Source: Hymenobacter sublimis (GTDB lineage Bacteria > Bacteroidota > Bacteroidia > Cytophagales > Hymenobacteraceae). Taken from it: a stretch of 64,000 bases of DNA. Both the position numbers and the translations under genes were made by a program. Below the pieces are notes generated by a model. The model was not told the DNA's origin. It did not search any database and worked only from the letters and a program-made list of their open reading frames with translations. The stretch is taken from contig NZ_CP095848.1 in assembly GCF_023101345.1 (NCBI RefSeq), positions 2,485,297 through 2,549,296 of the forward strand, read 5' to 3'. This document shows, piece after piece, positions 1 to 64,000 of this stretch. Each line of letters starts with the position of its first letter. The first letter of the stretch is position 1.

Positions 1-22
1 CCTGCGCGACATTGCGGCCTAC

Positions 23-3000
23 GTGAACCCAACGGTGCAGGCCGCTACCGGCCTCAAGGACTCCGTAGTTTCGCAGCTGGCCGACTTTTCTCGCGGCCAG
101 TTTCGGGACGTGCTCAGCCGGGCCGGCATGTGCTATTTGCTGCTCGATAAAGAAGCCCGCATCCAGGACGTTAACGAGTATTTCTGCGAGCTGACGGGCC
201 GCCCGGCCCCTACCCTCTACGGCAAGGACTACTTTACTTTGTTTGCGCCGGTGGCCGAACAGGCCCCGCGCCGCTACGCCTTCCACCGGGCCATTGATGA
301 AGAGGAGCTGCAGGATTTCACGGAACGCTCCTTGCTGACGATTTCCGGCCAGGGCCGCACCTTTTTCTGGCACTCTGAATTTGAGCGGGACGAACAGGGC
401 GTTATTACCGGAATTCTGTTTGTAGGGCGGGATATTACCGACAAGCAGGTGGCCGTGCGCGCCCTCACCGACAACCGCAACCGCCTCCAGGACTTCCTCG
501 ACAATGCCCACGACCTGATTCAGAACCTGAGCATCGACAACCGGTTTCTGTTCGTGAATAAGGCCTGGAAGGAAAAGCTGGGCTACGAAGACGAGGACCT
601 ACCCCACCTGACCCTCTCGGATGTGGTGCACCCCTACTACAAGGCCAAGCTGCTTTACCAGCTGCGCAACCTGTACAAGGGCGAAAAGGTGAACAAGCTC
701 GAAACGGTGTTCCTGACCAAATCGGGCAAGCCGATTCACCTGATCGGCTCCATCAGCTGCTCCTGGCAGGACAACGAGCCGGTAAGCACCCGCGCCATTC
801 TGCACGACATCACGGACCGCATCAAGGCCGAGCGCCTGCAGAAGGTGTACTATAGCATTGCTAATCTGGCCATTAGCTCCAAGGATCTGCACTCTCTTTA
901 CGGGGCCATTCACCGGGAGCTAAGCAAGATCATTGAAACCAATAACTTCTACATTGCCCTCTGCGACGAGGCCCGCACCCAGCTGCAGTTCGCCTATTTC
1001 GTGGATCAGAACGCCCAGGGCGGCGACCAAAGCATGATGGCCCGGCCCTTCTCCTCGGGCGTGTCGGAGTACATCATCCGGACGGGGCGGCCCCAGTACC
1101 TGCTGCGCCAGGAGCTGCAGGACCTAATTCAGACCGGCACCATTACGGCCTACGGACTGATGCCCGAGGTCATGCTCTGCTCCCCCCTAAGCATTGGGGA
1201 GCGAATCATTGGCGTCATCGCCGTGCAGGACTACCAGAAGGCCGATGCCTACGCGGCGGCCGATATTGAGATTCTGCACTTTATTTCCAACCAGGTGGCC
1301 CTGGCCATTGAACGCAAGCGCAATGAGGTTCAGATTCAGAAGCAGAACGCCCGCCTGAACGCCATTTTTGAGAGCGGTTCCCACCTGATGTGGTCCGTGG
1401 ATACGCACTCCCGCCTGGCTTCCTTTAACCGCAACTACGCCGCCTACTTCTTGCGCCGCAACGGCGTGTACCCGGCCCTGAACGTGAACCTCTGGCAGGC
1501 CGATGTGGCCCTGATGGAGGAAGACGCTCGCAAGGCCTTCATTGAGAATTACCGCAAGGCCTTCCAGGGTCATCCGCAGCGGTTTGAGGTACGCCTGCGC
1601 GATGCCCGGGGCCACGACACTTGGCGCGAAATCTACCTCAACCCTATCTACCTCGACGACGGCTCCTTTGAGGAAATATCGGGCATTGCCCACGACATTA
1701 CCGAGACGAAACGCTCCCAGCTGGAGCTGGCCGCGCAAGAAGAGAAGTTCCGGGCCATTTTCGAGTCGTTCCAGGACGTGTACTACCGCACGGATGCCGA
1801 CGGCATGCTCACGCTGCTCAGCCCCTCGGTGATGGACATGCTGGGCTATACCCCGGAGGAGGCCCTGGGTCACTACATCGGCGACTATTACACGTATCCG
1901 CAGCAGCGCGCTTCCCTGCTGGAAAGCGTGCGCCAGAATGGCGAGGCCCGCAACTTCGAAATTGCCATGCGCCACAAAGATGGCCATGCAGTGAGCGTGC
2001 TGGTAAATGCCCGTCAGGTAGGCAACGGAGAAGCAGCCGGCACGGAAGGCATTGCCCGCGACATCACGGAGATGAAGCAGATGCAGGACGACTTGCGCCG
2101 TGCCAAGGAGGCCGCCGAGCAGGCCCTGGAGGCCAAAACGCTGTTCCTGGCCAACATGAGCCACGAGCTACGCACGCCCATGAACGGCATCATTGGCATG
2201 ATTGATTTGCTCCACCAGACCGTGTCATCGGAGGAGCAGGAGGAGTACGTGGATACCCTGCGTAAATCCTCCGATGCCCTGCTGGCTATTCTGAATGATA
2301 TTCTGGACTTGTCGAAAATTCAGGCGGGCAAGCTGCAACTCAGCGAGTCCGGCATCGACTTGCACTACACCCTGGATAAGATTCACTCCTTGTTTGCCAA
2401 CCGGGCCAACCAAAAGAATCTGAATTTCACGTACCACATCACGCCGCACACGCCGCGCTTTATTATCACGGACGAAACGCGGCTGCTGCAAATCCTGAGC
2501 AACCTTACCTCCAACGCCATCAAGTTTACGGCCGCCGGTACGGTGAGCATTATCGTGTCCTCGACCGTGACGGATGGGGAGGAGCATACCCTGCGCTTTG
2601 CCGTGCAGGACTCGGGCATTGGCATTTCGGAGGAAAACGAGAAGCTGCTGTTTACCAACTTCACCCAGCTCGACACGACCCCGACCAAAGCCTTTGGCGG
2701 CACGGGGCTGGGCCTGGCCATCAGCAAGCAGCTCGCCAGCCTGCTGGGCGGCGAAATCGGCATTTACTCCAATGTGGGCGACGGCTCGACTTTCTGGTTC
2801 ACAATTCGCTGCCAGGTAGCCCACAACGAGGAGGAAATTGTGCAGGAGCGGCTCACGGCGCGGGAACGGCCCCAGGAAGTGGTGCGCTTTGAATCAGCCC
2901 CGCGGGTGCTGCTAGTCGATGATAACCCCATCAACCAGAAGGTAGCCACGCGCCTACTCGACAAGCTGGGCTGCGACATTGTGGTGGCCTCCGACGGTTT

Positions 3001-3673
3001 CGAGGCCATCAGTCAGGCCACGGCGCCTAAGGCTACCTACGATTTAATTTTCATGGACATCCAGATGCCGGAAATGGATGGGGTTACTGCCATGCAGGAA
3101 ATCCGGCAGCGCCTGGGCAGTGCCTGCCCGCCCATTGTGGCCATGACGGCCTACTCCATGAAGGAAGACGCTGAGCGGTTTGTGCAGCAGGGCATGGACG
3201 ACTACGTCTCGAAGCCAGTGAAAAGCCAGGACCTGTACGCCGTGTTGCGGCGCTGGACCACGGGCCGCGCCACGGCTACGGCCGTGCTGCCAGCCGAGGC
3301 GGACGCAACGACCACCGAGCCAGCCACTATTCCACCCATCGACCTGGAAATTGTGGAGCAGTTGCGGCAATTGGGCGGCGGCGAGTTTGCGGCTGAGCTC
3401 TACCAAGACTTCGAGCAGGAAGCCGAGCAGGTGCTCAGCGAAGCGGCTGAATTAGTAGGTGCCGGGCAGTACGAGCAGATTTTGCCACATTTGCACCAAT
3501 TAAAAGGCACGGGTTTCACGTTGGGTATTCAGGAGATGGCAGAATGTGCCAAAGCATTAGAACATGAGTTGAAAAATGGCCGTACGGAAAATACACCGGC
3601 GGATTTTCAACGTCTGCTTGATTACTTTGCACAATTCAAGGCCGCCTACCCTGCACTTACCCGGGCCTTGTAG
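23..3673 (+). CDS. Hybrid sensor histidine kinase/response regulator with PAS/GAF sensor modules, HisKA, HATPase, receiver and C-terminal Hpt domain. The reading frame is open upstream to the window edge, so the gene is probably 5'-truncated.
   Basis: The translation contains the H-box 'SHELRTPMNGIIGM', the ATPase G-boxes 'DSGIGISEE...GGTGLGLAISKQL', the receiver motifs 'LLVDDNPINQKV...IFMDIQMPEMDG...KP', and the Hpt motif 'HQLKGTGFTLG'. The frame containing nt 23 has no stop back to nt 2. Confidence 0.85.
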   Translation: MNPTVQAATGLKDSVVSQLADFSRGQFRDVLSRAGMCYLLLDKEARIQDVNEYFCELTGRPAPTLYGKDYFTLFAPVAEQAPRRYAFHRAIDEEELQDFTERSLLTISGQGRTFFWHSEFERDEQGVITGILFVGRDITDKQVAVRALTDNRNRLQDFLDNAHDLIQNLSIDNRFLFVNKAWKEKLGYEDEDLPHLTLSDVVHPYYKAKLLYQLRNLYKGEKVNKLETVFLTKSGKPIHLIGSISCSWQDNEPVSTRAILHDITDRIKAERLQKVYYSIANLAISSKDLHSLYGAIHRELSKIIETNNFYIALCDEARTQLQFAYFVDQNAQGGDQSMMARPFSSGVSEYIIRTGRPQYLLRQELQDLIQTGTITAYGLMPEVMLCSPLSIGERIIGVIAVQDYQKADAYAAADIEILHFISNQVALAIERKRNEVQIQKQNARLNAIFESGSHLMWSVDTHSRLASFNRNYAAYFLRRNGVYPALNVNLWQADVALMEEDARKAFIENYRKAFQGHPQRFEVRLRDARGHDTWREIYLNPIYLDDGSFEEISGIAHDITETKRSQLELAAQEEKFRAIFESFQDVYYRTDADGMLTLLSPSVMDMLGYTPEEALGHYIGDYYTYPQQRASLLESVRQNGEARNFEIAMRHKDGHAVSVLVNARQVGNGEAAGTEGIARDITEMKQMQDDLRRAKEAAEQALEAKTLFLANMSHELRTPMNGIIGMIDLLHQTVSSEEQEEYVDTLRKSSDALLAILNDILDLSKIQAGKLQLSESGIDLHYTLDKIHSLFANRANQKNLNFTYHITPHTPRFIITDETRLLQILSNLTSNAIKFTAAGTVSIIVSSTVTDGEEHTLRFAVQDSGIGISEENEKLLFTNFTQLDTTPTKAFGGTGLGLAISKQLASLLGGEIGIYSNVGDGSTFWFTIRCQVAHNEEEIVQERLTARERPQEVVRFESAPRVLLVDDNPINQKVATRLLDKLGCDIVVASDGFEAISQATAPKATYDLIFMDIQMPEMDGVTAMQEIRQRLGSACPPIVAMTAYSMKEDAERFVQQGMDDYVSKPVKSQDLYAVLRRWTTGRATATAVLPAEADATTTEPATIPPIDLEIVEQLRQLGGGEFAAELYQDFEQEAEQVLSEAAELVGAGQYEQILPHLHQLKGTGFTLGIQEMAECAKALEHELKNGRTENTPADFQRLLDYFAQFKAAYPALTRAL

Positions 3674-3754
3674 CCAGCCACCTCGCTTTTCGCGCCTGGC
3701 GTTTGACAACATCCTCACAACCCCTCACCGAAGTATCCACTCTTTCTCCCTCTC

Positions 3755-4132
3755 ATGGCCGACTCTAAAACTATCTTGATTGCCGAGGACAGTTCCGTTA
3801 TCCTGAACCTGACCAAGAAAATTCTGGAACTCCAGAAGTATCGCATTGTCTCGGCCAAAAATGGCGGCGAAGTCATTAAGCAGGTGGAAAGTCAGCCCAT
3901 TGACTGCGTGCTGATGGACATCAACATTCCCGTGAAGGACGGCATGGAATGCACCCGCGAAATCCGCCGCCACTCCGACCCGCGCATTGCCAAAATTCCG
4001 GTTATTGCCATTACCGGCAACGCCAACAACTACTCTATGGAGCAGTTCCGGGAAGCCGGTGTCACCGACTACCTGCCTAAGCCCCTGGACTTTGATGCCC
4101 TCGTGCGTGTGGTGAAGCAGTACATCGGTTAA
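3755..4132 (+). CDS. Single-domain response regulator (CheY-like receiver)
   Basis: Motifs 'ILIAEDSSVI...DCVLMDINIPVKDG...IPVIAITGNA...YLPKP'. The gene sits directly downstream of the hybrid kinase. Confidence 0.8.
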   Translation: MADSKTILIAEDSSVILNLTKKILELQKYRIVSAKNGGEVIKQVESQPIDCVLMDINIPVKDGMECTREIRRHSDPRIAKIPVIAITGNANNYSMEQFREAGVTDYLPKPLDFDALVRVVKQYIG

Positions 4133-4135
4133 TTA

Positions 4136-4247
4136 GTTGGGTCTTGGGGTCCTGGGGTCTTAGGGTCTTGGATGGCGGTTTTACTTACACTCACTTCTGT
4201 GTAGTGGCACATCATCCAAGACCCTAAGACCCCAGGACCCCAAGACC
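4136..4247. repeat. Long inverted repeat: ~36-bp arms (GGGTCTTGGGGTCCTGGGGTCTTAGGGTCTTGGATG and its reverse complement) around a ~37-bp loop. Probably a bidirectional terminator or MITE-like element.
   Basis: Seen directly in the sequence. The arms also contain an internal GGGTC(T/C)T(G/A)GGG sub-repeat. Confidence 0.6.
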
Positions 4248-4256
4248 CTATTTCTC

Positions 4257-5030
4257 ATGGAAATCACCTTCCTTGGTACGGGCACGTCGCAGGGCGTGCC
4301 CGTCATTGGCTGCTCCTGCCTAGTGTGCCGATCTGTGGACTACCGCGACAAGCGGCTGCGGGTGTCGGTGCATCTGCAGGTACAAGGCAAAAGCATCATC
4401 ATCGATTCGGGCCCTGATTTCCGGCAGCAGGCCCTGCGGGAGCACATCAACCACCTGGATGCGCTGGTGTTCACCCATGAGCACAAGGACCACACGGGCG
4501 GCCTCGACGATATCCGGGCCTATAATTTCCGCCAGCAGCAGGACATGCCCCTGCACGCCGAGCCGCGGGTACTGGACCAGCTCCGGCGCGAGTATGCCTA
4601 CATCTTCTCCGAGCACAAGTACCCCGGTATTCCGCAGGTCCAGATGCACCCCATCCTCAGCGACACGGAAAGCTTCTGGGTAGAAGGCGTAGAATTTCAA
4701 CCAATTCGGGCGTTGCACTATAAGCTACCGGTGCTAGGGTTCCGGGTAGGCAGTTTCACCTACGTCACCGACGCCAACCACCTCGGGCCGGAGGCCCTGG
4801 AACGCATGCGTGGCTCCGAAGTCATTGTGCTGAATGCCCTGCGCCACGAGCAGCACATATCCCACTTCACCCTGCGGGAAGCCGTGGCTATTCTGGAAGA
4901 CTTGGCTCCCAGCCGCGCCTACCTCACCCACATTAGCCACCAGTTGGGTCGTCACCGCGAAATTGAGGCCGAATTACCCAGCTTCATCAAGCTGGCGTAT
5001 GATGGCCTGCGCGTGACAGTGCAGGTTTAG
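4257..5030 (+). CDS. MBL-fold metallo-hydrolase
   Basis: HxHxDH motif 'THEHKDHTGG' and an N-terminal 'FLGTGTSQGVP' beta-lactamase-fold start. Confidence 0.75.
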   Translation: MEITFLGTGTSQGVPVIGCSCLVCRSVDYRDKRLRVSVHLQVQGKSIIIDSGPDFRQQALREHINHLDALVFTHEHKDHTGGLDDIRAYNFRQQQDMPLHAEPRVLDQLRREYAYIFSEHKYPGIPQVQMHPILSDTESFWVEGVEFQPIRALHYKLPVLGFRVGSFTYVTDANHLGPEALERMRGSEVIVLNALRHEQHISHFTLREAVAILEDLAPSRAYLTHISHQLGRHREIEAELPSFIKLAYDGLRVTVQV

Positions 5031-5036
5031 TTTATT

Positions 5037-5519
5037 ATGTGGTGGATACCATCAACAGAAGACATCCTCGTATCGAAACTCGCGCCTGAGGATGTGCTAC
5101 GCATTGTCGAAGCAAACACAGCCTGCTCTTCTACTTTTATCCCTCAAAAAGAGCTTTTTCGAGGTACAATTCAGGCCAATAGGTTTGCTATCTGGCGGCT
5201 CTCTATGTTCACTAATTGGGCAACGTGGCCGCAAGTTACCGGCTGGATCGAACCGAATCCATATGGTTCTGGCACTGTGTTACTGCTTCGGCAGCGCGCA
5301 AGTCTGATAGCTTTTGGGTTTGGTAGTATTTCTTCCTTTCTGATAGCAATGGGCGTTTCTGCCTTGTTATGGGAGCCAATGCTTGACGGTAAACTTCACT
5401 TACCACAGCTATTACTTCCGTTTCTATTTCCACTCTGCATCATCCTGTTTACACTGCTGCCGTTCCGGCTTGCGGCAGCTGAAAATAGGCGTATTCTCAC
5501 TCGCTTACTTTTTCTGTAG
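5037..5519 (+). CDS. Hypothetical membrane protein
   Basis: Hydrophobic segments in the C-terminal half. Compact spacing after the MBL gene. Confidence 0.4.
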   Translation: MWWIPSTEDILVSKLAPEDVLRIVEANTACSSTFIPQKELFRGTIQANRFAIWRLSMFTNWATWPQVTGWIEPNPYGSGTVLLLRQRASLIAFGFGSISSFLIAMGVSALLWEPMLDGKLHLPQLLLPFLFPLCIILFTLLPFRLAAAENRRILTRLLFL

Positions 5520-5552
5520 CAAGTGGTTGAATCGTAGCTTCCTACCTATTTC

Positions 5553-7136
5553 ATGCACACCAACTATTACTTTCTGCGCCAACTTGCGCCGGCTCTTGCT
5601 CAACAATTGGCCGGTTACACGGTAGCAACGTGCTTTTCGCAGGAGAAGGATGAATTGGTGATTGGCCTGACAAATGGTGCGCAGGAATTCTGGCTAAAGG
5701 CACACCTGGCCGCGGCTGGCCCCATGCTGGCGATGCCCGAATCGTTTCACCGGGCCCGGCAGAACTCTGTGGACCTGCTACCAGAACTGCTAGGCCAGCA
5801 AGTAGCAGCGGTGGCCGCTTGGCCTAACGACCGGGTGCTACAGCTAAGCTTTCAGAGTGGGGCCACTCTTTTGTTCAAGTTATACAGCACCCGACCCAAC
5901 GCGGTATTCCGCCCTACCCCCGAGGCGCCCGCCGAATTATTTCATCAGCGTTACACCGCCGATGCGGAGTTACTACCGGTGGTCGATGCTGCGGCCCCTA
6001 CCCCTCTCAGGCCTACTGAGCTGCCCGCCAATCCGCTTAAGGCCTACCCCAGCCTCAACGATGTGGCTTTGGCTTACTTGCGCACTCGCGGCTATGACCC
6101 CGCCCCGCTAGAAACCAAGTGGCAGCTTGTACGCGAAACCGTGCTGGAGCTGGAAAACCCGGCGGCTTTCTACATCATTCGCCTGGACGGCCGCACGCGC
6201 CTGAGTTTGTTGCCCGTGGGCGAGGTAGAGTACACCCTGCCAGCAACTGACCCCATTGGGGCGCTGCGTCGCTTCGTGCCGCTGCTGCTCAACCGCCGCG
6301 CCTACGAAGCCGAGTTACGGCAGTTGCGCCAGCAACTAGAAAAGCGCGCCGATGAAGCCGCTACCAGCGCCCAGCACGCCCGACGCCGCCTACACGCCCT
6401 GGAAAATACCGTGGGCTACCGCCAAACCGCCGACCTGATTATGGCCCACCTCACCCAGATTCCGGCCGGCGCCAAGCAGGTAGAAGTCGTTGATTTCTAC
6501 CAGGATAACCAGCCGCGCACGATCAAGCTTAAGCCTACCGAAACGCCCCAGCGCACGGCCCAGAACCTCTACCGCAAAGCCAAAAATCAGCAGCTGGAAA
6601 CCCGGGAGCTCAACGCCCGCGCCGAGCGCCGTGAAACGGAAGCCTTCTGGTGCTTGGAGCGTCTGGAAGAGTTAGCAGCCCTACCCGCTGGCGAGCTACG
6701 CACCTTGCGGCAGTGGCGCAAACAGCACGGCCTCGATCCAGCTTCGGCGGCCAAAGCAGCTCAAGAGCTGCCGTTTAAGGTATTCGAAGACAGCGGCTTT
6801 ACCATTCTGGTAGGCCGCAATGCGCAAAACAATGACCTACTCACTCAGCGCTACGCCCACAAAGACGACCTATGGCTGCACGCCAAGGACGTCACGGGTT
6901 CCCACGTGGTAGTGCGGCAGCGGCCTGGCCACGCGGTGCCGGCGCCGGTGCTGGAACGTGCCGCTCAGCTGGCTGCCTGGTACTCGCGCCGCAAAAACGA
7001 CTCCCTCTGCCCGGTCACGTACACGCCCAAGAAATTTGTACGCAAGCCCAAGGGCGCCATTGCCGGCCAAGTAGTAGTGGAACGCGAAAACGTACTGCTA
7101 GTAGTACCCGCCAATCCGTTTGAACGGGCAGAGTAA
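5553..7136 (+). CDS. NFACT/DUF814 family protein (RqcH/FbpA-like ribosome quality control homolog)
   Basis: C-terminal NFACT-R/DUF814 signature 'ILVGRNAQNNDLLTQRYAHKDDLWLHAKDVTGSHVVV', a coiled-coil middle region, and a size of ~530 aa. Confidence 0.7.
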   Translation: MHTNYYFLRQLAPALAQQLAGYTVATCFSQEKDELVIGLTNGAQEFWLKAHLAAAGPMLAMPESFHRARQNSVDLLPELLGQQVAAVAAWPNDRVLQLSFQSGATLLFKLYSTRPNAVFRPTPEAPAELFHQRYTADAELLPVVDAAAPTPLRPTELPANPLKAYPSLNDVALAYLRTRGYDPAPLETKWQLVRETVLELENPAAFYIIRLDGRTRLSLLPVGEVEYTLPATDPIGALRRFVPLLLNRRAYEAELRQLRQQLEKRADEAATSAQHARRRLHALENTVGYRQTADLIMAHLTQIPAGAKQVEVVDFYQDNQPRTIKLKPTETPQRTAQNLYRKAKNQQLETRELNARAERRETEAFWCLERLEELAALPAGELRTLRQWRKQHGLDPASAAKAAQELPFKVFEDSGFTILVGRNAQNNDLLTQRYAHKDDLWLHAKDVTGSHVVVRQRPGHAVPAPVLERAAQLAAWYSRRKNDSLCPVTYTPKKFVRKPKGAIAGQVVVERENVLLVVPANPFERAE

Positions 7137-7295
7137 GTATGCAGGCAGATTTTTGGGTAGCAGCTTTTATGTATGCCAGCAACTGAAAGTACCTGACCTA
7201 TTGCTAGGGTAGCGCGGGGTGGCAAGCAGGAAGATCATTTCAAGTCAAGGGTTCTACGGGACCTATCAGTAGTAAAACTCTCGGCTACGATGGCC

Positions 7296-7346
7296 GCCGC
7301 GTAAAAACCAACAGCCCCACTCCGGAAACCGAAGCGGGGCTGTTGT
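7296..7346 (-). terminator. Rho-independent terminator for tRNA-Leu
   Basis: On the minus strand: hairpin CAACAGCCCCGCTTCGGTTTCCGGAGTGGGGCTGTTG followed by TTTTT. Confidence 0.5.
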
Positions 7347-7350
7347 AGAG

Positions 7351-7433
7351 TGCGCGCGGGGAGATTCGAACTCCCACACCCGAAGGCACCACCCCCTCAA
7401 GATGGCGTGTCTACCAGTTTCACCACGTGCGCA
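7351..7433 (-). tRNA. tRNA-Leu (anticodon GAG), class II with long variable arm; no encoded CCA
   Basis: The reverse complement reads GCGCACG-TG-GTGAAACTGGTAGAC...CTTGAGG (anticodon loop with GAG)...GGGAGTTCGAATCTCCC-CGCGCGC-A. Canonical D-arm and T-arm are present. Confidence 0.75.
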
Positions 7434-7729
7434 GATAATGGTAAGTACTCTTTCACTGGCAAAAGCCGAGGCTTTCGGATTCACTGAGGCGGCGAATCGA
7501 GGACAAAAGTAGAGGGCTGAAGGCTAGGCTCCAAATCCGGTAGGCTATTTTTTCGGAAGCAAGCCTTGATTTAGCTTCTATTCTAAGGTTTCAGCCTCAG
7601 CGTCAGCCGGAAACAATTGCTATGTTTTTCCAACTGATTTCAGCTGTTCCGTTTCACAGCTTGCTTCAACTCCCTACTCCTACTATTGCGTCTATCTTCA
7701 CAGTGCATAAGCCTTCCCAGGCTATAGTG

Positions 7730-7765
7730 CGCAAAAAAGGCTCCCGCGCGGGAGCCTTTTTTGGT
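7730..7765. terminator. Hairpin terminator downstream of dps (AAAAAAGGCTCCCGCGCGGGAGCCTTTTTT)
   Basis: Perfect GC stem flanked by A and T runs. Potentially bidirectional. Confidence 0.55.
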
Positions 7766-7785
7766 GCAATAGGAAGTGTAAGCAG

Positions 7786-8469
7786 CTACTCAGCGCGGGC
7801 CAGGGGCGTGTCTACTACGTGCTCCGAGACGAACCATACCTGCATTTCATTGGTGCGCATCACATTGCTCACAATCAGGTCGTTGGTGCCGTCGTCGCCA
7901 GATTCGTCGGCGCGCTTAGCGAAGTCATGGCAGTTCTTGAGAATAATTTGGTGAGCCTCCAGCAGGCGCGAAACCTGCACGGGAGCTTCTTCCCGGTCGC
8001 GCGGGGGGCGCGGGATGCTCGTCACCTCGGCAATGTCAGCGGCCATGGCCACGGCTACGCCACCCAGAATCTGGATGCGCTCGGCAATCATGTCAATTAG
8101 AGCGTCTTGCTCCTCGTAATGCTTGTCAAACAGCAGGTGCAACTGGTAGAAAGTAGGGCCTACTACCTGCCAATGGTGCTTTTTGTACATGTCGCGGATG
8201 CTGCAAGTGTCGGCTAGCATCTGGTTCAGCATCTCCACGCTCTCCTGGCGAATGTTGGCATCCAGGCCAATAGGTAGGCGCTGCGACACCGTGCCATACT
8301 TCTGCAGAGGAGCAGGCGCGTTGAACTGCTGGTTCAGGATGGGCTGCACACTTGGGCCAGTCTGGCCGTTGGCAGCGCCATTATCTTTCGAGGAAGCAGC
8401 CTTTTTAGTAGCCGAAGCAGTAGGGGCAGCCGATGCGGCCGCAGCATTTTTGGCGGTGGTTTTGGCCAT
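7786..8469 (-). CDS. dps: Dps family DNA-binding ferritin-like protein with an Ala/Lys-rich N-terminal tail. Start chosen at the internal ATG at 8469 rather than the upstream ORF start at 8541.
   Basis: Ferritin-like core 'HWQVVGPTFYQLHLLFDKHYEEQ...DMIAERI' and C-terminal 'EHVVD'. The N-terminal ~70 aa are low-complexity A/K/S rich. Confidence 0.85.
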   Translation of the reverse strand: MAKTTAKNAAAASAAPTASATKKAASSKDNGAANGQTGPSVQPILNQQFNAPAPLQKYGTVSQRLPIGLDANIRQESVEMLNQMLADTCSIRDMYKKHHWQVVGPTFYQLHLLFDKHYEEQDALIDMIAERIQILGGVAVAMAADIAEVTSIPRPPRDREEAPVQVSRLLEAHQIILKNCHDFAKRADESGDDGTNDLIVSNVMRTNEMQVWFVSEHVVDTPLARAE

Positions 8470-8816
8470 GATAGTTGCAGGAAAATAAAGTACGGAGAAG
8501 GGCGGGCAGCCAGTAGCGCACCGCCGTGTTACCATACGCATAAGTGCGGCGCAGGTTAGCGCGGCGGCTATATTTACCCCGAAGGCAGCACGTTTCTTAC
8601 CCCGGGCTAGCTAGGCTCAGCGGTCAGCCCTCGGGCCTAGTTGATCGAGTGGGCGGACGGTTGCGGTTGCCAGCGCCGGCGCAGAGAGTAACTTCGTAGT
8701 TGCGCTGAGCCCCGCCCGGCCCGTCCTTTCCAGGTAGGCTTCCGCTACCGTGTTCCATTAACGGCAACATGACCTGATGGGCCGTTCTTGACTGCTACTT
8801 GTAAACTAGCCTTGTT

Positions 8817-9356
8817 ATGCCTTTTCCTTTTTTCGGCGACGATAAATCAACAATTGCGCAGATGCTGAACACCTTACCCCAAGTTGGGCGTCTGGAGTGG
8901 ATTGGACTGCGGCCCGTGCGGCGCGAGCCAATGCTAGCGGTGGCCGAAGCTACGGCCGAAACCGACCGCCATTTGCACGGCGACCATGCCCGCCCCAAGC
9001 CCGGCGGCAAGCGCCAGGTAACCCTGATTCAGCATGAGCACCTAGCGGCGGTAGCGGGCTACCTGAGTCTGCCTGAGCCTGTTGACCCGGGCCGCCTGCG
9101 GCGCAACCTGGCCGTGAGCGGGCTGAACCTGCTGGCCCTGAAAAACCGGCGAATCCGCATCGGAGAAGAGGTAGTGCTGGAAATTACGGGCGAGTGTCAC
9201 CCTTGCTCCCGCATGGAGGAAGAACTGGGTCCGGGCGGCTATAATGCCATGCGCGGCCACGGTGGTCTTACGGCCCGCATTGTGCAGGGAGGCCTCATGC
9301 GCGCCGGCGACTTAGTGCGGATAGAGCCCACACCGCCAGCGGAGCCAGGCAGCTAA
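8817..9356 (+). CDS. MOSC domain-containing protein
   Basis: 'ITGECHPCSRMEE...GGLTARIVQGGLMRAGDLV' matches the MOSC beta-barrel family (YiiM-like). Confidence 0.75.
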   Translation: MPFPFFGDDKSTIAQMLNTLPQVGRLEWIGLRPVRREPMLAVAEATAETDRHLHGDHARPKPGGKRQVTLIQHEHLAAVAGYLSLPEPVDPGRLRRNLAVSGLNLLALKNRRIRIGEEVVLEITGECHPCSRMEEELGPGGYNAMRGHGGLTARIVQGGLMRAGDLVRIEPTPPAEPGS

Positions 9357-9374
9357 TGGCATAGCTTCCTGGCG

Positions 9375-9824
9375 CTAACTGGTGGTTGTCTGCTGCACCT
9401 CGCGCAGCTGAGCGGTGCAGCGGGTATCAACGCGCAGCACCTGCGAAACTGGGCAGTTTTGCCGGGCATCGTCCACTAGTTCTTGAAACCGGGCGGCAGG
9501 TAGGCGCGGCACCGATGCCTCTACCGTTATGTTCGATTCGCGGATGCACCCCTCTTGCAGCACTATTTCGCAGCGGGCATCAATGTATTCGACGCTAAAG
9601 CCGGCCGCTTGCAAGCCGAAAGCCAGCTTCATGGCGAAGCAGCCCGCATGAGCCGCAGCAATCAACTCCTCCGGGTTCGTGCCAATGCCCTCTTCAAAAC
9701 GAGTATGGTAGCTGTAGCGACAGTTGTCAAGAATAGTGCTGCCGGTGGTAAGATGGCCCGTGCCATCGGTACCACGGCCGTGCCAGCGAGCAGTAGCTGT
9801 ACGCTTAATGGGGGAAACAGCCAT
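9375..9824 (-). CDS. OsmC family peroxiredoxin
   Basis: 'GTNPEELIAAAHAGCFAMKLAF...' with the two conserved Cys of the OsmC/Ohr fold; ~149 aa. Confidence 0.8.
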   Translation of the reverse strand: MAVSPIKRTATARWHGRGTDGTGHLTTGSTILDNCRYSYHTRFEEGIGTNPEELIAAAHAGCFAMKLAFGLQAAGFSVEYIDARCEIVLQEGCIRESNITVEASVPRLPAARFQELVDDARQNCPVSQVLRVDTRCTAQLREVQQTTTS

Positions 9825-10150
9825 GATTATCTACTGAAAAAGCTAACTAATCAAATAATAATTGTGGGAACCTGACTTCGCTGCCATAGCGAATTGCAAC
9901 AAGCAAAACAGTTGTCCGCTAATATAAATCCAAAATTCCCGGCATAATCTAAAAAAGGTAGCCCATTGCTCCCGAGTGCCTACCCTTGGTTGTTTAGGCC
10001 AACAAGCACACCAGCCGGAACCAATGGATACCCCTGAGCTGCCCTAGATGCCTAGCTTTTTACTTCAAGCAAATCCTGACAAGAAAATTCTTTACCAGAC
10101 AGCTGCTTTACTATTTTTGCACGTTTTTCAGTAGTAAAGCAATCCTTGTT

Positions 10151-10723
10151 ATGCGTGATGAACCGATTAGCCCGTTGCCGCGGCTACGGGCGTGGTTTGG
10201 TCTGAGCCAAGCTGGTTTGGGCCGGTGTATGGAACTCAGCAAAGCCATGGTGTCGCAGGTGGAGCGCGGGGTGCGGAAGCTGCCCATGGCCGCCTCGTTG
10301 CCCCAGGCCGCGCTTACGCTGGCCCAGCAGGCCACTCCCGCCGAGCCAACGCCCGAGGCGGCTGATACCGTAGCTCTGCGCGAACACCTGCGCGCCTGTC
10401 AGCACCGCGCCGAGCAGATGGCTTTGGAACTGAGCCGGATGCCAGAACGCGCCGCCTGGGCCCGCCGCCGACTAGCCTCTCTACCAACCCTGACGGCCGT
10501 ACTAGCTCCTGGTCGGGCCACTCCCCCGGTGTGGCTCAGCGAGTTTGCCGAGGAGGCCCGCATGGAGTTGGTCCGGAGCGGCAGCACGGCCCAGGCGTTG
10601 TTACAGGCCCGGCATGCGGCCTTTACGGCCGAGGCGGCTGAGGTAGCCCGGCTGCTTACTGCTCTTGAATCGAGCCAGCCAGCCAAAAGCACGTCGGCCC
10701 GGGGAAACTCCGCGGCTAGCTAA
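10151..10723 (+). CDS. XRE-family HTH protein with Ala-rich C-terminal region
   Basis: HTH 'LSQAGLGRCMELSKAMVSQVERGVRKLP'. Confidence 0.5.
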   Translation: MRDEPISPLPRLRAWFGLSQAGLGRCMELSKAMVSQVERGVRKLPMAASLPQAALTLAQQATPAEPTPEAADTVALREHLRACQHRAEQMALELSRMPERAAWARRRLASLPTLTAVLAPGRATPPVWLSEFAEEARMELVRSGSTAQALLQARHAAFTAEAAEVARLLTALESSQPAKSTSARGNSAAS

Positions 10724-11290
10724 TACGGACCATAAGTTCTTACTAACTCAGCAACGGGTCAACATACCCCTGCCCCACCACGGGCAAGCTGCTGACGTCT
10801 TTCTGGCTTAACAAGTGTCGCATTACATAGCCAGGCGCGTATAAATTTGTGTTCTTTTTAGAAGGCTGTATTATTGATTTATAGGCCATAAAGCCTAGTT
10901 CGTCGAGCATACACCCAGTTTAAACCCGGAAAATCCGCTGATTAGTAAATCCACTTCTATCTTTGTCAACGTATATAGGGCAGCCTTATGTTCTCTGGCT
11001 TTCTAAGCCAGGTACTGTTCGGCGTCCGTCCTATACTTTAGTGCCTTGCGCCCACACATCGGTAGCAGGCCATTTCCAGTGTTGCGTATGTCTTACTTCA
11101 TTGAGCATGAACTCGTGTGCCTCCACTCCCAACCTGGCGGCTACTGCTGTAGCGCTGTTATTGCTAGCTGATTTGCTACCAGCTCTGCCGGTTCGATCCC
11201 ACGGCCCGGGCGTATTTTCCACTTCTACCTACCATGTCACGGCGGTGTACCGTCACCGGCGTCACCGACCTTAGCTGCATCGAAATAGAA

Positions 11291-11325
11291 AAAGGCCCCG
11301 ATGATAATGCATCGGGGCCTTTTTC
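11291..11325. terminator. Hairpin terminator downstream of rtcB (AAAAAGGCCCCGATG...CATCGGGGCCTTTTT)
   Basis: GC-rich stem flanked by A and T runs, 16 bp past the rtcB stop. Confidence 0.55.
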
Positions 11326-11340
11326 ATGTGTAACAAAACC

Positions 11341-12744
11341 CTACACCCCGCCTTCCATGCGCACGATGCGCGGGCTAAAGGAGCCCAGCACATCCACCAG
11401 CTCAGTCTGGCTTTGCATCACGGCGTGAATGTCTTTGTAGGCCTGGGGCGCCTCATCGACGCCCCCGCCCAGCAGCTCAATACCGTGCTGTTGGAGGTAG
11501 CGGCGCACTTCGGCCTCGCCCAGCTCCTGCTTGGCCCGGGTGCGCGACATTTGCCGACCCGCGCCGTGGGAAGCCGACGACAAGGACGCCGCCTCGCCCC
11601 GCCCCCGCACGATAAAGCCGGGGGCCGTCATGGAGCCCGGAATGATGCCGAGCACCCCTTTGCCGGCCGGCGTGGCTCCTTTGCGGTGGACCACTACCTC
11701 CCGGCCGTCCATCAGGCGCTCTTTCCAGGCGAAGTTGTGGTGGTTTTCCACTTTGGCCAGGGGCCGCTCGCCGAGGGCTTTGGCCAGGCGCTGGTGAATC
11801 TGGTGGTGACAGGCCGAGGCGTAGTCGCCGGCTAAGTTCATGGCCGCCCAATACTCCTGTCCGGCTTCCGTGTCGAGGCCGAGCCAGGCGAGGTGGCGGG
11901 CTTCGGCGGGTAGCTGGCAGGTATCCTGGGCCAGTTTGGTGTAGTGGTTGGCGATGCTGGCCCCTAGCCCCCGGGAGCCGGAGTGCGAAAGCAACCCCAG
12001 GTACTGACCTACCGGCACGCCCAGCTCATTGGCGGGGTCGGTGATGTCGACCACGCCCCACTCCACGAAGTGGTTGCCGCCCCCGGAGGAGCCGATTTGC
12101 GCGGCGGCCGTGTCGAGCTTGTTGCGCAGAAAGGGAATTTCCTGGAACTCCGGGCGGTCGAGGACGGCGTGCCCCAGCTTCTGGCCGTGGCGGAATACGT
12201 CGCGGTTGCCGAATTTGGTGTGGTCCAGCAGCAGCTTACGCAGCTCCTGTACCCGTTGCTCCAGAAACTTAGGCGGCAAGGCAAACACCGACAGGGCCAT
12301 CCGGCAGCCAATGTCCACACCCACGGCGTAGGGAATTACGGCGTTATCCGTAGCCAGCACCCCGCCAATGGGCAGACCGTAGCCGTGGTGAGCGTCGGGC
12401 ATGAGGGCCCCAGCCACGGTTACGGGCAGCTTCATGGCCGTTTCCATCTGATGGATGGCACCCTGCTCAATGTACTCGGCGCCAAATACAGCGTATTCCT
12501 TGCGCTCCGTAAGGGCAATGTGCCGGCTGGGCGGGGGTAGCAAAGCGGCGGCCGTGTGGCTCCAGTCGAGGTGGGTGAGGTAGGTAGAAGGGTCAGCCAG
12601 CAGGCTTTTGAGCAGGGTTAGCTGGTCGGTTTGGGAAAGTTTTTTGAGGTGCTTGCGCTGCAGTTGAGCCAGCGCGAGTCCAATGGCCCGACCTTCCGGG
12701 AAGCCAAGCTGCCGAAGGTCGTTGCCGCGTAGTTGTGAGGCCAT
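11341..12744 (-). CDS. rtcB: RtcB family RNA 3'-phosphate/5'-OH ligase
   Basis: Hallmarks 'MPDAHHGYGLPIGGV', 'GSRGLG', 'HNFAWKE' and 'SHGAGR'; 467 aa. Confidence 0.9.
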   Translation of the reverse strand: MASQLRGNDLRQLGFPEGRAIGLALAQLQRKHLKKLSQTDQLTLLKSLLADPSTYLTHLDWSHTAAALLPPPSRHIALTERKEYAVFGAEYIEQGAIHQMETAMKLPVTVAGALMPDAHHGYGLPIGGVLATDNAVIPYAVGVDIGCRMALSVFALPPKFLEQRVQELRKLLLDHTKFGNRDVFRHGQKLGHAVLDRPEFQEIPFLRNKLDTAAAQIGSSGGGNHFVEWGVVDITDPANELGVPVGQYLGLLSHSGSRGLGASIANHYTKLAQDTCQLPAEARHLAWLGLDTEAGQEYWAAMNLAGDYASACHHQIHQRLAKALGERPLAKVENHHNFAWKERLMDGREVVVHRKGATPAGKGVLGIIPGSMTAPGFIVRGRGEAASLSSASHGAGRQMSRTRAKQELGEAEVRRYLQQHGIELLGGGVDEAPQAYKDIHAVMQSQTELVDVLGSFSPRIVRMEGGV

Positions 12745-12778
12745 GCGAATAAGAATGTACTAGAAGAAATTTTCGGCT

Positions 12779-12869
12779 GCGGAGCAACGGGCGAGTCGCG
12801 TATCCTGAGGGGTGGGTGTGCACCCGCAGTCAGGCCGAAGTAACGCGACCCTACGGCATCCGAAAGCCA
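12779..12869 (-). ncRNA. Short Y-RNA-like unit (YrlB-like: closing stem only, no tRNA-like module), 35 bp upstream of rtcB
   Basis: The minus strand has the 5' box GGATGCCGTAGGGTCGCG-TTACTTCG and the 3' side CGCGACTC...GTTGCTCC, which pairs with the 5' box. It shares the boxes of the longer units. Confidence 0.4.
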
Positions 12870-12979
12870 GAGAAAAAGAGCGGTTAGAAGGGTAATAAGG
12901 CGGACAGGCCCTTAGGTTTTCAGACGAAGTATGCCTGCTCCACGACACCTTCCGGCCGCTCAAGAGTATTCAAAAAAAT

Positions 12980-13127
12980 CTGTTCGGGGCAACAGGTGGG
13001 CGGCCCCTATATCCTGCTCTACCTTCTGAGCTACAGCCACCACCCAAGGGTAGCAACTGGTGGGACTCGAACCCACGACCCGGGCAACCACAGTGCGAAG
13101 TATGGTCGCCCTACGGCACCCGAACAG
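12980..13127 (-). ncRNA. Y-RNA-like (YrlA-like) unit 1 with tRNA-like module
   Basis: The minus strand reads, in order: 5' box GGGTGCCGTAGGGCGACCATACTTCG; T-arm GTGGG-TTCGAGT-CCCAC; acceptor-like 3' strand; linker; 5' strand with D-arm GCTC-AGAAGGTA-GAGC; hairpin GGGGC...GCCCC; 3' box CTGTTGCCCC. Confidence 0.5.
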
Positions 13128-13149
13128 ATAGTACCAGCGGTGAGGTAAT

Positions 13150-13275
13150 CAGCGAAAAGCGTTCTGTAAACTGGGTGCTTTTGACCACTCAGCCACTTGC
13201 CCGCAGTCGGACAAGACGGGATTCGAACCCGCGGGCTACAGAAGGCCAACCAACGAAGTAGCGCTTTCTTCCGAC
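13150..13275 (-). ncRNA. Y-RNA-like unit 2 (variant closing stem GAAAGCGC/GCGCTTTTC) with tRNA-like module
   Basis: T-arm GCGGG-TTCGAAT-CCCGT; a 7-bp acceptor-like hairpin CTTGTCC-G-ACTGC-GGGCAAG; a class-II-type D-arm GCT-GAGTGGTCAAA-AGC. Confidence 0.45.
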
Positions 13276-13299
13276 ACTCACCTTTTTATTTTCCGTGGG

Positions 13300-13441
13300 G
13301 GTGGGGCTAACAAGCACCAGGCCTTTTATCCTGCTCTACCTGACTGAGCTACAGCGGCCACCGAAGCAGCCACCAGCGGGATTCGAACCCGCGACCTGGG
13401 CGTTAAGAGCGCGAAGTATGGCCTGGCTACGGCACCCACTC
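13300..13441 (-). ncRNA. Y-RNA-like unit 3 with tRNA-like module
   Basis: 5' box GGGTGCCGTAGCCAGGCCATACTTCG; T-arm GCGGG-TTCGAAT-CCCGC; D-arm GCTC-AGTCAGGTA-GAGC; 3' box GCTTGTTAGCCCC. Confidence 0.5.
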
Positions 13442-13462
13442 CCGCGGAAAAAACAAAACCTA

Positions 13463-13610
13463 CCGGGGCAACAAACGAGCAGCGAAATGACCGGCCCGAA
13501 GGCCGTTCTGCTCTACCTAGCTGAGCTACAGTCCAAGAGAAACAACCTGATTGGACTGGCCCGAATCGAACGGGCGACCCGAAGTAACGCTGCCCTACGA
13601 CACCCGGCAG
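13463..13610 (-). ncRNA. Y-RNA-like unit 4 with tRNA-like module
   Basis: 5' box GGGTGTCGTAGGGCAGCGTTACTTCG; T-arm GCCCG-TTCGATT-CGGGC; perfect 7-bp acceptor-like stem CAGTCCA/TGGACTG closed by a 15-nt loop; D-arm GCTC-AGCTAGGTA-GAGC; UUCG-capped hairpin CGGCC-TTCG-GGCCG; 3' box TTTGTTGCCCC. Confidence 0.5.
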
Positions 13611-13636
13611 GGTGATAATGCGGCTGACCCTCTGCG

Positions 13637-13762
13637 TTGGGGCAACAAGCGGCTGGCGAGTACCCCGCAGCCGGAACTGCGGGATGGGAATCGAACCCTA
13701 CACCGGGGATGCCGGTGTATTCAACCAAGACGAAGTAACGCCTGCCTACGGCACCCAAACGG
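13637..13762 (-). ncRNA. Y-RNA-like unit 5 (degenerate tRNA-like module)
   Basis: 5' box GGGTGCCGTAGGCAGGCGTTACTTCG; a T-loop-like GGGTTCGATTCCC with a weak stem; a 7-bp hairpin CCCGCAG-TTCCGG-CTGCGGG; 3' box GCTTGTTGCCCC; no D-arm. Confidence 0.4.
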
Positions 13763-14375
13763 GCGGAAGTCAGCCGGTTTGGAGCGGGCCGCCGAAGCAC
13801 AGCGCTTCGGCGGTAAGCCGCCCCGGCCGGCGGCAGCCATCAGGTGGTCAGCCGCCGTCCCAAGCAGTAGAAGCCATAGCTTCTGGGAGTACTTATGTTA
13901 CCATACGAGGAGTTTGGTAAGAGAACTTCATGGCTATGAACGTTACAAAAGATGATTATGATATACTGAAAAACGTAAAAAACTACGCTCCAGCTATATT
14001 TTAGCCATTTTACGGGGTAACGGCGTTTCGAACTTCTGGCACGGTTCTGTTTGGACTTCTACCAGTTTGCCGTTTTTCAGCGGGCCACCGGGTTTTCGTA
14101 GTTGCCTCGTGCCAGGGCGTCGAGGGTGCTATGGGCTATTTATTGTTGTAGTTCTCGGTTCATTAGAGTAGGTATTGTCGGGCCGTAACCCGGGAGTGGC
14201 ACCGCTTTTCGGGTTGCCGCAAGCCACTCCCGGGGCCGCGTGGTTTAGGTAGAAATAATGGGATAGGAATGCTGGAGAACTATGCAACACGGAGGATAAT
14301 TAGTTGACAGACATGTTTCTATGATGCCTGATTACTTGATCTGATGTCAGTACTACCGCAGCATCTGGCGCTTCT

Positions 14376-14490
14376 TTGCCCGGCTGTAGAGACGCGACAC
14401 TTCGCGTCTTGTCATTGCTGACGTTATTTAGACTGCGCGGTTCCTGGTCGTTCTGACGCCGAGACGCGAAGTGTCACGTCTCTACAGCTG
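14376..14490. repeat. Pair of inverted hairpin repeats (GAGACGCGA-AGTGT-CGCGTCTC family) between the Y-RNA array and the rsr stop
   Basis: GTAGAGACGCGACACTTCGCGTCT at ~14385 and AGACGCGAAGTGTCACGTCTCTAC at ~14465, in opposite orientation. Related copies lie at 16951-16982 and 17028-17050. Confidence 0.55.
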
Positions 14491-14562
14491 TTCTATTGTT
14501 AGCCGGGCGAGATGCTTCGCAGGGCGCCGTGTGACAGTTAAATGGGATATTCTAGTTGCCCA

Positions 14563-16134
14563 TTACAACACTATCTGTTCGATTTCGGTAAGAGCGAATC
14601 CGCCATTGTCGAGGGCGGCCAGCACGTCGAAAATCTTATCCGACCAGCCGGCAATCAGGGCTGCACCTTGTTCGGGGTGTACTTGCAGGGGCGCGGTGCC
14701 ATGACCGGCTAGGTCGAAGAGGTATAGCTGGGCCTGTGGAGCAACGGTGCGCCGGTACTCCGCCCATTCTTTGGCCATGTTGGTGCCGTTGAAGTGAGAG
14801 TTCCAGAGCTGGCAGTCGGTGAAGAGCATTACCTTATCTACTACCTCCCGGCGGCGGCGCAAGTCCTCGATAACCAGGTAGCCGTTAGTGCTGTAGCCTA
14901 CCTCGCCTTCGCGGCGGTAAAACTCCTGCACGTTGCGCAAAATGGGGCCACGGGGCAGCGTCAGCCGCTTCCAGGTGTCGCCGAACATGCCGGTTACCAC
15001 GTTCTGGCAGCGGCTCTGCAGGAGCATGCCCAGCACCAGGCCCACGTCGTAGTACAGCACTTTGCTGCGCTGAGAAATAGGCTGTTGCATGGAGCCCGAC
15101 ACGTCACAAGCTACCACTACCCGAGTTTCCGAGCCGAAGCCGCGCAGGTTGGCGGCGCTGTGGCCGATGGCCGCTTCCAGGGCTTCCAGCACCTGCGGCA
15201 CCGGGCTCTGGCGCAACCCCACTGCCATCAGCACCGACTGCAGCGTGCCTGCTTCCAAAGCCTTTACCTCACGGTAAGCGGCCAGAAAGCGGAAGGGCAG
15301 CTGCTTGCTGCGGGCTACGGCCCGCGCATCGGCGAGGGTGGCACACACTTGCGCTACTGCCTCGGCTGGTACACCAGCCTGCAGGATGTTGCGCAGGTTG
15401 CGTAGCAGGGCCATGTAGCCCAACTTGCCGCTACCAATTAGCTCCGTCCACTTCTGGCGGAAAGCGGCCGCCCGCTCTGCCTCCGACGTAAATCCTACCT
15501 GTCCCAGAGCCGACAATTCAGTCTCCCAGGTGTAGGGCGTAGGGAGGGTGCCGGCCACCAGCTGGTTAAATAAGGCTTGCTGGCCTTCGTCGGCGGGGCG
15601 CGGGTGCACCAGGAACAGGGCGTCGCGGAGGCGCACGGTGCCGGCCCGGTCGTACTTGGCCAGTTGGTAGCCGTCGAAGCGGTTGAAGGCTTGGGCCAAC
15701 CCTTTCTGCACCTGCTTGGAGAGACGGTTGAGGGTTTTGAGGCCGGTGCGGCCGTTGGCTTGGGCGTAATAGGCCAGCAGCTCCGTGATTTCGTCGGGGC
15801 GCTGTACCACACGAGCTACCAGGCGGCTGACCAGGTTGGTACCCTGGTGCAAGCGGGCCAGCTCTACGGCCAATACCAGCGGCACGGAGCGCAAATACAG
15901 CCTTTCGCGGGCATACACAGCTAGGCGGGCCACGAACTCCGCATCGTTGCGAGCCACTAATTCGCGCAGACGCACTAAGCGGGTATCGGCGGTTTCGTAG
16001 AACTGGTCGCTGAGGGCGGCAGTAGCCACGGCGGCGTACAGCTCCAGCGCGGGAGTGAGCATAGTAGCCGGTGCACCCTCGTGGTTGAGCACCGGAGCCG
16101 GAGTAGGCGGGCGGAAGGGGAAGTTGAAACGCAT
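14563..16134 (-). CDS. rsr: Ro60-related protein Rsr (TROVE domain + C-terminal vWA domain)
   Basis: N-terminal TROVE-like region 'YARERLYLRSVPLVLAVELAR'; C-terminal vWA with MIDAS 'VVVACDVSGSM'; ~523 aa; sits next to rtcB with structured ncRNA units between them. Confidence 0.75.
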   Translation of the reverse strand: MRFNFPFRPPTPAPVLNHEGAPATMLTPALELYAAVATAALSDQFYETADTRLVRLRELVARNDAEFVARLAVYARERLYLRSVPLVLAVELARLHQGTNLVSRLVARVVQRPDEITELLAYYAQANGRTGLKTLNRLSKQVQKGLAQAFNRFDGYQLAKYDRAGTVRLRDALFLVHPRPADEGQQALFNQLVAGTLPTPYTWETELSALGQVGFTSEAERAAAFRQKWTELIGSGKLGYMALLRNLRNILQAGVPAEAVAQVCATLADARAVARSKQLPFRFLAAYREVKALEAGTLQSVLMAVGLRQSPVPQVLEALEAAIGHSAANLRGFGSETRVVVACDVSGSMQQPISQRSKVLYYDVGLVLGMLLQSRCQNVVTGMFGDTWKRLTLPRGPILRNVQEFYRREGEVGYSTNGYLVIEDLRRRREVVDKVMLFTDCQLWNSHFNGTNMAKEWAEYRRTVAPQAQLYLFDLAGHGTAPLQVHPEQGAALIAGWSDKIFDVLAALDNGGFALTEIEQIVL

Positions 16135-16949
16135 CGGATAGAAAAATCAGGCAGTGAGTACTAATGAATGACGGCTATAACCAGAATAAATAACTCGTAC
16201 TTTTTACCTAGGAAAGCACACACTTTTTCCAGCATAATTCACGCACGAATTATTAAATAAAACTTTAGAAAATCAAAGACAATACTTTCCCTTTACACCC
16301 CAAAAATAGGATGATCTTATTTTAAATAACCAGATAAATTAATTTGACTAAGCCAAGTTTACACCGTGTTTGCTTACGCAGAGGTGCTAGCCTTTAGCCA
16401 TTGCTGCTACTCCGGTTTACTACCGTTTTGCCAAGTCGCAACGACTGATAGTCGCGGGCAATTGAGGGTAATACGGATGGAGTGCGAGGGGTAAAGAGAA
16501 TAACATCATGGGAAGTAGGATAGATAGAAGATGAAAACAAAAACGCCCGAATCTGATATGATTCGGGCGTTTGCGGAGGATGGTTCTAGAGTAGAAACCT
16601 TACCTGTCTGCTGGCGCGCCGAACCCCGGCTGAATCTCCCGATCCAGCTTGCTGAGTGATGGCATATCTTGATTAAAGTGGCGGCACATGACAGGAAAGG
16701 TGTAAAAGTCGTTAGCGTTTGGGCTGTTGAACGCGACAAAGGTAGAAAAGTTATTTTCTTACCAACAAGTTTGGTTCATAAATTTTTAAAATATTTTTCA
16801 CACATAAATTAAATGCCCTTTCAAAGGTTTATTTCAAGGTTTTTATTAATTATTTAGAAAGAATAAAACTAAATTTTTACCCTTTTGCTTTACCAGACAA
16901 ACGATATTTCATTCTGATTAAGGAGTTTTTGCATAGTGTGTAACGGTGT

Positions 16950-17060
16950 AGCAGCAGACGCGCATTTCGCGTCTGCTACCAGAACAACCTGCTTAGCGCC
17001 ACATGCGGTACAGACCGTTCAACGAAGAGACGCGAAGTGTCGCGTCTCTGCATATCAGTC
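16950..17060. repeat. Two hairpin repeats of the GACGCG...CGCGTC family, located past the 5' end of rsr
   Basis: GTAGCAGCAGACGCGCATTTCGCGTCTGCTAC and GAGACGCGAAGTGTCGCGTCTCT. Confidence 0.5.
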
Positions 17061-17238
17061 CTGTTCACCTCAGCTCTAACCTTGTGCAGCTGCTGTTGCA
17101 GCTAAAGCGGGGGTAGCGTCGAGGAAATGACGGGGTTAGTAGATGTTTTTAGCGCCCCGGAAAGGCCAGGAGTAGGTTTGAGCACTGATCTACTAAACCA
17201 GGTCAGCGTTTACTTCTTCTTTCTTCCTTTACTACCCT

Positions 17239-17715
17239 ATGAAAAAGTTTCTGGCAACTTCCCTCCTGCTCGGTCTGCTGGCCGGCGCTACCGCTCCCGC
17301 CGCTCTGGCCCAGACCACTCCCGCTAAAACCAAAGTCAAAGCCAAGAAAGACAAGGTGAAAGCCAAAGGCACTGCCACTGACGCCACGGCTCCCACAGAA
17401 GGCCGTGGTGGTGCGGGTGGCCGGGGCGGACGCGGCAACATGCTGGCGGAAATGACCAAGGAGCTCAACCTCACGGCCGACCAGCAAACTAAGGTGGCCG
17501 CTATTCAGCAAGAGCAAATGCAACAGATGCAGACCCTGCGCGCCAGCGGCGAAACTACCGACCGTCAGGCTCGCATGCAGCAAATGCGCAGCCTCGATGA
17601 AAGCACCAATGCTAAATTGCAAGGAGTGCTCACGCCCGAGCAATTTCAGCAGTACCAGGCCAAAAAGCAGGAGCGGATGCGCCGCCCCGGCCCGCCAGCC
17701 GGCGGCACCCGCTAA
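17239..17715 (+). CDS. Periplasmic LTXXQ-motif protein (Spy/CpxP-like) with signal peptide
   Basis: N-terminal signal 'MKKFLATSLLLGLLAGATAPAALA'; two LTxxQ motifs ('LNLTADQQTKV', 'LTPEQFQQY'); Gln/Met-rich helical repeats. Confidence 0.55.
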   Translation: MKKFLATSLLLGLLAGATAPAALAQTTPAKTKVKAKKDKVKAKGTATDATAPTEGRGGAGGRGGRGNMLAEMTKELNLTADQQTKVAAIQQEQMQQMQTLRASGETTDRQARMQQMRSLDESTNAKLQGVLTPEQFQQYQAKKQERMRRPGPPAGGTR

Positions 17716-17829
17716 GCGGCGCAACCAGATAGTGTCTGAAAAATGCTAGACCATCGTGCTTGATCCGGCGGCCGAATAGTCGAAGCAGGACATGTTCATG
17801 AGAGGCGCTGCTTAATTCCTGACCCGTAC

Positions 17830-17930
17830 CCGTGCTGCTGAGCCGCACGAAAGACCTGCTCCAGTTTAAACGGCCCGCTACTGGGGGCCTACTCTGACGG
17901 AAGTAGGTCCTTCGTGCGGCTCAGCGGCAC
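17830..17930. repeat. Inverted repeat with ~28-bp arms (CCGTGCTGCTGAGCCGCACGAAAGACCT / AGGTCCTTCGTGCGGCTCAGCGGCACGG). Terminator or MITE-like.
   Basis: Seen directly in the sequence, downstream of the LTXXQ protein gene. Confidence 0.5.
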
Positions 17931-17981
17931 GGGTTTCCAAGGCCCTTCGTATTCTTACCGATTGTAAGCACAGCCAGCCAC

Positions 17982-19040
17982 TTGATGTTAAGCAAGAACA
18001 AAACCACTCGTCAGCGGGTGCTGCGCGTGGTTGTGCACGTCGCGGCCTGGGTGGGGGTAGCCTTTATTCCGCGTCTGCTGTCGGATAACCCGCCGCCATT
18101 TCAGCTACGACACCTGACGCTGCCGCTGCAGCTGGCGGGCTACTTCTACCTGAATTACTACGTGCTGATTCCGCGCCTTTTTGCCCGGAAGAAGTTTGCG
18201 CTTTATTTCCTGGTAGCCTTGGGTTTGCTGGGGTTGATGTACATGCCCATGCTACTGCGGATGGCGGGCATTATCCAGCCCATGCACCACCGGCCGCCGG
18301 GCGCCATGCACTACTCGCGGCCGCCCCAGGGTCTGTGGGTGATGGGCATTCTGGTCTGGATTATTAGTAGCGGCCTGCGCATTACCAGCGAATGGTTTGA
18401 CGCCGATAGCGCCCGGCGCGACCTGGAAAACAAGCAACTCACGGCCGAGCTGGCCTTTCTTAAGTCGCAGGTAAGCCCGCACTTCCTGTTCAACACGCTC
18501 AACAACATCTACTCCCTGGCTCAGTTGAAATCAGACGACACGCCGGAGGCCATCATGCAACTGTCCCAACTCATGCGCTACATGCTATATGAGTCGGCCG
18601 CCGCTAGGGTGCCGCTGGCCCGCGAGACGGAGTACCTGCGCACCTACATTGACTTGCAGCGCCTGCGCCTCGACCCCGAGGAAGTAGACATTCGGTTTAC
18701 CGTGGATGGGCCTCTGGATGGGCATTTAATTGAGCCTATGCTGTTGATTCCGTTCGTGGAAAATGCCTTTAAGCACGGCATCAGCGCCCAGAACTTTTCG
18801 CGCATTGCCGTGAATTTGATTGTGCGCGAAGACCAATTGCTATTCACGGTGCAGAACTCGCGCTTTCCCCGCACCGGCGGCCACGACCCCAACTCCGGCA
18901 TCGGGCTACCCAACGTGCGCCAGCGCCTGCACCTGCTCTACCCCGACGGCCGCCACCAGCTGCACGTAGAGGAAACCGACGATGAATTTATGGTAGAACT
19001 CACTCTGACTTTAGCGTATGCTCCGGTGCCTGCTCGTTGA
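17982..19040 (+). CDS. LytS/YehU-type sensor histidine kinase (membrane N-terminus + His_kinase domain)
   Basis: 'FLKSQVSPHFLFNTLNNIYSLAQL' H-box region typical of LytS-family kinases. Hydrophobic N-terminus. Confidence 0.8.
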   Translation: MMLSKNKTTRQRVLRVVVHVAAWVGVAFIPRLLSDNPPPFQLRHLTLPLQLAGYFYLNYYVLIPRLFARKKFALYFLVALGLLGLMYMPMLLRMAGIIQPMHHRPPGAMHYSRPPQGLWVMGILVWIISSGLRITSEWFDADSARRDLENKQLTAELAFLKSQVSPHFLFNTLNNIYSLAQLKSDDTPEAIMQLSQLMRYMLYESAAARVPLARETEYLRTYIDLQRLRLDPEEVDIRFTVDGPLDGHLIEPMLLIPFVENAFKHGISAQNFSRIAVNLIVREDQLLFTVQNSRFPRTGGHDPNSGIGLPNVRQRLHLLYPDGRHQLHVEETDDEFMVELTLTLAYAPVPAR

Positions 19041-19761
19041 TGATGAACCCCTGGCCCTGCGCCTGCTCACCAGCTACGTGGAGCGCGTACCGTTTCTGGA
19101 GCTGGTGGGCACCTGCCGCAGCGCCCTCGAAGCCATGACGGTGCTCCAACAGGAACAAGTAGATGTGCTGTTTCTCGATATTCAAATGCCCGACCTCACG
19201 GGCATCGAGTTTGTGCGCAGCATGCAGCCCCAGGCCCTCGTAATTTTCACCACCGCCTACGAGGGCTTTGCCCTGGAAGGCTTCAACCTGAATGCCCTAG
19301 ACTACCTGGTCAAGCCCATTGCCTTTGAGCGGTTCGTGAAAGCCGCCCAGAAAGCCCAAGAACGCCTGGCGCCCCACCAGCCCGAGCCGGCTGCCGCCCC
19401 GGCCCCTACCCCGCCGGCCGCGCCCAGTGCTACCCCCCACGACGACTACATCTTCGTGAAGGCCGACTACCACACCCAGCGCCTCAACCTGCGCGACATC
19501 CGCTACCTGGAGGGCCTGAAGGACTACATCAAGATTTACGCCGGGGCCAAACCCATTCTTACTCTCAACTCCCTGAAGGCCTTCGAGGACCGCCTGCCGC
19601 CCCAGGATTTCGTGCGCGTGCACCGCTCCTACATCGTGGCCGTGGCCCACATTGACTCCATCCGCAAAAACCGCATCTATATGGGCGAGGCCATTATCCC
19701 CATCGGCGAATCATACGCGGAGGCCTTCTTCAAACTGATTGAGGAGCGCAACATGCACTAG
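19018..19761 (+). CDS. LytTR-family response regulator
   Basis: Receiver 'LLVDDEPLAL...VLFLDIQMPDLTG...KP' plus C-terminal LytTR 'RLNLRDIRYLEGLKDYIKIY...FVRVHRSYIV'. Overlaps the kinase by 23 bp, consistent with an operon. Confidence 0.85.
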   Translation: MLRCLLVDDEPLALRLLTSYVERVPFLELVGTCRSALEAMTVLQQEQVDVLFLDIQMPDLTGIEFVRSMQPQALVIFTTAYEGFALEGFNLNALDYLVKPIAFERFVKAAQKAQERLAPHQPEPAAAPAPTPPAAPSATPHDDYIFVKADYHTQRLNLRDIRYLEGLKDYIKIYAGAKPILTLNSLKAFEDRLPPQDFVRVHRSYIVAVAHIDSIRKNRIYMGEAIIPIGESYAEAFFKLIEERNMH

Positions 19762-20068
19762 GGGGTGAAATGGTGACATGGTGAAATGGTGATTGAGCGA
19801 ATAAAAAGGCCCGTCGTCCTTCGTCGCCGCTTGATGCACGGAATGCCCAGGATGACGGGCTTATAGGAAAGGCGTAAGCAGAAAAGCCAGCCCCACGATG
19901 ACGGGCGGATAGTGCCAGAAACGCTACTCCGTTTCTGGTAAGCGCAGAACCGAAAGTCAGCGGAACCAGGAGAAACGTACGTAGCGCTGAGTTACGCGGC
20001 TTTCGTCCGACGCCACAGCTTTTCCGCTCGTCAGCCGTACAAATCGGCACCCCGATTCCTCTCGCCTA

Positions 20069-20971
20069 ATGCCCTGCCTTGCAACCTCCGACCGTTACAG
20101 CATTCAACTGCCCGCCGGCCACCGCTTCCCTATTGCCAAATATGCCCTGATTCGGGAGCAGTTGCTGTGGCAGGGCATTGCCCCACCGGAAGATTTCTAC
20201 GACCCGGGGTTGTGCGCCGAGGAGGATATTTTGCGGGTACATTCCATGGAGTACTGGCAGCGCGTGCGGGACTTGCAGCTCTCGGCGGCGGAGGTGCGGC
20301 GGCTGGGGTTGCCCCAGAGTCCGGAGCTGGTGCGCCGCTCCCTGAGCAGCTCGGCCGGCACGGTGCAGTCGGCGCGCAAGGCCCTGGAGCACGGCATTGG
20401 CCTGAGTCTGGCCGGGGGCACCCACCACGCGTTCCGCGACCGGGGCGAGGGGTTTTGCGTGCTCAACGACATAGCCATTGCCGCCGCCCACCTGCTCCAC
20501 CACGGCTTGGTGCGCCAAGTGCTGGTAGTGGACCTAGATGTGCACCAGGGCGACGGCACGGCCAGCATTTTCCGGGAGGAGCCGCGCGTATTTACCTTTT
20601 CCATGCACGCCGGCGCCAATTACCCCCTGCGCAAGGAGCAGTCGGACCTGGACGTGGCCCTGGACCTGGGCACCGACGACGAAACTTACCTCCGCATGCT
20701 GCACGACACCCTACCTCGCCTACTCGCCCAAGTTCAGCCCGATTTCATCTTCTTTCAAGCCGGCGTTGATGTGCTGGCTACCGACAAGCTCGGCAAGCTG
20801 GCCCTAACCCAAGCCGGTTGCCGCCGCCGCGACGAATACGTTTTGCGCCTCTGCCAGCAGCACCAGCTGCCCGTAGCCGTGAGCATGGGCGGCGGCTACT
20901 CTGAGCAGCTCCGCGACATTGTGGATGCCCACTGTACCACCTTCCGGGTGGCCTACGAAGTGTTTGGGTAG
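20069..20971 (+). CDS. Histone deacetylase-family amidohydrolase (AcuC/HDAC-like)
   Basis: 'GGTHHAFRDRGEGFCVLNDIAIAA' and 'VVDLDVHQGDGT' active-site motifs. Confidence 0.8.
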   Translation: MPCLATSDRYSIQLPAGHRFPIAKYALIREQLLWQGIAPPEDFYDPGLCAEEDILRVHSMEYWQRVRDLQLSAAEVRRLGLPQSPELVRRSLSSSAGTVQSARKALEHGIGLSLAGGTHHAFRDRGEGFCVLNDIAIAAAHLLHHGLVRQVLVVDLDVHQGDGTASIFREEPRVFTFSMHAGANYPLRKEQSDLDVALDLGTDDETYLRMLHDTLPRLLAQVQPDFIFFQAGVDVLATDKLGKLALTQAGCRRRDEYVLRLCQQHQLPVAVSMGGGYSEQLRDIVDAHCTTFRVAYEVFG

Positions 20972-21026
20972 CCTACTCCGGGCGCAGGCTCGCCAGCGTA
21001 AAAATGAACAAAGGAGGCGGCCGGAG

Positions 21027-23441
21027 TTACACCGGAAACGAAACCGTAAAGGTTGAGCCTACCCCTACCTCGCTCTGCACCCTGATAGTGCCGCCCCCAT
21101 TTTCTATCAAGCGCTTCACAATATAGAGGCCTACACCCGTACCCTCCACGTGGGTGTGCAGGCGCTGAAACAGGCCAAACAGCTGGCGTTGTTGCAGTTC
21201 GTTCAGCCCCAAGCCATTGTCCTGCACGGTAAGTAGCACGTATTGCGGTGTGCTTTCGGCGCGCAGCTGCACCCTGGACGAACGGTTCGGGTCGCGGTAC
21301 TTCACGGCGTTGCTGAGCAGGTTGTACACGATACTGCGCAGGTTTTGCGGGGCAAAGGAAATCAGCAAATCCGGGGCTACTTCCACCATGAGCTGGGTAG
21401 CGGCGGCCTGCAGGTCGGGGGCCAGGTCCAGGCGTACATCTTCCACCACCGCCGCGAGTAGCACCGGCTCGGCAGGGGCGGCGTGGGCCAATTGCAGCTT
21501 GGAGAGGTCGGTAAGCTGGGCAATGGTAGTTTGAAAGCGCGCCACCGTGTGGTCGAGCAGGTCCAGCAAATGACTAATCAGCTCGTGCTGCTGAACTTCC
21601 CTGGGCAGATGCTCCCGCAAGGCCAGCATGATGCTTTCGATGTTGGTGATGGGCGCCTTGAGGTCGTGGGAGGCCGTGTACACGAAGGTGTCCAGGTCGA
21701 TGTTGGTGCGCGTGAGCTGGGCGTTGGTTTTGCTGAGCTCGTCGTTGGAAGCCGCCAGTTCCTGGTTTAGGTCCTGCACGCGTTGGCGGGCCAGCACCTG
21801 CTCGGTTACCTCGGTAGCCACCACCGTCACGGCCGTAATTTGGTCGCCCCCATCATGCAAGGGCTGGTACACAAAGTTCCAGTACACCAAGTCGCGGCGG
21901 CCGTGCCGATCAATGTGGGAAGGCAGCTCGTTGGCGACGTAGGGCACGCCGGTAGCCATTACCCCATCGAGCAACTGCTCGAAGCCTTGGCCCGCCGCTT
22001 CGGGCAGCAGCTCGAATAAGGGAGTGCCCAGGGCCTGCTCCGGCGTGCGGCCCCAAATGGCGCACACGGCCGGGTTGGCCAGCTCAATGACGTATTGCGG
22101 CCCCCGGAAAATAGCAATGGCTACTGGCGCCTGCTCAAACAGTTCATGTAACCGGCGTTGCTGAACCTCGTGCTGCTGCCGGGCCAGCACCTGATCCGCT
22201 ACGTTGTAGGCAAAGGTGGAAATACCCACAATCTCCCCGTTTTCGTGGAAGGCTTGGTAGGTGAAGGTGAAGTACATCAGCTTCGGCGGGCCCTCAGGCT
22301 GAGCAATCAGCAGGGGCAGCTCCTCGCCGTAGTACGTTTCGCCGGTTTGATACACGTGGTCGAGCAGGGCTAGCACTCCGCTGTCCACGGTTTCGGGAAT
22401 GGCCTCCGCAACGGTGTTGCCCAGAATCTGGCGTCCCGGAAAAAACTGCAGGTACGCGGCGTTAGCGTATTCGTACCGGTGGTCTGGGCCGCGCTGTATG
22501 CAGATGGCGGCCGGCGTTTGCGCGAATACCTGAAACAAGGTGTTGCGTTCCTGCACCTGGTGCCGGGTAGCTGCCACCAAATCGGCCTGTAGCGCCTCCG
22601 CCTGCTGCCGAGCCTTTACCTGCTGGGTTATGTCGGTAGCCACCACAATGACGCCCGATACGGTGCCCTGCTCAGTTCGCCACGGCAGGTACACAAAATC
22701 AAAATACACCAGCTCCTGCTGGCCGTGGCGCTTCAGGTTGGCCGACAGCTCTTTGGCGACAAAGGGCTTTTCGGTTTCCATGACTCCGGCCAGCAACTCC
22801 TCGTAGCCCGCTCCCTTTGCTTCGGGAATGGCTTCAAACAAGGGCTTATGCAATACTTCCGCGGCCGTTTTTCCCCAAAGCTCCAGGTGGGCCGCGTTTA
22901 CCAGTTTGATGACATGGTCGGGCCCCTCGAAGATGGCAATAGCCACGGGCGCCTGCTCAAATATGTTCGTCAGCTCTGCTCGTTGCCGCTCGGCTTCCGC
23001 CCGGGCGGCCTGCTCGCGGGCCTGGCTCTGGCGGAGGGCCTGTTCAGCGGCGCGCTCGTTGTGCTCCTGGCTAAAGGAAAAACTCACCAGCAGGTGCTGG
23101 CCCAGGCGGCGGCCCACTACCCGGCAGTAGGTGTCATACTGTTCATCCTGGTAGAGCTCCTCATAGTGCCGGGGCTCATCGGAGCCGAATGCCGCGACGT
23201 GGAAGGCAAAGGCCCCGCTGCTCCTCGCCTGCGGAAACTGCTGCAGATACGTAGTGGTAGGCTGCGCCGGCATCCCCAGCAGGCGTTGAGCCGCTGGATT
23301 GACGTAGGAAAAGACGAAGTCCAGTATTTGCCCCGTGGCATCCAGCACTGGCGTGTAACACACGATGCCACTAATTGATAGATCCAGCAATGCGGGCAAC
23401 AACTCGTCGGCAGGAGCCAGACTCAGCGGAAGTGAAAGCAC
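21027..23441 (-). CDS. Multi-PAS sensor histidine kinase
   Basis: Repeated PAS modules with coiled linkers; HisKA 'FVYTASHDLKAPITNIES'; HATPase 'NLLSNAVKY...DNGLGL...GTGVGLYIVKRLIE'. Confidence 0.85.
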   Translation of the reverse strand: MLSLPLSLAPADELLPALLDLSISGIVCYTPVLDATGQILDFVFSYVNPAAQRLLGMPAQPTTTYLQQFPQARSSGAFAFHVAAFGSDEPRHYEELYQDEQYDTYCRVVGRRLGQHLLVSFSFSQEHNERAAEQALRQSQAREQAARAEAERQRAELTNIFEQAPVAIAIFEGPDHVIKLVNAAHLELWGKTAAEVLHKPLFEAIPEAKGAGYEELLAGVMETEKPFVAKELSANLKRHGQQELVYFDFVYLPWRTEQGTVSGVIVVATDITQQVKARQQAEALQADLVAATRHQVQERNTLFQVFAQTPAAICIQRGPDHRYEYANAAYLQFFPGRQILGNTVAEAIPETVDSGVLALLDHVYQTGETYYGEELPLLIAQPEGPPKLMYFTFTYQAFHENGEIVGISTFAYNVADQVLARQQHEVQQRRLHELFEQAPVAIAIFRGPQYVIELANPAVCAIWGRTPEQALGTPLFELLPEAAGQGFEQLLDGVMATGVPYVANELPSHIDRHGRRDLVYWNFVYQPLHDGGDQITAVTVVATEVTEQVLARQRVQDLNQELAASNDELSKTNAQLTRTNIDLDTFVYTASHDLKAPITNIESIMLALREHLPREVQQHELISHLLDLLDHTVARFQTTIAQLTDLSKLQLAHAAPAEPVLLAAVVEDVRLDLAPDLQAAATQLMVEVAPDLLISFAPQNLRSIVYNLLSNAVKYRDPNRSSRVQLRAESTPQYVLLTVQDNGLGLNELQQRQLFGLFQRLHTHVEGTGVGLYIVKRLIENGGGTIRVQSEVGVGSTFTVSFPV

Positions 23442-23720
23442 GGAGAGATAAGAGAGTTACGCGAAATCAGCAGCCTAGAAAAGCTACCATAGATACACCG
23501 TACAACAATAAGCGAAAGTAGCACACCAGCCCCAGTTGAAGCGCTACACTAACACCTGCGTCACCAAGAGGCCCTGCTCAGCACCTATAAGCGGGAAAAG
23601 TTCTAATTACCTGGGAGCTATTACCCAGAATATACGGGTACAAACGGGGCTGGTTTTAGGTAGTGGCCCTGCGCCTGCTACCCCGCCGGCTTCACGTAAC
23701 TCCTGCCTTACCTTTGCCCC

Positions 23721-24731
23721 ATGAATCTGCATAACCCCGCCACCGACCTGCCCGCCGCCAACGCCCTACCCGTTTCAGCCCCGAGAGAAGCGCCCGGCAC
23801 CCCGGCCCAGCAGGCGTTTCGGGCGGCCGTGGAGCAGGTAGAAGGCCTGCGCCAGCGCCTGCGGGAAGTGCGCCAGGAGCAGGCCGAAGCGCGCCGCCGC
23901 TATTGGCAGCAGGTGGGCCCCGCGGCGGCTACCGTGGTGGAAGCCCGCCGCGCCCTGTTCGGGCCCCTGGAAGAAGCCTTGCTGCTCGACTACTTCAGCC
24001 GCCTGGAGCACCGCCAGATTCAGGAGGTGATAGTCGGCAATGCGCGGGCCCTGCAGGATAGGTTTGGGGAAGATGCCGAGGATATTCTGCGTAAATACGC
24101 CCCGCGCCGCCGGGTGGAGGAAGCGGATGATGCTCCTGCCTCCGAGGCCCCTACCCCTACCATCGACCCCAACTTGCCGCCCCACGAGCAAGCGGCGGCC
24201 CACGCCCGCACCCGCCGCAAATCCAAGGCCCAGAAAGCCGAGGAAGCGGCCGCCCAGCAGGCCCGGGAAGAGCAGCAGCGCCTGCTGTCGAACACCAAAA
24301 CCCTTTACCGCCAGCTGGCCCGCCTGCATCACCCCGACCTGGCCCGCGACCCAGCCGCCCAGCAGCAGAAAACGGCTCTGATGCAGCGCATTACCGAGGC
24401 CTACGAAACCAACGACCTGTACACCCTGCTGCAGCTACTCTCGGAAGCCGGCCCCACCGAGGCCACCGACGACGACGTGCTGGCGCGCTACACCCAGGCC
24501 CTGCATCAACAAACAACGGAGCTTAAACAGCAGCTGAACGCCCTGAAATTCGGTGAAAACGGCTTTTTCGGGAGTACCGGCAAGAAACGGGAGCAGGAAA
24601 TCCGCCAGCTCAAGCGCCACCTGCGCGCCGAGGCGGAGTACCTAGCCCACGTTCGTCAGCGTATGCTGGAGCCGGAGGGCCTGCGCGAAGTGCTGCGCCA
24701 ACTTGCTGCCGAGGGTCACGAAACGGTGTAA
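23721..24731 (+). CDS. J-domain-containing protein
   Basis: 'LYRQLARLHHPDLARD' HPD motif in a J-domain-like helix context. The rest of the protein is low-complexity and charged. Confidence 0.55.
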   Translation: MNLHNPATDLPAANALPVSAPREAPGTPAQQAFRAAVEQVEGLRQRLREVRQEQAEARRRYWQQVGPAAATVVEARRALFGPLEEALLLDYFSRLEHRQIQEVIVGNARALQDRFGEDAEDILRKYAPRRRVEEADDAPASEAPTPTIDPNLPPHEQAAAHARTRRKSKAQKAEEAAAQQAREEQQRLLSNTKTLYRQLARLHHPDLARDPAAQQQKTALMQRITEAYETNDLYTLLQLLSEAGPTEATDDDVLARYTQALHQQTTELKQQLNALKFGENGFFGSTGKKREQEIRQLKRHLRAEAEYLAHVRQRMLEPEGLREVLRQLAAEGHETV

Positions 24732-24859
24732 ATCAACTCCTTCACTTCTTTTCCCAGCCTACATCCAGGCGTACCTCGCGCGCTGTGCTTGGTTCGCTCC
24801 CCACGCTGTCATTCCGACGCAGGAGGAATCTGGGGTGGAGCGCGTGAACAGCAATTCTC

Positions 24860-24965
24860 AGCTTGTCATGCCGAGGCATAGCCGAAGCATCTCGCGGGCT
24901 GACACTTGGTTTACTACCTCAATGTCAGCCCGCGAGATGCTTCGGCCATGCCTCGGCATGACGTT
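24860..24965. repeat. Large inverted repeat with ~40-bp arms (GTCATGCCGAGGCATAGCCGAAGCATCTCGCGGGCTGACA ... reverse complement) and ~20-bp loop
   Basis: Seen directly in the sequence. Partial relatives lie at 38775-38800, 53445-53475 and 55897-55945. Confidence 0.55.
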
Positions 24966-25068
24966 TTTTAGCTCTAAATTCGTTGCAAAACGGCTGCTCT
25001 TCGCCTCATAGCCTTCAGGAAGTGATATTTGGTTCATTCTGCGCCGGGAGGATGGCCGGAGTGCTTGC

Positions 25069-26055
25069 TTACCGTAGAAACTCGGCTACCTGTTCCAGCA
25101 CTGCAGGGTCGCGCATGATTTTGTTGTGGCCCAGGCCAGTGGTGGGCCGGAAGTCGAGGCCGGGCCAGCTGGCGGCTATTTCCTGGGCCTCGGCGAAGGG
25201 AATACTAGCATCGTCGTGGTCGTGAAAGAGCATGGCACGGCCCACGGGCAAGCGGTGGCCGGTGCGGACGAGGCTGAAGCTTTCCGCGTCGCGGCCGTGC
25301 TGCTCGCGTACGTAGCGGGCCATGCGGGCCACCACTGCCGGGGGCAGCTGGAGCAGCTCAGCGAAGCGCTGGGCCACGGCGCTGGTGCTCCCCGGAACGG
25401 CCAGCAATACCAAGCGGGGCAACTGGCCGCCCTTGGTCTGGTTAAAGCGCACGGGCACACCAGCCGTGGCAGCCCCACCCAAGGAATGCGCCACCACGGC
25501 GTACACCTCGCCCAGCTCGTCGGCTACGGCCTGCACGGCGCGGGCGTAGGCGGGCAGCGTTACGCGCGTACCGGCGGATGCCCCGTGGGCGGGCGCATCC
25601 AGGGCTACTACCCGAAAGCCCGCTGCGGCCAGGTGGCGGGCCATGGCCCCCCAGAAGCTGGCCCGATGCTCCCAGCCGTGCACCAGCAGCACCGTGCGCT
25701 GGCCCGCCGGGTTCCACTCGTAGGCGGCCACTTGGCCCCGATTGATGGTTACCTCGAAGCGGCGCGCCCCGGCCAGGGCGGCAGGCTCCCACTTCTTTTC
25801 GGGCAGCCGGCGCGGGGTAGTAAACAGCTTCCAGGCGGCACCAAAAGCCAATTCTGTAGAAAGCGCCGCTAGCAGCCGAAATTTCAACTGCAACAAACGA
25901 ATAGCGGACGGCAGGGCGGCCGGGACAGGGGCCGAAGCCGGAGAAGTAGAAGTACTCATGTGGGGGCAAATATCCGCTTCCTTCCGCACTCTGCGGGCAA
26001 GAGCTGGGGCAAGCTCAACTGTTTGCCCCATTTCCCGTATCGGCACCCAGCCCAT
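25069..26055 (-). CDS. Alpha/beta-fold hydrolase
   Basis: 'VLLVHGWEH' oxyanion region and nucleophile elbow 'AHSLGG'. Confidence 0.7.
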   Translation of the reverse strand: MGWVPIREMGQTVELAPALARRVRKEADICPHMSTSTSPASAPVPAALPSAIRLLQLKFRLLAALSTELAFGAAWKLFTTPRRLPEKKWEPAALAGARRFEVTINRGQVAAYEWNPAGQRTVLLVHGWEHRASFWGAMARHLAAAGFRVVALDAPAHGASAGTRVTLPAYARAVQAVADELGEVYAVVAHSLGGAATAGVPVRFNQTKGGQLPRLVLLAVPGSTSAVAQRFAELLQLPPAVVARMARYVREQHGRDAESFSLVRTGHRLPVGRAMLFHDHDDASIPFAEAQEIAASWPGLDFRPTTGLGHNKIMRDPAVLEQVAEFLR

Positions 26056-26098
26056 TTACCCCGCCGATTTTCGCCTGTTTTCTGCGCAGGCAGCTACG

Positions 26099-26566
26099 AT
26101 GTTATTGAATCTATCCGACTTACAAGTACAATACCGCTCTGATGTATCACTCCTGCGCGTGCAATGGCGCGCGCCCCACCAGCGCATGACCCGGTTTCAG
26201 GAAGGCATGAACGCTGTGGTCTACCTGCTGGAGCTCGGCGTAGTTCACACTGCCATTCTCGACCTGCACTACCTGCCCAATATTAGCCTCGACGATCAGT
26301 ATTGGCTGGCAACCAACTGGCTCCCCCGGATTTCAGTGCCCGCCCTGCAGCAGGTAGGCGTGGTGCTACCCTCTTCTAACCTCTATAACCAGCTGGTAGT
26401 AGAAAGCCTTATTCATATAAGCCGGCACTTCATGCACTACGATATCCAGTTCTTTGGTGCTGCCGCGGAGGCGCTGGACTGGTCCGTGGGCAGCCAGCAA
26501 CCAGACCTGCAGCTAGCCCTGGAAAGCGAATGGGCGGCCTATACGCCGGGCCCACTGCCGCACTAG
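26099..26566 (+). CDS. Hypothetical protein. Start set at the internal ATG at 26099, because the upstream part of ORF 25742..26566 overlaps the hydrolase gene antisense.
   Basis: An ATG begins at 26099. The upstream extension lies inside the opposite-strand gene. Confidence 0.4.
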   Translation: MLLNLSDLQVQYRSDVSLLRVQWRAPHQRMTRFQEGMNAVVYLLELGVVHTAILDLHYLPNISLDDQYWLATNWLPRISVPALQQVGVVLPSSNLYNQLVVESLIHISRHFMHYDIQFFGAAAEALDWSVGSQQPDLQLALESEWAAYTPGPLPH

Positions 26567-26762
26567 GTTGCGCGGGCGAAGATGGGTAGGCCAGCCGGCA
26601 TGGTGCTTTCCGTCGTCATTGCCCTGGGGGCGCAGCTTCTGATCGGCCGTTGTTTGGGTTACGGGACCTGACGGACGAGGACGACAGGCTTGCGGATGGC
26701 CGGCAAACCGGTTTTTTCTGATTCCAACTTCCCCCTATTTTCTACCTCCCCGGTTAGGTAGC

Positions 26763-27545
26763 CTAGCCTAGCCGGGCCAGCAGCTCCTCCACTTGCCGCT
26801 CCAGGCGCGTTACCCGCTCCTCTACCAAGGCCGGTGGGCGCAAGTAGGTACTGAACACACCTTGCACTTCCCATACTTCCAGGGCATCTGTAAAAGGCAC
26901 GTCCTGCACCGGATAGTCGGGGTTATCGGCCCGCAGGCGTAGCACGTTGTCGGAACGGTGCTCCAGCAGCCGGCGCACCAACAGTTGATTTTGCAGCACG
27001 AAGGCGTACAGGCGGCCCGCCCGCAGGCGCAGCGTGGCCTTGTCTACCCGGCAGGTTAGCAGCACATCCTGGTGCCGAACGGTGGGCTGCATATCCGCGC
27101 CCTGCATCTCAAAGGCCCGGGTGGCGCCCCCTAGCTCGGGCGGAAACGTTAGGGTAGCCAGGCCCTGCACAAAAGCGGCGTCGTGGTGCCGCACAATGTA
27201 CTCCATGAGCCGGGCCGTGGGCACGTAGGGAGTAGCTCCCGAAGTTCCCTCCGAAGCGGCGTCGGCCGCTGGGGTATCTGGTTGCTGGTACCGCTCAAAA
27301 CCATAGAGGTCGTTTACGGTCAGTTCTTTCGTTAGTAGCAGGTCAACGGAAAGGCCAAAATGATGAGCAATCTGAATTAGCGTCTCCATTTTGGGCTCCG
27401 AGCGGCCCTCTTCGTAAGCCCCTACGCTGGGACGGGCCAGCCCGAATAATTCGGCAAAAGCCGCCTGACTCAGCTTTTTAACCGTTCTTATCTTGCGGAT
27501 GTTCTTTCCGACGTGTGACATCGTAGCAAAAATATTTTCGCTCAA
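26763..27545 (-). CDS. XRE-family HTH transcriptional regulator with C-terminal sensor/peptidase-like domain; the true start may be the internal ATG at 27521
   Basis: HTH 'IRKIRTVKKLSQAAFAELFGLARPSVGAYEEGRSEP'. A perfect palindrome GCTCAAACTTTGAGC lies just upstream. Confidence 0.65.
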   Translation of the reverse strand: MSENIFATMSHVGKNIRKIRTVKKLSQAAFAELFGLARPSVGAYEEGRSEPKMETLIQIAHHFGLSVDLLLTKELTVNDLYGFERYQQPDTPAADAASEGTSGATPYVPTARLMEYIVRHHDAAFVQGLATLTFPPELGGATRAFEMQGADMQPTVRHQDVLLTCRVDKATLRLRAGRLYAFVLQNQLLVRRLLEHRSDNVLRLRADNPDYPVQDVPFTDALEVWEVQGVFSTYLRPPALVEERVTRLERQVEELLARLG

Positions 27546-27717
27546 ACTTTGAGCATATACTGAAACTTCAGTACCATTGCATCGTAAAACTACCAGAATA
27601 CAGTGAACTGCTTTGCTGAATTCAGCTATTTTTTTGAGCCAAACTTAGTCGCTGGCTCTACCTGGCCAAGGCAGGTAGCACTCGGTTCGCTTTTTCTTCT
27701 ACCCTTATATCCACTGT

Positions 27718-28116
27718 ATGGTCAACCGCTACTTTACAACTATCAAGGGCTTTTTGCTGGAATTGGGCTTTGATATCCGCCACGAAGAGGCGGCCGCCAA
27801 CGTTCTGGTTGTCAATAAGCTCGACCAGGGTATCCGGCATCTGGTGCTTAGCTGCGGAGAACCGCTTTTGATTCTGGAGCAGCACCTGCTGGATTTGCCG
27901 GGCCCTTCCTGCGAGGTGTACCAGCAGTTGCTCCAGAAAAACCGCGACATCATCCACGGCGCCTTCGTGCTGGATGAGTCGGGCCGCAAGGTCATCTTCC
28001 GCGACACCCTGCAGCTAGAGCACCTCGACCGGCCCGAGCTGGAAGCGGTATTCAACTCCCTGGCCCTGCTGCTCAGCGAATTCAGCGACGAGCTGATTGC
28101 CTTTTCCAAGGCTTGA
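27718..28116 (+). CDS. Hypothetical protein
   Basis: ORF only; no recognisable motif. Confidence 0.3.
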   Translation: MVNRYFTTIKGFLLELGFDIRHEEAAANVLVVNKLDQGIRHLVLSCGEPLLILEQHLLDLPGPSCEVYQQLLQKNRDIIHGAFVLDESGRKVIFRDTLQLEHLDRPELEAVFNSLALLLSEFSDELIAFSKA

Positions 28117-28244
28117 TCTTCGAGGCGGCGAAGCTCCAGCTTTGTCCGATGTGGCCCGCGCCAAGGCCCCGTACTGCCCACCGGCGTTCTACCTAGGATG
28201 CGAAGCTGGAGCTTCGCGCTACCCCTCATTCATCCTACACTGCT

Positions 28245-28946
28245 ATGAACCTTTTCACGCGTCTCTTTAAAATCGGCCAGGCCGAAGCGCATTCGGCCGT
28301 TAATCAGCTCGAAGACCCAATTAAGCTCACGGAGCAAGCCTTGCGCGACCTGCGCCAGGACCTAGACAAAGCCCTGCACGCGCTGGCCGAGGTGAAAGCA
28401 CTGGCCATCCGCAGCCGTAATGAGGCCGAAACCGGGCGGGCGCAGGCGCTCGAATACGAGGGCAAAGCAGTGCAGCTACTCCAGAAGTCGGGCCGCCAGG
28501 AGTTGGCTCCGGCCGAAGCTGACCGCCTCGCCACGGAAGCCTTAACCAAAAAGGCCCAGCACGAGGCCCACGCCATCCGCGCCGCCCAGGAGCAGGAGAA
28601 GTTCGAGGCCTCGGCCCGGCAGCTCGACGAGAATGTGCAGCAGCTTAAGCAAACCATTTCGCAGTGGGACAATGAGTTGCGCACCCTCAAAGCCCGCGTT
28701 ACGGTTAGCGCCGCCACCAAAACCATCAACCAACAGCTAGCCCAGCTCGACTCATCGGGCACGGTGGCCCTGCTGGAACGTATGAAGGAAAAGGTAGCTA
28801 CCGAGGAAGCCCTGGCCGAATCGTACGGGCAGATTGCCCAGGAAAGCAAATCCATTGACCAGGAAATTGACAGGGCGCTGGGCAAAGATGGCAGCAGCCA
28901 GGCCGCTACGGAGTTGCAAGCTCTCAAGGCGAAGCTGGGGCTGTAG
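28245..28946 (+). CDS. pspA: PspA/IM30 (Vipp1) family protein
   Basis: N-terminal 'MNLFTRLFKIGQAEAHSAVNQLEDPIKLTEQALRDLRQ' is the canonical PspA start. The rest is long coiled-coil. Confidence 0.85.
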   Translation: MNLFTRLFKIGQAEAHSAVNQLEDPIKLTEQALRDLRQDLDKALHALAEVKALAIRSRNEAETGRAQALEYEGKAVQLLQKSGRQELAPAEADRLATEALTKKAQHEAHAIRAAQEQEKFEASARQLDENVQQLKQTISQWDNELRTLKARVTVSAATKTINQQLAQLDSSGTVALLERMKEKVATEEALAESYGQIAQESKSIDQEIDRALGKDGSSQAATELQALKAKLGL

Positions 28947-28949
28947 GCA

Positions 28950-29225
28950 ATGCTGTCAATAGCTCAGATATATCATGAACCCAGGCTAGATTCAATGCAC
29001 ATGAATACCCGTGAAAAAATTCTCCTGTATGCAGGCAGCGCCACGATAGTTCTCATTGCCCTAGCCCGCATTCTGCACTATCTCGAGGCAAAAGAAATGG
29101 GTTCTATGATGGTACTTGGCTGGGTGCTCATTCTTAACGCCTACCGGAACTATGCCAAGCGCCTGCAGCGCCGCAACGCCGAGCTGGAACTCCTGGTAAC
29201 TCCGCCATCAGCCCCGGCAGCGTAA
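28950..29225 (+). CDS. Small membrane protein (possible PspA-associated)
   Basis: Two hydrophobic helices; begins 4 bp after pspA. Confidence 0.4.
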   Translation: MLSIAQIYHEPRLDSMHMNTREKILLYAGSATIVLIALARILHYLEAKEMGSMMVLGWVLILNAYRNYAKRLQRRNAELELLVTPPSAPAA

Positions 29226-29544
29226 CGTTTCCCTGGCCCTCTTCCCTACCTCAACCCATGAAACTACTCCATTGGATTGGCGTGGTTTTTTGACCACGGC
29301 CAGTCTGCTGAACCTGTTTGAGCAGCTACCACCTTCGTCGGTGGTCAGAATACCGGTTGCTGGCATTGGCCTGTACGGCGCGAGGGTAAGCCGCTACCTG
29401 TGCCGGCCGGAGCACGAAAAACGCGCGCTGCGGTAGCTGCCGGTGGGGGTAGTAACCTGCTAATATGGTGGAGCTTTGCTGGCTTTTTCGGTTCTTTCCG
29501 ACCTAGATGCGCGCTAATGCGGCGCGGCTTGCTTTTTTGGTACG

Positions 29545-30198
29545 ATGACTGACCTGTTTCACGCGGCGCTTTTGCCAGCCAATCTGCTGCCCACGGCCCT
29601 ACTGGTATTTGTGCTGCTCTACTGGCTGACCGTAATTACCGGCCTGCTCGATTTCAAGTCCCTGGATTTGGACGTGCATCATCACCCGGAGCTGCACCAC
29701 ACCCACTTTCACGCCCCTGAGGGCATGGGCGTAAGTTGGTTAAATCACGCTTTGGCTTTTTTCAACCTGGGTCGGGTGCCGCTGATGGTGTTTGTGGCTT
29801 TTGTGGCCCTACCGCTGTGGGTAGGCAGCATTCTGCTTAACTATTACCTGGGTAACAGCTCTTGGCAGCTGGGGTTGCTGCTACTGCTGCCGTTGCTGCT
29901 GGTGGCGCTGCTGGTTGCCAAGGTCCTGACCACGCCGTTCGTGCATGTGTTTGCCGCCTTCGAGAAAGACCACCACGATGGTACCCGGCCCCTGGGCAAG
30001 GTTTGCACCATTCTGCTACCCGCCAGCCAGCAGCACCTGGGCCAGGCCAGCGTGGCAGTGCCCAACGGCGCCCCCCTGATGCTCAACGTGCGAGCCGCCG
30101 ACGCCACCACGGAGCTGCGCAAGGGCGACTCGGCCCTGGTGATTGATTATGATGAGCAGCGCCGCTGCTACGTAATTGAACCCTACGAGGTGTCCTGA
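29545..30198 (+). CDS. YqiJ/NfeD-like membrane protein (OB-fold C-terminal domain); probable flotillin partner
   Basis: Multi-pass hydrophobic N-terminus and a C-terminal beta-rich 'ASVAVPNGAPLMLNVRAADATTELRKGDSALVIDYDEQRRCYVIEP' resembling NfeD OB-folds. A flotillin gene lies downstream. Confidence 0.5.
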   Translation: MTDLFHAALLPANLLPTALLVFVLLYWLTVITGLLDFKSLDLDVHHHPELHHTHFHAPEGMGVSWLNHALAFFNLGRVPLMVFVAFVALPLWVGSILLNYYLGNSSWQLGLLLLLPLLLVALLVAKVLTTPFVHVFAAFEKDHHDGTRPLGKVCTILLPASQQHLGQASVAVPNGAPLMLNVRAADATTELRKGDSALVIDYDEQRRCYVIEPYEVS

Positions 30199-30220
30199 GT
30201 GCTAAATTCTGCTACCTTTA

Positions 30221-30643
30221 GTGCACGCTTTACTCGCCATGAATCAGGTGTTTAAGTCCAATATAAGCTGGTGGCTTTTCGGGCCGATTCTGGGCGGCCT
30301 GGGCTTCTTTTTGCTGCTGGCCGTAGCCCAGCAACGCTGGGTAGCAGGCCTGGTGGTGCTCGTACCGGTCTGCTTTATTATCTATCTACTCTTGTCCACT
30401 GCCTACACCATTACGCCGCAGAAACTCATTATTACATCCGGGCCGCTGCGCCTGCGCCTGGCAGGACAGGACATTACCAGCATCTATCCTACCCATACCC
30501 CCATTAGCTCCCCGGCCCTTTCGCTCGACGACCGATTGGCAATACGCTACGGCAAGTTTGATTCCGTGCTGGTATCACCCGCCGCCAAGGCTGGTTTTCT
30601 GGCTGGGTTGTTACAGCTTAATCCTGCTATCCGTCATGATTGA
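30221..30643 (+). CDS. Hypothetical membrane protein
   Basis: Two or three transmembrane segments. Confidence 0.4.
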   Translation: MHALLAMNQVFKSNISWWLFGPILGGLGFFLLLAVAQQRWVAGLVVLVPVCFIIYLLLSTAYTITPQKLIITSGPLRLRLAGQDITSIYPTHTPISSPALSLDDRLAIRYGKFDSVLVSPAAKAGFLAGLLQLNPAIRHD

Positions 30644-30916
30644 CTTGCTGGGTACTCTAAAAACGTTCTGGCACTGGCTGGGCAGTCTGCTGCTGGATGG
30701 CCTACTGGCCGATTTCTTCGCTTGGCTGGCCGAGTGGCTGTTTCCGTGAGCTACCCGCTGGCGCTGAGCCTACCCCAACCTTTTCTTTCCTAACCTTCTG
30801 CCGGCGGCTCCTGCCCTGCGCGGACAGGAACCGGCATCCCTAGTCTCTACCAACCCGCGCCCTAGCTAGGGCGCCCTACCTCTGAATCTATTTCTTTACC
30901 CCTACCCCCTACTTCC

Positions 30917-33085
30917 ATGTTGGAACAACTCTCCCTGGCGGTGATACTCATCGTTGCCGTCCTCTTATTGGGCTTTCTAGCCATCATTGCCCGCATGTAC
31001 CAGAAGGCGGTGCAGGGCGAAGCCCTCGTCCGGACCGGCATGGGCGAAACCAAGGTTTCCTTTAGCGGCATCTTCATCGTGCCCATCCTGCACAAGATGG
31101 AGGTGATGGACATCAAGCTCAAAACCATTGTTATTGCCCGGGCTGGCTCCGAAGGGCTGGTCTGCAAAGACAATCTGCGGGCCGATGTGAAGGTGAACTT
31201 CTTCGTGCGCGTCAACAAAACCCACGATGACGTGCTGAACGTGGCTCAGAGCATCGGGGCCCACCGCGCCTCCGACCCCGCGGCCCTGGAAAACCTCTTC
31301 GACGCCAAGTTTTCAGAAGCGTTAAAGACGGTAGGCAAGCACTTCGATTTCATCGAGTTGTATAATTCCCGCGAGCAGTTTAAGCAGGAAATCCTGCGCA
31401 TTATCGGCACCGACCTGAACGGCTACGTGCTCGACGACTGCGCCATCGACTACCTGGAGCAAACCCCGCTGACCGCGCTCAACCAAGACAATATTCTGGA
31501 CGCCGAGGGCATCAAGAAAATCATTGCCCTGACCTCGGAGCAGAAGATTCAGGCCAACTCCATCCAGCGGGAGCAGCAGAAAACCATCAAGAAGCAGGAC
31601 GTTGAGGCCCAGGAAACCATCCTGCAGCTGGAAAAGCAGCTGATTGAAAACCAGGAAAAGCAGAAGCGCGAGGTAGCCAATATCAAGGCTCGTGAAGCCG
31701 CGGAGGCCGAAAAAGTACAGCAGGAAGAGCGTCTGAAATCAGAGCGGGCCCGCATTGCCACCGAAGAAGAAGTGCGCGTGGCTGAGCAGAACCGCGACCG
31801 GCAGGTGCTGGTGGCCGAGCGCAACAAGCAGCGCACCGACGCCGTGGAAACCGAGCGCGTCGCGCAGGCCCAAGCCCTGGAGGCCAACGAGCGGGAGCGG
31901 ATTGTGGCCCTGGCCCAGATTGAAAAGGAAAAGGCTCTGGAAGAAGAGAAAAAGAACATCCAAACCATCATTCGGGAGCGAATCACGGTAGAAAAAGCCA
32001 CGGTTCAGGAAGAAGAAAAGATAAAGGACACCCGCGCCCAGGCCCAGGCCGACCGCGAAAAGCTGGTGGCCCTGACCGCCGCCAAGCAGCAGGCCGAAGC
32101 CGCCACGGTGGCTCTGGTAGGCAATGCCGACATGGAAAAACAAGCCGCCGAGTTCCGCGCCAAGCAGGCCCTAATTGACGCCGAAGCCGAGAAAGCCGCC
32201 GCTGAGTTCAAGGGTCAAGCCATTCGTACCCTGGCCGAAGCCGAAGCCAGCAAAGCCACCGCCGTGGGCCTAGCCGAAGCCCAGGTGATGCAAGCCAAAG
32301 CCACCGCCCGCCAGAAAGAAGGCGAAACCGAGGCCACGGTGCTGCAGCTTACCGCCGCCGCCGAAGCCCAGGCCATTCAAGCCAAAGCCGGTGCCCAGGC
32401 CGAAGCCGACGAAAAACTAGGCCTGGTAGCCGCCAAAATCAACCGTGAAAAAGGCCTCGCCGACGCCGACATCATTCAGGCCAAAGCCGACGCCGACCAG
32501 AAGAAGGGCCTGGCCGAAGCCGCCGTATCGGAGCAGAAGTTTGCGGTGGAAGCCAAGGGCATCGAGGCCAAGGCCGACGCCATGAAAAAGCTCGATGGCG
32601 TGGGCAAAGACCACGAGGAGTTCAAACTGCGCCTCGACAAGGAAAAGTCGGTGGAGCTGGCCCAGATTAGCATTCAGAAGGACATTGCCGCCTCCCAGGC
32701 CGATGTTATCGGCGAGGCCCTCAAGGCCGCCAAAATCGACATTGTGGGCGGGGAAACGATGTTCTTCGACCAGATTATTGGCTCTATCACGAAGGGTAAG
32801 ATGGTGGACCGCGCCGTGCACAACTCCGAAGTGCTGGGCACCGTGAAAGACGCCTTCTTCTCCCTGGACGGGGGCGGCGACTTCAAAACCAACCTGCGTC
32901 GCTTTGTGGATCAGTTCGGCCTGAGCAGTGAAGACATGAAGAACCTCAGCGTCTCGGCCCTACTGCTAAAGATGATGAACCAAGCCGGCGACGACGCCAC
33001 GCGTGCCACCATCACCCAGCTGGCCAGCACCGCGCAGGTGATGGGCATCGGCGACAAGCCGGCCAAGATGCTAGAGCTGAAGTAA
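30917..33085 (+). CDS. Flotillin-like SPFH/band-7 protein with very long Ala/Glu/Lys coiled-coil repeats (YqiK/FloT-like)
   Basis: N-terminal TM and SPFH core 'VRTGMGETKVSFSGIFIVPILHKMEVMDIKLKTIVI...DNLRADVKVNFFVRV', then ~350 aa of 'EAEKAAAEFKGQA'-type repeats. Confidence 0.85.
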   Translation: MLEQLSLAVILIVAVLLLGFLAIIARMYQKAVQGEALVRTGMGETKVSFSGIFIVPILHKMEVMDIKLKTIVIARAGSEGLVCKDNLRADVKVNFFVRVNKTHDDVLNVAQSIGAHRASDPAALENLFDAKFSEALKTVGKHFDFIELYNSREQFKQEILRIIGTDLNGYVLDDCAIDYLEQTPLTALNQDNILDAEGIKKIIALTSEQKIQANSIQREQQKTIKKQDVEAQETILQLEKQLIENQEKQKREVANIKAREAAEAEKVQQEERLKSERARIATEEEVRVAEQNRDRQVLVAERNKQRTDAVETERVAQAQALEANERERIVALAQIEKEKALEEEKKNIQTIIRERITVEKATVQEEEKIKDTRAQAQADREKLVALTAAKQQAEAATVALVGNADMEKQAAEFRAKQALIDAEAEKAAAEFKGQAIRTLAEAEASKATAVGLAEAQVMQAKATARQKEGETEATVLQLTAAAEAQAIQAKAGAQAEADEKLGLVAAKINREKGLADADIIQAKADADQKKGLAEAAVSEQKFAVEAKGIEAKADAMKKLDGVGKDHEEFKLRLDKEKSVELAQISIQKDIAASQADVIGEALKAAKIDIVGGETMFFDQIIGSITKGKMVDRAVHNSEVLGTVKDAFFSLDGGGDFKTNLRRFVDQFGLSSEDMKNLSVSALLLKMMNQAGDDATRATITQLASTAQVMGIGDKPAKMLELK

Positions 33086-33099
33086 AGATTGACTACCCC

Positions 33100-33270
33100 A
33101 GCTAGAAACTAAAACTAAAAACTAGCTCCCCTCCTCAGATGAGGAGGGGTTGGGGGTGGTTGACCCGCACGTCTGAACAACCTACTAGTTTTAGTTTTCT
33201 AAATCTAGTGTTTCAACCACCCCTACCCACTCCTTGGATAAGGAGGGGAACTAGCCTCTAGACTTCTATA
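33100..33270. repeat. Nested palindromic MITE-like element: TIR-like CTAGAAACTAAAACTAAAAACTAG / CTAGTTTTAGTTTTCTAAATCTAG, plus hairpins CCCCTCCTCAGATGAGGAGGGG and CTCCTTGGATAAGGAGGGG
   Basis: Seen directly in the sequence. A related hairpin CCCCTCCTCAACTGAGGAGGGG plus AACTAG lies at 33668-33700, after the DUF559 gene. Confidence 0.55.
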
Positions 33271-33273
33271 GCT

Positions 33274-33696
33274 ATGCCTGATACAAATCACATTCATAAT
33301 CTAGGCTATCAAAAAGCTATCCGCCGCACACTTCGCAGCAACCTCACACCTGCCGAAGCTCTGCTCTGGAAAGCACTTCAGCGCAGCCAACTAGCCGGCC
33401 GCAAGTTTCGTCGCCAGCATGGCATCGGTCCGTACATCGTGGACTTCTACTGCTCAAGCAAAAAGCTGGTGGTAGAGCTGGATGGCGCCGGACATTTCAC
33501 GGCTAATGGTGAGGCGCAGGATGCCGAACGGGACGCTTATCTGGGCAGCTTAGGCCTGAAAGTGCTGCGCTTTGAGAACGAGCTATGCTTGCAACATATC
33601 GAGAGTGTATTAGCGACTATTGAGGCTGCTTTTCAGACCATCGTTCTATCATCGTCAACCACCCCTAGCCCCTCCTCAACTGAGGAGGGGAACTAG
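33274..33696 (+). CDS. DUF559 (Vsr-like endonuclease fold) domain protein
   Basis: 'LTPAEALLWKALQR...KFRRQHGIGPYIVDFYC...LVVELDGAGH...DAERDAYLGSLGLKVLRF' is typical of DUF559. Confidence 0.75.
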   Translation: MPDTNHIHNLGYQKAIRRTLRSNLTPAEALLWKALQRSQLAGRKFRRQHGIGPYIVDFYCSSKKLVVELDGAGHFTANGEAQDAERDAYLGSLGLKVLRFENELCLQHIESVLATIEAAFQTIVLSSSTTPSPSSTEEGN

Positions 33697-33735
33697 TTTC
33701 TAGTCTTAGCCCTAGCTGATGTTCGGGCTGCTTTT

Positions 33736-36700
33736 ATGGAACAAACTACCCAACTCGAAACCGGCACCTACGAAATTCTGCGCAACCGCCTGCTCAAGAG
33801 CAGCACCGACCTGCGCCAGCGCCTGGACCTGCTCAATACCGAGCGCAAGCAGGTGTTTGGGGCCGTGGATACGCGCCTGCTAGGCACCGGCCGCATTACC
33901 ACTGAAAATAACTGCGTGCCCTGGGACATGGTGCCGGTGGGGCAGCGGTTCATCTTCGGGTACAACGTGGTGCTGGGGCTGAAAGCGGAGCCGGACTTGG
34001 CCGATGTATTTGGGGTGTACGAATATGCCGAGCACGATTTCCGGCCGCTGGGCCTGGAGCTGCTGCAGAACCCGCAGTTTCTGGAGGAGTTCCGCAACCT
34101 GTACCGCTACTACAAGAACACCCAGTTCGTGAAGTTCGCGGTGATTGGGGCGCACTTGTTTATGGTGTTTCGGGTGGGCAAGAGTGCTTCCGACGTAAAG
34201 ACGTTTAAGTGGCTAATGCAGGGCGAGACGCTTACCTACCTCGACAACCGCTCCGACCACGAGTACACCTTTCCGCCCCAGCACGAGTTCCAATGGAAGC
34301 GCGCCACCCGTGACATGCAGCGCGGCGGCAAGCACCCCCACATCAGTATCGAGGACAAGGTGTTCGTGGAAACCGTGGGCGGCGACCTGACCATTAAGGT
34401 GGAGGACAACACCAGCACCGGGCAGGGCATTTTGAGCGAGCCGGTCGACGATAAGGATCAGACCCTGGACGACTCGGAAATCTACTATGCGGTAGTGGGC
34501 AATCTGATTCTGCTCAAGATCCGGCCCTACCAGGAGCAGCAGTACCGCTACTTCATCTTCAACCACAAGCTCAAAACTGCTCAGCGCCTCGATGCCCTGG
34601 CCGATGCCTGCGTGCTGCTGCCCGACGGGCAGGGCCTGATCTTTCCGCACGGCTTCTACCTGCAAACCGGCGACAACAAGCTCTTCGATAACGGCCTGCG
34701 CGAGATGCTGTTCGAGAAGCGCGTCGTGTCGCCCAACGGGGAGGATTCCCTGTATGTGTTCTTCAACAAGGACCACGGCACCTACCTGCTGCTGAGCTAC
34801 AACCGCATTGCCCAGCGCGTCGATAACCCCATCGTGTGCCACGGCTATGCTCTGTTCGAGAATGGGGAGCTGTGCTACTTCCGGGCCGACGATGAGCCCA
34901 AGAAGCACCACGCCGTGCAGATCTGGCAGACGCCCTACACCGCCCCGGATTTCCAGCTGCCCGTCACCTCCGATTCTTACCTCTACAAGCTGGGTAACAA
35001 GGAGATTGTGCGGGCCATGAGCGAGGTGCAGGAAATCCTGACGCTGACCAGTAAGGACGACTCCTACGCTGGCCTCTACCTCGACCTGATTCGCCAAACG
35101 ACCAGCCTCACCGACGCCTACCACTGGCTGCGCGAGCCCGCCGCCCAGGCCCTGGCCAAGCCCTTGGGTGAAATCCGCCAGACGGCCACGGCCGCCGTGG
35201 AGGAGTTTGAGAAGGTGCAGAGCATCCGCAAAAACGCCGCCCAGCAAACCCAAACTATTTTCCAGAAAGCCGACGAGCTAATAGGCCGCATCCGCCGCTC
35301 TGCGCCCGATACCGTCACGGAGTTTGTGCAGCTGCTGGGCGAGTTGCGCGGGGTGCGGGGCGAGGTAATTTCCCTGAAGGAGCTGCGCTACGTGGAGCTG
35401 CCGGCCGTGGAAAAGCATGCCACCGACTTGGAAGCCCTGAGCAAAGAAGTGGCCCTGCAAACTGTGGACTTTCTGCTCAAGCCCGATGCCCTGGCCCCTT
35501 ACTCCCAGCGCGTGCAGGCCATAGCTGAAGGCGTAGAGCAGGTGCAGAAAACCGTAGAGGCCGATCAGCGCGAGCAGGAAACGGCCGCCGTGGCCCAGGA
35601 GCTGGAGCTGCTGATTGAGGTAGTGAGCAACCTGCCCATCCCCGACCCGACCCAGACCACGGCCATCATCGACAACATCTCGACCGTGTACGCCCGCTTC
35701 AACCAGATTCGGGCGGCGCTGAAGCGGCGGCGGCAAGCCCTGGCCGGCACCGAGGCCCAGGCCGAGTTTACCGCCCAGCTCAAACTGCTGGAGCAGGCCC
35801 TGACCAACTACCTCGACCTGGCCGATACGCCCGCCAAGTGCGACGAGTACCTGACCAAGCTCATGGTGCAGCTCGAAGAGTTGGAAGGCAAGTTTCCCGA
35901 CTTCGACCAGTTCATTGAGCAGCTCACCACCCGGCGCGAGCAGGTAGTAGAAGCTTTCGAGTCGAAGAAAACGGCCCTGGTAGCGGCCCGCAACCAGCGC
36001 GCCACGGCTTTGCTGCAAAGCGCCGAGCGGCTGCTAAAGGCCGTGCAAAGCCGCCTCACCCGCCTGGAATCGGTGGCGGATATCAACGGGTACTTTGCTG
36101 CCGACGTGATGGTGGAAAAGGTGCGCCAAACGGCCCAGGAGCTCATCAACCTCGGCGACTCGGTGAAGTCGGACGACGTACAGAGCCGGCTGAAAACCCT
36201 GCGCGAGGATGCCGTGCGCCAGCTCCGCGACCGGGCCGACCTCTACGCCGACGGCGGCCAGACCCTTAAGTTCGGCCCCCATGCCTTTACCGTCAACACC
36301 CAGCCTCTGGAGCTGACCGTGGTGCTGCGCGACGGCGACCTGCACTACCACCTCACCGGCACCAACTTCTTCCAGAAGATAACCGACCCGACCCTGCTGG
36401 CCTCCAAGCCCGTCTGGGAACAAACCGTGCTGTCGGAAAACCAGGACGTGTACCGGGCCGAGTTCCTGGCCTGGCGCATTCTGCAGGCGGCCCAGCACCC
36501 CACGCCCGCCGATGCGGAAGCGGGCCACCCCGCTGTGCTGTCCGTACCCGAGCTAGGCCACCTCAGCGCCGCCGAGCTACTGGCCTACGTGCAGCAGTTT
36601 ATGGCCGCGCGCTACCAGGAAGGCTACCTTAAAGGCGTGCACGACCACGACGCCGCCCTGCTGCTCACGGCCCTGGTGCGCCTCACGCGCACGGCAGACT

Positions 36701-38739
36701 TACTCCGCTACCCGGCCGACACCCGCGCCGCCGCGGCCCTCTACTGGCTGCGCTTCGCCAACCCCGACCAGCGGGCCCACTGGGAGCGGCAGCTCCAGGG
36801 CATCGGGGTGCTGCTCCAGGTCTTCCCCGATTCCCAGGAGTTCGACGAGCTCAAAACCGAGCTGCAAATGGCCGTAAACCGTTTCGCGGAGCAAACCGGC
36901 CTGTTCACCCCCGCCCAGGTGGCGGATGCCGGCGACTACCTCTTCCACGAGCTGACCCACACCGGCACTTTCATCATTGCCGCCGAAGCCGCCGAGCTCT
37001 ACCAGCAGTTACAGAAGCAGCTGCAGGAGCGCCAGGCCACGGAGCTGTTTCAGCAGTCGGTGATGGGCCTCCAGGACCAGCCGGTAGCGCAGTTTAACTT
37101 GGTGCGACAGTGGGTGCAGGCGGCGCAGTTCCGTGGACCCCACCCCCCAACCCCCTCCCCGGTGGGGAGGGGGAGCCAGACGGCTATGCAAGCAAAGCAA
37201 GTGCCCTCACTCCAGAACGCACCCCTCCCCACCGGGGAGGGGCTGGGGGTGGGGTCCGCTGGGCTAGCCCTCGAAACTGCCGTGCTCCTGCTCACTGGCA
37301 CCTACGACCCGGCCCGCGTGGTGCACACCCCTACCCTCGAAATACTCGAAAACCTCCAGGGCAGCCACCCACGCATCCCCGAAAACCGGACCTACCAGCT
37401 CAACTTCCCCGATTTCCGCCGCCGACTGCTGCACTACGACCGCGCCACGGTAGTCCAGTACGAGGCGTTTCAGGAGGTGAAAAAGCAGCTGCTGGCCCGG
37501 GCCGCCGAGGACATGCGCCTGGAAGATTTCCGGCCCCGCGTGCTCACCTCCTTCGTGCGCAACCGTCTCATCGACCAGGTGTATCTGCCCATCATCGGGG
37601 CCAACTTGGCTAAGCAGATCGGGACGGCGGGGGAAGGTAAGCGCACCGACCTGATGGGCTTGCTCCTGCTCATCTCGCCGCCCGGCTACGGCAAAACCAC
37701 GCTCATGGAGTACGTGGCCAACCGGCTGGGCCTCATCTTCATGAAGATCAACGGGCCCGCAATCGGACACGCCGTGACGAGTGTAGACCCCGCCCAGGCC
37801 CCCAACGCCGGGGCGCGGCAGGAGCTGGAGAAGCTGAACCTGGCCTTCGAGATGGGCGACAACGTGATGATTTACGTGGACGACATCCAGCACTGCAACC
37901 CCGAGTTTCTGCAGAAGTTTATCTCCCTCTGCGACGCCCAGCGCAAGATTGAGGGCGTGTACCAGGGCCGCCCCCGCACCTACGACTTCCGCGGCCGCAA
38001 GGTGGCAGTGGTGATGGCCGGCAACCCCTACACCGAAAGCGGCGACGTGTTCCAGCTGCCCGACATGCTAGCCAACCGCGCCGACATCTATAACCTCGGC
38101 GACATTCTCACGGCGGGCTCTGAAGACGCCTTCCGCCTCTCCTACCTCGAAAACGCCCTCACCAGCAACGCGGCCCTGGCCCGCCTCGCCACCCAAAGCC
38201 CCCAGGACGTGCCCGCCCTCATCCGCCTGGCCGAAACCGGGCAGCAGGACGGCCTCAGCTTCGAGGGCAACCAGACGCCCGAGGAGTTGAACGAATATGT
38301 GGCGGTGCTGCAAAAGCTGCTGCGCCTGCGCGACGTGGTGGCCCGCGTGAATGTGGCCTACATTGCCAGCGCCGCCCAGGCCGACGCCTACCGCACCGAG
38401 CCGCCGTTCAAGCTCCAGGGCTCCTACCGCAACATGAACAAGCTGGCCGAGAAAGTGCGCCCCGTCATGAACGACCAGGAAATTGAGCAGCTCCTGGCCG
38501 CCCACTACGAAAGCGAAGCCCAAACCCTGACCAGCGCCACCGAAGCCAACCTGCTCAAACTGCGCGAGCTGCTCGGCTGGCTCACCCCCGAGCAAGCCGC
38601 CCGCTGGCAGCAAATCAAGCAAACCTACCTCGACAACCTGCGCAACTCCGGCGCCGGCCAACTCCTACAGATGCTCGATAAGCTGGAAAACATTGCCGGT
38701 GGCCTGAGCGGAATTCGGGAGGCGTTGAAACGGGAGTAA
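33736..38739 (+). CDS. Very large (1,667 aa) uncharacterised protein with a C-terminal P-loop (AAA+-like) ATPase domain
   Basis: Walker A 'LLLISPPGYGKTTLMEY' and Walker B 'VMIYVDDIQH' near residues 1300-1400; no other recognisable motif. It carries an in-frame palindromic insertion at 37131-37262. Confidence 0.7.
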   Translation: MEQTTQLETGTYEILRNRLLKSSTDLRQRLDLLNTERKQVFGAVDTRLLGTGRITTENNCVPWDMVPVGQRFIFGYNVVLGLKAEPDLADVFGVYEYAEHDFRPLGLELLQNPQFLEEFRNLYRYYKNTQFVKFAVIGAHLFMVFRVGKSASDVKTFKWLMQGETLTYLDNRSDHEYTFPPQHEFQWKRATRDMQRGGKHPHISIEDKVFVETVGGDLTIKVEDNTSTGQGILSEPVDDKDQTLDDSEIYYAVVGNLILLKIRPYQEQQYRYFIFNHKLKTAQRLDALADACVLLPDGQGLIFPHGFYLQTGDNKLFDNGLREMLFEKRVVSPNGEDSLYVFFNKDHGTYLLLSYNRIAQRVDNPIVCHGYALFENGELCYFRADDEPKKHHAVQIWQTPYTAPDFQLPVTSDSYLYKLGNKEIVRAMSEVQEILTLTSKDDSYAGLYLDLIRQTTSLTDAYHWLREPAAQALAKPLGEIRQTATAAVEEFEKVQSIRKNAAQQTQTIFQKADELIGRIRRSAPDTVTEFVQLLGELRGVRGEVISLKELRYVELPAVEKHATDLEALSKEVALQTVDFLLKPDALAPYSQRVQAIAEGVEQVQKTVEADQREQETAAVAQELELLIEVVSNLPIPDPTQTTAIIDNISTVYARFNQIRAALKRRRQALAGTEAQAEFTAQLKLLEQALTNYLDLADTPAKCDEYLTKLMVQLEELEGKFPDFDQFIEQLTTRREQVVEAFESKKTALVAARNQRATALLQSAERLLKAVQSRLTRLESVADINGYFAADVMVEKVRQTAQELINLGDSVKSDDVQSRLKTLREDAVRQLRDRADLYADGGQTLKFGPHAFTVNTQPLELTVVLRDGDLHYHLTGTNFFQKITDPTLLASKPVWEQTVLSENQDVYRAEFLAWRILQAAQHPTPADAEAGHPAVLSVPELGHLSAAELLAYVQQFMAARYQEGYLKGVHDHDAALLLTALVRLTRTADLLRYPADTRAAAALYWLRFANPDQRAHWERQLQGIGVLLQVFPDSQEFDELKTELQMAVNRFAEQTGLFTPAQVADAGDYLFHELTHTGTFIIAAEAAELYQQLQKQLQERQATELFQQSVMGLQDQPVAQFNLVRQWVQAAQFRGPHPPTPSPVGRGSQTAMQAKQVPSLQNAPLPTGEGLGVGSAGLALETAVLLLTGTYDPARVVHTPTLEILENLQGSHPRIPENRTYQLNFPDFRRRLLHYDRATVVQYEAFQEVKKQLLARAAEDMRLEDFRPRVLTSFVRNRLIDQVYLPIIGANLAKQIGTAGEGKRTDLMGLLLLISPPGYGKTTLMEYVANRLGLIFMKINGPAIGHAVTSVDPAQAPNAGARQELEKLNLAFEMGDNVMIYVDDIQHCNPEFLQKFISLCDAQRKIEGVYQGRPRTYDFRGRKVAVVMAGNPYTESGDVFQLPDMLANRADIYNLGDILTAGSEDAFRLSYLENALTSNAALARLATQSPQDVPALIRLAETGQQDGLSFEGNQTPEELNEYVAVLQKLLRLRDVVARVNVAYIASAAQADAYRTEPPFKLQGSYRNMNKLAEKVRPVMNDQEIEQLLAAHYESEAQTLTSATEANLLKLRELLGWLTPEQAARWQQIKQTYLDNLRNSGAGQLLQMLDKLENIAGGLSGIREALKRE
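37131..37262. mobile_element. MITE-like palindromic element inserted in-frame within the giant ORF
   Basis: TIR-like GGACCCCACCCCCCAACC ... GCTGGGGGTGGGGTCC flanks two hairpins, CCCCTCCCCGGTGGGGAGGGGG and CCCCTCCCCACCGGGGAGGGG. It encodes 'PHPPTPSPVGRGS...PLPTGEGLGVGS'. Confidence 0.5.
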
Positions 38740-38846
38740 GCATCAATCCAGAACGCCAGAGGTGCAACCGAAGCATCTCGCGTGCTGACGTTGCCAAATT
38801 AACTCAGCCTTTTCGCCTGACATTCACTGCTATTGTAAGGGCCAAG

Positions 38847-39227
38847 ATGTTCACGCACAATTCGCTTACCGAGTTCCTACTAACAATCCTTGCGGGTTGT
38901 GCCCTGCCGGTTGCTGGTCAACATAGCAGGCGACGCTTCTTGCGGCTGCATCACCGCGGACTCCGCACGCAAGGCACTGTTATCAGCTTCCGGAAAACCG
39001 ATGATGATCGGTACGCCACGATTTGCTTTCTTACTGAGGACAACCGCCAGATAATTCAGGAAGTCAATGACCACGGCTATTCCAAAGAATCCTCACTTTC
39101 TATTTGGTATGATCCTCTTTTACCAACTCATTTTGTCATTGGCTCTCCCTCGAAACTAGGCTTCTACTTAACTACCCTTCTTGGAACCGTCCTGATCGTC
39201 TATGCTGTCTGGCAGCTTATCTCCTAG
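38847..39227 (+). CDS. Hypothetical membrane protein
   Basis: N- and C-terminal hydrophobic helices. Confidence 0.35.
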   Translation: MFTHNSLTEFLLTILAGCALPVAGQHSRRRFLRLHHRGLRTQGTVISFRKTDDDRYATICFLTEDNRQIIQEVNDHGYSKESSLSIWYDPLLPTHFVIGSPSKLGFYLTTLLGTVLIVYAVWQLIS

Positions 39228-39974
39228 CAACTCCGGCATCGGTTAGCTCTTTCAGCAGATGCTGGATAGCGGGAAAGCATTGCTGGTAGATTGAGCGCGG
39301 AGGACATACAGTAAATTCTAGAAGCTACCTCTGTATGACCACTTCCCGCGCTGTGGAGAAGAGTACATTTAGATGCGGCAGGCCTGGTATAGCCAAAATC
39401 CGTTTTCGTAGGTCAGCATGAATTCTAGATGACAGGATAACAGGCTCAGCTTGTTTTATATAAGGACCACTATAATGAAGCCAGTCATATACAAACAAGC
39501 CATACCAAGCGTAGTCTTTCCAGACAGCTGAGGTACCAAGCCTCGGTAATATGAAGCCAGAAGTAATCGTATCGTAAGCCTGAAAGTTACGTCTTACTTC
39601 AAGTGGTATTTCTCCATATCCACTCGACGCAAACAAGCCTATCTCTCCTGAAGTGTCAACTGCAAACCAGTCAAAATCCATTCCATCAAAATGCTCTCCG
39701 TAACCTGATTCTTCCACATGTATCCTTTTTCATTTAGCTAACCCAGCTGGCGCCAATGTAGCACAGCGTGAAGATTGTATTCCACTGTCGCGCTAGAGTT
39801 CAGTGCCGCGTGACTTGAACCTTAGTATCTCTGATAGCCAGAGCTTTGGTACCTCCACCCATCAGCCCTCCCTTGCTACCCACTTAATTTACCTTCTTAT
39901 GGGCAAGCAATACCTCACCACCAGCGCTGACAACCAGCTCTTTATCGAGCATCAGCACATATTCTTCGTAAGTA

Positions 39975-40050
39975 CGGCGGCCGCGGTTGGCCGTCAAGCA
40001 CGCCCAAGGGCTAAGACACTCTGCGCGTGCTTGACGGCCAACCGCATGGC
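39975..40050. repeat. Inverted repeat GGTTGGCCGTCAAGCACGC ... GCGTGCTTGACGGCCAACC
   Basis: Seen directly in the sequence; 19-bp arms, ~21-bp loop. Confidence 0.5.
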
Positions 40051-40160
40051 CTAGCTGAACCTGACCAGCAGCGGCAGCGAAACCGCCGCCCACCTGCGGG
40101 AGGTAAACCAGTATCTGAATAGCGGGTTTCCTACCCATACCATGCCCAAAGCAGCTAGGG

Positions 40161-41747
40161 CTAGCTTGGGATGTAGACTGAAAATGTAGAGCCTACGCCT
40201 AGCTCACTGTGCACTTCTACGCGGCCGCCTAGGTTTTCCACTATTTTTTTAACGGTGTAGAGGCCCAGGCCAGAGCCCTCCACATGGTTATGAAAGCGGC
40301 GAAAGAGGGCAAACAGCGAAGCTTGCTGGGTGGCGGTTAGGCCCAGGCCGTTGTCCTGTACGGTCAGGTGCCAGAACCCGTGCTGGGTGCCGCAGTTCAT
40401 GCGCACATGGGGCGGCCGGTCGGGGTGGCGGTACTTAATGGCATTGCTGAGCAGGTTATACAGCAAGGAGCGCAGGCTCTTGGCCGGCATAGCCACCTGA
40501 GGGCAAGCGTCGGCATCGACCTCCAAGACACCGCCGGTTTGCTGCAGGGCTGGCAGCAAGTCCTGGCGCAGGTCGTCCACAATGGTAGCAAGCTCCACGG
40601 GGGGCGCCACGGGGTCGTGGGCTTGGTGCAGCTGCAGTACATCGCTGAGTTGCACCAGCGTCCGTTGGAAGCGTAGCACCGCATCCTGCATCATGTTCAG
40701 CAGCATCCTTGCTTCGGCTGGGGGCGGATCGGGTAGCGTCTCACTGAGCGCCTGCACCAGCCCTTCCAGGTTGTTAATGGGGCCTCGCAGGTCGTGGGCG
40801 GCCATATACACGAAGCCGTCGAGGTCGTCATTGACGCGGGTGAGCTGCTGGTTGGCCTGGTTTAGCTCCTGATTCAGGGCCAATACCTGCTGGCGGGCCC
40901 GCACCTGCTCCGTCACCTCAAAGGCAAACACGTACACTCCATCTACCTGCTGATGCTCAGTGTAGCGGGCCTGAAACGTGTAGTTGAAATACGCATCGGC
41001 GGGCTCGGCCTGGGCGGGGCGCGTCAGCGGAATGCACACCTCATGCTCCTGCCGGCTCCGGCCGGTCCGGTACACTTCCTGCAGCTGATGCCACATAAAC
41101 GAATCCCGCAGCTCGGGCACAGCATCCAGCATAGGTTTTCCTACCAGCTCTTGGCCCGGAAACAGCTGCTGGTAGTAGGGATTAACGAATTCGTACACCA
41201 GCTCGGGTCCGTGGTGAAGGCAGATGGCGGCCGGGGCCTGCATCACCAAGTGGCTCAGGCGTAGCCGCTCCCGTTCCGCCTCAGCCAAAGCGTCGTGTTC
41301 CCGGTGCTGACTTACGCGTAGGGCCCGGCGCGAGAGTACCTCCTCCGTCACGTTGACGCTGCTGTGAATGATGTAGCGCAGCTTTCCTTGCGCGTCAAAC
41401 ACGGGGGTATTCAGCGGTTTCCAGTGACGCTCCACAAAATGGCCCGGCCGGTCAGGGTCAAGCACATCGTAGTGCTGCAAGGCCATTTGGTGGGGCTGGC
41501 CGGTGGCAATTACTCGCTCCAGCGAGGCCCGCCAGTTACGCACGGCATTGGCCTCGGGCGCGGCGGGGTTGTCGGGGAAGGCATCGAAGAGGTAGCGGCC
41601 CACCAGCTCCTCCCGCCGTTTCAGGGTGTTTAGAAGATAAGCGTTACTGGCCGTGAGAATAATCAGCTCAGGCGAGACAACTATGTACGAATCAGGTACT
41701 GTTTCCAGGGCCTGCAACTGCTGAGCAAGGGACACGCCAGAGTCCAT
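40161..41747 (-). CDS. PAS-domain sensor histidine kinase
   Basis: HisKA 'FVYMAAHDLRGPINNLEG'; HATPase 'NLLSNAIKY...DNGLGL...GSGLGLYTVKKIVE'. Confidence 0.85.
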   Translation of the reverse strand: MDSGVSLAQQLQALETVPDSYIVVSPELIILTASNAYLLNTLKRREELVGRYLFDAFPDNPAAPEANAVRNWRASLERVIATGQPHQMALQHYDVLDPDRPGHFVERHWKPLNTPVFDAQGKLRYIIHSSVNVTEEVLSRRALRVSQHREHDALAEAERERLRLSHLVMQAPAAICLHHGPELVYEFVNPYYQQLFPGQELVGKPMLDAVPELRDSFMWHQLQEVYRTGRSRQEHEVCIPLTRPAQAEPADAYFNYTFQARYTEHQQVDGVYVFAFEVTEQVRARQQVLALNQELNQANQQLTRVNDDLDGFVYMAAHDLRGPINNLEGLVQALSETLPDPPPAEARMLLNMMQDAVLRFQRTLVQLSDVLQLHQAHDPVAPPVELATIVDDLRQDLLPALQQTGGVLEVDADACPQVAMPAKSLRSLLYNLLSNAIKYRHPDRPPHVRMNCGTQHGFWHLTVQDNGLGLTATQQASLFALFRRFHNHVEGSGLGLYTVKKIVENLGGRVEVHSELGVGSTFSVYIPS

Positions 41748-41919
41748 AACAACAAAATCGAAAGCTAAAAGTGGCCTTTAACGTAGCCAACACAAAAACG
41801 AACGGCGGCGGGCGCAAGGCCTTCTCGGGCCACTCATCGGTTCCTGGTTGTGCTGAAAAAACGCCCCGGTGGCGGCCGGGGCGTGGTGCATGTTTGCGAA
41901 GGGGTACTGCGGCGGCGGG

Positions 41920-42939
41920 CTATGGCATGCCGGCACCGCCGCTGGCCCCGTACACCTGCCCGGTGGCGTAGCTTGCCTGCGGGTCAGCGAGCTGCACATA
42001 AATGGAGGCTAGCTCCACGGGCTGCCCGGGGCGCTTCATGGGGGTGTCGCCGCCGAATTTCTGGAGCTTCTCCTGGGTGGCGCCGCCGCTAACTTGCAGG
42101 GGCGTCCAGATGGGACCGGGGGCCACACCATTCACCCGGATACCTTTCGGGGCCAGCTGTTTGGCCAGGGAGCGGACGAAATTAGTGGTGGCCGCTTTGG
42201 TTTGGGCGTAGTCGTACAGGTCGGCCGAAGGGTCGGTGGCCTGCTCGGAGGTAGTACCGATAATGGCCGAGCCGGGCTTCAGGTGGGGCAAGGCCGCCTT
42301 AATAATCCAGAACGGGGCGTAGATGTTGGTTTTCATCGTCGCGTCGAAGTCCTCCGTGGTGAGGTCCATAATGGACTGGCGCTGCTGCTGCCGCGCCGCG
42401 TTGCTAACCACAATATCCAGCCCGCCCAGTTGGCGCACGGTATCCTCAACCAGCTTTTTGCAGAAGGCTTCGTCGCGCAGGTCGCCGGGAATGGCTACGG
42501 CTTTCTGACCGGCGGCCTTAATCAGGGCCACTACCTCCTTGGCGTCGGCTTCTTCGGCGGGCAGGTAGTTGATGGCTACATCGGCGCCTTCGCGGGCGTA
42601 GGCAATGGCGGCAGCCCGGCCCATGCCGGAGTCGCCGCCCGTAATCAGGGCCTTGCGCCCCTTGAGGCGGCCGGAGCCCTTGTAGCTTTTCTCGCCGTGG
42701 TCGGGCACGGGGTCCATTTTGGAGGCCAGCCCCGGCCAGGGCTGGGTCTGGCTTTTAAATGGGGGCCGGGGGTAGGCAGTGGTCGGGTCTTTCAGGGGTT
42801 CGGGGGCCGCTTCGGGCGAGAGGGCGGCTCCTTCCACGGGTAACACGGATCCTACAGTGGCAACGGCCAAGCTGGCACTTAACCCACTGATTATCTGACG
42901 GCGGCTGAGTTTGTTTTCATCTTTCATAGTTCTATGCAA
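41920..42939 (-). CDS. SDR-family oxidoreductase with Tat-like signal peptide
   Basis: 'SRRQIISGLSASLAVA' twin-Arg signal; 'ALITGGDSGMGRAAA' Rossmann motif; 'YDYAQTK' catalytic YxxxK. Confidence 0.8.
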   Translation of the reverse strand: MHRTMKDENKLSRRQIISGLSASLAVATVGSVLPVEGAALSPEAAPEPLKDPTTAYPRPPFKSQTQPWPGLASKMDPVPDHGEKSYKGSGRLKGRKALITGGDSGMGRAAAIAYAREGADVAINYLPAEEADAKEVVALIKAAGQKAVAIPGDLRDEAFCKKLVEDTVRQLGGLDIVVSNAARQQQRQSIMDLTTEDFDATMKTNIYAPFWIIKAALPHLKPGSAIIGTTSEQATDPSADLYDYAQTKAATTNFVRSLAKQLAPKGIRVNGVAPGPIWTPLQVSGGATQEKLQKFGGDTPMKRPGQPVELASIYVQLADPQASYATGQVYGASGGAGMP

Positions 42940-43149
42940 CGAGCCATTCCGAGATTAGTTATCCATTTTCTTGCCTAAAGCCCATTCTTACCTGTCGCCG
43001 GCGGGTAGTACTCCCGCTGGCGTACTAGCGCTGTTTTGCCCTTTACCTCAACGCTAGCTAACCCTGCTTCCGGTTGGTGCGGCGCAGCCTGGTCAGCCTC
43101 GCCCAACCCAATCTGGCCCCTACTACCCGGGCAAATACACGGGGCTTGG

Positions 43150-44772
43150 TTAGCGGCTGGCCCGTTCGCCCCGAATGCGCTGACCCAACCGCTGAAACCA
43201 CAGTTTCTTTCTGGCTCGGTGTTGTTTTTTGGCTCGGAGCCGGCGCAACCGGGCTGCGCGCCGGGCCCTAGCTTGCGCGCTTTTGGAAGTGTGCAGGCGT
43301 GCTGCCGCGCGGGAAGCAGCGCTCGAGCGTGGTTTGCCGGCAAGGGCCGCGCTTGCCGGGTTCCGGACGATGACGCCCGCCGGCAGGTTGCCCACGAATT
43401 GCAGGCTCAGGTAGGGGTGATAATAGTTGCCCGCCTCGTCGGTGGCCGGGGAAGCGTAGTCGTTGGGGCCGGCGCTGGCGCGCGCTTGCAGGCGGTTGGC
43501 CCCAATGCCGAACCCGCGCAGGGCGCGCACGGCTGCCCGGGCCCGTTCCTCACTCAGGGCCTGGGTTGAGTGCTGCCCATCGAGGCTGTCGCTGTAGCCG
43601 CTTACTTGAATACGGGCCCGCGGAAACGCCCGTAGGATGTTGGCCAGGTTACGCAGCTGCTGTTGCGCCGCCGCCGGCAGCGTCGTCTGCCCGGCTTGGA
43701 AATAGGCCTGATCAACTGGAATCCAGTTTGCCTCTTGGCGCAGGGGGCCGGAGGGCTGGGCGGCGCCGGCCAGCAGGCGGTACAGTTGGTATTCAGTGGA
43801 GCGGGCGGCCACGCGCTGGCTGGTACCATCCCCGAGCAGCAACAGCACCGGTTGGCCGGGGTAATCCAGGTACATTTCTGGGCCAACGGCGTAATGTGCG
43901 GGGGCCGCCTCGGGCGGAGCAGGTTCGGTCGTCGTTGTCAGGTTAGCTGCTAGGTAGGCCGCGGCATCGGGGCTAGGCTGGGCCTCAACGGGTGGGGAAG
44001 CTTCCTCGCGCGCGGATGGTGGTGAGGCCAGGGCCACCTGCTGGCGGGCAGCCGAAGAAGGAGAGTTCCAGCGCCCAATACCAAACCCAAACGCCAGGGC
44101 AGGTAGTAGCAACAGCACGGGCCAGTAGCGCCGCGGTAGCCGCACGTGCAAGAAAGTGCGCAGGGCTGTACCCAGGCGGTTGGCCTTGCGGGCGGGGCGC
44201 GTGGCAGACCGGGGAGGAGCCGGACGGGCTGCCTGGGTGGGCTCCGGGCGGGGCGGCGGAGTTGCCGCTGCTTCTGCCGGTGGCACATGGGGTAGCGCCC
44301 CGGGTTGCTGCTGCAGCCAGCGGCTAATACCGGTGGCATCTAGTTGCTGGGCGGCCGCATGGTGGCGCAGGGCCCCCAGGGTTGCGGCCACCACCACGTC
44401 CACTAGCAGGGGCATGGCCTCCGCGGGCACGCCGCCAGCCTGGCTAATCTGCCGGGTGCGGCTGGCATAAATTGGGCCCAACAGCGCCTCTAGCAAAGCT
44501 ACGCCCCGCCCGCGCCAGGAGTGAGCCTCTGTAGTGTTAAGCAGGCCCGTCCAGTCAGGAGCGGGGGCCCGTTCCATCCAGCTCCACAGGGCCTCCTCGC
44601 CGGCAGGTTGCTGGCTGCGGCTGGCAAAAGCCGGAATTACCAGCGCCAGCATGTGGCTTACTGCCTGTTGAACGGCCGGTGCCGTAGCCTGCACGGCAGC
44701 GCTCAAAGGCGCCAATGCCTCACCCGTTAGGCTGGCTTGTACCGTGTTTGCTAACGTTTGCTCCTGACTCAT
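43150..44772 (-). CDS. OmpA-family protein (C-terminal OmpA-like peptidoglycan-binding domain) with an unusual Arg/Lys-rich tail
   Basis: 'RIQVSGYSDSLDGQHSTQALSEERARAAVRAL' OmpA-C-like; the tail is 'RAARLRRLRAKKQHRARKK'. Confidence 0.5.
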   Translation of the reverse strand: MSQEQTLANTVQASLTGEALAPLSAAVQATAPAVQQAVSHMLALVIPAFASRSQQPAGEEALWSWMERAPAPDWTGLLNTTEAHSWRGRGVALLEALLGPIYASRTRQISQAGGVPAEAMPLLVDVVVAATLGALRHHAAAQQLDATGISRWLQQQPGALPHVPPAEAAATPPPRPEPTQAARPAPPRSATRPARKANRLGTALRTFLHVRLPRRYWPVLLLLPALAFGFGIGRWNSPSSAARQQVALASPPSAREEASPPVEAQPSPDAAAYLAANLTTTTEPAPPEAAPAHYAVGPEMYLDYPGQPVLLLLGDGTSQRVAARSTEYQLYRLLAGAAQPSGPLRQEANWIPVDQAYFQAGQTTLPAAAQQQLRNLANILRAFPRARIQVSGYSDSLDGQHSTQALSEERARAAVRALRGFGIGANRLQARASAGPNDYASPATDEAGNYYHPYLSLQFVGNLPAGVIVRNPASAALAGKPRSSAASRAAARLHTSKSAQARARRAARLRRLRAKKQHRARKKLWFQRLGQRIRGERASR

Positions 44773-45595
44773 ACTGGTTTGCGCAGGGAATTCGCTTAGT
44801 TACTCCAATAACTAATTTACATAAATATCATAATATAATGCCATAGAAAACATGGTAGCCAAAATCTTCACTCTTTTCGGTGCTGCCACAGGCCCTAATC
44901 TGAATGATAGGAAGAAGTAAACACAGAGACTACTTCAACGACAAAAAGCACGTTGCGTCGGGCATACAAACCAACTCGCAGGCTATTGCAGAGGTAGTAA
45001 TACCATGATGGCCAAGTAGAAGCGTCTATTCCACCGACCTATTCAGCACGTGTGGTAGCAAACCGACAAAAGAGCCTCACCTCCAGCGACATGAGGGCAA
45101 GCAGTATGCTACTGCATATGCCAACACCCCATGTGCTTCGGCGGCGCGTGGTGTAAGGTTTACCCAGTTAGCACGGTTTTCCAGCTACCTGACAATCCGG
45201 CTCTGGCTTACTGCTAACGTGCCCGCCCGGTGTTGTTGCGCAAGCTCAACCGTTGCAAGTAAGTTGCTGGTATCTCGCTCCTGCTATTACACTTTATTGT
45301 ACATGATTTTACGCTAATTATTTACTGATAAAAACATAATCCGCAGGTGTATTCAGCACCTCTTCGCCGTTTTTTCGTATGCATTCACTGCTGAGTAACT
45401 ACCGCTCAGTTAACAGATTGCGAACTTCTGTAGCCAACTAGTAGGCCGCAGGGCTTCCAACCTGAACCATACCGTCACCAAAAAATGGGGGCGTCTGCCA
45501 GCTCAACCGTACGAACGTACTGTCGACTTTCCGCGTAAAGCACAACGAGGGAAGTTTAATTTTTCCTGGCTTCTCGCCGAAAACAGACAGTACAC

Positions 45596-46288
45596 ATGGT
45601 TGATATTCAAAATAATATATACACTGACGAGTATCTTTCTTTTATACAAAAGAAAGATTTCCCGTGCGTGGCCGCCAAAACGGCCCTTACCTGGCAGCAG
45701 CTGCAGTGCTTAGTGGTTGACCACTTGGCCTGCCCCAAAGACGACGCGGCTATCCTGGAGTTTCTGTACGAGTTTGTGGACACGTACCGGCAGTCGGAGA
45801 AGCTCTACCACAGCGCCGCCATCATCTTCAAGGGCCCTGACGTACCAAACGAGGCTTTGTTTGAGGAGCTGTTCTGGCAACGCCTACAAGCGCTGTCTAA
45901 CCTGGACGCCCAGCGCTACGGCTACGACCGGCGGGTGGTGGCCGACCCTACCTCTCCTGATTTCAGCTTTAGCCTCAAGGAGGAAGCGTTTTTTGTGATT
46001 GGGTTGCACCCGGGCAGCTCCCGGCCGGCGCGGCGGTTCACCTACCCTACCCTGGTGTTCAACGCCCATGCCCAGTTCGAGCAGATCCGGGCCAACGGCC
46101 GCTACGAGAACCTGCGCGACACCATCCGTACCCGCGACGTGGCCTATTCCGGCTCCATCAACCCCATGCTCCAGGATTTTGGCACCGCCTCAGAAGCCTA
46201 CCAGTACACTGGCAAAGCCTACGACCAAGCATGGAAATGTCCTTTTTTAAGCCAACATGACTCAGTTAACCATCATTCCGCCGCGTAG
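45596..46288 (+). CDS. Hypothetical protein (possibly YqcI/YcgG-like)
   Basis: 'KDFPCVAAKTAL' resembles the FPC motif of the YqcI/YcgG family. Weak. Confidence 0.35.
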   Translation: MVDIQNNIYTDEYLSFIQKKDFPCVAAKTALTWQQLQCLVVDHLACPKDDAAILEFLYEFVDTYRQSEKLYHSAAIIFKGPDVPNEALFEELFWQRLQALSNLDAQRYGYDRRVVADPTSPDFSFSLKEEAFFVIGLHPGSSRPARRFTYPTLVFNAHAQFEQIRANGRYENLRDTIRTRDVAYSGSINPMLQDFGTASEAYQYTGKAYDQAWKCPFLSQHDSVNHHSAA

Positions 46289-46889
46289 TGGCACGGCCTT
46301 CATCCTGCGCAAAGGCCAACAGCTTAAAGTAGTTGACATTGAAGGCGAGCAGGTTTCCGACTTTATCTGCTATAACCTCGCTGACCGCGCCGAATACTTG
46401 TCCTCGGGCCGTACCATCGATTACGCCGAAACTATTTTTCTGACCAAAGGGCACCCCTTCTACTCTAACCGGAGCAACGTGATGTTTGAGCTAGTGGAAG
46501 ACACCGTGGGCCGCCACGACTTCCTGCTCACGCCCTGCAGCGCCGATACGTTTCGCATCATTTACGGGCATCAGCATCCGCACCGGGGCTGCTTTGGCAA
46601 CCTCTGCGAGGCTCTGCAGCAGTATGGCATCAGCCCCGATGCCATACCTATATGCTTCAATATCTTCATGCACGTAACCGTGGACGGCACCACGGGCAAG
46701 GTGGATGTGCTGCCTCCCAAAAGCAAAGCCGGCGACTACGTTATTCTGGAGGCCAAAACCGACCTGCTGATTGGCATGACGGCCTGCTCAGCTGAAATGT
46801 CGAATAATTACGCCTTTAAACCCATCGGTTACCAGATTCTGGATCCGGCAACTCCGGCGGCAGAAACGGCTGACCCTGCTACCGCCTAG
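46257..46889 (+). CDS. DUF1989-like (urea-carboxylase-associated family) protein
   Basis: N-terminal 'IIPPRSGTAFILRKGQQLKVVDIEGEQVSD' resembles DUF1989. Overlaps the upstream gene by 32 bp. Confidence 0.45.
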   Translation: MTQLTIIPPRSGTAFILRKGQQLKVVDIEGEQVSDFICYNLADRAEYLSSGRTIDYAETIFLTKGHPFYSNRSNVMFELVEDTVGRHDFLLTPCSADTFRIIYGHQHPHRGCFGNLCEALQQYGISPDAIPICFNIFMHVTVDGTTGKVDVLPPKSKAGDYVILEAKTDLLIGMTACSAEMSNNYAFKPIGYQILDPATPAAETADPATA

Positions 46890-46927
46890 CACAGAAAGCC
46901 AGCTAACGACCCTTTGGCGTATTGTTC

Positions 46928-48139
46928 TTAGGAGAGTTGGCAGGTAGTGTGCTGGGGCAGGTACACCCGAAAGGTGGTGCCTTGCCCCACAGTGCTGTCC
47001 ACCTCCACCCGCCCGCCGGCTTGGTGGGCTAAGCGGTTGACTAGGTAAAGCCCCATGCCGGAACCTACTACCTCGGGGTGGAAGCGACGAAACAGCTGAA
47101 ACAGCTGGCGGCCGTAGCGGGTTAGGTCGATGCCCCGGCCGTTGTCCTGGACGCTGAGCACGGTTGCGTCGTCGGAGGCTGCGGTGCTGACTCGGATGTG
47201 CGGGCGGCGGCCGGGCTCGGCGTATTTCAGGCCATTGCTGAGCAGGTTGTATAGCATGCTATGCAAGCCGGGCCGGGCCATGCACACGGTAGGAGCGGCC
47301 GCAAAGTCGAGAGTGAACGTGGCGTTCTGGCCGTTTACCTGCTGCAGGCTCCTAATAATTTCTTCCGTGAAAGGCTGCAGGACCACTAGTTCCAGGGGTA
47401 CTTGCTCCAACTGGCGCTGCAGCTGCACTACCTCCGTCAGCCCCTTGATAGTTGTGAGGATTTGTTGCAGGGCCTGGGTAAACATGCCCATCATGTCGGC
47501 CGCCTCGGGGTCGTGGAAGGTGACGGTGCGCCGTAGCTCCTGAAACAGGCCCGCCATGTTTTCAATGGGCTGCTTTAAATCGTGGGAGGCGGTGTACACG
47601 AAGCTGTCCAGATCGGAGTTGATACGGGTAAGCTGCTCGTTTTTGCTGGTGAGCAACTCATTGGCCTGAGCAAGCTGCTCGCGCTGCTCCTCGGCCTGGG
47701 CCTTGGCCCGCAACAGCTCCTGCTCGTACTTGCGGCGCTCCGTAATGTCGAACAAGGTCACGCGCACGAGCAAGGGCTGCTCGTCGGAGTCGCGCAACAA
47801 CTGGGCGTTCATTAGCACGGGCAGGGTAGAGCCGTCTTTGCGCCGGAGTGAGTAGCTCAATTCCCGCACTTGGTTGCGGACTAGCAGCAGCGGGGCGCAG
47901 TGCGTTTCGTAGTGCAGGCGGCCACCCACGGTAAACAGCTGCTGCAAACACTGGCGCGCCACCAACTCAGACCGCTCGTAGCCCAGCCAGCTCAGCAGGG
48001 TATGGTTTAGCTTTACCAGGGTGCCATCGGGGAGGCAGGAGCAGTACCCGCAGGGTGCGTGTTCGTAGAGGTCATCCAGATTTTCCTGCGTCAGGCGTAG
48101 GTCCAGCTCCGGGAGCAGCTCATCATTGGGTGTGCTCAT
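46928..48139 (-). CDS. PAS-domain sensor histidine kinase
   Basis: HisKA 'FVYTASHDLKQPIENM'; HATPase 'NLLSNGLKY...DNGRGI...GSGMGLYLVNRLA'. Confidence 0.85.
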   Translation of the reverse strand: MSTPNDELLPELDLRLTQENLDDLYEHAPCGYCSCLPDGTLVKLNHTLLSWLGYERSELVARQCLQQLFTVGGRLHYETHCAPLLLVRNQVRELSYSLRRKDGSTLPVLMNAQLLRDSDEQPLLVRVTLFDITERRKYEQELLRAKAQAEEQREQLAQANELLTSKNEQLTRINSDLDSFVYTASHDLKQPIENMAGLFQELRRTVTFHDPEAADMMGMFTQALQQILTTIKGLTEVVQLQRQLEQVPLELVVLQPFTEEIIRSLQQVNGQNATFTLDFAAAPTVCMARPGLHSMLYNLLSNGLKYAEPGRRPHIRVSTAASDDATVLSVQDNGRGIDLTRYGRQLFQLFRRFHPEVVGSGMGLYLVNRLAHQAGGRVEVDSTVGQGTTFRVYLPQHTTCQLS

Positions 48140-48951
48140 GACTCCGGTGTAGGGGTTTTCCCCAGCAAAAAGTGGTCAATGGCCCTGATTGTGGCGGCCG
48201 GGGCGCTCAGGTGCGGGCAGTGGCCGGAGGTGTCCAGGACAACCAGCTCATTCACGGGCAAGTGCTGGTGGAGGTAGGCGCCCACGGCCAGGGGCGCCAG
48301 CGCGTCGTGGGCGCACTGCAAAACCAGGGTTGGAGTTGGCACCCGGGCCAGATCCGCCCGGTTGTCTGAGAGGAAGGTGACGCGGGCGAAGTGCCGGGCA
48401 ATAGTCGGATTGGTCTGGCAGAAGCTGGCGTTCAGCTCCGCCGCCAAGTCGGGCCGGTCGGGGTGGCCCATAATCACCGGCGTAACAGCCCCCGACCACC
48501 CCAAGTAGTTGTCGTCCATGGCCTCGAGTAGCTCCTCAATGTCGGCCTGCTCGAAGCCTCCGAGGTAGTCGGTATCATTAAGAAAGCGCGGGGAAGGCGC
48601 CACCAGCACCAGCCGGCCAATGCGGGCCGGCTCCTGAATGGCGGCCAGCACCCCAATCATGGCGCTAACGGAGTGCCCCACAAACACAACCTCGTGCAGG
48701 TGCAGGGCCGCAAGCACGGCCAGCACATCCTCGGCGTGGGCCAGCAGGGTACCGTAGCGGCCCGGCTCGTAGGCGGTTAGGTCGGAGTTGCCGGCGCCCA
48801 CCAAGTCAAGCAGAACCACCCGGTAGCGCGCCTCGAAAGCTGGGGCTACCAGCCGCCACATGCGCTGGTCGCAGCCGAAGCCGTGCACCAATACCATGGC
48901 CTGCGCCCCTACCCCGGAAATGCTGACGTTGTTGCGAGTGAGAACATCCAT
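48136..48951 (-). CDS. Alpha/beta-fold hydrolase
   Basis: 'MVLVHGFG' and 'GHSVSA' nucleophile elbow; 4-bp overlap with the kinase gene. Confidence 0.75.
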   Translation of the reverse strand: MDVLTRNNVSISGVGAQAMVLVHGFGCDQRMWRLVAPAFEARYRVVLLDLVGAGNSDLTAYEPGRYGTLLAHAEDVLAVLAALHLHEVVFVGHSVSAMIGVLAAIQEPARIGRLVLVAPSPRFLNDTDYLGGFEQADIEELLEAMDDNYLGWSGAVTPVIMGHPDRPDLAAELNASFCQTNPTIARHFARVTFLSDNRADLARVPTPTLVLQCAHDALAPLAVGAYLHQHLPVNELVVLDTSGHCPHLSAPAATIRAIDHFLLGKTPTPES

Positions 48952-49225
48952 ACCGTGGAACCGACAGCCAGCGCCCGCGGTAACGCGGTTTTGCTAGGGC
49001 TACGTGCGCTGTCTTCTGCTCCTAAGGTAGTGGTTTATAAGAATTGAGGAGTATGAGCAGGCAAGTAAACTACTCTTGCTTACAGCCGCTTCACACTAGC
49101 AAACCCTACCGCACCTCAGCAAGTAGTGGAGGGCAGTAGGGTTTACCCTATTTGCGAGGGCAGAGCTGCTGACCGCCGTGGCAGAGAAAAACGGCTAAGC
49201 CATTAGCGAATCGAGCAAGGCCTGA

Positions 49226-49504
49226 TCAGGAATTATGCATGGCGGCGTAGTGCTCATCTATGGCCTGGTCCATAGCCTTCTTAAAGGTTGATAGGAGCTT
49301 AATGCGCTCCGTGTCCGGCATGTTCTGCAGCGTCTGCTCAAATGTAGTCCGGTACACGTGCGCCATAAAGTCGGCGCCGTAGGTAGTAAAGAATCCGTCG
49401 TGGATTTTACTGAAGGCTACTTTTTCGGCTGAGGAAATGGAAAGTGATAAAGCCAACCATTCTTTTGCGTTGTTAGCCAGGCTGAGTTGCAGGTCTTGGT
49501 CCAC
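49226..49504 (-). CDS. Hypothetical protein
   Basis: ORF only. Confidence 0.3.
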   Translation of the reverse strand: MDQDLQLSLANNAKEWLALSLSISSAEKVAFSKIHDGFFTTYGADFMAHVYRTTFEQTLQNMPDTERIKLLSTFKKAMDQAIDEHYAAMHNS

Positions 49505-49533
49505 GGAGTAAGGAAAAAATGAAGAAGCGGACC

Positions 49534-49875
49534 TTACTGCTGGCGGCGGTAAGGCAAGTAGGCGCTGGTAGCAACCGGCGCGGCCACGGCTCCGCGGCCC
49601 CCGTGCGCAGCATAGAAATTTTCTATGGCTGCTTCCAGGCCCGATTCATCGTGCAGGGCTACTGTGGCAAACACATCCTGCCTCGCGAGCGGGGCGGCCA
49701 AGCTGCTTAACCGGCAGCCTTCAATGCCCAGCGGATGCTCAATGAACAGACGGGCGCCGTCCTGGGTGGCGACTTCGTGCTGATAGCGCCAAGCCTGGCG
49801 AAACGTGGGTTGGTTGGCACCGCGTGTGGTGGAAACCGCGGCAAAGCCGAGGCTTCGCAAGTAAGAATCAGTCAT
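49534..49875 (-). CDS. Hypothetical protein
   Basis: ORF only. Confidence 0.3.
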   Translation of the reverse strand: MTDSYLRSLGFAAVSTTRGANQPTFRQAWRYQHEVATQDGARLFIEHPLGIEGCRLSSLAAPLARQDVFATVALHDESGLEAAIENFYAAHGGRGAVAAPVATSAYLPYRRQQ

Positions 49876-49889
49876 GCAGAATAGAAAAA

Positions 49890-50159
49890 TTATGTAACAG
49901 GGGAAAGCTCGGCGGCCCAGTTCACCTGGCGCAGTAGCACGCGAAATTCAGCCTCCGAGGCCACCCGGCCCTGAAAGTTGTAAAGCATTTGCCCATTCAC
50001 CACTTCCAGCAAGGTCAGCTCCCTATCCTCATATACTACTATAGTTTCCTGCCCGCAGGCGCTGTTGCGGCTGTAGCGCAACTGACCGGGCGGAGAAGCA
50101 AATACAACGAAGCCAAGAGCGCGCAGCAGCTCGGCGGAGGGCTGATAAAAAGCAGACAT
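49890..50159 (-). CDS. Hypothetical protein
   Basis: ORF only; tandem with the two genes above. Confidence 0.3.
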   Translation of the reverse strand: MSAFYQPSAELLRALGFVVFASPPGQLRYSRNSACGQETIVVYEDRELTLLEVVNGQMLYNFQGRVASEAEFRVLLRQVNWAAELSPVT

Positions 50160-50388
50160 GAGCAGATGGGAAAAAAGCGCGTGGCAGAAGTGCTGCGCAA
50201 GGGGCCGACAGGTGCCGAAAATGGCAAAGGCGCTGGCTAGAAGCGGTGCTTATACCGGTAGCAAGCCCGCCCGCCGCAGTTAAGTTCAGTATTCCCTAGC
50301 CAACTTCCTAGTTAGTAGCCCAAAGGAATCTTACGTAGCGCGCCACCTCTTGCCCCAGACTCGCGTTTGCGGCCCGCCCATTACGGGT

Positions 50389-50775
50389 TTACTCCGCAGC
50401 TTCAGCCTTAATAAGCTCGATTTCCGACTTATCCAAGGGCTTATGAATCAGGCGGGTAACCAGGGGATTTTGGTCGGCCCGGGCCAGGTCAGTTTGGGCC
50501 AACGACGAGGTGAGGATATAGATGCGGGTGTGGTCCAGCACGTGGGGAGCCACGGGCCGGAGCGCCTCCAGAAACTCCCAGCCGTTCATTACGGGCATGT
50601 TCAAATCCAGCAGGATAACCTGGGGCAGCTCCGGCACCGGGGCCTGCTGCAAATAGCACAGGGCCTCCTGCGCCGACTGAAAAGAGGTAATGGAATCGGC
50701 AAACTCCTCGCGCTGCAGCAGCAGCCGCATCAGGAAGATGCTCGTCATGTCGTCGTCGATTAACACGGTATGCAT
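50389..50775 (-). CDS. Single-domain response regulator receiver
   Basis: 'VLIDDDMTSIFL...ILLDLNMPVMNGWEF...KP'; 10 bp downstream of the kinase gene. Confidence 0.8.
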   Translation of the reverse strand: MHTVLIDDDMTSIFLMRLLLQREEFADSITSFQSAQEALCYLQQAPVPELPQVILLDLNMPVMNGWEFLEALRPVAPHVLDHTRIYILTSSLAQTDLARADQNPLVTRLIHKPLDKSEIELIKAEAAE

Positions 50776-50784
50776 GCTTGCTCT

Positions 50785-52221
50785 TTAGGATAAATGTACA
50801 AGGAACCGGGTGCCGACATTCACGGTGCTGTGCACCGTAATGCGTCCGCCCATTGCCTCAACATGCGTTTTTACTAGGTATAAGCCCAATCCGCGCCCCT
50901 CCGGCTGGGTATGAAATCGTTTGTAAAGCTTAAAGACATCCGCGCCGGCTTTTTGCGTGTCGAAACCCGAGCCGTTGTCGGCTACTTCTACCTGCGTGCC
51001 GGGCCCCGGCTGGCTGGGCGTGGCAGTAATGGTAATGCGCAGCGGCCTTTGCTCCGAGCGGTACTTAATGGCGTTGGAGAGCAGGTTAAAGAAAACGCTG
51101 TAGAGGTAGGCCCGGATGCCGCGCACGCACAGCTTGGCGGGTATTTCGGCGTGGATTTCGCCCCCGCACTCGTCCAAAGAATCCCGGAGGCTGTCAACTA
51201 CTTGCCGCACTACCTCGGCTAGGGGCACCTGCTCCGGCTCCGACACCCCTTGCTTGTCGCGCACCGTTAGGATGGTGTTCATGTCGTGCAGGACGGTGTC
51301 GAGCTGGCGGGTGTTGAGCAGCAAGTGGTGTAGCAGCTGCTCGTACTCCGGGGTCTGCCGCTGCTCCCGCTCCTGGCCAACCAGCAAGTCAACTAGGCCC
51401 AGCATATTGGCCAGGGGCGCGCGCAGGTTATGCGACACGATGTAGGCGAACTGCTGCAGGTCGGTGTTCTGGCGGTACAGCTCCTGGTGGGCCTTTACCT
51501 TGTCTGTTACGTCCGTGAAGTACACCGAGAGGCCTTCTTCGGAAGGAAACGCCTTTACCTCCAGCCACAGCTGCCGGGGCTCAAAGAAGGCCTGAAAGTG
51601 CACAGCGTTTCCTGAGGCCATAGCCAGCCGGCACTGCTGATAAAACTCGTCGAGATTTTGGCCCGTGAATACCTGCCAGGCCGTGTTGCCCAGGAGCTGC
51701 TGCCGGCTCATCCCCAATAGGCGCTCCACCTCACTGTTGACAAAGTTGAACGTCCAGCGCCGGTCGAGCAGGAAAAACGCATCCGTAATGCTCTCGAAGA
51801 TGGTATTGAGCCGCCGGGCCTGCTGGGCAATGATGGATCGGGAGGCTGCCTCCACGGTAATATCCTTGGCCACCATGTGCACGCCCGCTACCTTCTCCTC
51901 AACCCGTAGCGGCACCTTGGTTACGTTCAGCACCCGGGGCTCGGAGCCGTTAATCTTCACCTCCACCTCAAATTCTACCTTATGACCCCGGAAGGCTTCG
52001 GCCAGTTTCTCGGCAAACAGCGGGGCTTTGTCGGGAGGTAGGAAGTCGGAAAAGGGCCGGTGCAGCACCGCTTCCTTTGGCCGGTGTACCACCTCCAGAA
52101 AAGCCTGATTCGCATCCAGAATAACACCGGTTTGGTTCTGAAACAGCACCAGGTCGGGGTTATTTTCGAACAACGAGCGAAACCGTTGCTCATTTTCTAC
52201 CAGCTGCATGTCTATGTTCAT
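50785..52221 (-). CDS. PAS-domain sensor histidine kinase
   Basis: HisKA 'FAYIVSHNLRAPLANM'; HATPase 'NLLSNAIKY...DNGSGF...GRGLGLYLVKTHVE'. Confidence 0.85.
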   Translation of the reverse strand: MNIDMQLVENEQRFRSLFENNPDLVLFQNQTGVILDANQAFLEVVHRPKEAVLHRPFSDFLPPDKAPLFAEKLAEAFRGHKVEFEVEVKINGSEPRVLNVTKVPLRVEEKVAGVHMVAKDITVEAASRSIIAQQARRLNTIFESITDAFFLLDRRWTFNFVNSEVERLLGMSRQQLLGNTAWQVFTGQNLDEFYQQCRLAMASGNAVHFQAFFEPRQLWLEVKAFPSEEGLSVYFTDVTDKVKAHQELYRQNTDLQQFAYIVSHNLRAPLANMLGLVDLLVGQEREQRQTPEYEQLLHHLLLNTRQLDTVLHDMNTILTVRDKQGVSEPEQVPLAEVVRQVVDSLRDSLDECGGEIHAEIPAKLCVRGIRAYLYSVFFNLLSNAIKYRSEQRPLRITITATPSQPGPGTQVEVADNGSGFDTQKAGADVFKLYKRFHTQPEGRGLGLYLVKTHVEAMGGRITVHSTVNVGTRFLVHLS

Positions 52222-52400
52222 GAGCAGACGAGCATATGAGTTTAGTTATCCTATTCGGCTGAAAGGGCCCGTTAGAATAAAGTAGCAGCGCTCCGTTTTT
52301 TTGAGCTCTTAGCTGTTTGTACCTCCACAACCGATCATGCGCCACTACAGCGCTCCAGCCGAATTTACACTTTCACACGCAGCCGTATCGTCTGGCCTAG

Positions 52401-52418
52401 AAAATATTTTCTAGAAAT
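52401..52418. promoter_or_regulatory. Perfect palindrome CTAGAAAATATTTTCTAG upstream of the 50785-52221 kinase operon; candidate operator
   Basis: Seen directly in the sequence. Confidence 0.35.
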
Positions 52419-52633
52419 ATTCCCACCCCGCGCTACCCCTGCAACCGGGTGCTGCCGCTACCCAGCCAGCGCGTGGGCGGTTATTGCTCATAGGCAAGGT
52501 GTTAGAGTGGGCCTGCCGCCGCTGGCCTAGCCCCTACCTCCGGCCCTTACACCAAGGCCTCTGGTTGGAAATACTTTGCTTACGCAAGCCCGTACCAACG
52601 CGCGGTAGGCACCAGTCGCTTTCTGCAAGGCAG

Positions 52634-53206
52634 CTATTCGTCTGCCGGTTGGTACACCAGCACGTAGGCCGGCGGTAGGTTCTGCAGCACGTGGGTCTCG
52701 GTTAGGGCACGGAAAAACCGGGCAAACAGCTTCTTATTTTGGAGCGAGTATTGAAAGAGAATCAGCTTGCCGGCCGGAGCTAGCAGCTGCCGGGTATGCT
52801 CCAGAATACGCCACCCCAGCCGCCGGGGCAACGACGAAAAGGGCAAGCCGCACACCACATAGTCCGGTTGGGGTAGCCCCAGCCGGCGGAGGTAGTCCCC
52901 GGTTTGGTCGGCTGAGCCATGCAGCACGTGCACGTCGGCGTGGCTGGCGTAGCGCTGCTGCAGCAACTGGCAGAACCGCCGGTTTACCTCCACGAGCACC
53001 AGGGCAGTGCCGGCTTTGCGCCGCTTCATCAGGACCTCAGTGAAAACTCCCGTTCCGGGTCCGTACTCCACAATACAGGTAGCCGTATCGAAATCGATAG
53101 GCTCCATTACCTTGTCGGTTAGGGCTTGTGAGCTGGGTACCAAAGACCCCACCGTGGCCGGATTTCGAAAGAACTCTTCGACAAAGGAAGAAAGCATAAG
53201 CCGCAC
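52634..53206 (-). CDS. Class I SAM-dependent methyltransferase
   Basis: Motif I 'IVEYGPGTGVFT'. Confidence 0.7.
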   Translation of the reverse strand: MRLMLSSFVEEFFRNPATVGSLVPSSQALTDKVMEPIDFDTATCIVEYGPGTGVFTEVLMKRRKAGTALVLVEVNRRFCQLLQQRYASHADVHVLHGSADQTGDYLRRLGLPQPDYVVCGLPFSSLPRRLGWRILEHTRQLLAPAGKLILFQYSLQNKKLFARFFRALTETHVLQNLPPAYVLVYQPADE

Positions 53207-53727
53207 CGGCTGGAAAAGGAAATAACGCGCGAACCGGTTGCTGGTTGTACGGAGGCAACTCGATTCAGGCTACCACATAAGGCCGTTTCTCTCCGGTATA
53301 AGCAGGGCAAACAGCAAAAGCGGAAACGAGGAACTGTCATTCCCAGCGAGGCGAAGAAGCTGGGGCAAGCCCTTGCATGGCGAGGCCAGCCGCTGTTTTT
53401 AATACTGCCTCGTGAAAATACAGGCGGAACAGAGCCCTCATACCGAGAGCTGACACTTCCCCGACTGACGTTGCCAATCTACCCTCGTGGTTCAAGCGAG
53501 GCGGCTCGGTACTGCTCTATATGAGTGGGCCGTATTACGCTGGAAATCAGTTTACTTCAGTCACTTGTTTAGCCTATTGCGAAAGTACCTACCTACGGCG
53601 GTAACCCTAAGCCTGTACCATGTAAATACCCGGGAAGAACATATAGGCCTTCGGAGTTATTTATAATTATTTCACTTTTAAATATTACTTTTATAATTAC
53701 TATTTACACGACAACTCGTCCCGCCCC

Positions 53728-55827
53728 ATGCGCCACAGCCATTCTGCCTTGATTTTCTTGCTGCTTTCCTGCTGGCTTCACGCCCCCGCCTCGGCTACTA
53801 GCGGGGGCCAGCCGCCGCGCAAGGAGCCTGCCATTACGCGCATCGGCAGTATTCAGGGTAGTGCGGGGGCGGCCAAGCCGGGCAGCTACACCATTCAGGC
53901 CATCGTGACGGGGATATATCCGGGCCTGACGCCAGGAGGATTTTACGTGCAGGAAGCCGCCGCTGCTTCCGATGGCAACCCCGCCACCTCCGATGCCCTG
54001 TTTGTGGTGCAGCCGGAAACCAAAGTAGCCCTGGGCGACAAAGTGCAGCTAACCGGAACCGTGCAGGAAGCTGGGGCCGCGCCCTCCTTCGATCAGGCCG
54101 TGCTCACCGAGGCTACCGTTACGGTACTCTCCAGCGGCAATGCGCTGCCCGCCTTCACTACCCTGCCGCTGCCCCCCTACTCCGGGGCGGCCTTGGAGCG
54201 CTACGAGGGCATGCGGGTGCAGTTTCCGGTACCACTCACCGTTTCCGACGTGTACACCCTGCGCCAGCGCGGCGAGCTGACCCTCACTACCGGCGGGCCC
54301 GTGTATCAACCCACCCAGTTTATTGACCCAAACGACGACCCCGCCACCGGCACCCGGAGCACCGGCACCAGCAACCTGGCGGCCATCAATGCCTACCAAG
54401 CTGCCAACCTCGACCGCTCCATTCTGCTGGACGATGGCAGCGCGGCCACCAACCCTACCCCCGTTCCCTTCCTCGACCCCACCCTGCGCACCGTTCGGGT
54501 GGGTAGCACCGTGGCCCAGCTGCGCGGCATTCTGGGGTATGGCTTCGGGAAGTGGCGGGTGCAGCCCCTGCCCGGCCCCGACGCCCCGGCCCTGGTGGTT
54601 ACGCGCCCACCCGTGCCCGTATTTGGGCCCCTCGATGTGAAAGTAGCCAGCTACAACGTGCTCAACTACTTCAACGGCGACGGGGCCGGCGGCGGGTTCC
54701 CGACCCCACGCGGAGCCAAAACGCCCGCCGACTTCGTCCGTCAGCGCAGCAAAATCATTCAGGGGCTGGTTCAGATGAACCCGGACATCATTGGCCTCAC
54801 GGAAATTGAAAACGATGGCACGGGCCCGGCTTCCGCCATTCAGGACCTGGTGAACGGCCTCAACCAAGCCCAGGGCCCCGGCACGTACGCTTTCGTGAAC
54901 GACGGTGGAACTACCCAGCAGCCGAACAATACGGATGTCATTCGGTGCGCTATTATTTACAAGCCGGCCGTGGTGGCGCCGCTTGGGGAGGCGCGGGTAG
55001 CTACGGTAACGGGCGTATTTGAGCGGCCACCCCTGGCCCAGGTGTTTACCACCCGCCGCAAGGCCCGCCCCGATACGCTGGCCGTTGTCATCAACCATTT
55101 CAAGTCCAAGGGCAGCGGCACGGGCGTCAATGCTGACCAAAACGACGGCCAGGGCGGCTCCAACGACCGGCGCCGGAATCAGGCCAATGCCCTGGTGCAG
55201 TTCGTGAATACCACCGTGGTACCGGCCGGCACTAAGCGGGTCGTCTGCATTGGCGACTACAACGCCAACTACGAGGAAGACCCCATTGACATCATGCGGG
55301 CTGCGGGGCTGGTCGTTGTGACGCCGCCCACCAGCGCCTCCTACGTCTTCAAGGGCCTCACCGGCTCCCTCGACCACTGCATCGTTACGTCCAATATGGT
55401 GGGGTTTATCGACGTGCACAAGTGGAACATCAACTCCGGGGAGCCGCTTTTTCTGCAGTTCGATGTGGCCGGCGCGGCCACCGACGTAAGCACCCCCTTC
55501 CGCTCCTCTGACCACGACCCGGTGCTCATTGGCGTAAACTTCGCCGGCATTACCCCCGCCAATATGAACACGCCCCGTTTGTTTGTGTACCCCAAGCCCG
55601 CCGCGGGCGGCCGCACCTTTACCCTGGCTGACCTGCCTAAAAACATTGGCCCACTCACGCTGGAAGTGCTTCTGCCCCAGGGCATACCCATGCTTCGCCT
55701 GCACGGCTCCGGTAGCCTGCTTCAGGCCGAGCTCAACCGCTACACCGGCCACTTGGCCCCCGGCATTTACGAGGTGCGCCTGCAAGGCCGCAACCTCAAC
55801 CGCACCCAGCGGGTGATGAAAGAGTAA
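53728..55827 (+). CDS. ExeM/NucH-family extracellular endonuclease (N-terminal signal and OB/LTD region, C-terminal endonuclease/exonuclease/phosphatase domain)
   Basis: Signal 'MRHSHSALIFLLLSCWLHAPASA'; EEP-domain start 'VKVASYNVLNYFNGDG' and 'DIIGLTEIENDG'; C-terminal 'SDHDPVLI'. Confidence 0.75.
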   Translation: MRHSHSALIFLLLSCWLHAPASATSGGQPPRKEPAITRIGSIQGSAGAAKPGSYTIQAIVTGIYPGLTPGGFYVQEAAAASDGNPATSDALFVVQPETKVALGDKVQLTGTVQEAGAAPSFDQAVLTEATVTVLSSGNALPAFTTLPLPPYSGAALERYEGMRVQFPVPLTVSDVYTLRQRGELTLTTGGPVYQPTQFIDPNDDPATGTRSTGTSNLAAINAYQAANLDRSILLDDGSAATNPTPVPFLDPTLRTVRVGSTVAQLRGILGYGFGKWRVQPLPGPDAPALVVTRPPVPVFGPLDVKVASYNVLNYFNGDGAGGGFPTPRGAKTPADFVRQRSKIIQGLVQMNPDIIGLTEIENDGTGPASAIQDLVNGLNQAQGPGTYAFVNDGGTTQQPNNTDVIRCAIIYKPAVVAPLGEARVATVTGVFERPPLAQVFTTRRKARPDTLAVVINHFKSKGSGTGVNADQNDGQGGSNDRRRNQANALVQFVNTTVVPAGTKRVVCIGDYNANYEEDPIDIMRAAGLVVVTPPTSASYVFKGLTGSLDHCIVTSNMVGFIDVHKWNINSGEPLFLQFDVAGAATDVSTPFRSSDHDPVLIGVNFAGITPANMNTPRLFVYPKPAAGGRTFTLADLPKNIGPLTLEVLLPQGIPMLRLHGSGSLLQAELNRYTGHLAPGIYEVRLQGRNLNRTQRVMKE

Positions 55828-55896
55828 GCTGCGAGCAGGATTGTTAGTGAGCCTCTGGCTAGTGGTGATAATAACTGTCTTATCAGGCTGCGTAGA

Positions 55897-55945
55897 CAGT
55901 AACGGAAAGAACGTCATGCTTCGCTGCGCTCGGCATGACGTTCTT
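55897..55945. terminator. Hairpin AAAGAACGTCATGC...GCATGACGTTCTTT with T-run, downstream of the nuclease gene
   Basis: Seen directly in the sequence. Confidence 0.5.
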
Positions 55946-56135
55946 TTTGCCTAAACATTCTTACTATCTATACAGCCTAGGTGCATAGCAATCAGCAGGC
56001 TTCTGCCAACTTATTTAGAAAGCTGTATTATTAATGCGCAGCTTGAAATACTTATTTTTTTAGTATTCCCATTTGTTTACCTAAAATATTCTCCATCTTG
56101 GGAGCTCTTCATTCTATTATAGTTAGCGAGCTTCT

Positions 56136-56801
56136 ATGCGCTTGAGCCTATACCTCACAGCCGGTAAACCATTGCCTTTTGACCACTTGCCTACGCTTAA
56201 GGGCGCGTTTCACCGGTGGCTAGGTCATAATGACGAACTGCACAATGGCCTCTCCCTTTATTCCCTGTCGTGGCTGCGCGGTGGCCAAGCCGGGCGCAAC
56301 GGCTTACAGTATCGAAACGGTGCCCATTGGTCTATTTCCGCCCACGACCCGCAGCTGATTCATCAACTTGTCGGCGGTGTCATCCGGGAGCCGGACTTGG
56401 GCCTGGGCCTCACCGTCCGCGACGCGCGCCTCATTACGCCACCCCAGTTCCAAGATGGCGAGCAGTGGTTGCGGGTGCTGAGTCCCGTGTTTGTAAAGTG
56501 GGAGGTTGAAGCCGGCAAACCCGCTGACCACCTCACGTACGAAGACCCGCGCGCCGACGAGTTGCTCACGGCCACCCTGCGCCACAAGCTCCGTCAAGCC
56601 GGCCTCGACGACACCGGTGCCGCCGTCCGCTTCGACCGGCACTATGCTGGGGCTAAAACCAAGCTTTTCCGTTATAAGGCCGTGCAGTGCCGCGCCAGTC
56701 AGTGCCCCGTCATCGTAACCGGCACCGCTGAGCAAATCCGCTTTGCCTGGTGCGTGGGCGTAGGCCATAGCACGGGGCTGGGGTGCGGGGCGCTGGAATA
56801 G
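56136..56801 (+). CDS. cas6: Cas6-like CRISPR RNA endoribonuclease
   Basis: C-terminal glycine-rich loop 'GVGHSTGLGCG' (GxGxxxxxGxG), an N-terminal RAMP-like fold pattern, and a position at the head of the cas operon. Confidence 0.55.
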   Translation: MRLSLYLTAGKPLPFDHLPTLKGAFHRWLGHNDELHNGLSLYSLSWLRGGQAGRNGLQYRNGAHWSISAHDPQLIHQLVGGVIREPDLGLGLTVRDARLITPPQFQDGEQWLRVLSPVFVKWEVEAGKPADHLTYEDPRADELLTATLRHKLRQAGLDDTGAAVRFDRHYAGAKTKLFRYKAVQCRASQCPVIVTGTAEQIRFAWCVGVGHSTGLGCGALE

Positions 56802-56829
56802 ATTTTACACGATTTATTGATTTTGTGAT

Positions 56830-57396
56830 ATGCTTTACGCGGTAAAGTACACTGGCCCTTTTGGCTACCTCAAGCCTTGGACGGCGGTAAGAGATGGAGA
56901 GACCTATTCCCAACAGTTTCTCACCCCTTCTGTAATTGAAGGAATGCGCCAGAAGTTAGGGGTGGCGCAGATTCTACGGCACCGGCTGAGCTATGATACC
57001 TTGAGCCAACAGCAAGAGGTAGTTCATGCGCGGGCTTTCAAAGAAGAAAAGCGTACGGGTCGGATTCTGGGGCGTGACCGGGGGATCCTACTACGTAATG
57101 TGCTGCTAAATCCGGTGCTGCACCTGGCTTTCTCGACGCGAGAAGATGCTGAACGAGCAGCGCGACAACACTTGTGCCTTTGTCGTAACGAGGACCTTGT
57201 ACTGCCCACGGGGCCAATACAAGAGCTTTCCCAGGAAGGGTTTGAGGCCCTGGACGGATTCGAGCTGCACTTTACTGAAGACGGCACCAGTGAAGGAAGC
57301 TTTCTAGTTGGCTTCAACCGCTTCACTGGCAACGCGCCAATGTACGGGCAGCTTTCCATCACGGGCCGCGCGGTTCGTTATCTGCCGCAGTCATGA
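56830..57396 (+). CDS. cas5: Cas5-family protein (short, 188 aa)
   Basis: N-terminal Cas5 signature 'YTGPFGYLKPWTAVRDGETYSQQFLTPSVIEGMRQKLG'. Confidence 0.55.
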   Translation: MLYAVKYTGPFGYLKPWTAVRDGETYSQQFLTPSVIEGMRQKLGVAQILRHRLSYDTLSQQQEVVHARAFKEEKRTGRILGRDRGILLRNVLLNPVLHLAFSTREDAERAARQHLCLCRNEDLVLPTGPIQELSQEGFEALDGFELHFTEDGTSEGSFLVGFNRFTGNAPMYGQLSITGRAVRYLPQS

Positions 57397-59552
57397 GTGC
57401 ATCTGTTACTGCGCTGCGGGCTAAAAGTCCCGAAAATGGCGGTTTGCTGCTCGCCGACCATCTGCTTCACGTAGCCGAAGCCGCCGAAGCCATTGCACAT
57501 GGCCGAAATCTTAATCCGGAACTGGCTCGGCTTGGGGGCTTGCTACATGACATTGGCAAAGCTCATCCTGAGTTTCAGCGCCGCCTAACTGCTAAGCGTA
57601 CCCCGGCCGACAAACCTTTTCGGCACGAGTTGGCGTCGTTATTCTTCCTGCCCCTATTGCCTCAGATACAATGGGAGCCGCTATTTGACATGTTGGTAGC
57701 GCACCATAAATCATTGGCTCGCGACTCATCAGGCTATGGCTTGTATGATTTCGACCAGATGGGCGAGAACTTTGAGAAAACGCATCTGGACGCGCCAGCC
57801 CAGCGGTGGGAAGAATGGTCGGGGCCGGCGTTGGCGGTCCTGACGGAAGTAGGAATAGCCACAAAACCCATCAGCCGAGCAGAAGCCTTAACAGCATTTG
57901 AATGGTGTACGGAGCGCGCCTACGCGCTGATTGAAGGCCGGGTACTGGGCTGGTCGCCGTGGAAAGGACTACTGGTGGCAGCTGACCATCTGGCCTCAGC
58001 CCTGCAGCAGCGCACCACACTGGCTCTGCCACGCTTATTCCGCTCGCCCGATTTGGCGCCCTTTGCTGGGACGCATCCGCTTTATCCCTTATCAACCAAG
58101 CAAACTACCGACGAGGGCAAGCCACACACGCTGGTAACGGCGCCTACCGGCGCAGGCAAGACAAACTACCTGCTGCGCCGTTGCCGGGGACGGGTGTTTT
58201 ATACGTTGCCGTTTCAGGCTTCTATCAATGCCATGTGGCGCCGCATTGGGGAAGCGTTGCAGGAGCAGGAAGTAGATGTGCGGCTACTACACGGCTCGTC
58301 GCGGGTAGTAGCATACCAAGCTAAAGAGGAAGAAAAAGCCCTGCAGGACAAAGTAGGGGCAGCTGTGAAGGTGCTTACGCCGCACCAGCTGATGGGCATC
58401 GTGTTTGCCACGCGAGGCTATGAGAGTTTACTGCTTGACTTGCAAGGCGCTGATGTTATCCTGGACGAGATTCACACTTACGGCGCCCTTACCCAAGCCA
58501 TTCTGTTCCGGTTGGTGGAGGCGCTACACGGTATCGGCTGCCGGGTCCACGTAGGCACGGCTACCATGCCCACAGCTCTTTACGACCAGGTACTAGCGCT
58601 GCTTGGTGGGCCGGAGGCCACGCGCATCACCACCCTTACCGAAGAAGAGCTGGACACCTATGACCGCCACACTGTGCACAAGCTACCCGATTGGGACGCA
58701 ACTCGCGCCGTGCTGGCGGAGCAGTTGCAGGCCGGCGCTAAGGTGCTAATTGTGCGTAACCGGGTAAAGGACGCCCAACAGCTTTACCACGACTTGCAGG
58801 AGCTATACCCGGACACGCCCAAGATGCTGCTCCACAGTCGGTATCGTCGGATGGACCGGGCCGAGCTTGAAAATCAATTAAAAAAGGAGTTTGACGAGCA
58901 GCCGGGCCCTTGTATCGTGGTAGCCACGCAGGTAGTGGAAGTAAGCCTGGATATCAGCTTTGATTGCATGCTGACCGATACGGCCCCTGTTGATGCCTTG
59001 GTCCAGCGTTTCGGGCGCGTAAACCGCCGTCGGCTGGAGCCGGCGCAACGTAAGCTGCAACCTGTGTACGTAGTGGCCCCACCCACGACCAAAACGGCTG
59101 CCCGACCCTATGACGTGGACGTACTGCAACGCACCTACGACCTGCTACCCGACCAAGGCATTGTATTGCGCGAGCGGGACTTGGCCGGCTTGATTGATGC
59201 CGTGTACCCCACAGTAGAACTGACCTCGCTGGACGGCTTCGCCCGCTTTCGTAATGGCCAGTTTTTGTTGCCGCTGCTCACCCACGAACCGAAGTCGGTG
59301 CTGCTGGATTTGCTGGAAATTGATTCAGTTACGGGCGTGTGGCTGCGAGACTACGAAGCTTATTCACAGGCCTCGCCCGACGAGCGGCCCCGCTTTGAAA
59401 TTCCGCTGAACTACCGGGATGCTCAACGAGCCAAACTGCGCCAGCACCCGCACGGCAACAATCCCTATCTGATTGATGAGCAAGCCTACTCACCCGAAAC
59501 AGGCCTGCACATGGAGCGGCTGCTAGCCGAAACCGGCTATGAATTCCTTTAA
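57393..59552 (+). CDS. cas3: Cas3 (fused HD nuclease + DEAD/DEAH-box helicase)
   Basis: HD domain 'HLLHVAE...LLHDIGKAHPEF...VAHHK'; helicase motifs 'TAPTGAGKT', 'LDEIHTY' and C-terminal 'VATQVVEVSLD'. Confidence 0.9.
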   Translation: MSASVTALRAKSPENGGLLLADHLLHVAEAAEAIAHGRNLNPELARLGGLLHDIGKAHPEFQRRLTAKRTPADKPFRHELASLFFLPLLPQIQWEPLFDMLVAHHKSLARDSSGYGLYDFDQMGENFEKTHLDAPAQRWEEWSGPALAVLTEVGIATKPISRAEALTAFEWCTERAYALIEGRVLGWSPWKGLLVAADHLASALQQRTTLALPRLFRSPDLAPFAGTHPLYPLSTKQTTDEGKPHTLVTAPTGAGKTNYLLRRCRGRVFYTLPFQASINAMWRRIGEALQEQEVDVRLLHGSSRVVAYQAKEEEKALQDKVGAAVKVLTPHQLMGIVFATRGYESLLLDLQGADVILDEIHTYGALTQAILFRLVEALHGIGCRVHVGTATMPTALYDQVLALLGGPEATRITTLTEEELDTYDRHTVHKLPDWDATRAVLAEQLQAGAKVLIVRNRVKDAQQLYHDLQELYPDTPKMLLHSRYRRMDRAELENQLKKEFDEQPGPCIVVATQVVEVSLDISFDCMLTDTAPVDALVQRFGRVNRRRLEPAQRKLQPVYVVAPPTTKTAARPYDVDVLQRTYDLLPDQGIVLRERDLAGLIDAVYPTVELTSLDGFARFRNGQFLLPLLTHEPKSVLLDLLEIDSVTGVWLRDYEAYSQASPDERPRFEIPLNYRDAQRAKLRQHPHGNNPYLIDEQAYSPETGLHMERLLAETGYEFL

Positions 59553-59564
59553 TCCACTTCGCCG

Positions 59565-60905
59565 ATGATTACTGCCGTTATCGGCCGCCAGTTTCTGGCC
59601 GCCTACAATGCCGCCCACGGACTCAGCCTAAGTGTGGCTGAATATTTCGAGGAACGGTTTATCCCGCTGTTTTTCGACCACCCAAAGTATATCATGCATG
59701 GCGGTAATTCCCGGCTCAGTAATCCACCCTTCAAAAAAGGCCAATATCCTGATGCTACCGACCGCAACAAACGCATTGGTGAGTTGCTGAAATTTATTCG
59801 GGAAGACCCGGCAGGCTCAAGCCCGGTAGGTTTTCCGAGTACTGACGTGCTGGCTACTACATCGGGGCAAGTAAGTGGAGCCACCATGCCTATTTCGGCT
59901 GATGAGGTAATGCTTTCGTGGGTGGGAGGCGCATTAGGCGTGGGTGTACAGGGCGCTTTGTCGCTGCTGATACCCGTGCCGGAAGTGCTGCTGGCTTTGG
60001 AGCAAGGCTGGCACGTATATCGTCGCTTGCTCACGGACCGCCACGAACTGCGTCCTAACCAAGTGAACACTTGGAATGGCCAGTGGCTACGCAGTTATAA
60101 TGCAAGCTTAGGAGCCCAGAATGGAGAACTGTTGCCTGCTGATGCTTTTTCGGTTGACAAAGGCATCATGAGCGCCGAAACTGCGCCCTGGACGGATGTG
60201 CTGCTGTCCTTGGTGAAACTGCTGCCGCCCACGGCTCGCACCCAAACCGTGTACGTGTACAACCTTGGCCAAACCAACACGACCGTGGGCTTCGTGCCCG
60301 TGGATTTGATGGGCATTCGTAAGCCGTTCGACTTATACCGGAAGTTATTTGGGGAGGGTGAATACACCAGCAACCGCAGCTTTATTCAGAATCTGTTTGG
60401 GTCGGGCTTCGGCTTCCGCAAAGCCTGTCAAGCCGGCGCCATCGGTACCTACGCTCTGCTGCCGAAGGGCCTGCGCGGCTTGATGCCCGCCACCAAGCCC
60501 GGCGAAAAAACCAAACTTCCCGATTACAGCAAAAACGACAATTCGCTCTTAGTTACTTACCACGTTTACATTTCCTGGTTACTCGCCATGCTCAATGATG
60601 AAACCCTTTGGTCGCGCGCGGAAGAAGCTGCCGACCTGCTGGTGCTGCACAGAAGTGCCGGCAAAAAACTCAGCCGCGGCAATGCTAATGCGGTAGATGA
60701 CGTGTTGCAGGCGGGCAACCGCCGCAATTTCATTGCTGCCCTCACTACGGTGGTAGAAAATGCCCCAACCGACACGCTCGACAAGTTCAAGAGTCTGGCG
60801 CAGCGTGTGGATACCATGCCGCCCGACAACTTTCCCTATTTCCTGACGCTGGTGCGGTTCTGCTACGCGCTGGCTGACCGTCAACAGGCGGCTACTCCCG
60901 CGTAA
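59565..60905 (+). CDS. Candidate Cascade large subunit (Cas8-like; its 446-aa size is closer to Cas8u2 than to Cas8b/Cas8c)
   Basis: Position between cas3 and cas7; no motif I can recognise by eye. Confidence 0.4.
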   Translation: MITAVIGRQFLAAYNAAHGLSLSVAEYFEERFIPLFFDHPKYIMHGGNSRLSNPPFKKGQYPDATDRNKRIGELLKFIREDPAGSSPVGFPSTDVLATTSGQVSGATMPISADEVMLSWVGGALGVGVQGALSLLIPVPEVLLALEQGWHVYRRLLTDRHELRPNQVNTWNGQWLRSYNASLGAQNGELLPADAFSVDKGIMSAETAPWTDVLLSLVKLLPPTARTQTVYVYNLGQTNTTVGFVPVDLMGIRKPFDLYRKLFGEGEYTSNRSFIQNLFGSGFGFRKACQAGAIGTYALLPKGLRGLMPATKPGEKTKLPDYSKNDNSLLVTYHVYISWLLAMLNDETLWSRAEEAADLLVLHRSAGKKLSRGNANAVDDVLQAGNRRNFIAALTTVVENAPTDTLDKFKSLAQRVDTMPPDNFPYFLTLVRFCYALADRQQAATPA

Positions 60906-60940
60906 TCAACTCTTGGTCTTTAGTCTTTACTTTTTTCTAT

Positions 60941-62008
60941 ATGAATTCTTTTCTCTACCTCCGGGGCCTCAAGTCTGCTTCGCACACTGTGTTTGGCGTC
61001 AGCCAGGGACAGAAATATTACTACGACCCGCAATTTTCTACCCGAATGCCTTATTCCAGCGGCCAACAGGTGAAACGCTCGGTGCTGGAAGTATTTTTAG
61101 CGGAATTAGGCCTGTCGCCCGCACCCGTTACGTTCGTGTCCAACCTCGATAAGAACGGCAAGCTTGGCGAAGGTGAACCGTGGTCGGCATGCGACCCGCG
61201 GCACCCTGACCAACTCGTTGGCGGCTGGATGCGAGCCCAAAAAGGTGGTGACAACCGCACGTTGAAAAGGCGTAGCCCACTTTCTATCTCGGCCATGCGC
61301 CCCCTGCATCCTTTGCTAGCCGGCATGAGCAGCGAGAACATCACGTTTGACCGCAGCGACCGGCCTACTCTACACAAGGTCATTGTGCGGGACGCCGATA
61401 ATAAGGAGTTAAGCGAGGAAGAACTAGCTGCTTTGTTAAAAGGTACCGACCGGAGCGTGTTGCGGAAGTGGATTCCTGAAAATACCCGCGCCAGTGGCCT
61501 ATTCGTGTATGATGTAGCCGTGGACATGCGCACCCTGTTTTGCGTGTCGACCAACGACACGGAGCCGGAAGTGACGCCCGCCATTCGCGAAGCCCTGCAA
61601 GCTACTGGGTGGCAACCGGGCGTGAATTCCTTCGGACCGTGCCTAGTGTGCCCGCCGGAGCAGCGCGAGAAGCTAATTCCCGCTCTGGCTAAAGCCCTGC
61701 TCGACTGGCGCATTCTCACCAACCAAAGTCGCACGTTTGATTTGATGAAGACGTTGGCCGTTGCCGTTTCCGACAACGCCAACGCCATCGGGGCCGCCAT
61801 CCGGGCGAAGCTGGTACCCGAATCAGAAGGCAGCGAGCGGCCGAAAGCTCGCCCTGTGCTCGAACAAGTAAATGGCGTGGACTTGTTTATTACGCCTAGC
61901 GCCGCCGAATACGTCTTTACGGAAGAAGAACGCGCCGATGCGCTATCTGACGCCGAGCAAGAAATAGCACGCCGGCTGCGGGCATTCAGCTACGAGCAGC
62001 AAGTATAA
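60941..62008 (+). CDS. cas7: Candidate Cas7 backbone subunit
   Basis: 'PYSSGQQVKRSVLEVF' resembles the Cas7 'PGSSxKG' loop; operon position. Confidence 0.5.
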   Translation: MNSFLYLRGLKSASHTVFGVSQGQKYYYDPQFSTRMPYSSGQQVKRSVLEVFLAELGLSPAPVTFVSNLDKNGKLGEGEPWSACDPRHPDQLVGGWMRAQKGGDNRTLKRRSPLSISAMRPLHPLLAGMSSENITFDRSDRPTLHKVIVRDADNKELSEEELAALLKGTDRSVLRKWIPENTRASGLFVYDVAVDMRTLFCVSTNDTEPEVTPAIREALQATGWQPGVNSFGPCLVCPPEQREKLIPALAKALLDWRILTNQSRTFDLMKTLAVAVSDNANAIGAAIRAKLVPESEGSERPKARPVLEQVNGVDLFITPSAAEYVFTEEERADALSDAEQEIARRLRAFSYEQQV

Positions 62009-62038
62009 ACCCCATCAGCTATCCTGGCTCTGCTTCGC

Positions 62039-62575
62039 GTGGAGCCAGGATTCTTTTTTGCTTCTATGCGCACCATCACCGCCACCCACGTCAAGTACTA
62101 CCACGTCTGCCACCGCAAACTGTGGCTGTTCGACCGTGATTTGTGGATGGAGCATACCTCCGAGGCCGTAGCGGGCGGCGAGCTATTACACCAGACAGCT
62201 TACCCACAGCGGGCTGAGCGGTATAAGGAAGTCAGTATTGGCGGCAGCAAGATTGATTTCTATGATCCGCATCGGCGTGTTATTCACGAAATCAAAACAT
62301 CGCAGAAGCTAGAAGAATCACACATTGCTCAACTCAAGTACTATCTCTGGCTGCTGGAGGAAGCCGGCGTGGAAGGCCCTACGGCCCTATTGGAATACCC
62401 GAAGCTTCGTCAAACGCTGGCCGTTGCTCTCACCCCTGCTGACCGGGCAGATATTCCGCAATGGCTAACTCGTATTCAGCAGCTGCAATCCGATAACACG
62501 CCTTGTCCGCCTACTATCAATAAGCCTTTCTGCCGACAGTGTAGTTACTACGAGTTTTGCTATGTGGGCGAGTGA
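62039..62575 (+). CDS. cas4: Cas4 (RecB-like nuclease with Fe-S cysteine cluster)
   Basis: N-terminal Cys in 'YYHVCHRKLW'; C-terminal 'CPPTINKPFCRQCSYYEFC' four-Cys cluster; 'DPHRRVIHEIKTSQK' nuclease core. Confidence 0.8.
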   Translation: MEPGFFFASMRTITATHVKYYHVCHRKLWLFDRDLWMEHTSEAVAGGELLHQTAYPQRAERYKEVSIGGSKIDFYDPHRRVIHEIKTSQKLEESHIAQLKYYLWLLEEAGVEGPTALLEYPKLRQTLAVALTPADRADIPQWLTRIQQLQSDNTPCPPTINKPFCRQCSYYEFCYVGE

Positions 62576-62659
62576 GTGGTACAATAGGGCTAGGTGTCTG
62601 GTTTTATGTGAAATGAGATTTGTGCCGCCTTTCTAAAAGGAATCAGCTTAATTAATGAT

Positions 62660-63667
62660 ATGAGGAAGACATACTATCTGTTCAATCCTGGCCGGTTGAG
62701 CCGGAAGGACAATACTTTACAATACACCGCTTACGATGAGCAAGGCTTACCCGGACAAGTGAAGTATTTGCCCATAATGGATGTGGCAGATCTCTACGTG
62801 TTCGGTTCACTCGATGCTAACTCCAGCCTCTACAACTTCCTAGGTAAGAACGGCGTCTCAGTGCACTTTTTCGACTACTACGAGCACTATACCGGTTCGT
62901 TCATGGCCAAGGAGTACCTGCTGGCAGGCAAGCTTCAGGTGCAGCAAACTCAACATTACACGTCTAAAACCAAGCGCATTGCTCTCGCCCGCAAGTTTGT
63001 GGAGGGTTCCGCGTTCAATCTACTCAAGAACCTACGTTATTACCAGAGCCGCGGCCGGGACGTAGCCGCTCACATCGATCAGATAGAGGGCTACGTGGCT
63101 GCCCTACCGTTCGCCAATGCCGTACCTGAGCTCATGGGGCTGGAAGGCAACATTCGTCAGACCTACTACAGCGGCTTCGACCGGCTGGTACCTACCGATT
63201 ACGCTTTCGGCACGCGTACCACTCAACCGCCTCAAAACGAACTTAACGCACTTATGTCGTTTGGCAACATGCTCTGCTACTCGGCCTGTCTTTCGCAGAT
63301 CTATCATACGCAGCTCAACCCTACCATTAGCTTTTTGCACGAGCCTGGTACTCGCCGGTTCTCGCTGGCCTTAGATCTTGCTGAGATTTTCAAGCCCCTG
63401 CTAGTAGATCGTCTGATTTTCCGGGTACTCAACAAGCGAGAAATTCGCCCCAATGATTTTGTGCAGGACCTAGGCCGCTGCGTACTGAAAGAACCCGCGA
63501 AGAAAACTGTGGTACGCGTTTTTGAAGAGCGCCTGAAGGAAACAATTCAACACCGTAGCCTCAAGCGTAGCGTCAGTTACCAGCACTTAATCAAGCTTGA
63601 GTGCTACAAGCTCACTAAGCACTTAATGCAGATGGAAGAATACAAACCCTTTAAAGCGTGGTGGTAA
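62660..63667 (+). CDS. cas1: Cas1 integrase
   Basis: 'YYLFNPGRLSRKDNTLQY' N-terminus; 'SFGNMLCYSACLSQIY' and 'HEPGTRRFSLALDLAEIFKP' core; 335 aa. Confidence 0.9.
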   Translation: MRKTYYLFNPGRLSRKDNTLQYTAYDEQGLPGQVKYLPIMDVADLYVFGSLDANSSLYNFLGKNGVSVHFFDYYEHYTGSFMAKEYLLAGKLQVQQTQHYTSKTKRIALARKFVEGSAFNLLKNLRYYQSRGRDVAAHIDQIEGYVAALPFANAVPELMGLEGNIRQTYYSGFDRLVPTDYAFGTRTTQPPQNELNALMSFGNMLCYSACLSQIYHTQLNPTISFLHEPGTRRFSLALDLAEIFKPLLVDRLIFRVLNKREIRPNDFVQDLGRCVLKEPAKKTVVRVFEERLKETIQHRSLKRSVSYQHLIKLECYKLTKHLMQMEEYKPFKAWW

Positions 63668-63668
63668 G

Positions 63669-63932
63669 ATGTATGTATTGCTGGTATATGATATCCGCGA
63701 GAAGCGCGTGGGCAAAATGCTCAAACTCTGTCGTCGCTACCTAAATTGGATTCAAAACTCGGTTTTCGAGGGCGAAATAACCGAAGTAAAACTTAAGGAG
63801 TTACTGGCCAAAGCCCATAACTTCCTAGATACTGACGAAGACAGCGTATTAATTTTCAAAAGTCGTAGTCAGCAGTGGCTGGAAAAGCAGGTAGTGGGCC
63901 AGGAAAAGAACAAGTTGGACACGTTTTTATAA
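63669..63932 (+). CDS. cas2: Cas2
   Basis: 'MYVLLVYDIREKRVGKMLKLCRRYLNWIQNSVFEGEIT'; 87 aa. Confidence 0.85.
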   Translation: MYVLLVYDIREKRVGKMLKLCRRYLNWIQNSVFEGEITEVKLKELLAKAHNFLDTDEDSVLIFKSRSQQWLEKQVVGQEKNKLDTFL

Positions 63933-64000
63933 GTGAAATAGGTCGTCGGTGCACTGGTTGATCGTATTATTTGAGCATTAATCACACAGTACAAAGTATA

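Follow-up and report, generated by a model that had tools for sequence, protein, structure and literature searches.

The described systems closest to the present locus are those of the bacterial Y RNAs. YrlA RNAs (Rfam RF02553; Chen et al. 2014, PMC4201824; structure in Wang et al. 2018, 10.1101/312249) are built from T, AS and D arms and carry GNCGAA and YUAY motifs (PMC4201824), with class-II-like variable arms also occurring among them (bioRxiv 10.1101/312249). Each species has at least two Y RNAs; those of the radiation-resistant bacterium Deinococcus radiodurans are polycistronic, and orthologs of the short YrlB were found in Salmonella enterica only (PMC4201824). A Y RNA has been proposed to act as an RtcB cofactor or as a nuclease decoy (10.1101/312249, PMC7790460). 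Here, we describe an rsr–Y-RNA array–rtcB locus from Hymenobacter sublimis, found in a window of 64 kb (the whole stretch of DNA analyzed). We put at roughly 85% the probability that it constitutes an RNA quality-control and repair operon, with expression, processing and Rsr binding predicted from its sequence.

On the minus strand, rsr is followed by seven tandem units (12774-13763) and then by rtcB. The non-coding gap between the two genes measures 1.8 kb, as against the ~1.1 kb given in the preliminary description; the 800 nt nearest rsr contain what is left of a PARG gene, along with a palindromic repeat and a conserved leader element, and all seven units share the strand of rsr and are no more than 1.8 kb away from it. 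The units were scored with R1, a covariance model built in this analysis with U3 and U5 among its seed sequences, so that the high R1 scores of these two are circular. In the order of transcription, the features are:

16301-16308, minus strand: TATTTTTG, candidate Bacteroidetes-type -7 promoter box, ~170 nt upstream of rsr (regex scan)
14563-16134, minus strand: rsr, Ro60 ortholog, 523 aa, with TROVE ring and vWA domain with a MIDAS motif
14374-14512, no strand assigned: palindromic repeat element just downstream of rsr (fold -70.7 kcal/mol, z -8.2)
14080-14238, minus strand: remnant of a microbial-type PARG gene, first ~54 codons (tblastn with the PARG of related locus L001, 74% identity, E 1e-20)
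13764-13867, minus strand: conserved two-hairpin leader element (consensus fold, compensatory changes in hairpin 2)
13633-13763, minus strand: U1, Y-RNA-like (R1 40.9 bits, E 6e-10; MFE fold)
13458-13612, minus strand: U2, YrlA-like (R1 89.7 bits; Rfam YrlA 38.3 bits over 13506-13583)
13296-13444, minus strand: U3, YrlA-like (R1 134.2 bits, as a seed sequence; Rfam YrlA 35.0 bits)
13135-13286, minus strand: U4, YrlA-like (R1 48.4 bits, E 4e-12; fold)
12979-13128, minus strand: U5, YrlA-like (R1 142.8 bits, as a seed sequence; Rfam YrlA 38.7 bits, full-length model)
12883-12957, minus strand: U6, short Y-RNA-like hairpin, 75 nt (R1 29.1 bits, E 5.5e-8, with filters off only)
12774-12868, minus strand: U7, short Y-RNA-like, 95 nt, GGAUGCCGUAG ... 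GUUGCUCC (R1 34.6 bits, E 4e-8)
11341-12744, minus strand: rtcB, 3'-phosphate/5'-OH RNA ligase, 467 aa (Pfam RtcB, E 3e-83)

The flanking genes proved to be what they had been taken for from the letters alone, namely a TROVE+vWA Ro60 ortholog and an RtcB RNA ligase. The rsr product matches Pfam TROVE (E 3e-29) and, just below the 27.7-bit cut-off, vWA_Ro60 (24.9 bits, E 2e-5); it displays the MIDAS motif DVSGS, is 92-94% identical to Hymenobacter TROVE proteins, and aligns over residues 17-511 to the Thermus phage Ro60 structures 9L5Y/9KOP (E 3e-23). Comparison of the ligase with Pyrococcus horikoshii RtcB (1UC2) shows that the motifs DIxC, GNHF, HSGSRGLG, HHN and SHGAGR are kept and that the metal-binding and guanylylation motifs are intact. 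In 65 of 80 related loci, rtcB is found downstream of rsr and in the same orientation.

With filters on and off, R1 yields seven units in the window, one more than the approximately six first counted, at 29-143 bits against 12 bits for the best non-unit match in the 64 kb. The earlier-noted 5' and 3' boxes are confirmed: of nine TACTTCG occurrences in the window, seven fall at 12836-13737 on the minus strand, inside the array. Common to all units is a module comprising a 5'/3' closing stem, in which the box G(C/U)CGUAG faces UUGUU(G/A)CC, a covarying second stem, and a conserved internal loop, (U/A)UACUUCG. In the Ro-box helix, changes at the N of GNCG are matched by changes at the R of the 3' box (C-G 265, U-A 54, U-G 39, C-A 4). 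Sequence and comparison show seven tandem genes for predicted structured RNAs, which combine one Ro60-binding-type module with differing apical modules: four circularly permuted tRNA-like domains, one tRNA-like domain lacking the D arm, and two short hairpins.

The succession of T arm, closed acceptor-like hairpin and D arm reported earlier is likewise a real, covarying structure. It was ascribed to five long units but is complete in only four, U2-U5; U1 combines the closing stem with a long variable-arm-like hairpin, a weak T arm (GGG/CCC) and a 7-bp closed acceptor-like hairpin, and has no D arm. In U2, the UACUUCG box leads at once into the T arm, followed by the acceptor-like hairpin, a class-I D arm and an extra hairpin. 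U3 and U5 bear a 3-bp/7-nt anticodon-like mini hairpin (GCG-CUCUUAA-CGC and GCA-N7-UGC, respectively), contrary to the claim that no anticodon arm exists, ahead of a T arm, acceptor-like hairpin and class-I D arm; in U5, a run of seven T follows, and its sequence has every tRNA tertiary-contact base (U8, A14, G18G19, C48, U54U55C56). U4 has a degenerate 5' box (GUCGGAAG), a T arm, an 8-bp acceptor-like hairpin and a class-II D arm, GUGGCUGAGUGGUCAAAAGCAC, which we take to resemble those of tRNA-Ser. Two units, and not only the one nearest rtcB, lack the tRNA-like module: U6, with closing stem, stem 2, UACUUCG and a conserved GUCUGAAAA loop, and U7, with an internal hairpin, whose class is usually the final unit ahead of rtcB. 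These unit classes have positional orthologs across species: U1 has reciprocal-best orthologs in 29 loci, U2 orthologs in 11, U3 in 53, and U4 in the three closest genomes only.

In a consensus structure from 26 sequences, 24 of 33 pairs show compensatory changes, and 92.4% of cells are paired, against 40-49% after sliding the partners; none of 500 shuffles reached the observed covariation value, though kinship among the sequences inflates shuffle statistics. The closing stem, T arm, acceptor-like stem and D arm all covary, U1, U6 and U7 being without some of these parts. The two short classes show compensatory changes in 12 of 17 (U6, alignment A3) and 9 of 20 pairs (U7, alignment A4). For U5, U2 and U3, the best-matching Rfam family is YrlA, but at 35-39 bits (E 2e-6 to 2e-5) all fall below the 69-bit gathering score; the array is missed by the public RNA-family model at its curated cut-off.

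Across the 80 related loci, R1 finds 453 matches, every one on the same strand as rsr and almost all of them 0-4.1 kb downstream of it, with a median of 6 and a maximum of 10 units per locus. The 2014 survey recorded only 355 YrlAs in 276 genomes (PMC4201824). Six copies had seemed more than expected; within this lineage 6-8 are the rule, and seven are typical of Hymenobacter and other Bacteroidota.

The leader element adjoins U1 and scores 67.7 bits with its own model, R2. R2 finds a single copy per locus in 47 Hymenobacter loci, in all cases immediately 5' of a U1-type unit, with none elsewhere in 1.33 Mb and no match to the element in Rfam. The PARG gene is intact in 24 of the 80 loci, between rsr and the array, and Pfam PARG_cat_microb matches the ORFs of loci L001 and L008. 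The palindromic repeat recurs at unrelated positions in both orientations in other Hymenobacter loci, often inside arrays, and one of its arms is found again at 17028-17051 of the window. With its dispersed copies in both orientations and only 12.4 bits with R1, it was rejected as a Y-RNA unit.

As the preliminary description had stated, no RtcR-like activator or rtcA is adjacent: there is no GAFTGA motif anywhere in the 64 kb, and no RtcA among the RtcA-sized ORFs scanned with Pfam. No sigma-54 promoter was found near the locus, the sole sigma-54-like match in the window lying far away at 29603. This absence of RtcR has a precedent in M. smegmatis, where YrlA is outside RtcR control (PMC4201824). 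We infer that expression is independent of the enterobacterial RtcR/sigma-54 circuit. A terminator-like hairpin lies at 16541-16572, and TATTTTTG, downstream of it, is a candidate rsr promoter. The spacers of 6-21 nt between units, together with the rtcB ATG 30 nt past U7, imply one polycistronic transcript; no terminator-like site between U7 and rtcB was found in the window.

This continuity could also mean that the array chiefly serves as a cis-acting structured leader for rtcB and not as a source of stable trans-acting Y RNAs, with the modules controlling transcription read-through, mRNA stability or translation, for instance via tRNA-interacting proteins or damaged-RNA signals. We regard this as improbable. 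The short, terminator-free junction with rtcB would suit it, as would the leader element ahead of the array, the attenuator-like CCGGUUUUU in which the last unit of many relatives ends, and the absence of RtcR, which calls for other control. However, like architecture gives discrete Rsr-bound RNAs in Salmonella, M. smegmatis and D. radiodurans (PMC4201824), each unit carries a separate Ro-box closing stem where a leader would not require seven, and about 10 related loci have other genes between the array and rtcB.

Far less probable still is that the units represent tRNA genes that have decayed or been split, either a degenerate tandem tRNA array or halves with partners in a neighboring unit or elsewhere. 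ARAGORN reports a tRNA-Lys(ctt) within U3 (13366-13437) and similar tRNAs within the arrays of many loci; the U3 call is false, being due to the anticodon-like mini hairpin, and has 21.7 bits with the tRNA model. All tRNA-model scores remain under the 29-bit cut-off, whereas the genuine tRNA-Leu of the window attains 43.7. A dimeric-tRNA origin has been proposed for YrlA (10.1101/312249), and Rfam tRNA gives weak matches (25.1 bits for 13052-13200) in which the D half of one unit is combined with the T half of its neighbor. Yet the acceptor-like strands pair and covary within a unit, in T-to-D order, the called 'anticodons' differ freely among orthologs, and across Bacteroidota the closing stems and boxes are maintained beside rsr only. 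A non-functional or mobile repeat family (REP/MITE-like), placed between rsr and rtcB by chance, is scarcely credible, for although a real dispersed palindromic repeat occupies the same spacer and often enters the arrays of other species, the units are not near-identical copies, occur on a single strand and at a single locus in each genome segment searched, and have their structure preserved by compensatory changes.

The reading as a Y-RNA array, in contrast, is supported by the Rfam YrlA best matches of three units, the YrlA architecture and motifs, the proximity to rsr on its strand, and the stem covariation; the original view of an Rsr/tRNA-mimic array/RtcB locus without RtcR stands, with its anatomy and count amended. 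We propose a single precursor, transcribed together with rsr, from a spacer promoter or by both routes, that spans the units and runs into rtcB, since no gap is big enough for separate promoters. The precursor would be cut into RNAs of 75-155 nt, stabilized by Rsr on the closing stem. On the model of D. radiodurans and Salmonella, the Y RNAs may each gate the Rsr ring and tether it via their apical module to a partner, candidates being PNPase or other exonucleases, RtcB and tRNA-binding enzymes. The differing heads could thereby confer several specificities on Rsr in stress-induced RNA damage.

Judged by its sequence, the locus represents the known Rsr/Y-RNA/RtcB system in a variant specific to its lineage, with predicted expression and Rsr binding. 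Like YrlA, the units are rsr-adjacent on the same strand, with a Ro-box in the 5'/3' closing stem, a YUAY motif (here UUAC/AUAC/CUAC within UACUUCG), the T arm, closed acceptor-like stem, D arm order with tRNA tertiary-contact bases, and variable-arm-like hairpins in some heads. They differ in their sub-threshold scores with the YrlA model, in having G(C/U)CGUAG in place of GNCGAA(N)G and a longer invariant UACUUCG loop, and in forming seven paralogs, whose heads include a Ser-like class-II D arm, a form without D arm and the mini anticodon-like hairpin, U1, U6 and U7 being without parts of the YrlA head. U6 and U7 parallel the short YrlB/Yrn2 RNAs of Salmonella, M. smegmatis and D. radiodurans (PMC4201824) as Ro-binding stems without a tRNA-like domain whose genes adjoin those of tRNA-like Y RNAs. 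However, they lack sequence similarity to YrlB, their apical loops are not small and pyrimidine-rich, and they form two distinct conserved classes, the U7 type usually beside rtcB. The D. radiodurans rsr locus (Yrn1, Yrn2, RNAs a, b and d; PMC4201824) likewise has several rsr-adjacent small RNAs, made from a polycistronic precursor such as we propose here, but these are upstream of rsr, not linked to rtcB, and of a different Y-RNA lineage with the order of T and D reversed, only two being accepted Y RNAs. In contrast to Salmonella rsr-yrlBA-rtcBA (RtcR/sigma-54; PMC7790460), which has two Y RNAs to the seven here, the Hymenobacter locus has no adjacent rtcA, RtcR-type motif (in 64 kb) or nearby sigma-54 promoter, and in its relatives the operon includes a PARG gene and is preceded by a PcfJ-like gene. 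Nevertheless, both place rsr, Y RNAs and rtcB in this order on one strand, and a response to RNA/tRNA damage is their likely common role.

The genes bracketing the array encode, as the preliminary description had proposed, a Ro60-like protein and an RNA ligase. The rsr product (14563-16134, minus strand) is 92-94% identical to the TROVE-domain proteins of Hymenobacter sp. DG01, HSC-4F20, H. latericoloratus and H. sediminis, and the profile search suggested for it recovers TROVE (Pfam E 3e-29, 102.9 bits) along with a vWA_Ro60 match of 24.9 bits, slightly below the 27.7-bit cut-off. The MIDAS motif DVSGS is present, and residues 17-511 align end to end with the structures 9L5Y/9KOP of a Thermus phage Ro60 solved together with its Y RNA. 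The protein thus has the TROVE HEAT-repeat ring followed by the MIDAS-bearing vWA domain that define Ro60/Rsr. On the other side, the ORF at 11341-12744 (minus strand) is a full-length RtcB (Pfam E 3e-83, 280.7 bits, profile positions 1-423 of 426), whose DIGC, GNHF, HSGSRGLG, HHN and SHGAGR align with the P. horikoshii RtcB motifs that we take to hold the metals (Cys/His) and the guanylylated His; the RtcB fold and both sets of residues are in place. Neighbouring genes include Dps/ferritin, MOSC and OsmC (Pfam), which are compatible with a stress context and prove nothing. A histone-deacetylase-family gene (20069-20971, plus strand) also neighbours rsr in L008, one of the related loci described below. 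Farther off, the window holds a LexA-like repressor (HTH_3 and peptidase S24; 26763-27545, minus strand) and, near its end, a Cas1 gene (62660-63667, plus strand), from which a CRISPR-Cas locus is probably situated there.

Between rsr and rtcB lie seven tandem units (U1-U7; 12774-13763, minus strand), one more than the approximately six reported earlier, as counted with R1, a covariance model for the units made in this analysis. The heptamer TACTTCG occurs nine times in the window, and seven of these copies fall within the array, on one strand. A second model made here, R2, describes the leader element that precedes U1.

Features of the rsr-rtcB region, in transcriptional order (window positions)
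16301-16308, minus strand: Bacteroidetes-type -7 box TATTTTTG upstream of rsr, past a terminator-like hairpin; candidate promoter
14374-14512: palindrome; fold -70.7 kcal/mol, z -8.2
14080-14238, minus strand: PARG remnant, first ~54 residues of a microbial-type PARG (PF10021); 74% identity, E 1e-20
13764-13867, minus strand: leader, a GC-rich two-hairpin element; R2 67.7 bits
13633-13763, minus strand: unit U1; R1 40.9 bits
13458-13612, minus strand: unit U2; R1 89.7 bits
13296-13444, minus strand: unit U3; R1 134.2 bits, a circular score because U3 is a seed sequence
13135-13286, minus strand: unit U4; R1 48.4 bits
12979-13128, minus strand: unit U5; R1 142.8 bits, circular for the same reason (seed sequence)
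12883-12957, minus strand: unit U6; R1 29.1 bits, detected only with filters off
12774-12868, minus strand: unit U7; R1 34.6 bits

Minimum-free-energy folding of each unit bears out the predicted closing stem and gives all seven a common framework: an outer stem formed by the 5' and 3' ends, a box region lying opposite (C/U)UUGUU(G/A)CC, a second helix that differs in sequence from unit to unit while keeping its complementarity, and UACUUCG in an internal loop. Six of the seven start with G(C/U)CG(U/G)(A/G)G, followed after 8 nt by (U/A)UACUUCG, the 5' box of U4 being degenerate (GUCGGAAG). Upon this framework U2, U3 and U5 carry a T arm (e.g., GUGGG-UUCGAGU-CCCAC), a loop-closed acceptor-like stem of 7-8 bp with its 3' strand placed first, and then U8-A9 and a D arm, GCUC-A..GG.A-GAGC; the bases of the tRNA tertiary contacts can be read directly from their sequences. 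U4 has the same order of arms, its D arm (GUGGCUGAGUGGUCAAAAGCAC) resembling what we take to be the class-II D arm of bacterial tRNA-Ser. In U1 a long hairpin occupies the variable-arm position; there are also a weak T arm and an acceptor-like hairpin, and the D arm is missing. The short U6 (75 nt) and U7 (95 nt) add only a loop or small hairpin to the framework. The tRNA-like module of YrlA, the tRNA-mimicking bacterial Y RNA (T arm, closed acceptor-like stem, D arm and contact bases), is accordingly found in U2, U3, U4 and U5, and not in U1, which has no D arm, nor in U6 and U7, which have no module. The permuted order attributed to five long units therefore stands for U2-U5 and fails for U1, and the units without a tRNA-like part number two instead of one. 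The stated absence of an anticodon arm fails in U3 and U5, which fold a 3-bp/7-nt mini hairpin at the position expected for that arm.

The spacers between units are only 6-21 nt long and the rtcB ATG lies 30 nt past U7, distances at which separate promoters are implausible and from which we infer that the transcript of rtcB includes at least the array's last part. Such a polycistronic layout would fit the Y RNAs of D. radiodurans, which are polycistronic, and the Salmonella operon, which is likewise so (PMC4201824, PMC7790460). An Rsr-protein scan of one genome per species gave 80 related rsr loci, of which about 64 belong to Hymenobacter and the remainder to other Bacteroidota; in 65 of the 80, rtcB lies downstream of rsr on the same strand. 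It is possible that the array acts in part as a cis-acting leader of rtcB.

As a Y-RNA operon, the locus is without the divergent RtcR, sigma-54 promoter and rtcA of the RtcR-regulated rtcBA arrangement, and the absence of RtcR and RtcA noted earlier for its immediate surroundings holds within the 64-kb window. No reading frame of the window encodes either sigma-54 activator signature, GAFTGA or ESELFGH; the one sigma-54-like promoter match there, at 29603, is far from the locus; and no RtcA was found among the neighbouring or RtcA-sized ORFs of the window scanned with Pfam. The YrlA of M. smegmatis is likewise not under RtcR control (PMC4201824). As sigma-70-type promoter scans are ill-suited to Bacteroidota, the -7 box match alone is given, as a candidate. 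An inverted repeat of the type AATAATTCG-N-CGTGAATTATG (16233-16254, minus strand), some 100 nt ahead of the rsr start, is kept in the three closest genomes (L001-L003) and may act as an operator; the arms in relatives are 8 bp long (ATAATTCA/TGAATTAT).

That the units are structured RNAs is argued by covariation. A seed alignment, from which R1 was built, joins the window U3 and U5 with single units of 24 loci, 26 long units in all. Its consensus fold comprises five helices, namely the outer stem, stem 2, the T arm, the acceptor-like hairpin and the D arm, with compensatory changes in 24 of the 33 consensus pairs. Standard pairs fill 92.4% of cells, against 40-49% with the 3' partners slid by 1-3 columns, and the covariation score is 0.53, against 0.07-0.20 for slid partners; none of 500 shuffles reached the observed values. 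The D stem is invariant, and hence uninformative on covariation either way. Both short classes are also conserved and structured, compensatory changes occurring in 12 of 17 pairs of the U6-type and 9 of 20 pairs of the U7-type alignment. Beyond the seven units, the next-best R1 score in the 64 kb is at most 12.4 bits. Pairing of the 5' module with its 3' partner by ungapped matching or RNAduplex was too noisy (shuffled -25 versus -27 kcal/mol), and the covariance model was used instead; similarly, MAFFT of U2-U5 alone misaligned the U4 D arm, and the 26-sequence seed took its place.

The 5' box, of the form G(C/U)CGUAG, reads GCCGUA in 245 and GUCGUA in 70 of 374 units; regular-expression counts of the box are a first look only, which miss UCCUUCG and UACUCCG variants and catch a site inside rtcB. 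The N of its GNCG and the purine in the 3' box covary (C-G 265, U-A 54, U-G 39, C-A 4), in support of a helix through the box region. Ro60 binds a bulged helix in animal Y RNAs, and the pattern supports the view that the box helix of the units may be its counterpart. The box is one base off the published YrlA 5' motif GNCGAAN0-1G, a putative Rsr contact in RNAs encoded within 4 kb of a Ro60 ortholog on the same strand (PMC4201824).

In a sensitive Rfam scan of 12500-14700 (2.2 kb), YrlA (RF02553) is the best family for three units at E values of 2e-6 to 2e-5: U5 scores 38.7 bits over the full-length model, U2 38.3 bits and U3 35.0 bits. U4 scores 16.6 bits against it, and U1, U6 and U7 have no YrlA match. 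The proposed check against the Rfam YrlA model thus succeeds as to family for three units and fails as to the 69-bit gathering threshold, which no unit reaches. A whole-window scan at gathering thresholds returned no match, a filter effect only, given that the fast filters also lost the genuine tRNA-Leu(gag) at 7351-7432 (minus strand), which scores 43.7 bits in a small scan (cut-off 29).

A reading of the units as decayed or split tRNA genes is contradicted by sub-threshold tRNA scores, by the pairing within units and by the strict linkage to rsr. As anticipated, the array contains no canonical cloverleaf above the 29-bit Rfam tRNA threshold (25.1, 21.7 and 17.3 bits). The tRNA-Lys(ctt) called by ARAGORN at 13366-13437 (minus strand), inside U3, scores 21.7 bits with the Rfam tRNA model; the mini hairpin of U3, standing in place of an anticodon arm, accounts for this false call. 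Similar false tRNAs (Lys, Pro, His, Arg, Gly, Gln) appear inside U3/U5-type units in the arrays of many relatives (L001, L007, L008, L010, L012, L019, L028, L030, L032, L037 and others); as the anticodon-like loop varies freely between orthologs, spurious tRNAs may stand in genome annotations.

Across the 80 loci R1 yields 453 matches at E <= 1e-3, all on the rsr strand and all but one downstream of rsr, within 4.1 kb. The window units likewise share the minus strand with rsr and lie 0.8-1.8 kb past its stop, inside the 4-kb same-strand limit used for YrlA. The one match that is not downstream of rsr is weak (24 bits) and falls inside a tRNA array upstream of rsr in L070, a Ferruginibacter MAG, where L070:1845-3427 is a tight array of 16 tRNA genes of atypical sequence, 6.7 kb upstream of rsr. 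This single-locus, single-strand distribution, together with the covariation, contradicts a mobile repeat.

The Y-RNA arrays hold a median of six units per locus, mostly 6-8 and at most 10. Beyond Hymenobacter, the number is 4-5 in Ferruginibacter, 4 in Rufibacter, 5 in Chryseolinea, 6 in Mucilaginibacter and 5 in Chitinophaga. All of these counts are lower bounds because default filters lose short units. Six copies, which had seemed unexpectedly many, are hence the norm for the lineage. Reciprocal-best orthologs occupy the same array position for U1 in 29 loci, U2 in 11, U3 in 53, U4 in 3, U5 in 10, U6 in 8 and U7 in 2, which makes the array a collection of old, distinct paralog classes with some turnover, and not the product of recent amplification. 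Among 459 units, 133 have class-I, 17 Leu-like and 13 Ser-like D arms; in about 200 a T arm is present and the simple patterns used recognise no D arm, and 77 are without any tRNA-like part. When D arms were typed against real tRNAs, the 16 L070 tRNAs were atypical and uninformative, and the only clear match was that of the Leu-like arm to the D arm of the window tRNA-Leu (22-nt global alignment, score 16 out of 22). The final, U7-type unit before rtcB ends in many species in CCGG and four or five U (e.g., L024:10534-10622, L038:10544-10632), resembling an intrinsic terminator or attenuator; the window U7 has no such end. The seven T that follow the window U5 are not kept by the orthologs of that unit.

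Three elements make up the 800 nt that separate U1 from rsr: the palindrome, the PARG remnant and the two-hairpin leader. The palindrome, considered as an eighth, inverted unit, scores only 12.4 bits with R1; one of its arms recurs at 17028-17051, and copies in other Hymenobacter loci lie at unrelated positions and in both orientations, which marks it as a dispersed repeat. This REP/MITE-like element, with arms GTAGAGACGYGACACTTCGCGTCT, lies within Y-RNA array spacers in several species (copies at L032:10366-10464, L037:11753-11776, L038:10800-10823, L045:11453-11476 and L009:7168-7191). In 24 of the 80 loci (e.g., L001:9659-10591, L008:9546-10490) an intact PARG gene separates rsr from the array, so the window has lost it; a hairpin at 14187-14236, considered as a structured RNA, was rejected because it falls within the coding remnant. 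A PcfJ-like gene (PF14284), absent from the window, is present in 37 loci, directly upstream of rsr in most of them. R2 finds one copy of the leader in the window and in each of 47 Hymenobacter loci, on the rsr strand, and no further match in the 1.33 Mb searched. Where present, it always abuts the 5' end of a U1-type unit (e.g., L037:10942-11029, L016:9648-9735). It has no Rfam match; hairpin 2 shows compensatory changes, and an outer helix around both hairpins was inconsistent column by column when the alignment was inspected by eye. The leader is possibly a processing signal, attenuator or sensor.

The units carry a 5' motif resembling the GNCGAA of YrlA and share with YrlA a YUAY before the variable region (UUAC/AUAC/CUAC inside UACUUCG), T, AS (acceptor-like) and D stem-loops in permuted order and optional variable-arm hairpins, and the locus, like those of YrlA, has a second, short Y-RNA type; the shared features are published ones of YrlA (PMC4201824; 10.1101/312249). 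Because of this match in anatomy, the established Y-RNA mechanism is the most likely one. By analogy, Rsr would bind the closing stem and stabilise the units, TruB/DusA would modify them, and the apical module would tether Rsr to partners such as PNPase or gate access to them. The RtcB link suggests an involvement with damaged tRNA or rRNA, as cofactor or decoy, roles that are so far only proposals (10.1101/312249, PMC7790460). We think it improbable, with perhaps one chance in seven, that the array is a repertoire of Rsr adaptors and not a set of redundant copies and that, separately, the leader at 13764-13867 is an RtcR-independent control or processing device. The adaptor heads, one per paralog class, may be the class-I, the Ser-like and Leu-like class-II D arms, the D-arm-less and the short forms. 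If so, Rsr, with RtcB or exonucleases, would be directed to, or protected from, differing tRNA-interacting partners or tRNA-targeting nucleases, and the leader could be a sensor, an attenuator or a self-cleaving RNA with products that RtcB could rejoin.

Work on bacterial Y RNAs has covered three species, with two to five such RNAs each. The operons of this lineage, with 6-10 diversified Y RNAs in conserved classes, offer a natural experiment, in which the partners of each class could reveal the targets of the heads. In Bacteroidota genomes these RNAs are absent from annotation or mis-annotated because they fall below the Rfam cut-off and some are mis-called as tRNAs by ARAGORN, a gap that R1 would close; the PARG link in relatives and the new leader motif are leads on RNA repair and RtcR-independent control. 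A 2014 survey listed 355 YrlAs in 276 genomes (PMC4201824), and no report of Y-RNA arrays in Hymenobacter or Bacteroidota was found among the papers searched. The Y-RNA/Rsr/RtcB association is of a kind already known, and the window array is a differing version of it. In contrast to YrlA, its units form a divergent subfamily out of reach of the curated Rfam model, with a variant Ro-box, an extended invariant loop and heads that bear class-II-type D arms or lack a D arm. In contrast to RtcR-regulated systems, no RtcR or RtcA was found in its 64-kb window. It further differs from known Y-RNA loci and operons by a new leader motif, by the PARG and PcfJ-like partners present in relatives, and by a large set of diversified paralogs in each operon, seven here and up to ten in others, which is normal across a phylum-level lineage.

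Follow-up and report, generated by a model that had tools for sequence, protein, structure and literature searches.

An array of seven predicted Y RNA genes, some with circularly permuted tRNA-like modules, between rsr and rtcB in Hymenobacter sublimis

Results

Organization of the Locus

The window analyzed in this study, a 64-kb stretch of Hymenobacter sublimis DNA, contains a locus in which rsr, an array of seven Y RNA units and rtcB follow one another on the minus strand. The first gene of the locus, rsr (14563..16134, minus strand), encodes a Ro60-related protein of 523 aa with a TROVE ring and a vWA domain, and its product matched the Pfam families TROVE (PF05731, 3.1e-29) and vWA_Ro60 (PF25045, 2.2e-05), the latter with 24.9 bits, slightly below the family cutoff of 27.7 bits. 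The Rsr of Hymenobacter sp. HSC-4F20 is 94% identical to it. Directly downstream of the array lies rtcB (11341..12744, minus strand), which codes for an RNA 3'-phosphate/2',3'-cyclic-phosphate ligase of 467 aa (Pfam RtcB, PF01139, 3.3e-83). The seven tandem units span 12775-13764 of the minus strand and lie 0.8-1.8 kb downstream of rsr, within the distance and strand used as the criterion for YrlA (less than 4 kb from a Ro60/TROVE gene, same strand). A gap of 31 nt, in which there is no terminator, separates the last unit from the start codon of rtcB. Only one Bacteroidetes-type -7 box was found, upstream of rsr, and U-tracts occur 3' of units B, E and F; a scan for sigma-70 promoters and terminators gave counts at or below the shuffle expectation.

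A MAFFT alignment of the five long units misplaced units A and D and the acceptor region of unit B, so the covariance model used here (R1) was seeded instead with 12 units of the C/E type. Scanning the 64 kb with this model returned exactly seven units, all in the array, and nothing else at E<0.01. The array runs past the interval of 12975-13765 in which the first-pass annotation had placed five units, and two short YrlB-like units were added. Each unit has a conserved terminal stem, with GGUGYCGUAG plus UACUUCG on the 5' side and GYUUGUUGCCC on the 3' side. The MFE z-scores of the single units were modest, ranging from -0.3 to -3.2 (unit E, -3.19).

Architecture of the Seven Units

At the stem's far end, units B to E carry a YrlA-type module that would fold into the L-shape of a tRNA without a free CCA end (all unit coordinates refer to the minus strand). 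In unit B (13459..13613; R1 match of 75.5 bits), the T arm (13559-13575) is followed by an acceptor-like stem (CAGTCCA 13552-13558/TGGACTG 13529-13535), U8A9, the D arm (13510-13526) and a GGCC-UUCG-GGCC hairpin 3' of the D arm. Unit C (13297..13445; 140.6 bits) comprises an anticodon-arm-like hairpin (GCG[CUCUUAA]CGC, 13400-13412), the V loop AGGUC, the T arm (13376-13392), an acceptor-like stem (TGGTGGC 13369-13375/GCCGCTG 13352-13358, 7/7 with three G-U pairs) and the D arm (13333-13349). Unit E (12980..13129; 156.2 bits) likewise has an anticodon-arm-like hairpin (GCA[CUGUGGU]UGC, 13084-13096), the V loop GGGUC, a T arm (13060-13076), an acceptor-like stem (CAGTTGC 13053-13059/GTGGCTG 13034-13040, 7/7 with three G-U pairs) that extends to 12 bp, and a D arm (13016-13031). 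Unit D (13136..13287; 46.7 bits, E 1e-09) is a divergent YrlA type, with a T arm (13216-13232), an acceptor-like stem containing one G-U pair (CTTGTCC 13209-13215/GGGCAAG 13196-13202) and a class-II-like D arm (GCTGAGTGGTCAAAAGC, 13177-13193).

Unit A (13634..13764; 39.2 bits, E 7e-08) consists of a T arm and a closed helix and has no D arm. Its 5' motif GCCGTAG begins at 13752, and besides the Ro-type stem it has a V hairpin of 7 bp (13700-13718). An arm with a T-loop (13685-13699) comes next, and then the acceptor-like hairpin (13664-13683), closed by pairing of CCCGCAG (13677-13683) with CTGCGGG (13664-13670). The two short units, F and G, are Y RNAs of a YrlB-like kind. The former (12883..12958, 76 nt; 22.4 bits, E 1e-03; 5' motif at 12946) has the Ro-type stem and UACUUCG without a tRNA-like module; the latter (12775..12869, 95 nt; 36.8 bits, E 2.7e-07; 5' motif at 12857) has the Ro-type stem and an extended hairpin at the place where the others have the tRNA-like module.

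Acceptor-Like Pairing and Covariation

Five T-arms lie in the interval 12975-13765, and each is followed by a 7-nt segment for which a fully pairing 7-mer (7/7) stands a few bases farther downstream. The first-pass annotation had read these modules as circularly permuted, in the order T-arm, acceptor 3' strand, loop, acceptor 5' strand and D-arm. This observation is confirmed: the order is present on the minus strand in units B-E, the complementary 7-mers quoted for three units (A, B and D, the last with its single G-U pair) are all there, and the two further units said to pair with wobbles are C and E. The second 7-mer had been placed immediately before the D-arm, which holds for units B-E, where it stands two bases ahead, and does not hold for unit A, since no D-arm exists there. 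The chance level was taken from non-cognate 7-mer combinations drawn from 165 T-to-D modules, which paired 7/7 in 2.35% of draws, so that five of five window units would pair by chance with a probability of ~7e-9. An alignment-free test of the 165 modules gave 7/7 pairing in 82 and 6/7 in 32 (69% with at least 6/7), and 121 distinct 3'-strand sequences occurred among them. As the first-pass annotation had pointed out, the differing acceptor sequences argue against a simple duplication of one tRNA.

With the R1 model, 424 units were detected in 81 rsr loci. The copy number ranged from 1 to 8 between loci. All of the 300 matches listed, from these 424, lay on the rsr strand, and a separate nhmmer scan gave 346 matches, none of them on the strand opposite rsr. 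In one locus (L001), another gene intervenes between rsr and the units. Three species with Rsr proteins 92-94% identical kept the unit order, and the acceptor changes among them were compensatory. The closed hairpin of unit A was altered with compensation in L001-L005 (for example, CCTGCGG/CGCAGG); orthologues of unit B had CAGGCCT/AGGCCTG and UGGC/GCCA, that of unit C in L001 had CCAGTGC/GCACTGG, and those of unit D had CTTGCCC/GGGTAAG and CCGGCCCG/CGGGCCG. Orthologues of unit F in L001-L005 showed compensatory changes in P1/P2, and orthologues of unit G were found in L001-L003.

Among the best 150 units, 92.6% of cells were paired, vs. 66.9% after shuffling and at most 49% with slid partners, and double-sided changes occurred in 36 of 38 pairs. 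The acceptor-like helix was 90.4% paired and changed on both sides at 7/7 pairs, so the check that had been set for the permuted pairing, covariation across homologous loci, showed it to be held as the sequence changes. These counts come from a model-fitted alignment of related sequences and are inflated for both reasons; the alignment-free test is independent of the alignment, and the slid-partner control was run on the same fitted alignment and keeps the relatedness. The T helix was 98.9% paired with the consensus G-N-N-G-G UUCGANU C-C-N-N-C, and the T arm is present in window units A-E. The Levitt pair 15:48 was G:C in 123 of these 150 units and A:U in 12, besides which only a handful of further letter combinations occurred. 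Conservation extended to the U8-A9 linker, to A14 and a D-loop GG, to UUCGANU as the T loop, and to RGGUC as the V loop with its last pyrimidine. A first 5-bp pairing, P3, was dropped, as helix 3 was 77% paired and only its two inner pairs held; it was replaced by 2 bp plus a local hairpin, with only one clearly covarying pair (40:51).

Relation to the YrlA and tRNA Models

An Rfam scan of the window at the gathering cutoff returned nothing and missed even the tRNA-Leu called by ARAGORN; therefore, bit scores from the E-value mode were used. The top matches in the region were to YrlA (RF02553), at 38.7 bits for unit E (full length), 38.3 for unit B and 35 for unit C, with 16.6 bits for unit D, and the cutoff of 69 was not reached. 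None of ~55 units in 11 related loci reached it, and scores were similarly low (36-43 bits) for the YrlA-like RNAs that neighbor Ro genes of phages, the cutoff being an operational and not a biological definition. Both arms, T and D, and the linker UA agree with the YrlA consensus, and a D stem-loop after the UA linker, in the order T arm, acceptor-like stem, D arm, was found in each of the units B-E. It is lacking in units A, F and G, which therefore count as Y RNAs without being complete YrlA. For YrlA, GNCGAA(N0-1)G has been published as the 5' motif and is presumed to contact Rsr; in its literal form it is absent from the units. A variant with one substitution, GYCGUAG, was near-invariant at the equivalent position in the best 150 units. 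Of the seven units in the window, six have it, with G for A in unit F; unit D has GUCGGAAG as its 5' motif. The literal GCGAA was seen in a Rhizobium phage YrlA-like RNA.

The Rfam tRNA model (RF00005) matched the array at 25.1, 21.7 and 17.3 bits with large insertions, all below the cutoff of 29. The tRNA-Lys(ctt) called by ARAGORN at 13366-13437 was rejected as false, as it equals the 5' half of unit C with its anticodon at position 31. The acceptor pairing in the manner of this call, between GGUGCCG and the 3' acceptor strand, was found by eye at 6/7 in unit C only and not in B or E, and was put down to coincidence.

An Anticodon-Arm Look-Alike

A look-alike of the anticodon arm, with a composite stem of 5 bp and a 7-nt loop, was present in 112 of the 150 best Bacteroidota units against 4.35 expected under the null. 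The loop bears the Y32-U33...R37 signature. In the window, a 3-bp hairpin with a 7-nt loop completes it in units C and E; A, B and D are without it. After in-silico de-permutation, ARAGORN called tRNAs in 114 of the 150 units, a figure that depends on a self-designed construct and a permissive program; de-permuted unit C was called as a 77-nt tRNA-Lys(CUU) and unit E as a 76-nt tRNA-His(GUG). Among three phage YrlA-like RNAs, a tiny sample, the look-alike was absent from two and ambiguous in one, which suggests that it is not a general feature of YrlA. The unit-C paralogue is kept across Hymenobacter and carries the tRNA-Lys loop CUYUUAA. An origin of unit C from tRNA-Lys was rejected, as its identity to real tRNA-Lys (0.68) was no better than that to other tRNAs and only the loop is Lys-like.

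Discussion

In this study, we characterized a locus in which, very probably, seven Y RNA genes stand in tandem between rsr and rtcB. The first-pass annotation had preferred to read the permuted modules as tRNA mimics within Y RNAs, and our analysis agreed with it at each point examined: the TROVE/Ro60 context, the best matches to YrlA (below the cutoff), the YrlA order of the arms and the covariation across 150 homologues.

The look-alike of the anticodon arm suggests a further, tentative reading, which we regard as possible but rather unlikely, that the YrlA-type paralogues of Bacteroidota mimic a whole tRNA and not only its elbow, with the Ro stem inserted in the anticodon stem. The Ro stem would then fall between positions 28/29 (sometimes 30/31) of the 5-bp anticodon stem. 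If the anticodon-like arm is functional, two roles are conceivable for the differently "labelled" mimics beside RtcB. They could serve enzymes that damage or mend the anticodon loops of tRNAs as decoys, sensors or guides, or they could themselves be the material which RtcB-dependent processing turns into tRNA-sized molecules, as has been raised in the YrlA literature.

Carried further, the same features could describe genuine circularly permuted tRNA genes, in which the long stem would be excised and the ends ligated (by RtcB, for example), after which RNase P and RNase Z would open the acceptor loop, so that tRNA-like molecules of canonical or split form would result. RtcB belongs to the ligase type of tRNA splicing and is encoded next to the array, the arm found in 112 of 150 units sits at the anticodon position, and all four arms can be recovered in units C and E, with 114 of 150 ARAGORN calls after joining in tRNA order. 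In addition, the YrlA of M. smegmatis is cleaved by RNase P and receives CCA (PMC4201824), and processing of YrlA toward tRNA was explicitly considered by Wang et al. (10.1101/312249). However, the "intron" would be the most conserved part of the units and is also found in F and G, where a tRNA module is missing altogether. Between close species, the "anticodon" of orthologous E units reads GUG, UGG, UGC, UUG or UUC, and the acceptor stems differ across species with Rsr 92-94% identical; an RNA with a stable identity in decoding would not shift in this way. Acceptor helices here are loop-closed and 8-12 bp long, and since Wang et al. (10.1101/312249) regard most acceptor stems of YrlA as poor substrates of RNase P, the same may be expected of them. 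Moreover, no bulge-helix-bulge motif was seen by eye at the junction, no splicing endonuclease is known in bacteria (10.1101/312249), and the evidence from de-permutation comes from our own construct with the permissive ARAGORN. We therefore hold genuine permuted tRNA genes, which had been named at the outset as the alternative, to be quite improbable; a decoding function is unsupported and very unlikely, and it is the variant with processing that is kept as the rival.

The array might instead act in cis, as a structured leader in the mRNA of rtcB (for example, an attenuator that senses tRNA or binds a protein) and not as stand-alone RNAs. Its end 31 nt from the rtcB start codon without a terminator, the sole -7 box upstream of rsr and the U-tracts after B, E and F are consistent with such a leader. 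They have to be weighed against seven modular copies, each with its own closed terminal stem, a copy number that varies from 1 to 8, and units parted from rsr by another gene in L001, and no terminator/antiterminator alternative was evident. The RNAs encoded by the equivalent operon of Salmonella accumulate as free Y RNAs bound by Rsr (PMC4201824), which also argues against a leader, and we judge it highly improbable.

A row of ordinary tandem tRNA genes or pseudogenes could look permuted merely because the T arm of one precedes the D arm of the next, a kind of false positive that Chen et al. cautioned against (PMC4201824). The canonical sequences of the T and D arms, the weak Rfam tRNA matches of 25.1 and 21.7 bits, the ARAGORN tRNA-Lys call and the real tRNA arrays in some distant rsr loci would fit with it. 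Yet from a D arm to the next T arm there are ~140 nt holding two Y-stem strands, where a tRNA has an anticodon arm of ~25 nt, the model scores do not reach the cutoff of 29, and the partner of the 3' acceptor strand is the 7-mer directly downstream of it (at least 6/7 in 69%), not the one upstream as a tRNA needs, a pairing which compensatory change maintains. Tandem tRNA genes are excluded, because both geometry and covariation contradict them. That the complementarity is due to chance, or that the units are a repeat family without function, might be suggested by the G+C-rich sequence with many G-U options and the modest fold z-scores of some units. This has a negligible probability given 7/7 pairing in five of five window units against 2.35% under the null, double-sided changes at 36 of 38 pairs over 150 homologues, and the fact that in 81 loci the units are strictly linked to rsr and agree with it in strand.

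Returning to the Y RNA array, we propose that it would be transcribed together with rsr and rtcB and that the transcript would be cleaved to release the Y RNAs one by one. The Ro60 ring is tethered or gated by Y RNAs, and by analogy the bulged terminal stem with its conserved motifs would be the docking site through which each of them binds the Rsr (Ro60) ring. The tRNA-shaped end may then serve as a tether or gate which recruits a partner that binds the tRNA elbow. PNPase is the partner in D. radiodurans and Salmonella, and PNPase or the adjacent RtcB repair ligase could be the candidate here.

The locus is relevant to genome annotation, as its seven RNAs are overlooked by Rfam at the curated cutoff and partly called as tRNA-Lys by ARAGORN; in related genomes, units are called tRNA by Rfam, and hundreds are affected across Hymenobacter and other Bacteroidota. 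It also offers a natural series, with four full mimics that have different acceptor helices, one without the D arm, two without the module and two with the look-alike of the anticodon arm, which beside an RtcB repair ligase is useful for asking which features of a tRNA matter. The four-arm versions bear on two hypotheses in the literature, one deriving YrlA from tRNA transcripts and the other holding that some YrlA might be processed towards tRNA-like forms.

Circularly permuted tRNA genes occur in Cyanidioschyzon merolae, other algae and one archaeon. As in these, the 3' half comes first, the acceptor stem starts out as a closed loop and both ends pair at the anticodon stem, and units C and E have all four arms at canonical spacing. 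The array differs from the algal genes, which have a disposable junction of the BHB type, in its long conserved stem of protein-binding type, common to units without the module, and in anticodon and acceptor identities that are unstable between orthologues. The Band-7-associated b7a-tRNA (Burroughs and Aravind, 2016, cited in 10.1101/312249) is likewise a tRNA-shaped non-coding RNA linked to RtcB and occasionally to Rsr; going by that description, it is authentic-like and unpermuted and has no Ro-binding stem. Unit A resembles Yrn1 of Deinococcus radiodurans, which is also linked to rsr and has a T arm without a convincing D arm, but Yrn1 differs in the orientation of its arms to the 5' end and in a stem-loop between the arms at the anticodon position (PMC4201824), whereas unit A has the YrlA orientation. 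YrlB is a short Y RNA of Salmonella in which a tRNA-like domain is missing. Like it, units F and G have little length, share the motifs of the Ro stem with their YrlA-type neighbors and belong to an operon-like array; unlike YrlB, to which they are similar in motif only, they are present in two copies and lie downstream, not upstream, of the YrlA-type units.

The closest system is YrlA (RF02553) of Salmonella Typhimurium, in the order rsr-yrlBA-rtcBA (Chen et al., 2014; crystal structure in Wang et al., 2018), and the layout and linkage to rsr and rtcB described for YrlA in the literature (PMC4201824; 10.1101/312249) match those of the array. Both have rsr as a neighbor on the same strand and rtcB as another, a stem of the Ro-binding type formed by the 5' and 3' ends, and an effector end that runs from the V loop through the T arm, the closed acceptor-like stem and UA to the D arm. 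The sequences of the T and D arms are near-identical to the consensus, covariation is seen at the Levitt pair, and of the "YUAY" kink motif the UA is kept. YrlA as defined by Chen et al. is also bound by Rsr in vivo and receives pseudouridine 55 and dihydrouridine from TruB and DusA. By contrast, the array scores about half of the Rfam cutoff, has GYCGUAG in place of GNCGAA(N0-1)G, strongly conserves the 3' strand GYUUGUUGCCC as well, holds 4-5 YrlA-type copies per locus, compared with one or two typical of published loci, and has acceptor-like helices of 7-12 bp. The YrlA of S. Typhimurium "lacks the anticodon loop", whereas many units here, C and E of the window among them, have a look-alike of the anticodon arm. 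We take the seven units as additional members of an already known class of Y RNA, in which this array stands out for its large size and the unusual completeness of its tRNA copies.

Organization of the array and its neighborhood

A motif scan with the 5' signature G-N-C-G-(N)N-R-G ... N-A-C-Y-T-C-G revealed seven consecutive occurrences on the minus strand, starting at 13752, 13601, 13433, 13275, 13117, 12946 and 12857 (units A to G of the Y RNA array, respectively). The repeat unit is therefore bigger than its tRNA-like part, and the array continues beyond 12975, where the first-pass annotation had placed its left boundary. Upstream lies rsr (14563-16134, minus strand), whose Ro60/Rsr product contains a TROVE domain, matches vWA_Ro60 more weakly and shares 94% identity with Rsr of Hymenobacter sp. 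HSC-4F20; the RtcB ORF (11341-12744, minus strand) starts 31 nt past the array end. Searching 12700-16700 on the minus strand, we found the sole Bacteroidetes-type -7 box (TAnnTTTG) at 16301-16308, ∼170 nt 5' of the rsr start. Unit G and rtcB have no terminator between them, and U-tracts occur 3' of units B, E and F. Judged from these signals, the array would fit co-transcription followed by processing, the pattern of the rsr-yrlBA-rtcBA operon in Salmonella. A cis-acting rtcB leader, the other role considered at this position, is argued against by the closed modular units and their variable copy number.

The neighborhood showed several further features. Between rsr and the array, a 0.8 kb interval contains nothing but the initial ∼54 codons (14080-14238, minus strand) of a gene for a microbial-type PARG (PF10021), which is intact at the same place in Hymenobacter sp. 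HSC-4F20 (L001 7659-8591) and carries a ∼760 bp deletion here. A 26-nt palindromic element, AGACGCGAAGTGTCGCGTCTCTACAG, forming the hairpin GAGACGCG/CGCGTCTC, has three copies around rsr (14384-14409, minus; 14462-14487, plus; 17028-17053, plus), two of them as an inverted pair, with 0 expected by chance, and looks like a REP-like repeat. The ∼1.1 kb upstream of rsr (16135-17230) contains no ORF of at least 80 aa, a very AT-rich stretch (∼16780-16900) and a strong terminator-like hairpin (16541-16572, minus strand). About 4 kb past rtcB lies a gene for an NFACT-domain (RqcH-like ribosome quality control) protein (5553-7136, plus strand), with ferritin-like, MOSC and OsmC protein genes in between, which suggests a stress-related neighborhood.

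Acceptor-like pairing and covariation

Five T loops of tRNA type (GGTTCGANTCC) are found within 12975-13765, read 5' to 3' on the minus strand. In all five modules the 7 nt 3' of the T stem pair at 7/7 positions with a 7-mer 6-16 nt downstream, namely CCCGCAG/CTGCGGG in unit A, CAGTCCA/TGGACTG in B, TGGTGGC/GCCGCTG in C, CTTGTCC/GGGCAAG in D and CAGTTGC/GTGGCTG in E. In units B-E the second 7-mer leads through UA or UG into a D arm, and unit A has no D arm; the earlier description, in which the partner segment precedes a D arm, thus holds for the pairing throughout and for the D arm in four units. The D arm of unit D (13177-13193, minus strand) is class-II-tRNA-like, GCTGAGTGGTCAAAAGC; such an arm also occurs in the second unit of the related rsr loci L004 and L005, and that of L004, GCGAAATTGGTAGACGC, closely resembles the D arm of the tRNA-Leu encoded in the window. 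Separate units may imitate separate tRNA classes.

An alignment-free test covered 165 T-to-D modules, pooled from the window together with 80 related loci, mostly Hymenobacter. Cognate 7-mers paired at 7/7 positions in 82 of these modules and at 6/7 in 32, versus 7/7 in 2.35% of draws of non-cognate combinations. The 3' acceptor strands comprised 121 distinct sequences, and poorly pairing modules were mostly regex artefacts or true tRNA arrays of distant loci. Direct ortholog comparisons, which like this test are free of model-fitting bias, revealed CCAGTGC/GCACTGG in L001 for unit C and CAGGCCT/AGGCCTG in L004 for unit B.

We also built a covariance model, R1, seeded with 12 aligned C/E-type units (window and L001-L006) and comprising six helices: terminal P1, P2, a short anticodon-stem-like P3, T arm, acceptor and D arm. 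It gave exactly seven matches in the 64-kb window, all inside the array (E 156, C 141, B 75.5, D 46.7, A 39.2, G 36.8 and F 22.4 bits), the best match elsewhere having E ∼0.8. Across the 81 sources there were 424 matches at E <=1e-3, ∼5 per locus; the 300 listed were all on the rsr strand, and an independent nhmmer search with the 5' part alone yielded 346 matches, 0 on the opposite strand. Among the best 150 of the 424, whose counts are biased towards R1 as the alignment was fitted to the model, 92.6% of cells were paired (66.9% when shuffled, <=49% with slid partners), and 36 of 38 pairs showed both-sided changes. In the same 150, the acceptor-like helix was 90.4% paired with all seven pairs covarying, and P1 and P2 also covaried strongly.

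tRNA-like tertiary signature and anticodon-arm look-alike

The Levitt pair, whose covariation also served as a signature in earlier work (Chen et al. 2014, PMC4201824), covaries in the best 150 units (G15:C48 in 123, A15:U48 in 12 and a handful of other combinations). Further tRNA-like conserved positions are the U8-A9 linker, A14, D-loop GG, T loop UUCGANU and V loop RGGUC. The Y stem carries near-invariant GGUGYCGUAG, NUACUUCG and GYUUGUUGCCC; UUACUUCG or UUACUUCC, including a conserved UA that is kink-forming in the Salmonella structure, is present too in YrlA-like RNAs beside Rhizobium phage and Streptomyces phage Ro genes.

Units C and E contain a hairpin of 3 bp that begins at the G of UACUUCG and has a loop of 7 nt (GCG[CUCUUAA]CGC and GCA[CUGUGGU]UGC, minus strand), and the CC directly 3' of it pairs with a GG past the D arm and A26. 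These two pairs covary strongly (CG 75, UA 46, GC 15; CG 72, GC 49, UA 15), and the hairpin stacked on them places a 5-bp stem with a 7-nt loop where a tRNA has its anticodon. With zero mismatches allowed, 112 of the best 150 units conformed, against a shuffled expectation of 4.35 (maximum 11), though the units are phylogenetically non-independent; this combination was a sharp mode relative to other stem and loop sizes. The look-alike comprised 67 distinct arm sequences and was found in 10 of 15 non-Hymenobacter units. Its loops carried Y32 (107/112), U33 (103/112) and R37 (105/112), the most frequent, CUUUUAA (26) and CUCUUAA (9), being tRNA-Lys loops. When the pieces were rejoined in tRNA order, an artificial construct, ARAGORN called a tRNA in 114 of 150 units, including a 77-nt Lys(CUU) for unit C and a 76-nt His(GUG) for unit E. 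The local hairpin has just one clearly covarying pair, and the loop overlaps an invariant motif in ∼24 units.

Decoding permuted tRNA genes, the alternative left standing by the first-pass annotation, are very unlikely: the best-conserved part is the terminal stem, common to units F and G that have no tRNA module, and both 'anticodon' and acceptor sequence differ among orthologous units of very close species. The units may nevertheless be processed towards a tRNA-like form. Tandem tRNA genes were rejected, since ∼140 nt filled by both Y-stem strands separate each D arm from the next T arm, the 3' acceptor strand pairs with a downstream rather than an upstream 7-mer, and the Rfam tRNA model scored the array at 25.1, 21.7 and 17.3 bits (cutoff 29).

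tRNA predictions at rsr loci

ARAGORN's tRNA-Lys(ctt) call at 13366-13437 (minus strand) covers the 5' half of Y RNA unit C. Such 5' halves were also mis-called at L010 8424-8492, L070 8058-8245 and L001 9525-9597; ARAGORN's miscalls, as tRNA-Lys and tRNA-Pro, put the anticodon at position 31, and some units score just over the cutoff of the Rfam tRNA model. In these genomes such miscalls are a trap for annotation. Genuine tRNA genes, in arrays of 10-17, adjoin rsr at certain loci of Chitinophagaceae, Ferruginibacter and Bacteroidetes MAGs (L069 744-2047; L070 52-1427; L079 3515-4728 and 8475-10038), and the phage Ro genes examined (L081, L082) also lie among tRNA genes. A gathering-mode Rfam scan of the whole window returned zero matches, even for a normal-looking tRNA-Leu(GAG) predicted by ARAGORN (7350-7432, minus strand); such a scan can miss true RNAs.

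Relationship to known Y RNAs

YrlA RNAs are recognized by a same-strand location close to rsr, a 5' motif GNCGAA(N0-1)G, stem-loops ordered V, T, AS (the closed acceptor-like stem-loop) and D, and tRNA tertiary nucleotides, with tandem tRNAs as the chief false positive (Chen et al. 2014, PMC4201824). Set against the published accounts (Chen et al., Wang et al.), the modules as described in the first-pass annotation match the textbook picture of YrlA. In E-value mode, units E, B and C matched YrlA (RF02553) best among Rfam families (38.7, 38.3 and 35 bits; cutoff 69), with the T arm, the UA linker and the D arm aligning to its consensus; the phage YrlA-like RNAs beside Ro genes likewise fall under this cutoff. 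The array units agree with the descriptive definition of YrlA-type Y RNAs except in two respects, a 5' motif that varies by one base and Rfam scores below the cutoff. Units F and G resemble YrlB, the short Salmonella Y RNA without a tRNA-like domain, and unit A, having no D arm, is reminiscent of Yrn1 of Deinococcus radiodurans.

Unlike units C and E, the Rfam YrlA consensus has no anticodon-arm look-alike hairpin; S. Typhimurium YrlA 'lacks the anticodon loop', and the look-alike was absent from two of the three phage YrlA-like RNAs examined. The 'less-conserved' V stem-loop that some species carry 5' of T (Chen et al. 2014, PMC4201824) may be the same arm read as a variable arm. The array thus adds YrlA-type Y RNAs to an already known RNA class, in which its size, module diversity and complete four-arm mimicry are worth following: 355 putative YrlAs in 276 genomes (Chen et al. 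2014, PMC4201824) imply that a locus typically has one or two, whereas we found seven Y RNA units here and ∼5 per locus over the Hymenobacter set.

Follow-up and report, generated by a model that had tools for sequence, protein, structure and literature searches.

Does the succession of a long flotillin-like gene and a gene for a giant ATPase in Hymenobacter sublimis reflect one system, and what might the ATPase do in it? We found that the region forms one operon, at about 26.76-38.74 kb of a 64-kb window (the whole stretch of DNA that was analysed). The initial annotation had delimited a membrane-stress cluster at 28245-38739, and every ORF that it listed is present there, on the plus strand. 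Its genes therefore stand but its start does not, since a CesT_Tir_1 gene and a divergent regulator, both upstream, had been missed. The locus reads as follows:

26763-27545, minus strand: divergent regulator, HTH_3 (Pfam, E 1.3e-11) plus Peptidase_S24-like (E 2.3e-9)
27540-27554, no strand: perfect palindrome GCTCAAACTTTGAGC, overlapping the annotated TTG start of the regulator
27718-28116, plus strand: CesT/Tir-like chaperone, 132 aa, first gene of the operon (PF22550 CesT_Tir_1, E 3.2e-52)
28245-28946, plus strand: PspA/IM30, a membrane-stress protein of the ESCRT-III superfamily, 233 aa (PF04012, E 5.8e-39, passing the curated cut-off)
28950-29225, plus strand: 91-aa ORF, one TM-like segment, no Pfam match
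29545-30198, plus strand: YqiJ/YuaF-type (NfeD2-like) protein, 217 aa, three TM-like segments and a C-terminal soluble domain
30221-30643, plus strand: 2-TM protein with a bacterial PH domain (bPH_4, PF06713, E 1.3e-16)
30917-33085, plus strand: flotillin-like protein, 722 aa, with N-terminal TM segment, SPFH/Band_7, coiled coil and conserved C-terminal domain
33109-33709, no strand: DUF559 cassette, a DUF559 gene between 56-nt inverted repeats
33109-33164 and 33654-33709: the inverted repeats, 89% complementary
33213-33265: third copy of the repeat
33274-33696, plus strand: DUF559 gene (Vsr-like endonuclease fold, E 5.1e-33)
33736-38739, plus strand: giant cytosolic ATPase, 1,667 aa, no TM segment

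Conservation of the operon and its core

The operon is real and is kept across many bacterial phyla, with a flotillin-like scaffold and a giant AAA+ ATPase. Upstream sequence of 3 kb or more was available at 69 loci; at 66 of them the flotillin-like gene immediately precedes the giant gene on the same strand, the median distance from stop to stop being 125 nt. These loci come from about 11 phyla or groups (Bacteroidota, Planctomycetota, Verrucomicrobiota, Kiritimatiellota, Desulfobacterota, Bacillota, Omnitrophota, Chitinispirillaceae, Actinomycetota, Deinococcota and Pseudomonadota). No flotillin gene was found within 7-10 kb of the giant gene at L027, L032 and L045. The two genes are 650 bp apart in H. 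sublimis and an unrelated DUF559 cassette fills the gap, as might be expected if their adjacency were coincidental; the conserved loci refute this, leaving chance exceedingly improbable, and the proposed link between flotillin and giant ATPase holds. The initial annotation had named orthologs without a neighbouring flotillin gene as what would overturn its reading, and with 66 of 69 loci keeping that gene the link withstands this check. Additionally, pairwise distances of both proteins are correlated (r 0.875, reached in 0 of 999 permutations), which shared phylogeny alone could yield.

The conserved core consists of three genes, encoding a YqiJ/NfeD2-like 3-TM protein, the SPFH/flotillin-like scaffold and the giant cytosolic protein, whose partners are membrane proteins. 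A YqiJ-like gene precedes the flotillin-like gene in 59 of the 66 loci and is its conserved partner. PspA accompanies the giant gene in 21 of 65 loci and CesT/YjfI in 20 of 65; since they join about a third of the loci, flotillin, and not PspA, is the constant partner. The extension of the core by PspA and a CesT-type gene occurs in Bacteroidota and pQBR103 only, the latter having a YjfI-family protein in place of CesT_Tir_1.

Regarding the scaffold, no Pfam or NCBIfam match was obtained with the full-length protein, and SPFH/Band_7 was recovered (E 5.8e-13) when residues 1-228 were scanned alone. Residues 216-600 are 57% A+E+K+Q with 30 EA/AE dipeptides, forming a coiled coil of about 385 aa. 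Its orthologs are annotated as 'flotillin family protein' or 'SPFH domain-containing protein', the Flot domain PF15975 was found in none of the 27 flotillin-like proteins scanned, and the flotillin-family profile matches QmcA weakly (E 4.3e-4). The YqiJ-like protein has no Pfam match of its own; it is 68% identical to its Hymenobacter DG25B ortholog, named 'DUF1449 family protein' at NCBI, and aligns with same-position proteins of five other taxa, including Pseudomonas and Deinococcus, one of the Deinococcus proteins giving a weak NfeD match (E 0.0024).

The remaining genes between PspA and the giant ATPase are lineage-specific passengers. The 91-aa ORF, which may not be a real gene, has weak homologs at two loci (L008, E 3e-7; L009, E 5e-4), and bPH_4, a lineage-specific insertion, has a same-position homolog at L008 only. 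The DUF559 gene is likewise an insertion outside the conserved system: its cassette layout recurs in H. endophyticus and H. telluris, and it is missing from DG25B, H. swuensis and every non-Hymenobacter locus except L016.

Architecture of the giant ATPase

The giant protein had been called an orphan whose C-terminal Walker A/B ATPase was its sole recognisable feature. Neither point survives: Pfam places PF12458 DUF3686 at residues 25-463 (E 1.5e-195), PF25472 DUF7902 at 584-667 (E 2.4e-27) and AAA/AAA_5 at 1310-1437, and 4,939 proteins among 8,000 candidates scored have E <= 1e-5, with relatives at E <= 0.001 falling into 1,385 clusters at 50% identity; one H. sublimis protein among the matches is 100% identical to it. 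AlphaFold2 (AF2) models show a beta-propeller, then a spectrin-like rod of helices, a further helical domain and an AAA+ ATPase of the MoxR clade:

33874-34929, plus strand: beta-propeller, aa 47-398, inside DUF3686 (AF2 model, all-beta, pLDDT mostly >90)
34978-36243, plus strand: long helical rod, aa 415-836, including DUF7902 (spectrin-repeat-like bundles)
36262-37134, plus strand: small beta domain, aa 843-881, then helical domain, aa 907-1133 (AF2 model, conservation profile)
37135-37257, plus strand: palindromic MITE-like element GPHPPTPSPVGRGS...PLPTGEGLGVGS, in-frame in a variable linker, aa 1134-1174
37513-38175, plus strand: AAA+ core, aa about 1260-1480 (Walker A PPGYGKTT, Walker B VDDIQH, motif AGNPYTESGDVFQLPDMLANRAD)
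38176-38736, plus strand: C-terminal helical domains, lid and extra helical bundle, aa 1481-1667 (AF2)

The propeller follows a long N-terminal helix (aa 11-41), and Foldseek ranks WD40, kelch and CyRPA propellers as its best matches (E as low as 9e-7); no solved structure was found among its sequence relatives. The helical domain carries a near-invariant motif, KGVHDHDAA (aa 966-974). Foldseek on the AF2 models matched no enzymatic fold in the propeller, rod or helical regions, and a propeller followed by helical rods is, as modelled, an interaction-type architecture. The arms of the linker element (37140-37172 and 37222-37254) complement each other at 88% and are separated by 49 nt; conservation falls to about 0 across it. 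The element is missing in the DG25B ortholog, while two other species have it at this site with another sequence.

The AAA+ module is modelled with high confidence (pLDDT 91.6) and is 80-92% conserved across phyla. Its Walker motifs were confirmed, GYGKTT at 37684-37701 and VDDIQH at 37876-37893, motif AGNPYTESGDVFQLPDMLANRAD spans aa 1428-1450, and the C-terminal domains correspond to helices 288-472 of the C-terminal model, with conserved motifs YRTEPPFKLQGSYRNMN. Among solved structures, the module comes closest to the MoxR ATPases CbbQ and NorQ, followed by midasin and dynein. MoxR proteins have about 250-500 aa and are usually paired with a VWA-domain partner. The giant protein differs from CbbQ and NorQ in having about 1,250 extra N-terminal residues, in an identity of 14-18% and in a Walker B that reads DD instead of DE, so the enzyme may turn over ATP slowly and work as a switch. 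Furthermore, Pfam and NCBIfam scans found no VWA domain in the genes of the operon, which counts against the mechanism proposed below.

Upstream regulator and the 'DNA repair' name

An HTH-S24-like divergent regulator, annotated as 'LexA family', is added to the core in Bacteroidota. It was found in 19 of 65 loci, every time with CesT and PspA, and is thus linked to the CesT-PspA extension in this phylum. The palindrome at its start has one match only in the 64-kb window and recurs, identical or nearly so, at the corresponding position in H. telluris, H. metallilatus and Hymenobacter sp. 15J16-1T3B; we regard it as a putative operator. At what is presumably the counterpart of LexA's catalytic Ser119, the H. 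sublimis regulator has Asp and most other operon-linked homologs have Glu, Ser being found in L069 only. The position that presumably aligns with Lys156 is Arg in nearly all of them. Since almost every homolog has Asp or Glu and Arg where LexA has its catalytic pair, RecA-stimulated self-cleavage is doubtful.

In this sense, it is very unlikely that the giant protein is a DNA-repair ATPase under an SOS-type LexA regulator, as the Pfam description of DUF3686, the NCBI product name 'DNA repair ATPase' and the annotation of the adjoining regulator would have it. The literature search found no paper backing the name, and none on DUF3686 or on a 'DNA repair ATPase' with flotillin. The protein showed no domain for DNA binding and none of nuclease or helicase type, and a weak RuvB_N match (E 2.7e-4) spans the P-loop only; its structural neighbours are MoxR, midasin and dynein, its constant gene neighbours all encode membrane proteins, and the self-cleavage expected of such a regulator is in doubt.

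Known relatives and a proposed mechanism

The region belongs to an operon type already known from comparative genomics, so the pairing, which had been taken as uncharacterised, is not new. Ravi, Anantharaman et al. (mSystems 2024, PMC11237479) described in silico a CesT/Tir-PspA / YqiJ-YuaF / Band-7-flotillin / beta-propeller-coiled-coil-AAA+ operon, exemplified by ANH61663.1 of Dokdonia donghaensis, also of the Bacteroidota, and proposed a role for it in sub-membrane dynamics. Both gene order and domain content match, including the divergent cHTH+protease regulator, and the CesT/Tir-PspA dyad, conserved in 20 of our 65 loci, was described there too. H. sublimis adds the 91-aa TM ORF, the bPH_4 gene, the inverted-repeat DUF559 cassette and the in-frame palindromic linker element. 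Their report calls the ATPase just a 'novel AAA+ ATPase', whereas here its fold is placed beside MoxR, midasin and dynein and its rod is predicted to be spectrin-like.

Simpler relatives exist. E. coli yqiJ-yqiK and B. subtilis yuaF-yuaG (floT) share with the present locus a small NfeD-like membrane protein gene directly upstream of a flotillin-like gene whose product has a TM anchor, SPFH and an EA-rich coiled coil (PMC2636767). Descriptions of these NfeD2-flotillin (SPFH2) operons include no third gene for a giant ATPase, and Ravi et al. regard them as 'abbreviated' versions (PMC11237479). B. subtilis pspA-ydjGHI also encodes PspA with an SPFH protein and small membrane proteins, but it lacks an AAA+ ATPase and a CesT/Tir chaperone and its membrane partners differ (YdjG, YdjH); there, membrane localisation of PspA needs the SPFH protein YdjI (PMC8581546). 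The view of PspA, NfeD-like and flotillin-like genes as a recognised membrane-integrity module agrees with both studies.

The best explanation, in which we have moderate confidence, is that in this known operon type a flotillin/NfeD assembly is remodelled by the giant ATPase under envelope stress. Judging from SPFH assemblies of solved structure, the flotillin-like protein would join its NfeD-like partner in a large oligomeric cage or microdomain at the inner membrane, on the cytoplasmic side. The giant protein would oligomerise through its AAA+ ring, dock onto this assembly or its clients through propeller and rod, and use ATP to assemble, remodel or dismantle it; PspA and the chaperone, where present, may be recruited to the same sites, sealing the damaged membrane. 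SPFH proteins are reported to build cages attached to the membrane, and HflK/C to function together with the AAA+ protease FtsH; HflK/C-FtsH, flotillin-1/2 and QmcA-YbbJ offer functional precedent for an SPFH assembly with an AAA+ machine and for NfeD partners. According to a 2025 review, Vps4-like ATPases are apparently absent in bacteria and the roles of PspA's Band-7 partners are undetermined (PMC7619361).

Alternatively, the ATPase could act mainly on PspA polymers as a bacterial Vps4 analogue, the flotillin-like protein being a mere membrane platform. PspA and a dedicated chaperone do share its operon here and in 21 of 65 loci, the apparent lack of a Vps4-like ATPase in bacteria would fit (PMC7619361), and Ravi et al. 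liken PspA-AAA+ associations to Snf7-Vps4 (PMC11237479). We nonetheless consider this unlikely.

Rather unlikely, too, is an anti-phage (abortive infection) or other conflict system made of YqiJ, flotillin and giant ATPase, whose propeller would sense the invader and whose ATPase would trigger membrane disruption. It would fit the copies on plasmids and megaplasmids (Hymenobacter DG25B, pQBR103, Deinococcus, Streptomyces), a phospholipase D gene about 8 kb downstream in pQBR103, the like of which Ravi et al. note in some proteobacterial operons (PMC11237479), and small conflict-type genes close to the giant gene, for the most part in the position that follows the flotillin gene: DUF559, DMP19-like and AbiEii lie between both genes, and two loci without a flotillin gene have ParE and Uma2 immediately ahead of the giant gene. 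However, PADLOC gave no significant match for any component (the best for the giant protein was mad8, E 0.0036, with no passing stretch), so the initial suggestion of a defence-related ATPase drew no support. The protein showed neither a nuclease nor any other toxic effector domain, no relative appeared in IMG/VR viral contigs, the conservation of its AAA+ module is unlike that of fast-evolving immune sensors, and full-length orthologs in dozens of named Hymenobacter species suggest a largely vertical, core-like gene.

We found no experimental study of the operon or any of its members in the literature; as the pairing was published in silico, it constitutes a good experimental target. The most likely role of the giant ATPase would be the ATP-driven remodelling of the flotillin/NfeD assembly in membrane stress.

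The operon and its published counterpart

The operon that ends in the giant ATPase gene comprises the features given below. Every ORF described in the initial annotation is present on the + strand with the coordinates reported there; the start of the cluster, which had been set at 28245, moves upstream, as the operon begins with a CesT/Tir-like gene and the divergent regulator lies further upstream.

Genes of the operon (window coordinates, strand, description)
26763-27545, -, regulator with HTH_3 and Peptidase_S24 matches (S24-like), divergent
27718-28116, +, CesT/Tir-like chaperone gene, PF22550 (CesT_Tir_1) E 3.2e-52, immediately upstream of pspA
28245-28946, +, PspA/IM30, PF04012 E 5.8e-39
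28950-29225, +, 91-aa ORF with a single TM-like segment
29545-30198, +, YqiJ-like protein of 217 aa with three TM-like segments
30221-30643, +, bacterial PH-domain protein with 2 TM, bPH_4 E 1.3e-16
30917-33085, +, flotillin-like protein of 722 aa, Band_7 on its N-terminal residues
33274-33696, +, DUF559 gene, DUF559 E 5.1e-33
33736-38739, +, giant ATPase ORF of 1,667 aa, DUF3686, DUF7902 and AAA

The idea of such an operon is not new, because Ravi, Anantharaman and colleagues reported it in silico in mSystems in 2024, as CesT/Tir-PspA with three further components including a 3-TM YqiJ/YuaF protein, with abbreviated versions widespread in bacteria and archaea (PMC11237479). Their supplementary-table example, Dokdonia donghaensis (Bacteroidota), has the gene order of the window, including the divergent cHTH + protease regulator (PMC11237479). 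Feature by feature, the window carries the CesT/Tir-like gene immediately upstream of pspA, a 3-TM YqiJ/YuaF-type protein (which qualifies through its TM segments and its alignment with orthologs), a TM + Band_7 + A/E/K/Q-rich protein in which PF15975 is undetected, and downstream the giant as the beta-propeller, coiled-coil and AAA+ ATPase (AF2 model, with structure matches for propeller, helical rod and AAA+); the divergent cHTH + S24 protease-like regulator that Ravi et al. describe for Bacteroidota corresponds to 26763-27545 (-). Apart from a few lineage-specific insertions, the window locus is an ordinary member of this published family. The initial annotation had taken the flotillin and giant ATPase pairing to be uncharacterised, which holds for experiments, as our literature search (including flotillin + MoxR and pQBR103 + PspA) found no experimental study of the operon, but not for the in silico description of 2024. 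In that search we found no paper mentioning DUF3686 and none joining 'DNA repair ATPase' with flotillin, and the giant ATPase goes unmentioned in a 2026 survey of SPFH proteins from P. aeruginosa.

A perfect 15-bp palindrome, GCTCAAACTTTGAGC, lies at 27540-27554, overlapping the annotated start of the regulator, and is kept at the same place in three further Hymenobacter loci; Flavobacteriia loci carry TATTAGCTAATA or TATTTGCAAATA palindromes in its place, and all three are candidate operators. In the S24-like domain of the regulator, the residue aligned with the LexA catalytic Ser is Asp in the window protein, whereas most homologs have Glu and a single one has Ser (19 loci), and the residue aligned with the LexA Lys is Arg in nearly all homologs. 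These residues suggest that the regulator may be a non-cleaving pseudo-peptidase. SOS/LexA control of the operon was also considered and is made less likely by these residues, since the Ser-Lys dyad appears to be lost.

The flotillin-like protein and the giant ATPase

The whole 722-aa flotillin-like protein gave zero Pfam or NCBIfam matches, and its residues 1-228 scanned alone matched SPFH/Band_7 (E 5.8e-13). As in SPFH2 flotillins, an N-terminal TM segment precedes this domain; residues 216-600 (385 aa) are 57% Ala+Glu+Lys+Gln, with 30 EA/AE dipeptides. The Flot domain (PF15975), another mark of SPFH2 flotillins, was absent in 27/27 family members scanned, and Band_7 was matched by 3 of these 27 full-length proteins (the window protein and 26 orthologs), in a search where the HMMER composition filter may mask matches to both. 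It is likely that this composition-bias filter, set off by the A/E/K-rich region, lies behind the escape of the full-length proteins from Pfam, an escape that gives rise to 'hypothetical protein' annotations. The Band_7 N-terminus, the TM anchor and the A/E/K/Q-rich region therefore make 'flotillin-like' a fair label, despite the undetected Flot domain. Against the PDB, the protein gave marginal matches alone (flotillin-2, E 0.93; QmcA, E 4.3e-4). The YqiJ-like protein of the window has no Pfam match of its own, shares 68% identity with an ortholog that carries a DUF1449 annotation, and aligns with the same-position genes of Deinococcus and Pseudomonas; a weak NfeD match comes from one of these. 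NfeD2 (YqiJ/YuaF) partnership has been described for the flotillin family (PMC2636767), and such a partner gene occurs in the flotillin operon of 59 of 66 listed loci.

The giant ORF matches at 100% identity a protein of Hymenobacter sublimis, the source of the window, and that protein bears the NCBI name 'DNA repair ATPase'. Its residues 25-463 match DUF3686 (PF12458, E 1.5e-195), residues 584-667 match DUF7902 (PF25472, E 2.4e-27) and residues 1310-1437 match AAA/AAA_5 (E 5.5e-6), all above the curated cut-offs; PF12458, PF25472 and a C-terminal AAA together place it in the DUF3686/'DNA repair ATPase' family. It had been described as an orphan P-loop ATPase with the Walker A/B motifs as its sole recognisable feature. 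Neither point stands, given the two DUF matches and the 4,939 relatives at E <= 1e-5 among 8,000 candidates scored; an exhaustive search with residues 1-1100 gave 1,385 clusters at 50% identity, and full-length relatives of 1,600-2,000 aa reach down to 28% identity. The two motifs quoted at the time, GYGKTT (37684-37701) and VDDIQH (37876-37893), are indeed present in the giant, whose Walker B is DD, not DE.

An AF2 model of residues 1-1150 (pLDDT 85.6) resolves the following parts.

Modelled parts of the giant N-terminal region (residues, description; AF2 model)
11-41, long helix
47-398, beta-propeller, pLDDT mostly above 90
415-836, helical rod
843-881, small beta domain
907-1133, helical domain with the motif KGVHDHDAA

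The motif KGVHDHDAA (aa 966-974; window 36631-36657) is near-invariant across phyla, in a helical domain of no recognisable enzymatic fold; it might, for instance, bind metal. Column identity across phyla is 80-92% in the AAA+ module, an unusual degree of conservation. The module has the alpha/beta core of AAA+ proteins and both Walker motifs, its nearest structures are MoxR members, as is proper to the MoxR clade, and AGNPYTESGDVFQLPDMLANRAD (aa 1428-1450) resembles the MoxR signature. A pre-sensor-1 beta-hairpin and a helix-2 insert are further marks of the clade; the model has a beta-hairpin (C-terminal model residues 210-223) shortly ahead of the sensor-1 strand (229-235), a candidate for the former. 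MoxR-clade ATPases typically have a cognate VWA-domain partner protein, and a search confined to the operon's own genes found no VWA domain there. On the strength of the model, the motor of the giant is placed beside MoxR, midasin and dynein. Single-sequence and profile searches of the giant against the PDB recovered p97 and RuvB over their P-loop stretch alone and left the propeller region unmatched. No kinship with protocoatomers is claimed, as the Foldseek 'propeller + solenoid' matches to clathrin, Vps18, nucleoporin and IFT proteins had TM-scores <=0.14 (query-length normalised), which is too low. Among the loci of giant-gene relatives (L numbers), those of Planctomycetota, Verrucomicrobiota and Desulfobacterota (L019-L021, L024, L029, L031, L032, L047 and others) encode orthologs of 1,750-2,020 aa, whose additional 100-350 aa run past the C-terminus of the Hymenobacter giant. 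L082, from a Rhodopirellula MAG, has a second ORF of ~2,020 aa downstream of the giant gene (~16217-22280, +), not detected as a giant homolog by phmmer.

The database names are all that speaks for a role of the giant in DNA repair, which we regard as highly improbable: no DNA-related domain or fold was found in the giant (an indirect test), no backing paper appeared in the literature search, the conserved neighbours are membrane proteins, and the S24-like domain of the regulator apparently lacks the LexA Ser-Lys dyad. The name 'DNA repair ATPase' has no support.

Conservation of the pairing and lineage-specific insertions

By tblastn, full-length homologs of the giant with 38-47% identity were found in plasmid records of Streptomyces, Nonomuraea, Deinococcus, Proteus, Vibrio, Halomonas, Photobacterium and Pseudomonas. 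In the four plasmid records inspected, the annotated gene upstream is SPFH/flotillin or an unnamed 650-680-aa protein, and in each record a small gene product (144-217 aa) comes before it. Scanning GTDB at one genome per species gave at least 553 confirmed relatives of the giant, from which 80 loci were taken, and the six-frame ORFs of 85 loci were searched with the window proteins and plasmid orthologs. A flotillin-like gene lies directly upstream on the same strand in 66 of the 69 listed loci with at least 3 kb of upstream DNA (96%), with a median stop-to-stop gap of 125 nt in the listed loci, which cover about 11 phyla. This linkage bears out the pairing of flotillin and giant ATPase proposed from the window and refutes their adjacency by chance. 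The giant gene has no nearby flotillin gene in L027, L032 and L045. The flotillin-like and giant proteins show correlated pairwise distances (r 0.875), which is weak evidence because it was computed with no unlinked control gene. Among the 65 listed loci with at least 7 kb of upstream DNA, PspA was found in 21, CesT/YjfI in 20 and the regulator in 19, and these loci are those of Bacteroidota plus the plasmid pQBR103, in which YjfI and PspA lie ~5 kb upstream of the core and nothing matched the regulator. From the locus counts, the conserved core is therefore the YqiJ-like gene, then the flotillin-like gene, then the giant ATPase gene. PspA is a clade-specific addition to this core, and flotillin is the constant partner.

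The DUF559 gene is flanked by 56-nt inverted repeats (33109-33164 and 33654-33709, 89% complementary), each containing the hairpin CCCCTCCTCAnnTGAGGAGGGG, and beside the gene a third copy (33213-33265) makes up an 'empty' palindromic unit of ~150 bp; the stretch 33109-33709 looks like a small MITE-type cassette. Its layout is common to H. endophyticus and H. telluris, and it is absent from the plasmid copy of Hymenobacter sp. DG25B and from H. swuensis, where a DUF3592 gene fills the slot. Within the giant gene, a palindromic element at 37135-37257 (aa 1134-1174), with 33-nt arms 88% complementary and 49 nt apart, is related to the repeats of the DUF559 cassette and sits in frame in an unconserved linker before the AAA+ module; the DG25B ortholog lacks it, and two other species carry an element of different sequence at the same linker site. 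The cargo between the flotillin-like and giant genes varies by taxon (DMP19-like + DUF3997, DUF3592, AbiEii toxin, DUF559), and two loci with no flotillin gene have ParE and Uma2 genes immediately ahead of the giant gene. The space between the flotillin-like and giant genes is a possible insertion hotspot.

Slot cargo and genes upstream of the giant gene (locus, coordinates)
L011, 8621-9704
L014, 7754-9738
L036, 8664-9380
L086, 8582-8956
L032, 9380-9763
L045, 5909-6505

The module is also found on large plasmids or megaplasmids of several phyla, in Hymenobacter sp. DG25B (L004), pQBR103 (L001), Deinococcus (L002 and L005) and a Streptomyces linear plasmid (L003). In pQBR103 its neighbour is a YjfI/PspA/polyamine (glutathionylspermidine synthase) operon; ~8 kb downstream there is a gene for phospholipase D.

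The initial annotation had suggested a defence-related ATPase, and a module acting as a defence system would agree with copies borne on plasmids, with the small conflict-type genes adjoining the giant gene (DUF559, DMP19-like, AbiEii, ParE, Uma2) and with the phospholipase D gene near the pQBR103 copy. We consider it quite unlikely, as the suggestion found no support in PADLOC-DB v2, where seven proteins gave nothing significant; the marginal matches were coiled-coil ones for PspA, a DUF559-DpdF fragment with E 9.3e-6 and, for the giant, mad8 with E 0.0036 and no passing stretch. Furthermore, no effector domain was found, conservation is very high, orthologs occur across dozens of Hymenobacter species, and a scan of IMG/VR viral contigs gave no relatives.

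Proposed role of the giant ATPase

According to published work, SPFH proteins build large membrane-attached cages, NfeD partners are reported as binding SPFH proteins, and HflK/C, an SPFH assembly, functions with the AAA+ protease FtsH. In B. subtilis, PspA is brought to the membrane by an SPFH protein (PMC8581546). We lean towards a role in which the giant would draw on ATP to build, reshape or take apart the flotillin/NfeD assembly, or the clients of that assembly, during envelope stress. Three observations point this way: an invariant gene coupling to the flotillin-like and YqiJ-like genes, an ATPase fold of the remodelling type and a large scaffold for interactions. In lineages with genes for PspA and its chaperone, these two would be recruited as well. 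According to a 2025 review, PspA's Band-7 partners have 'undetermined roles', and a Vps4-like ATPase 'appears absent in bacteria' (PMC7619361). That the giant acts in Vps4-like manner on PspA is unlikely, as two thirds of the listed loci have no nearby PspA gene. More tentatively than the remodelling role itself, it is possible that the giant is a dedicated ATP-driven assembly/disassembly factor of bacterial flotillin cages, and of PspA/ESCRT-III patches where PspA is co-encoded.

What our analysis adds to the published operon is the quantified linkage, with flotillin rather than PspA as the constant partner, the placement of the motor near MoxR, midasin and dynein, and the finding that the 'DNA repair' name is unsupported. 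This name and the near-invisibility of the full-length flotillin-like partner to Pfam are errors that will both spread through genome annotation. The assembly, remodelling and disassembly of bacterial flotillin/SPFH assemblies and PspA polymers constitute a gap for which the giant offers a testable candidate activity, a concrete one because of the 96% flotillin linkage, the confidently modelled MoxR/dynein-type motor and the large scaffold. If the dedicated role is true, the giant would be the energy-consuming component that reviews call missing from bacterial SPFH/ESCRT-III membrane repair, a functional analogue of Vps4 or of FtsH inside HflK/C that would rest on a dynein/midasin-type ATPase and a propeller-plus-helical-rod N-terminal region.
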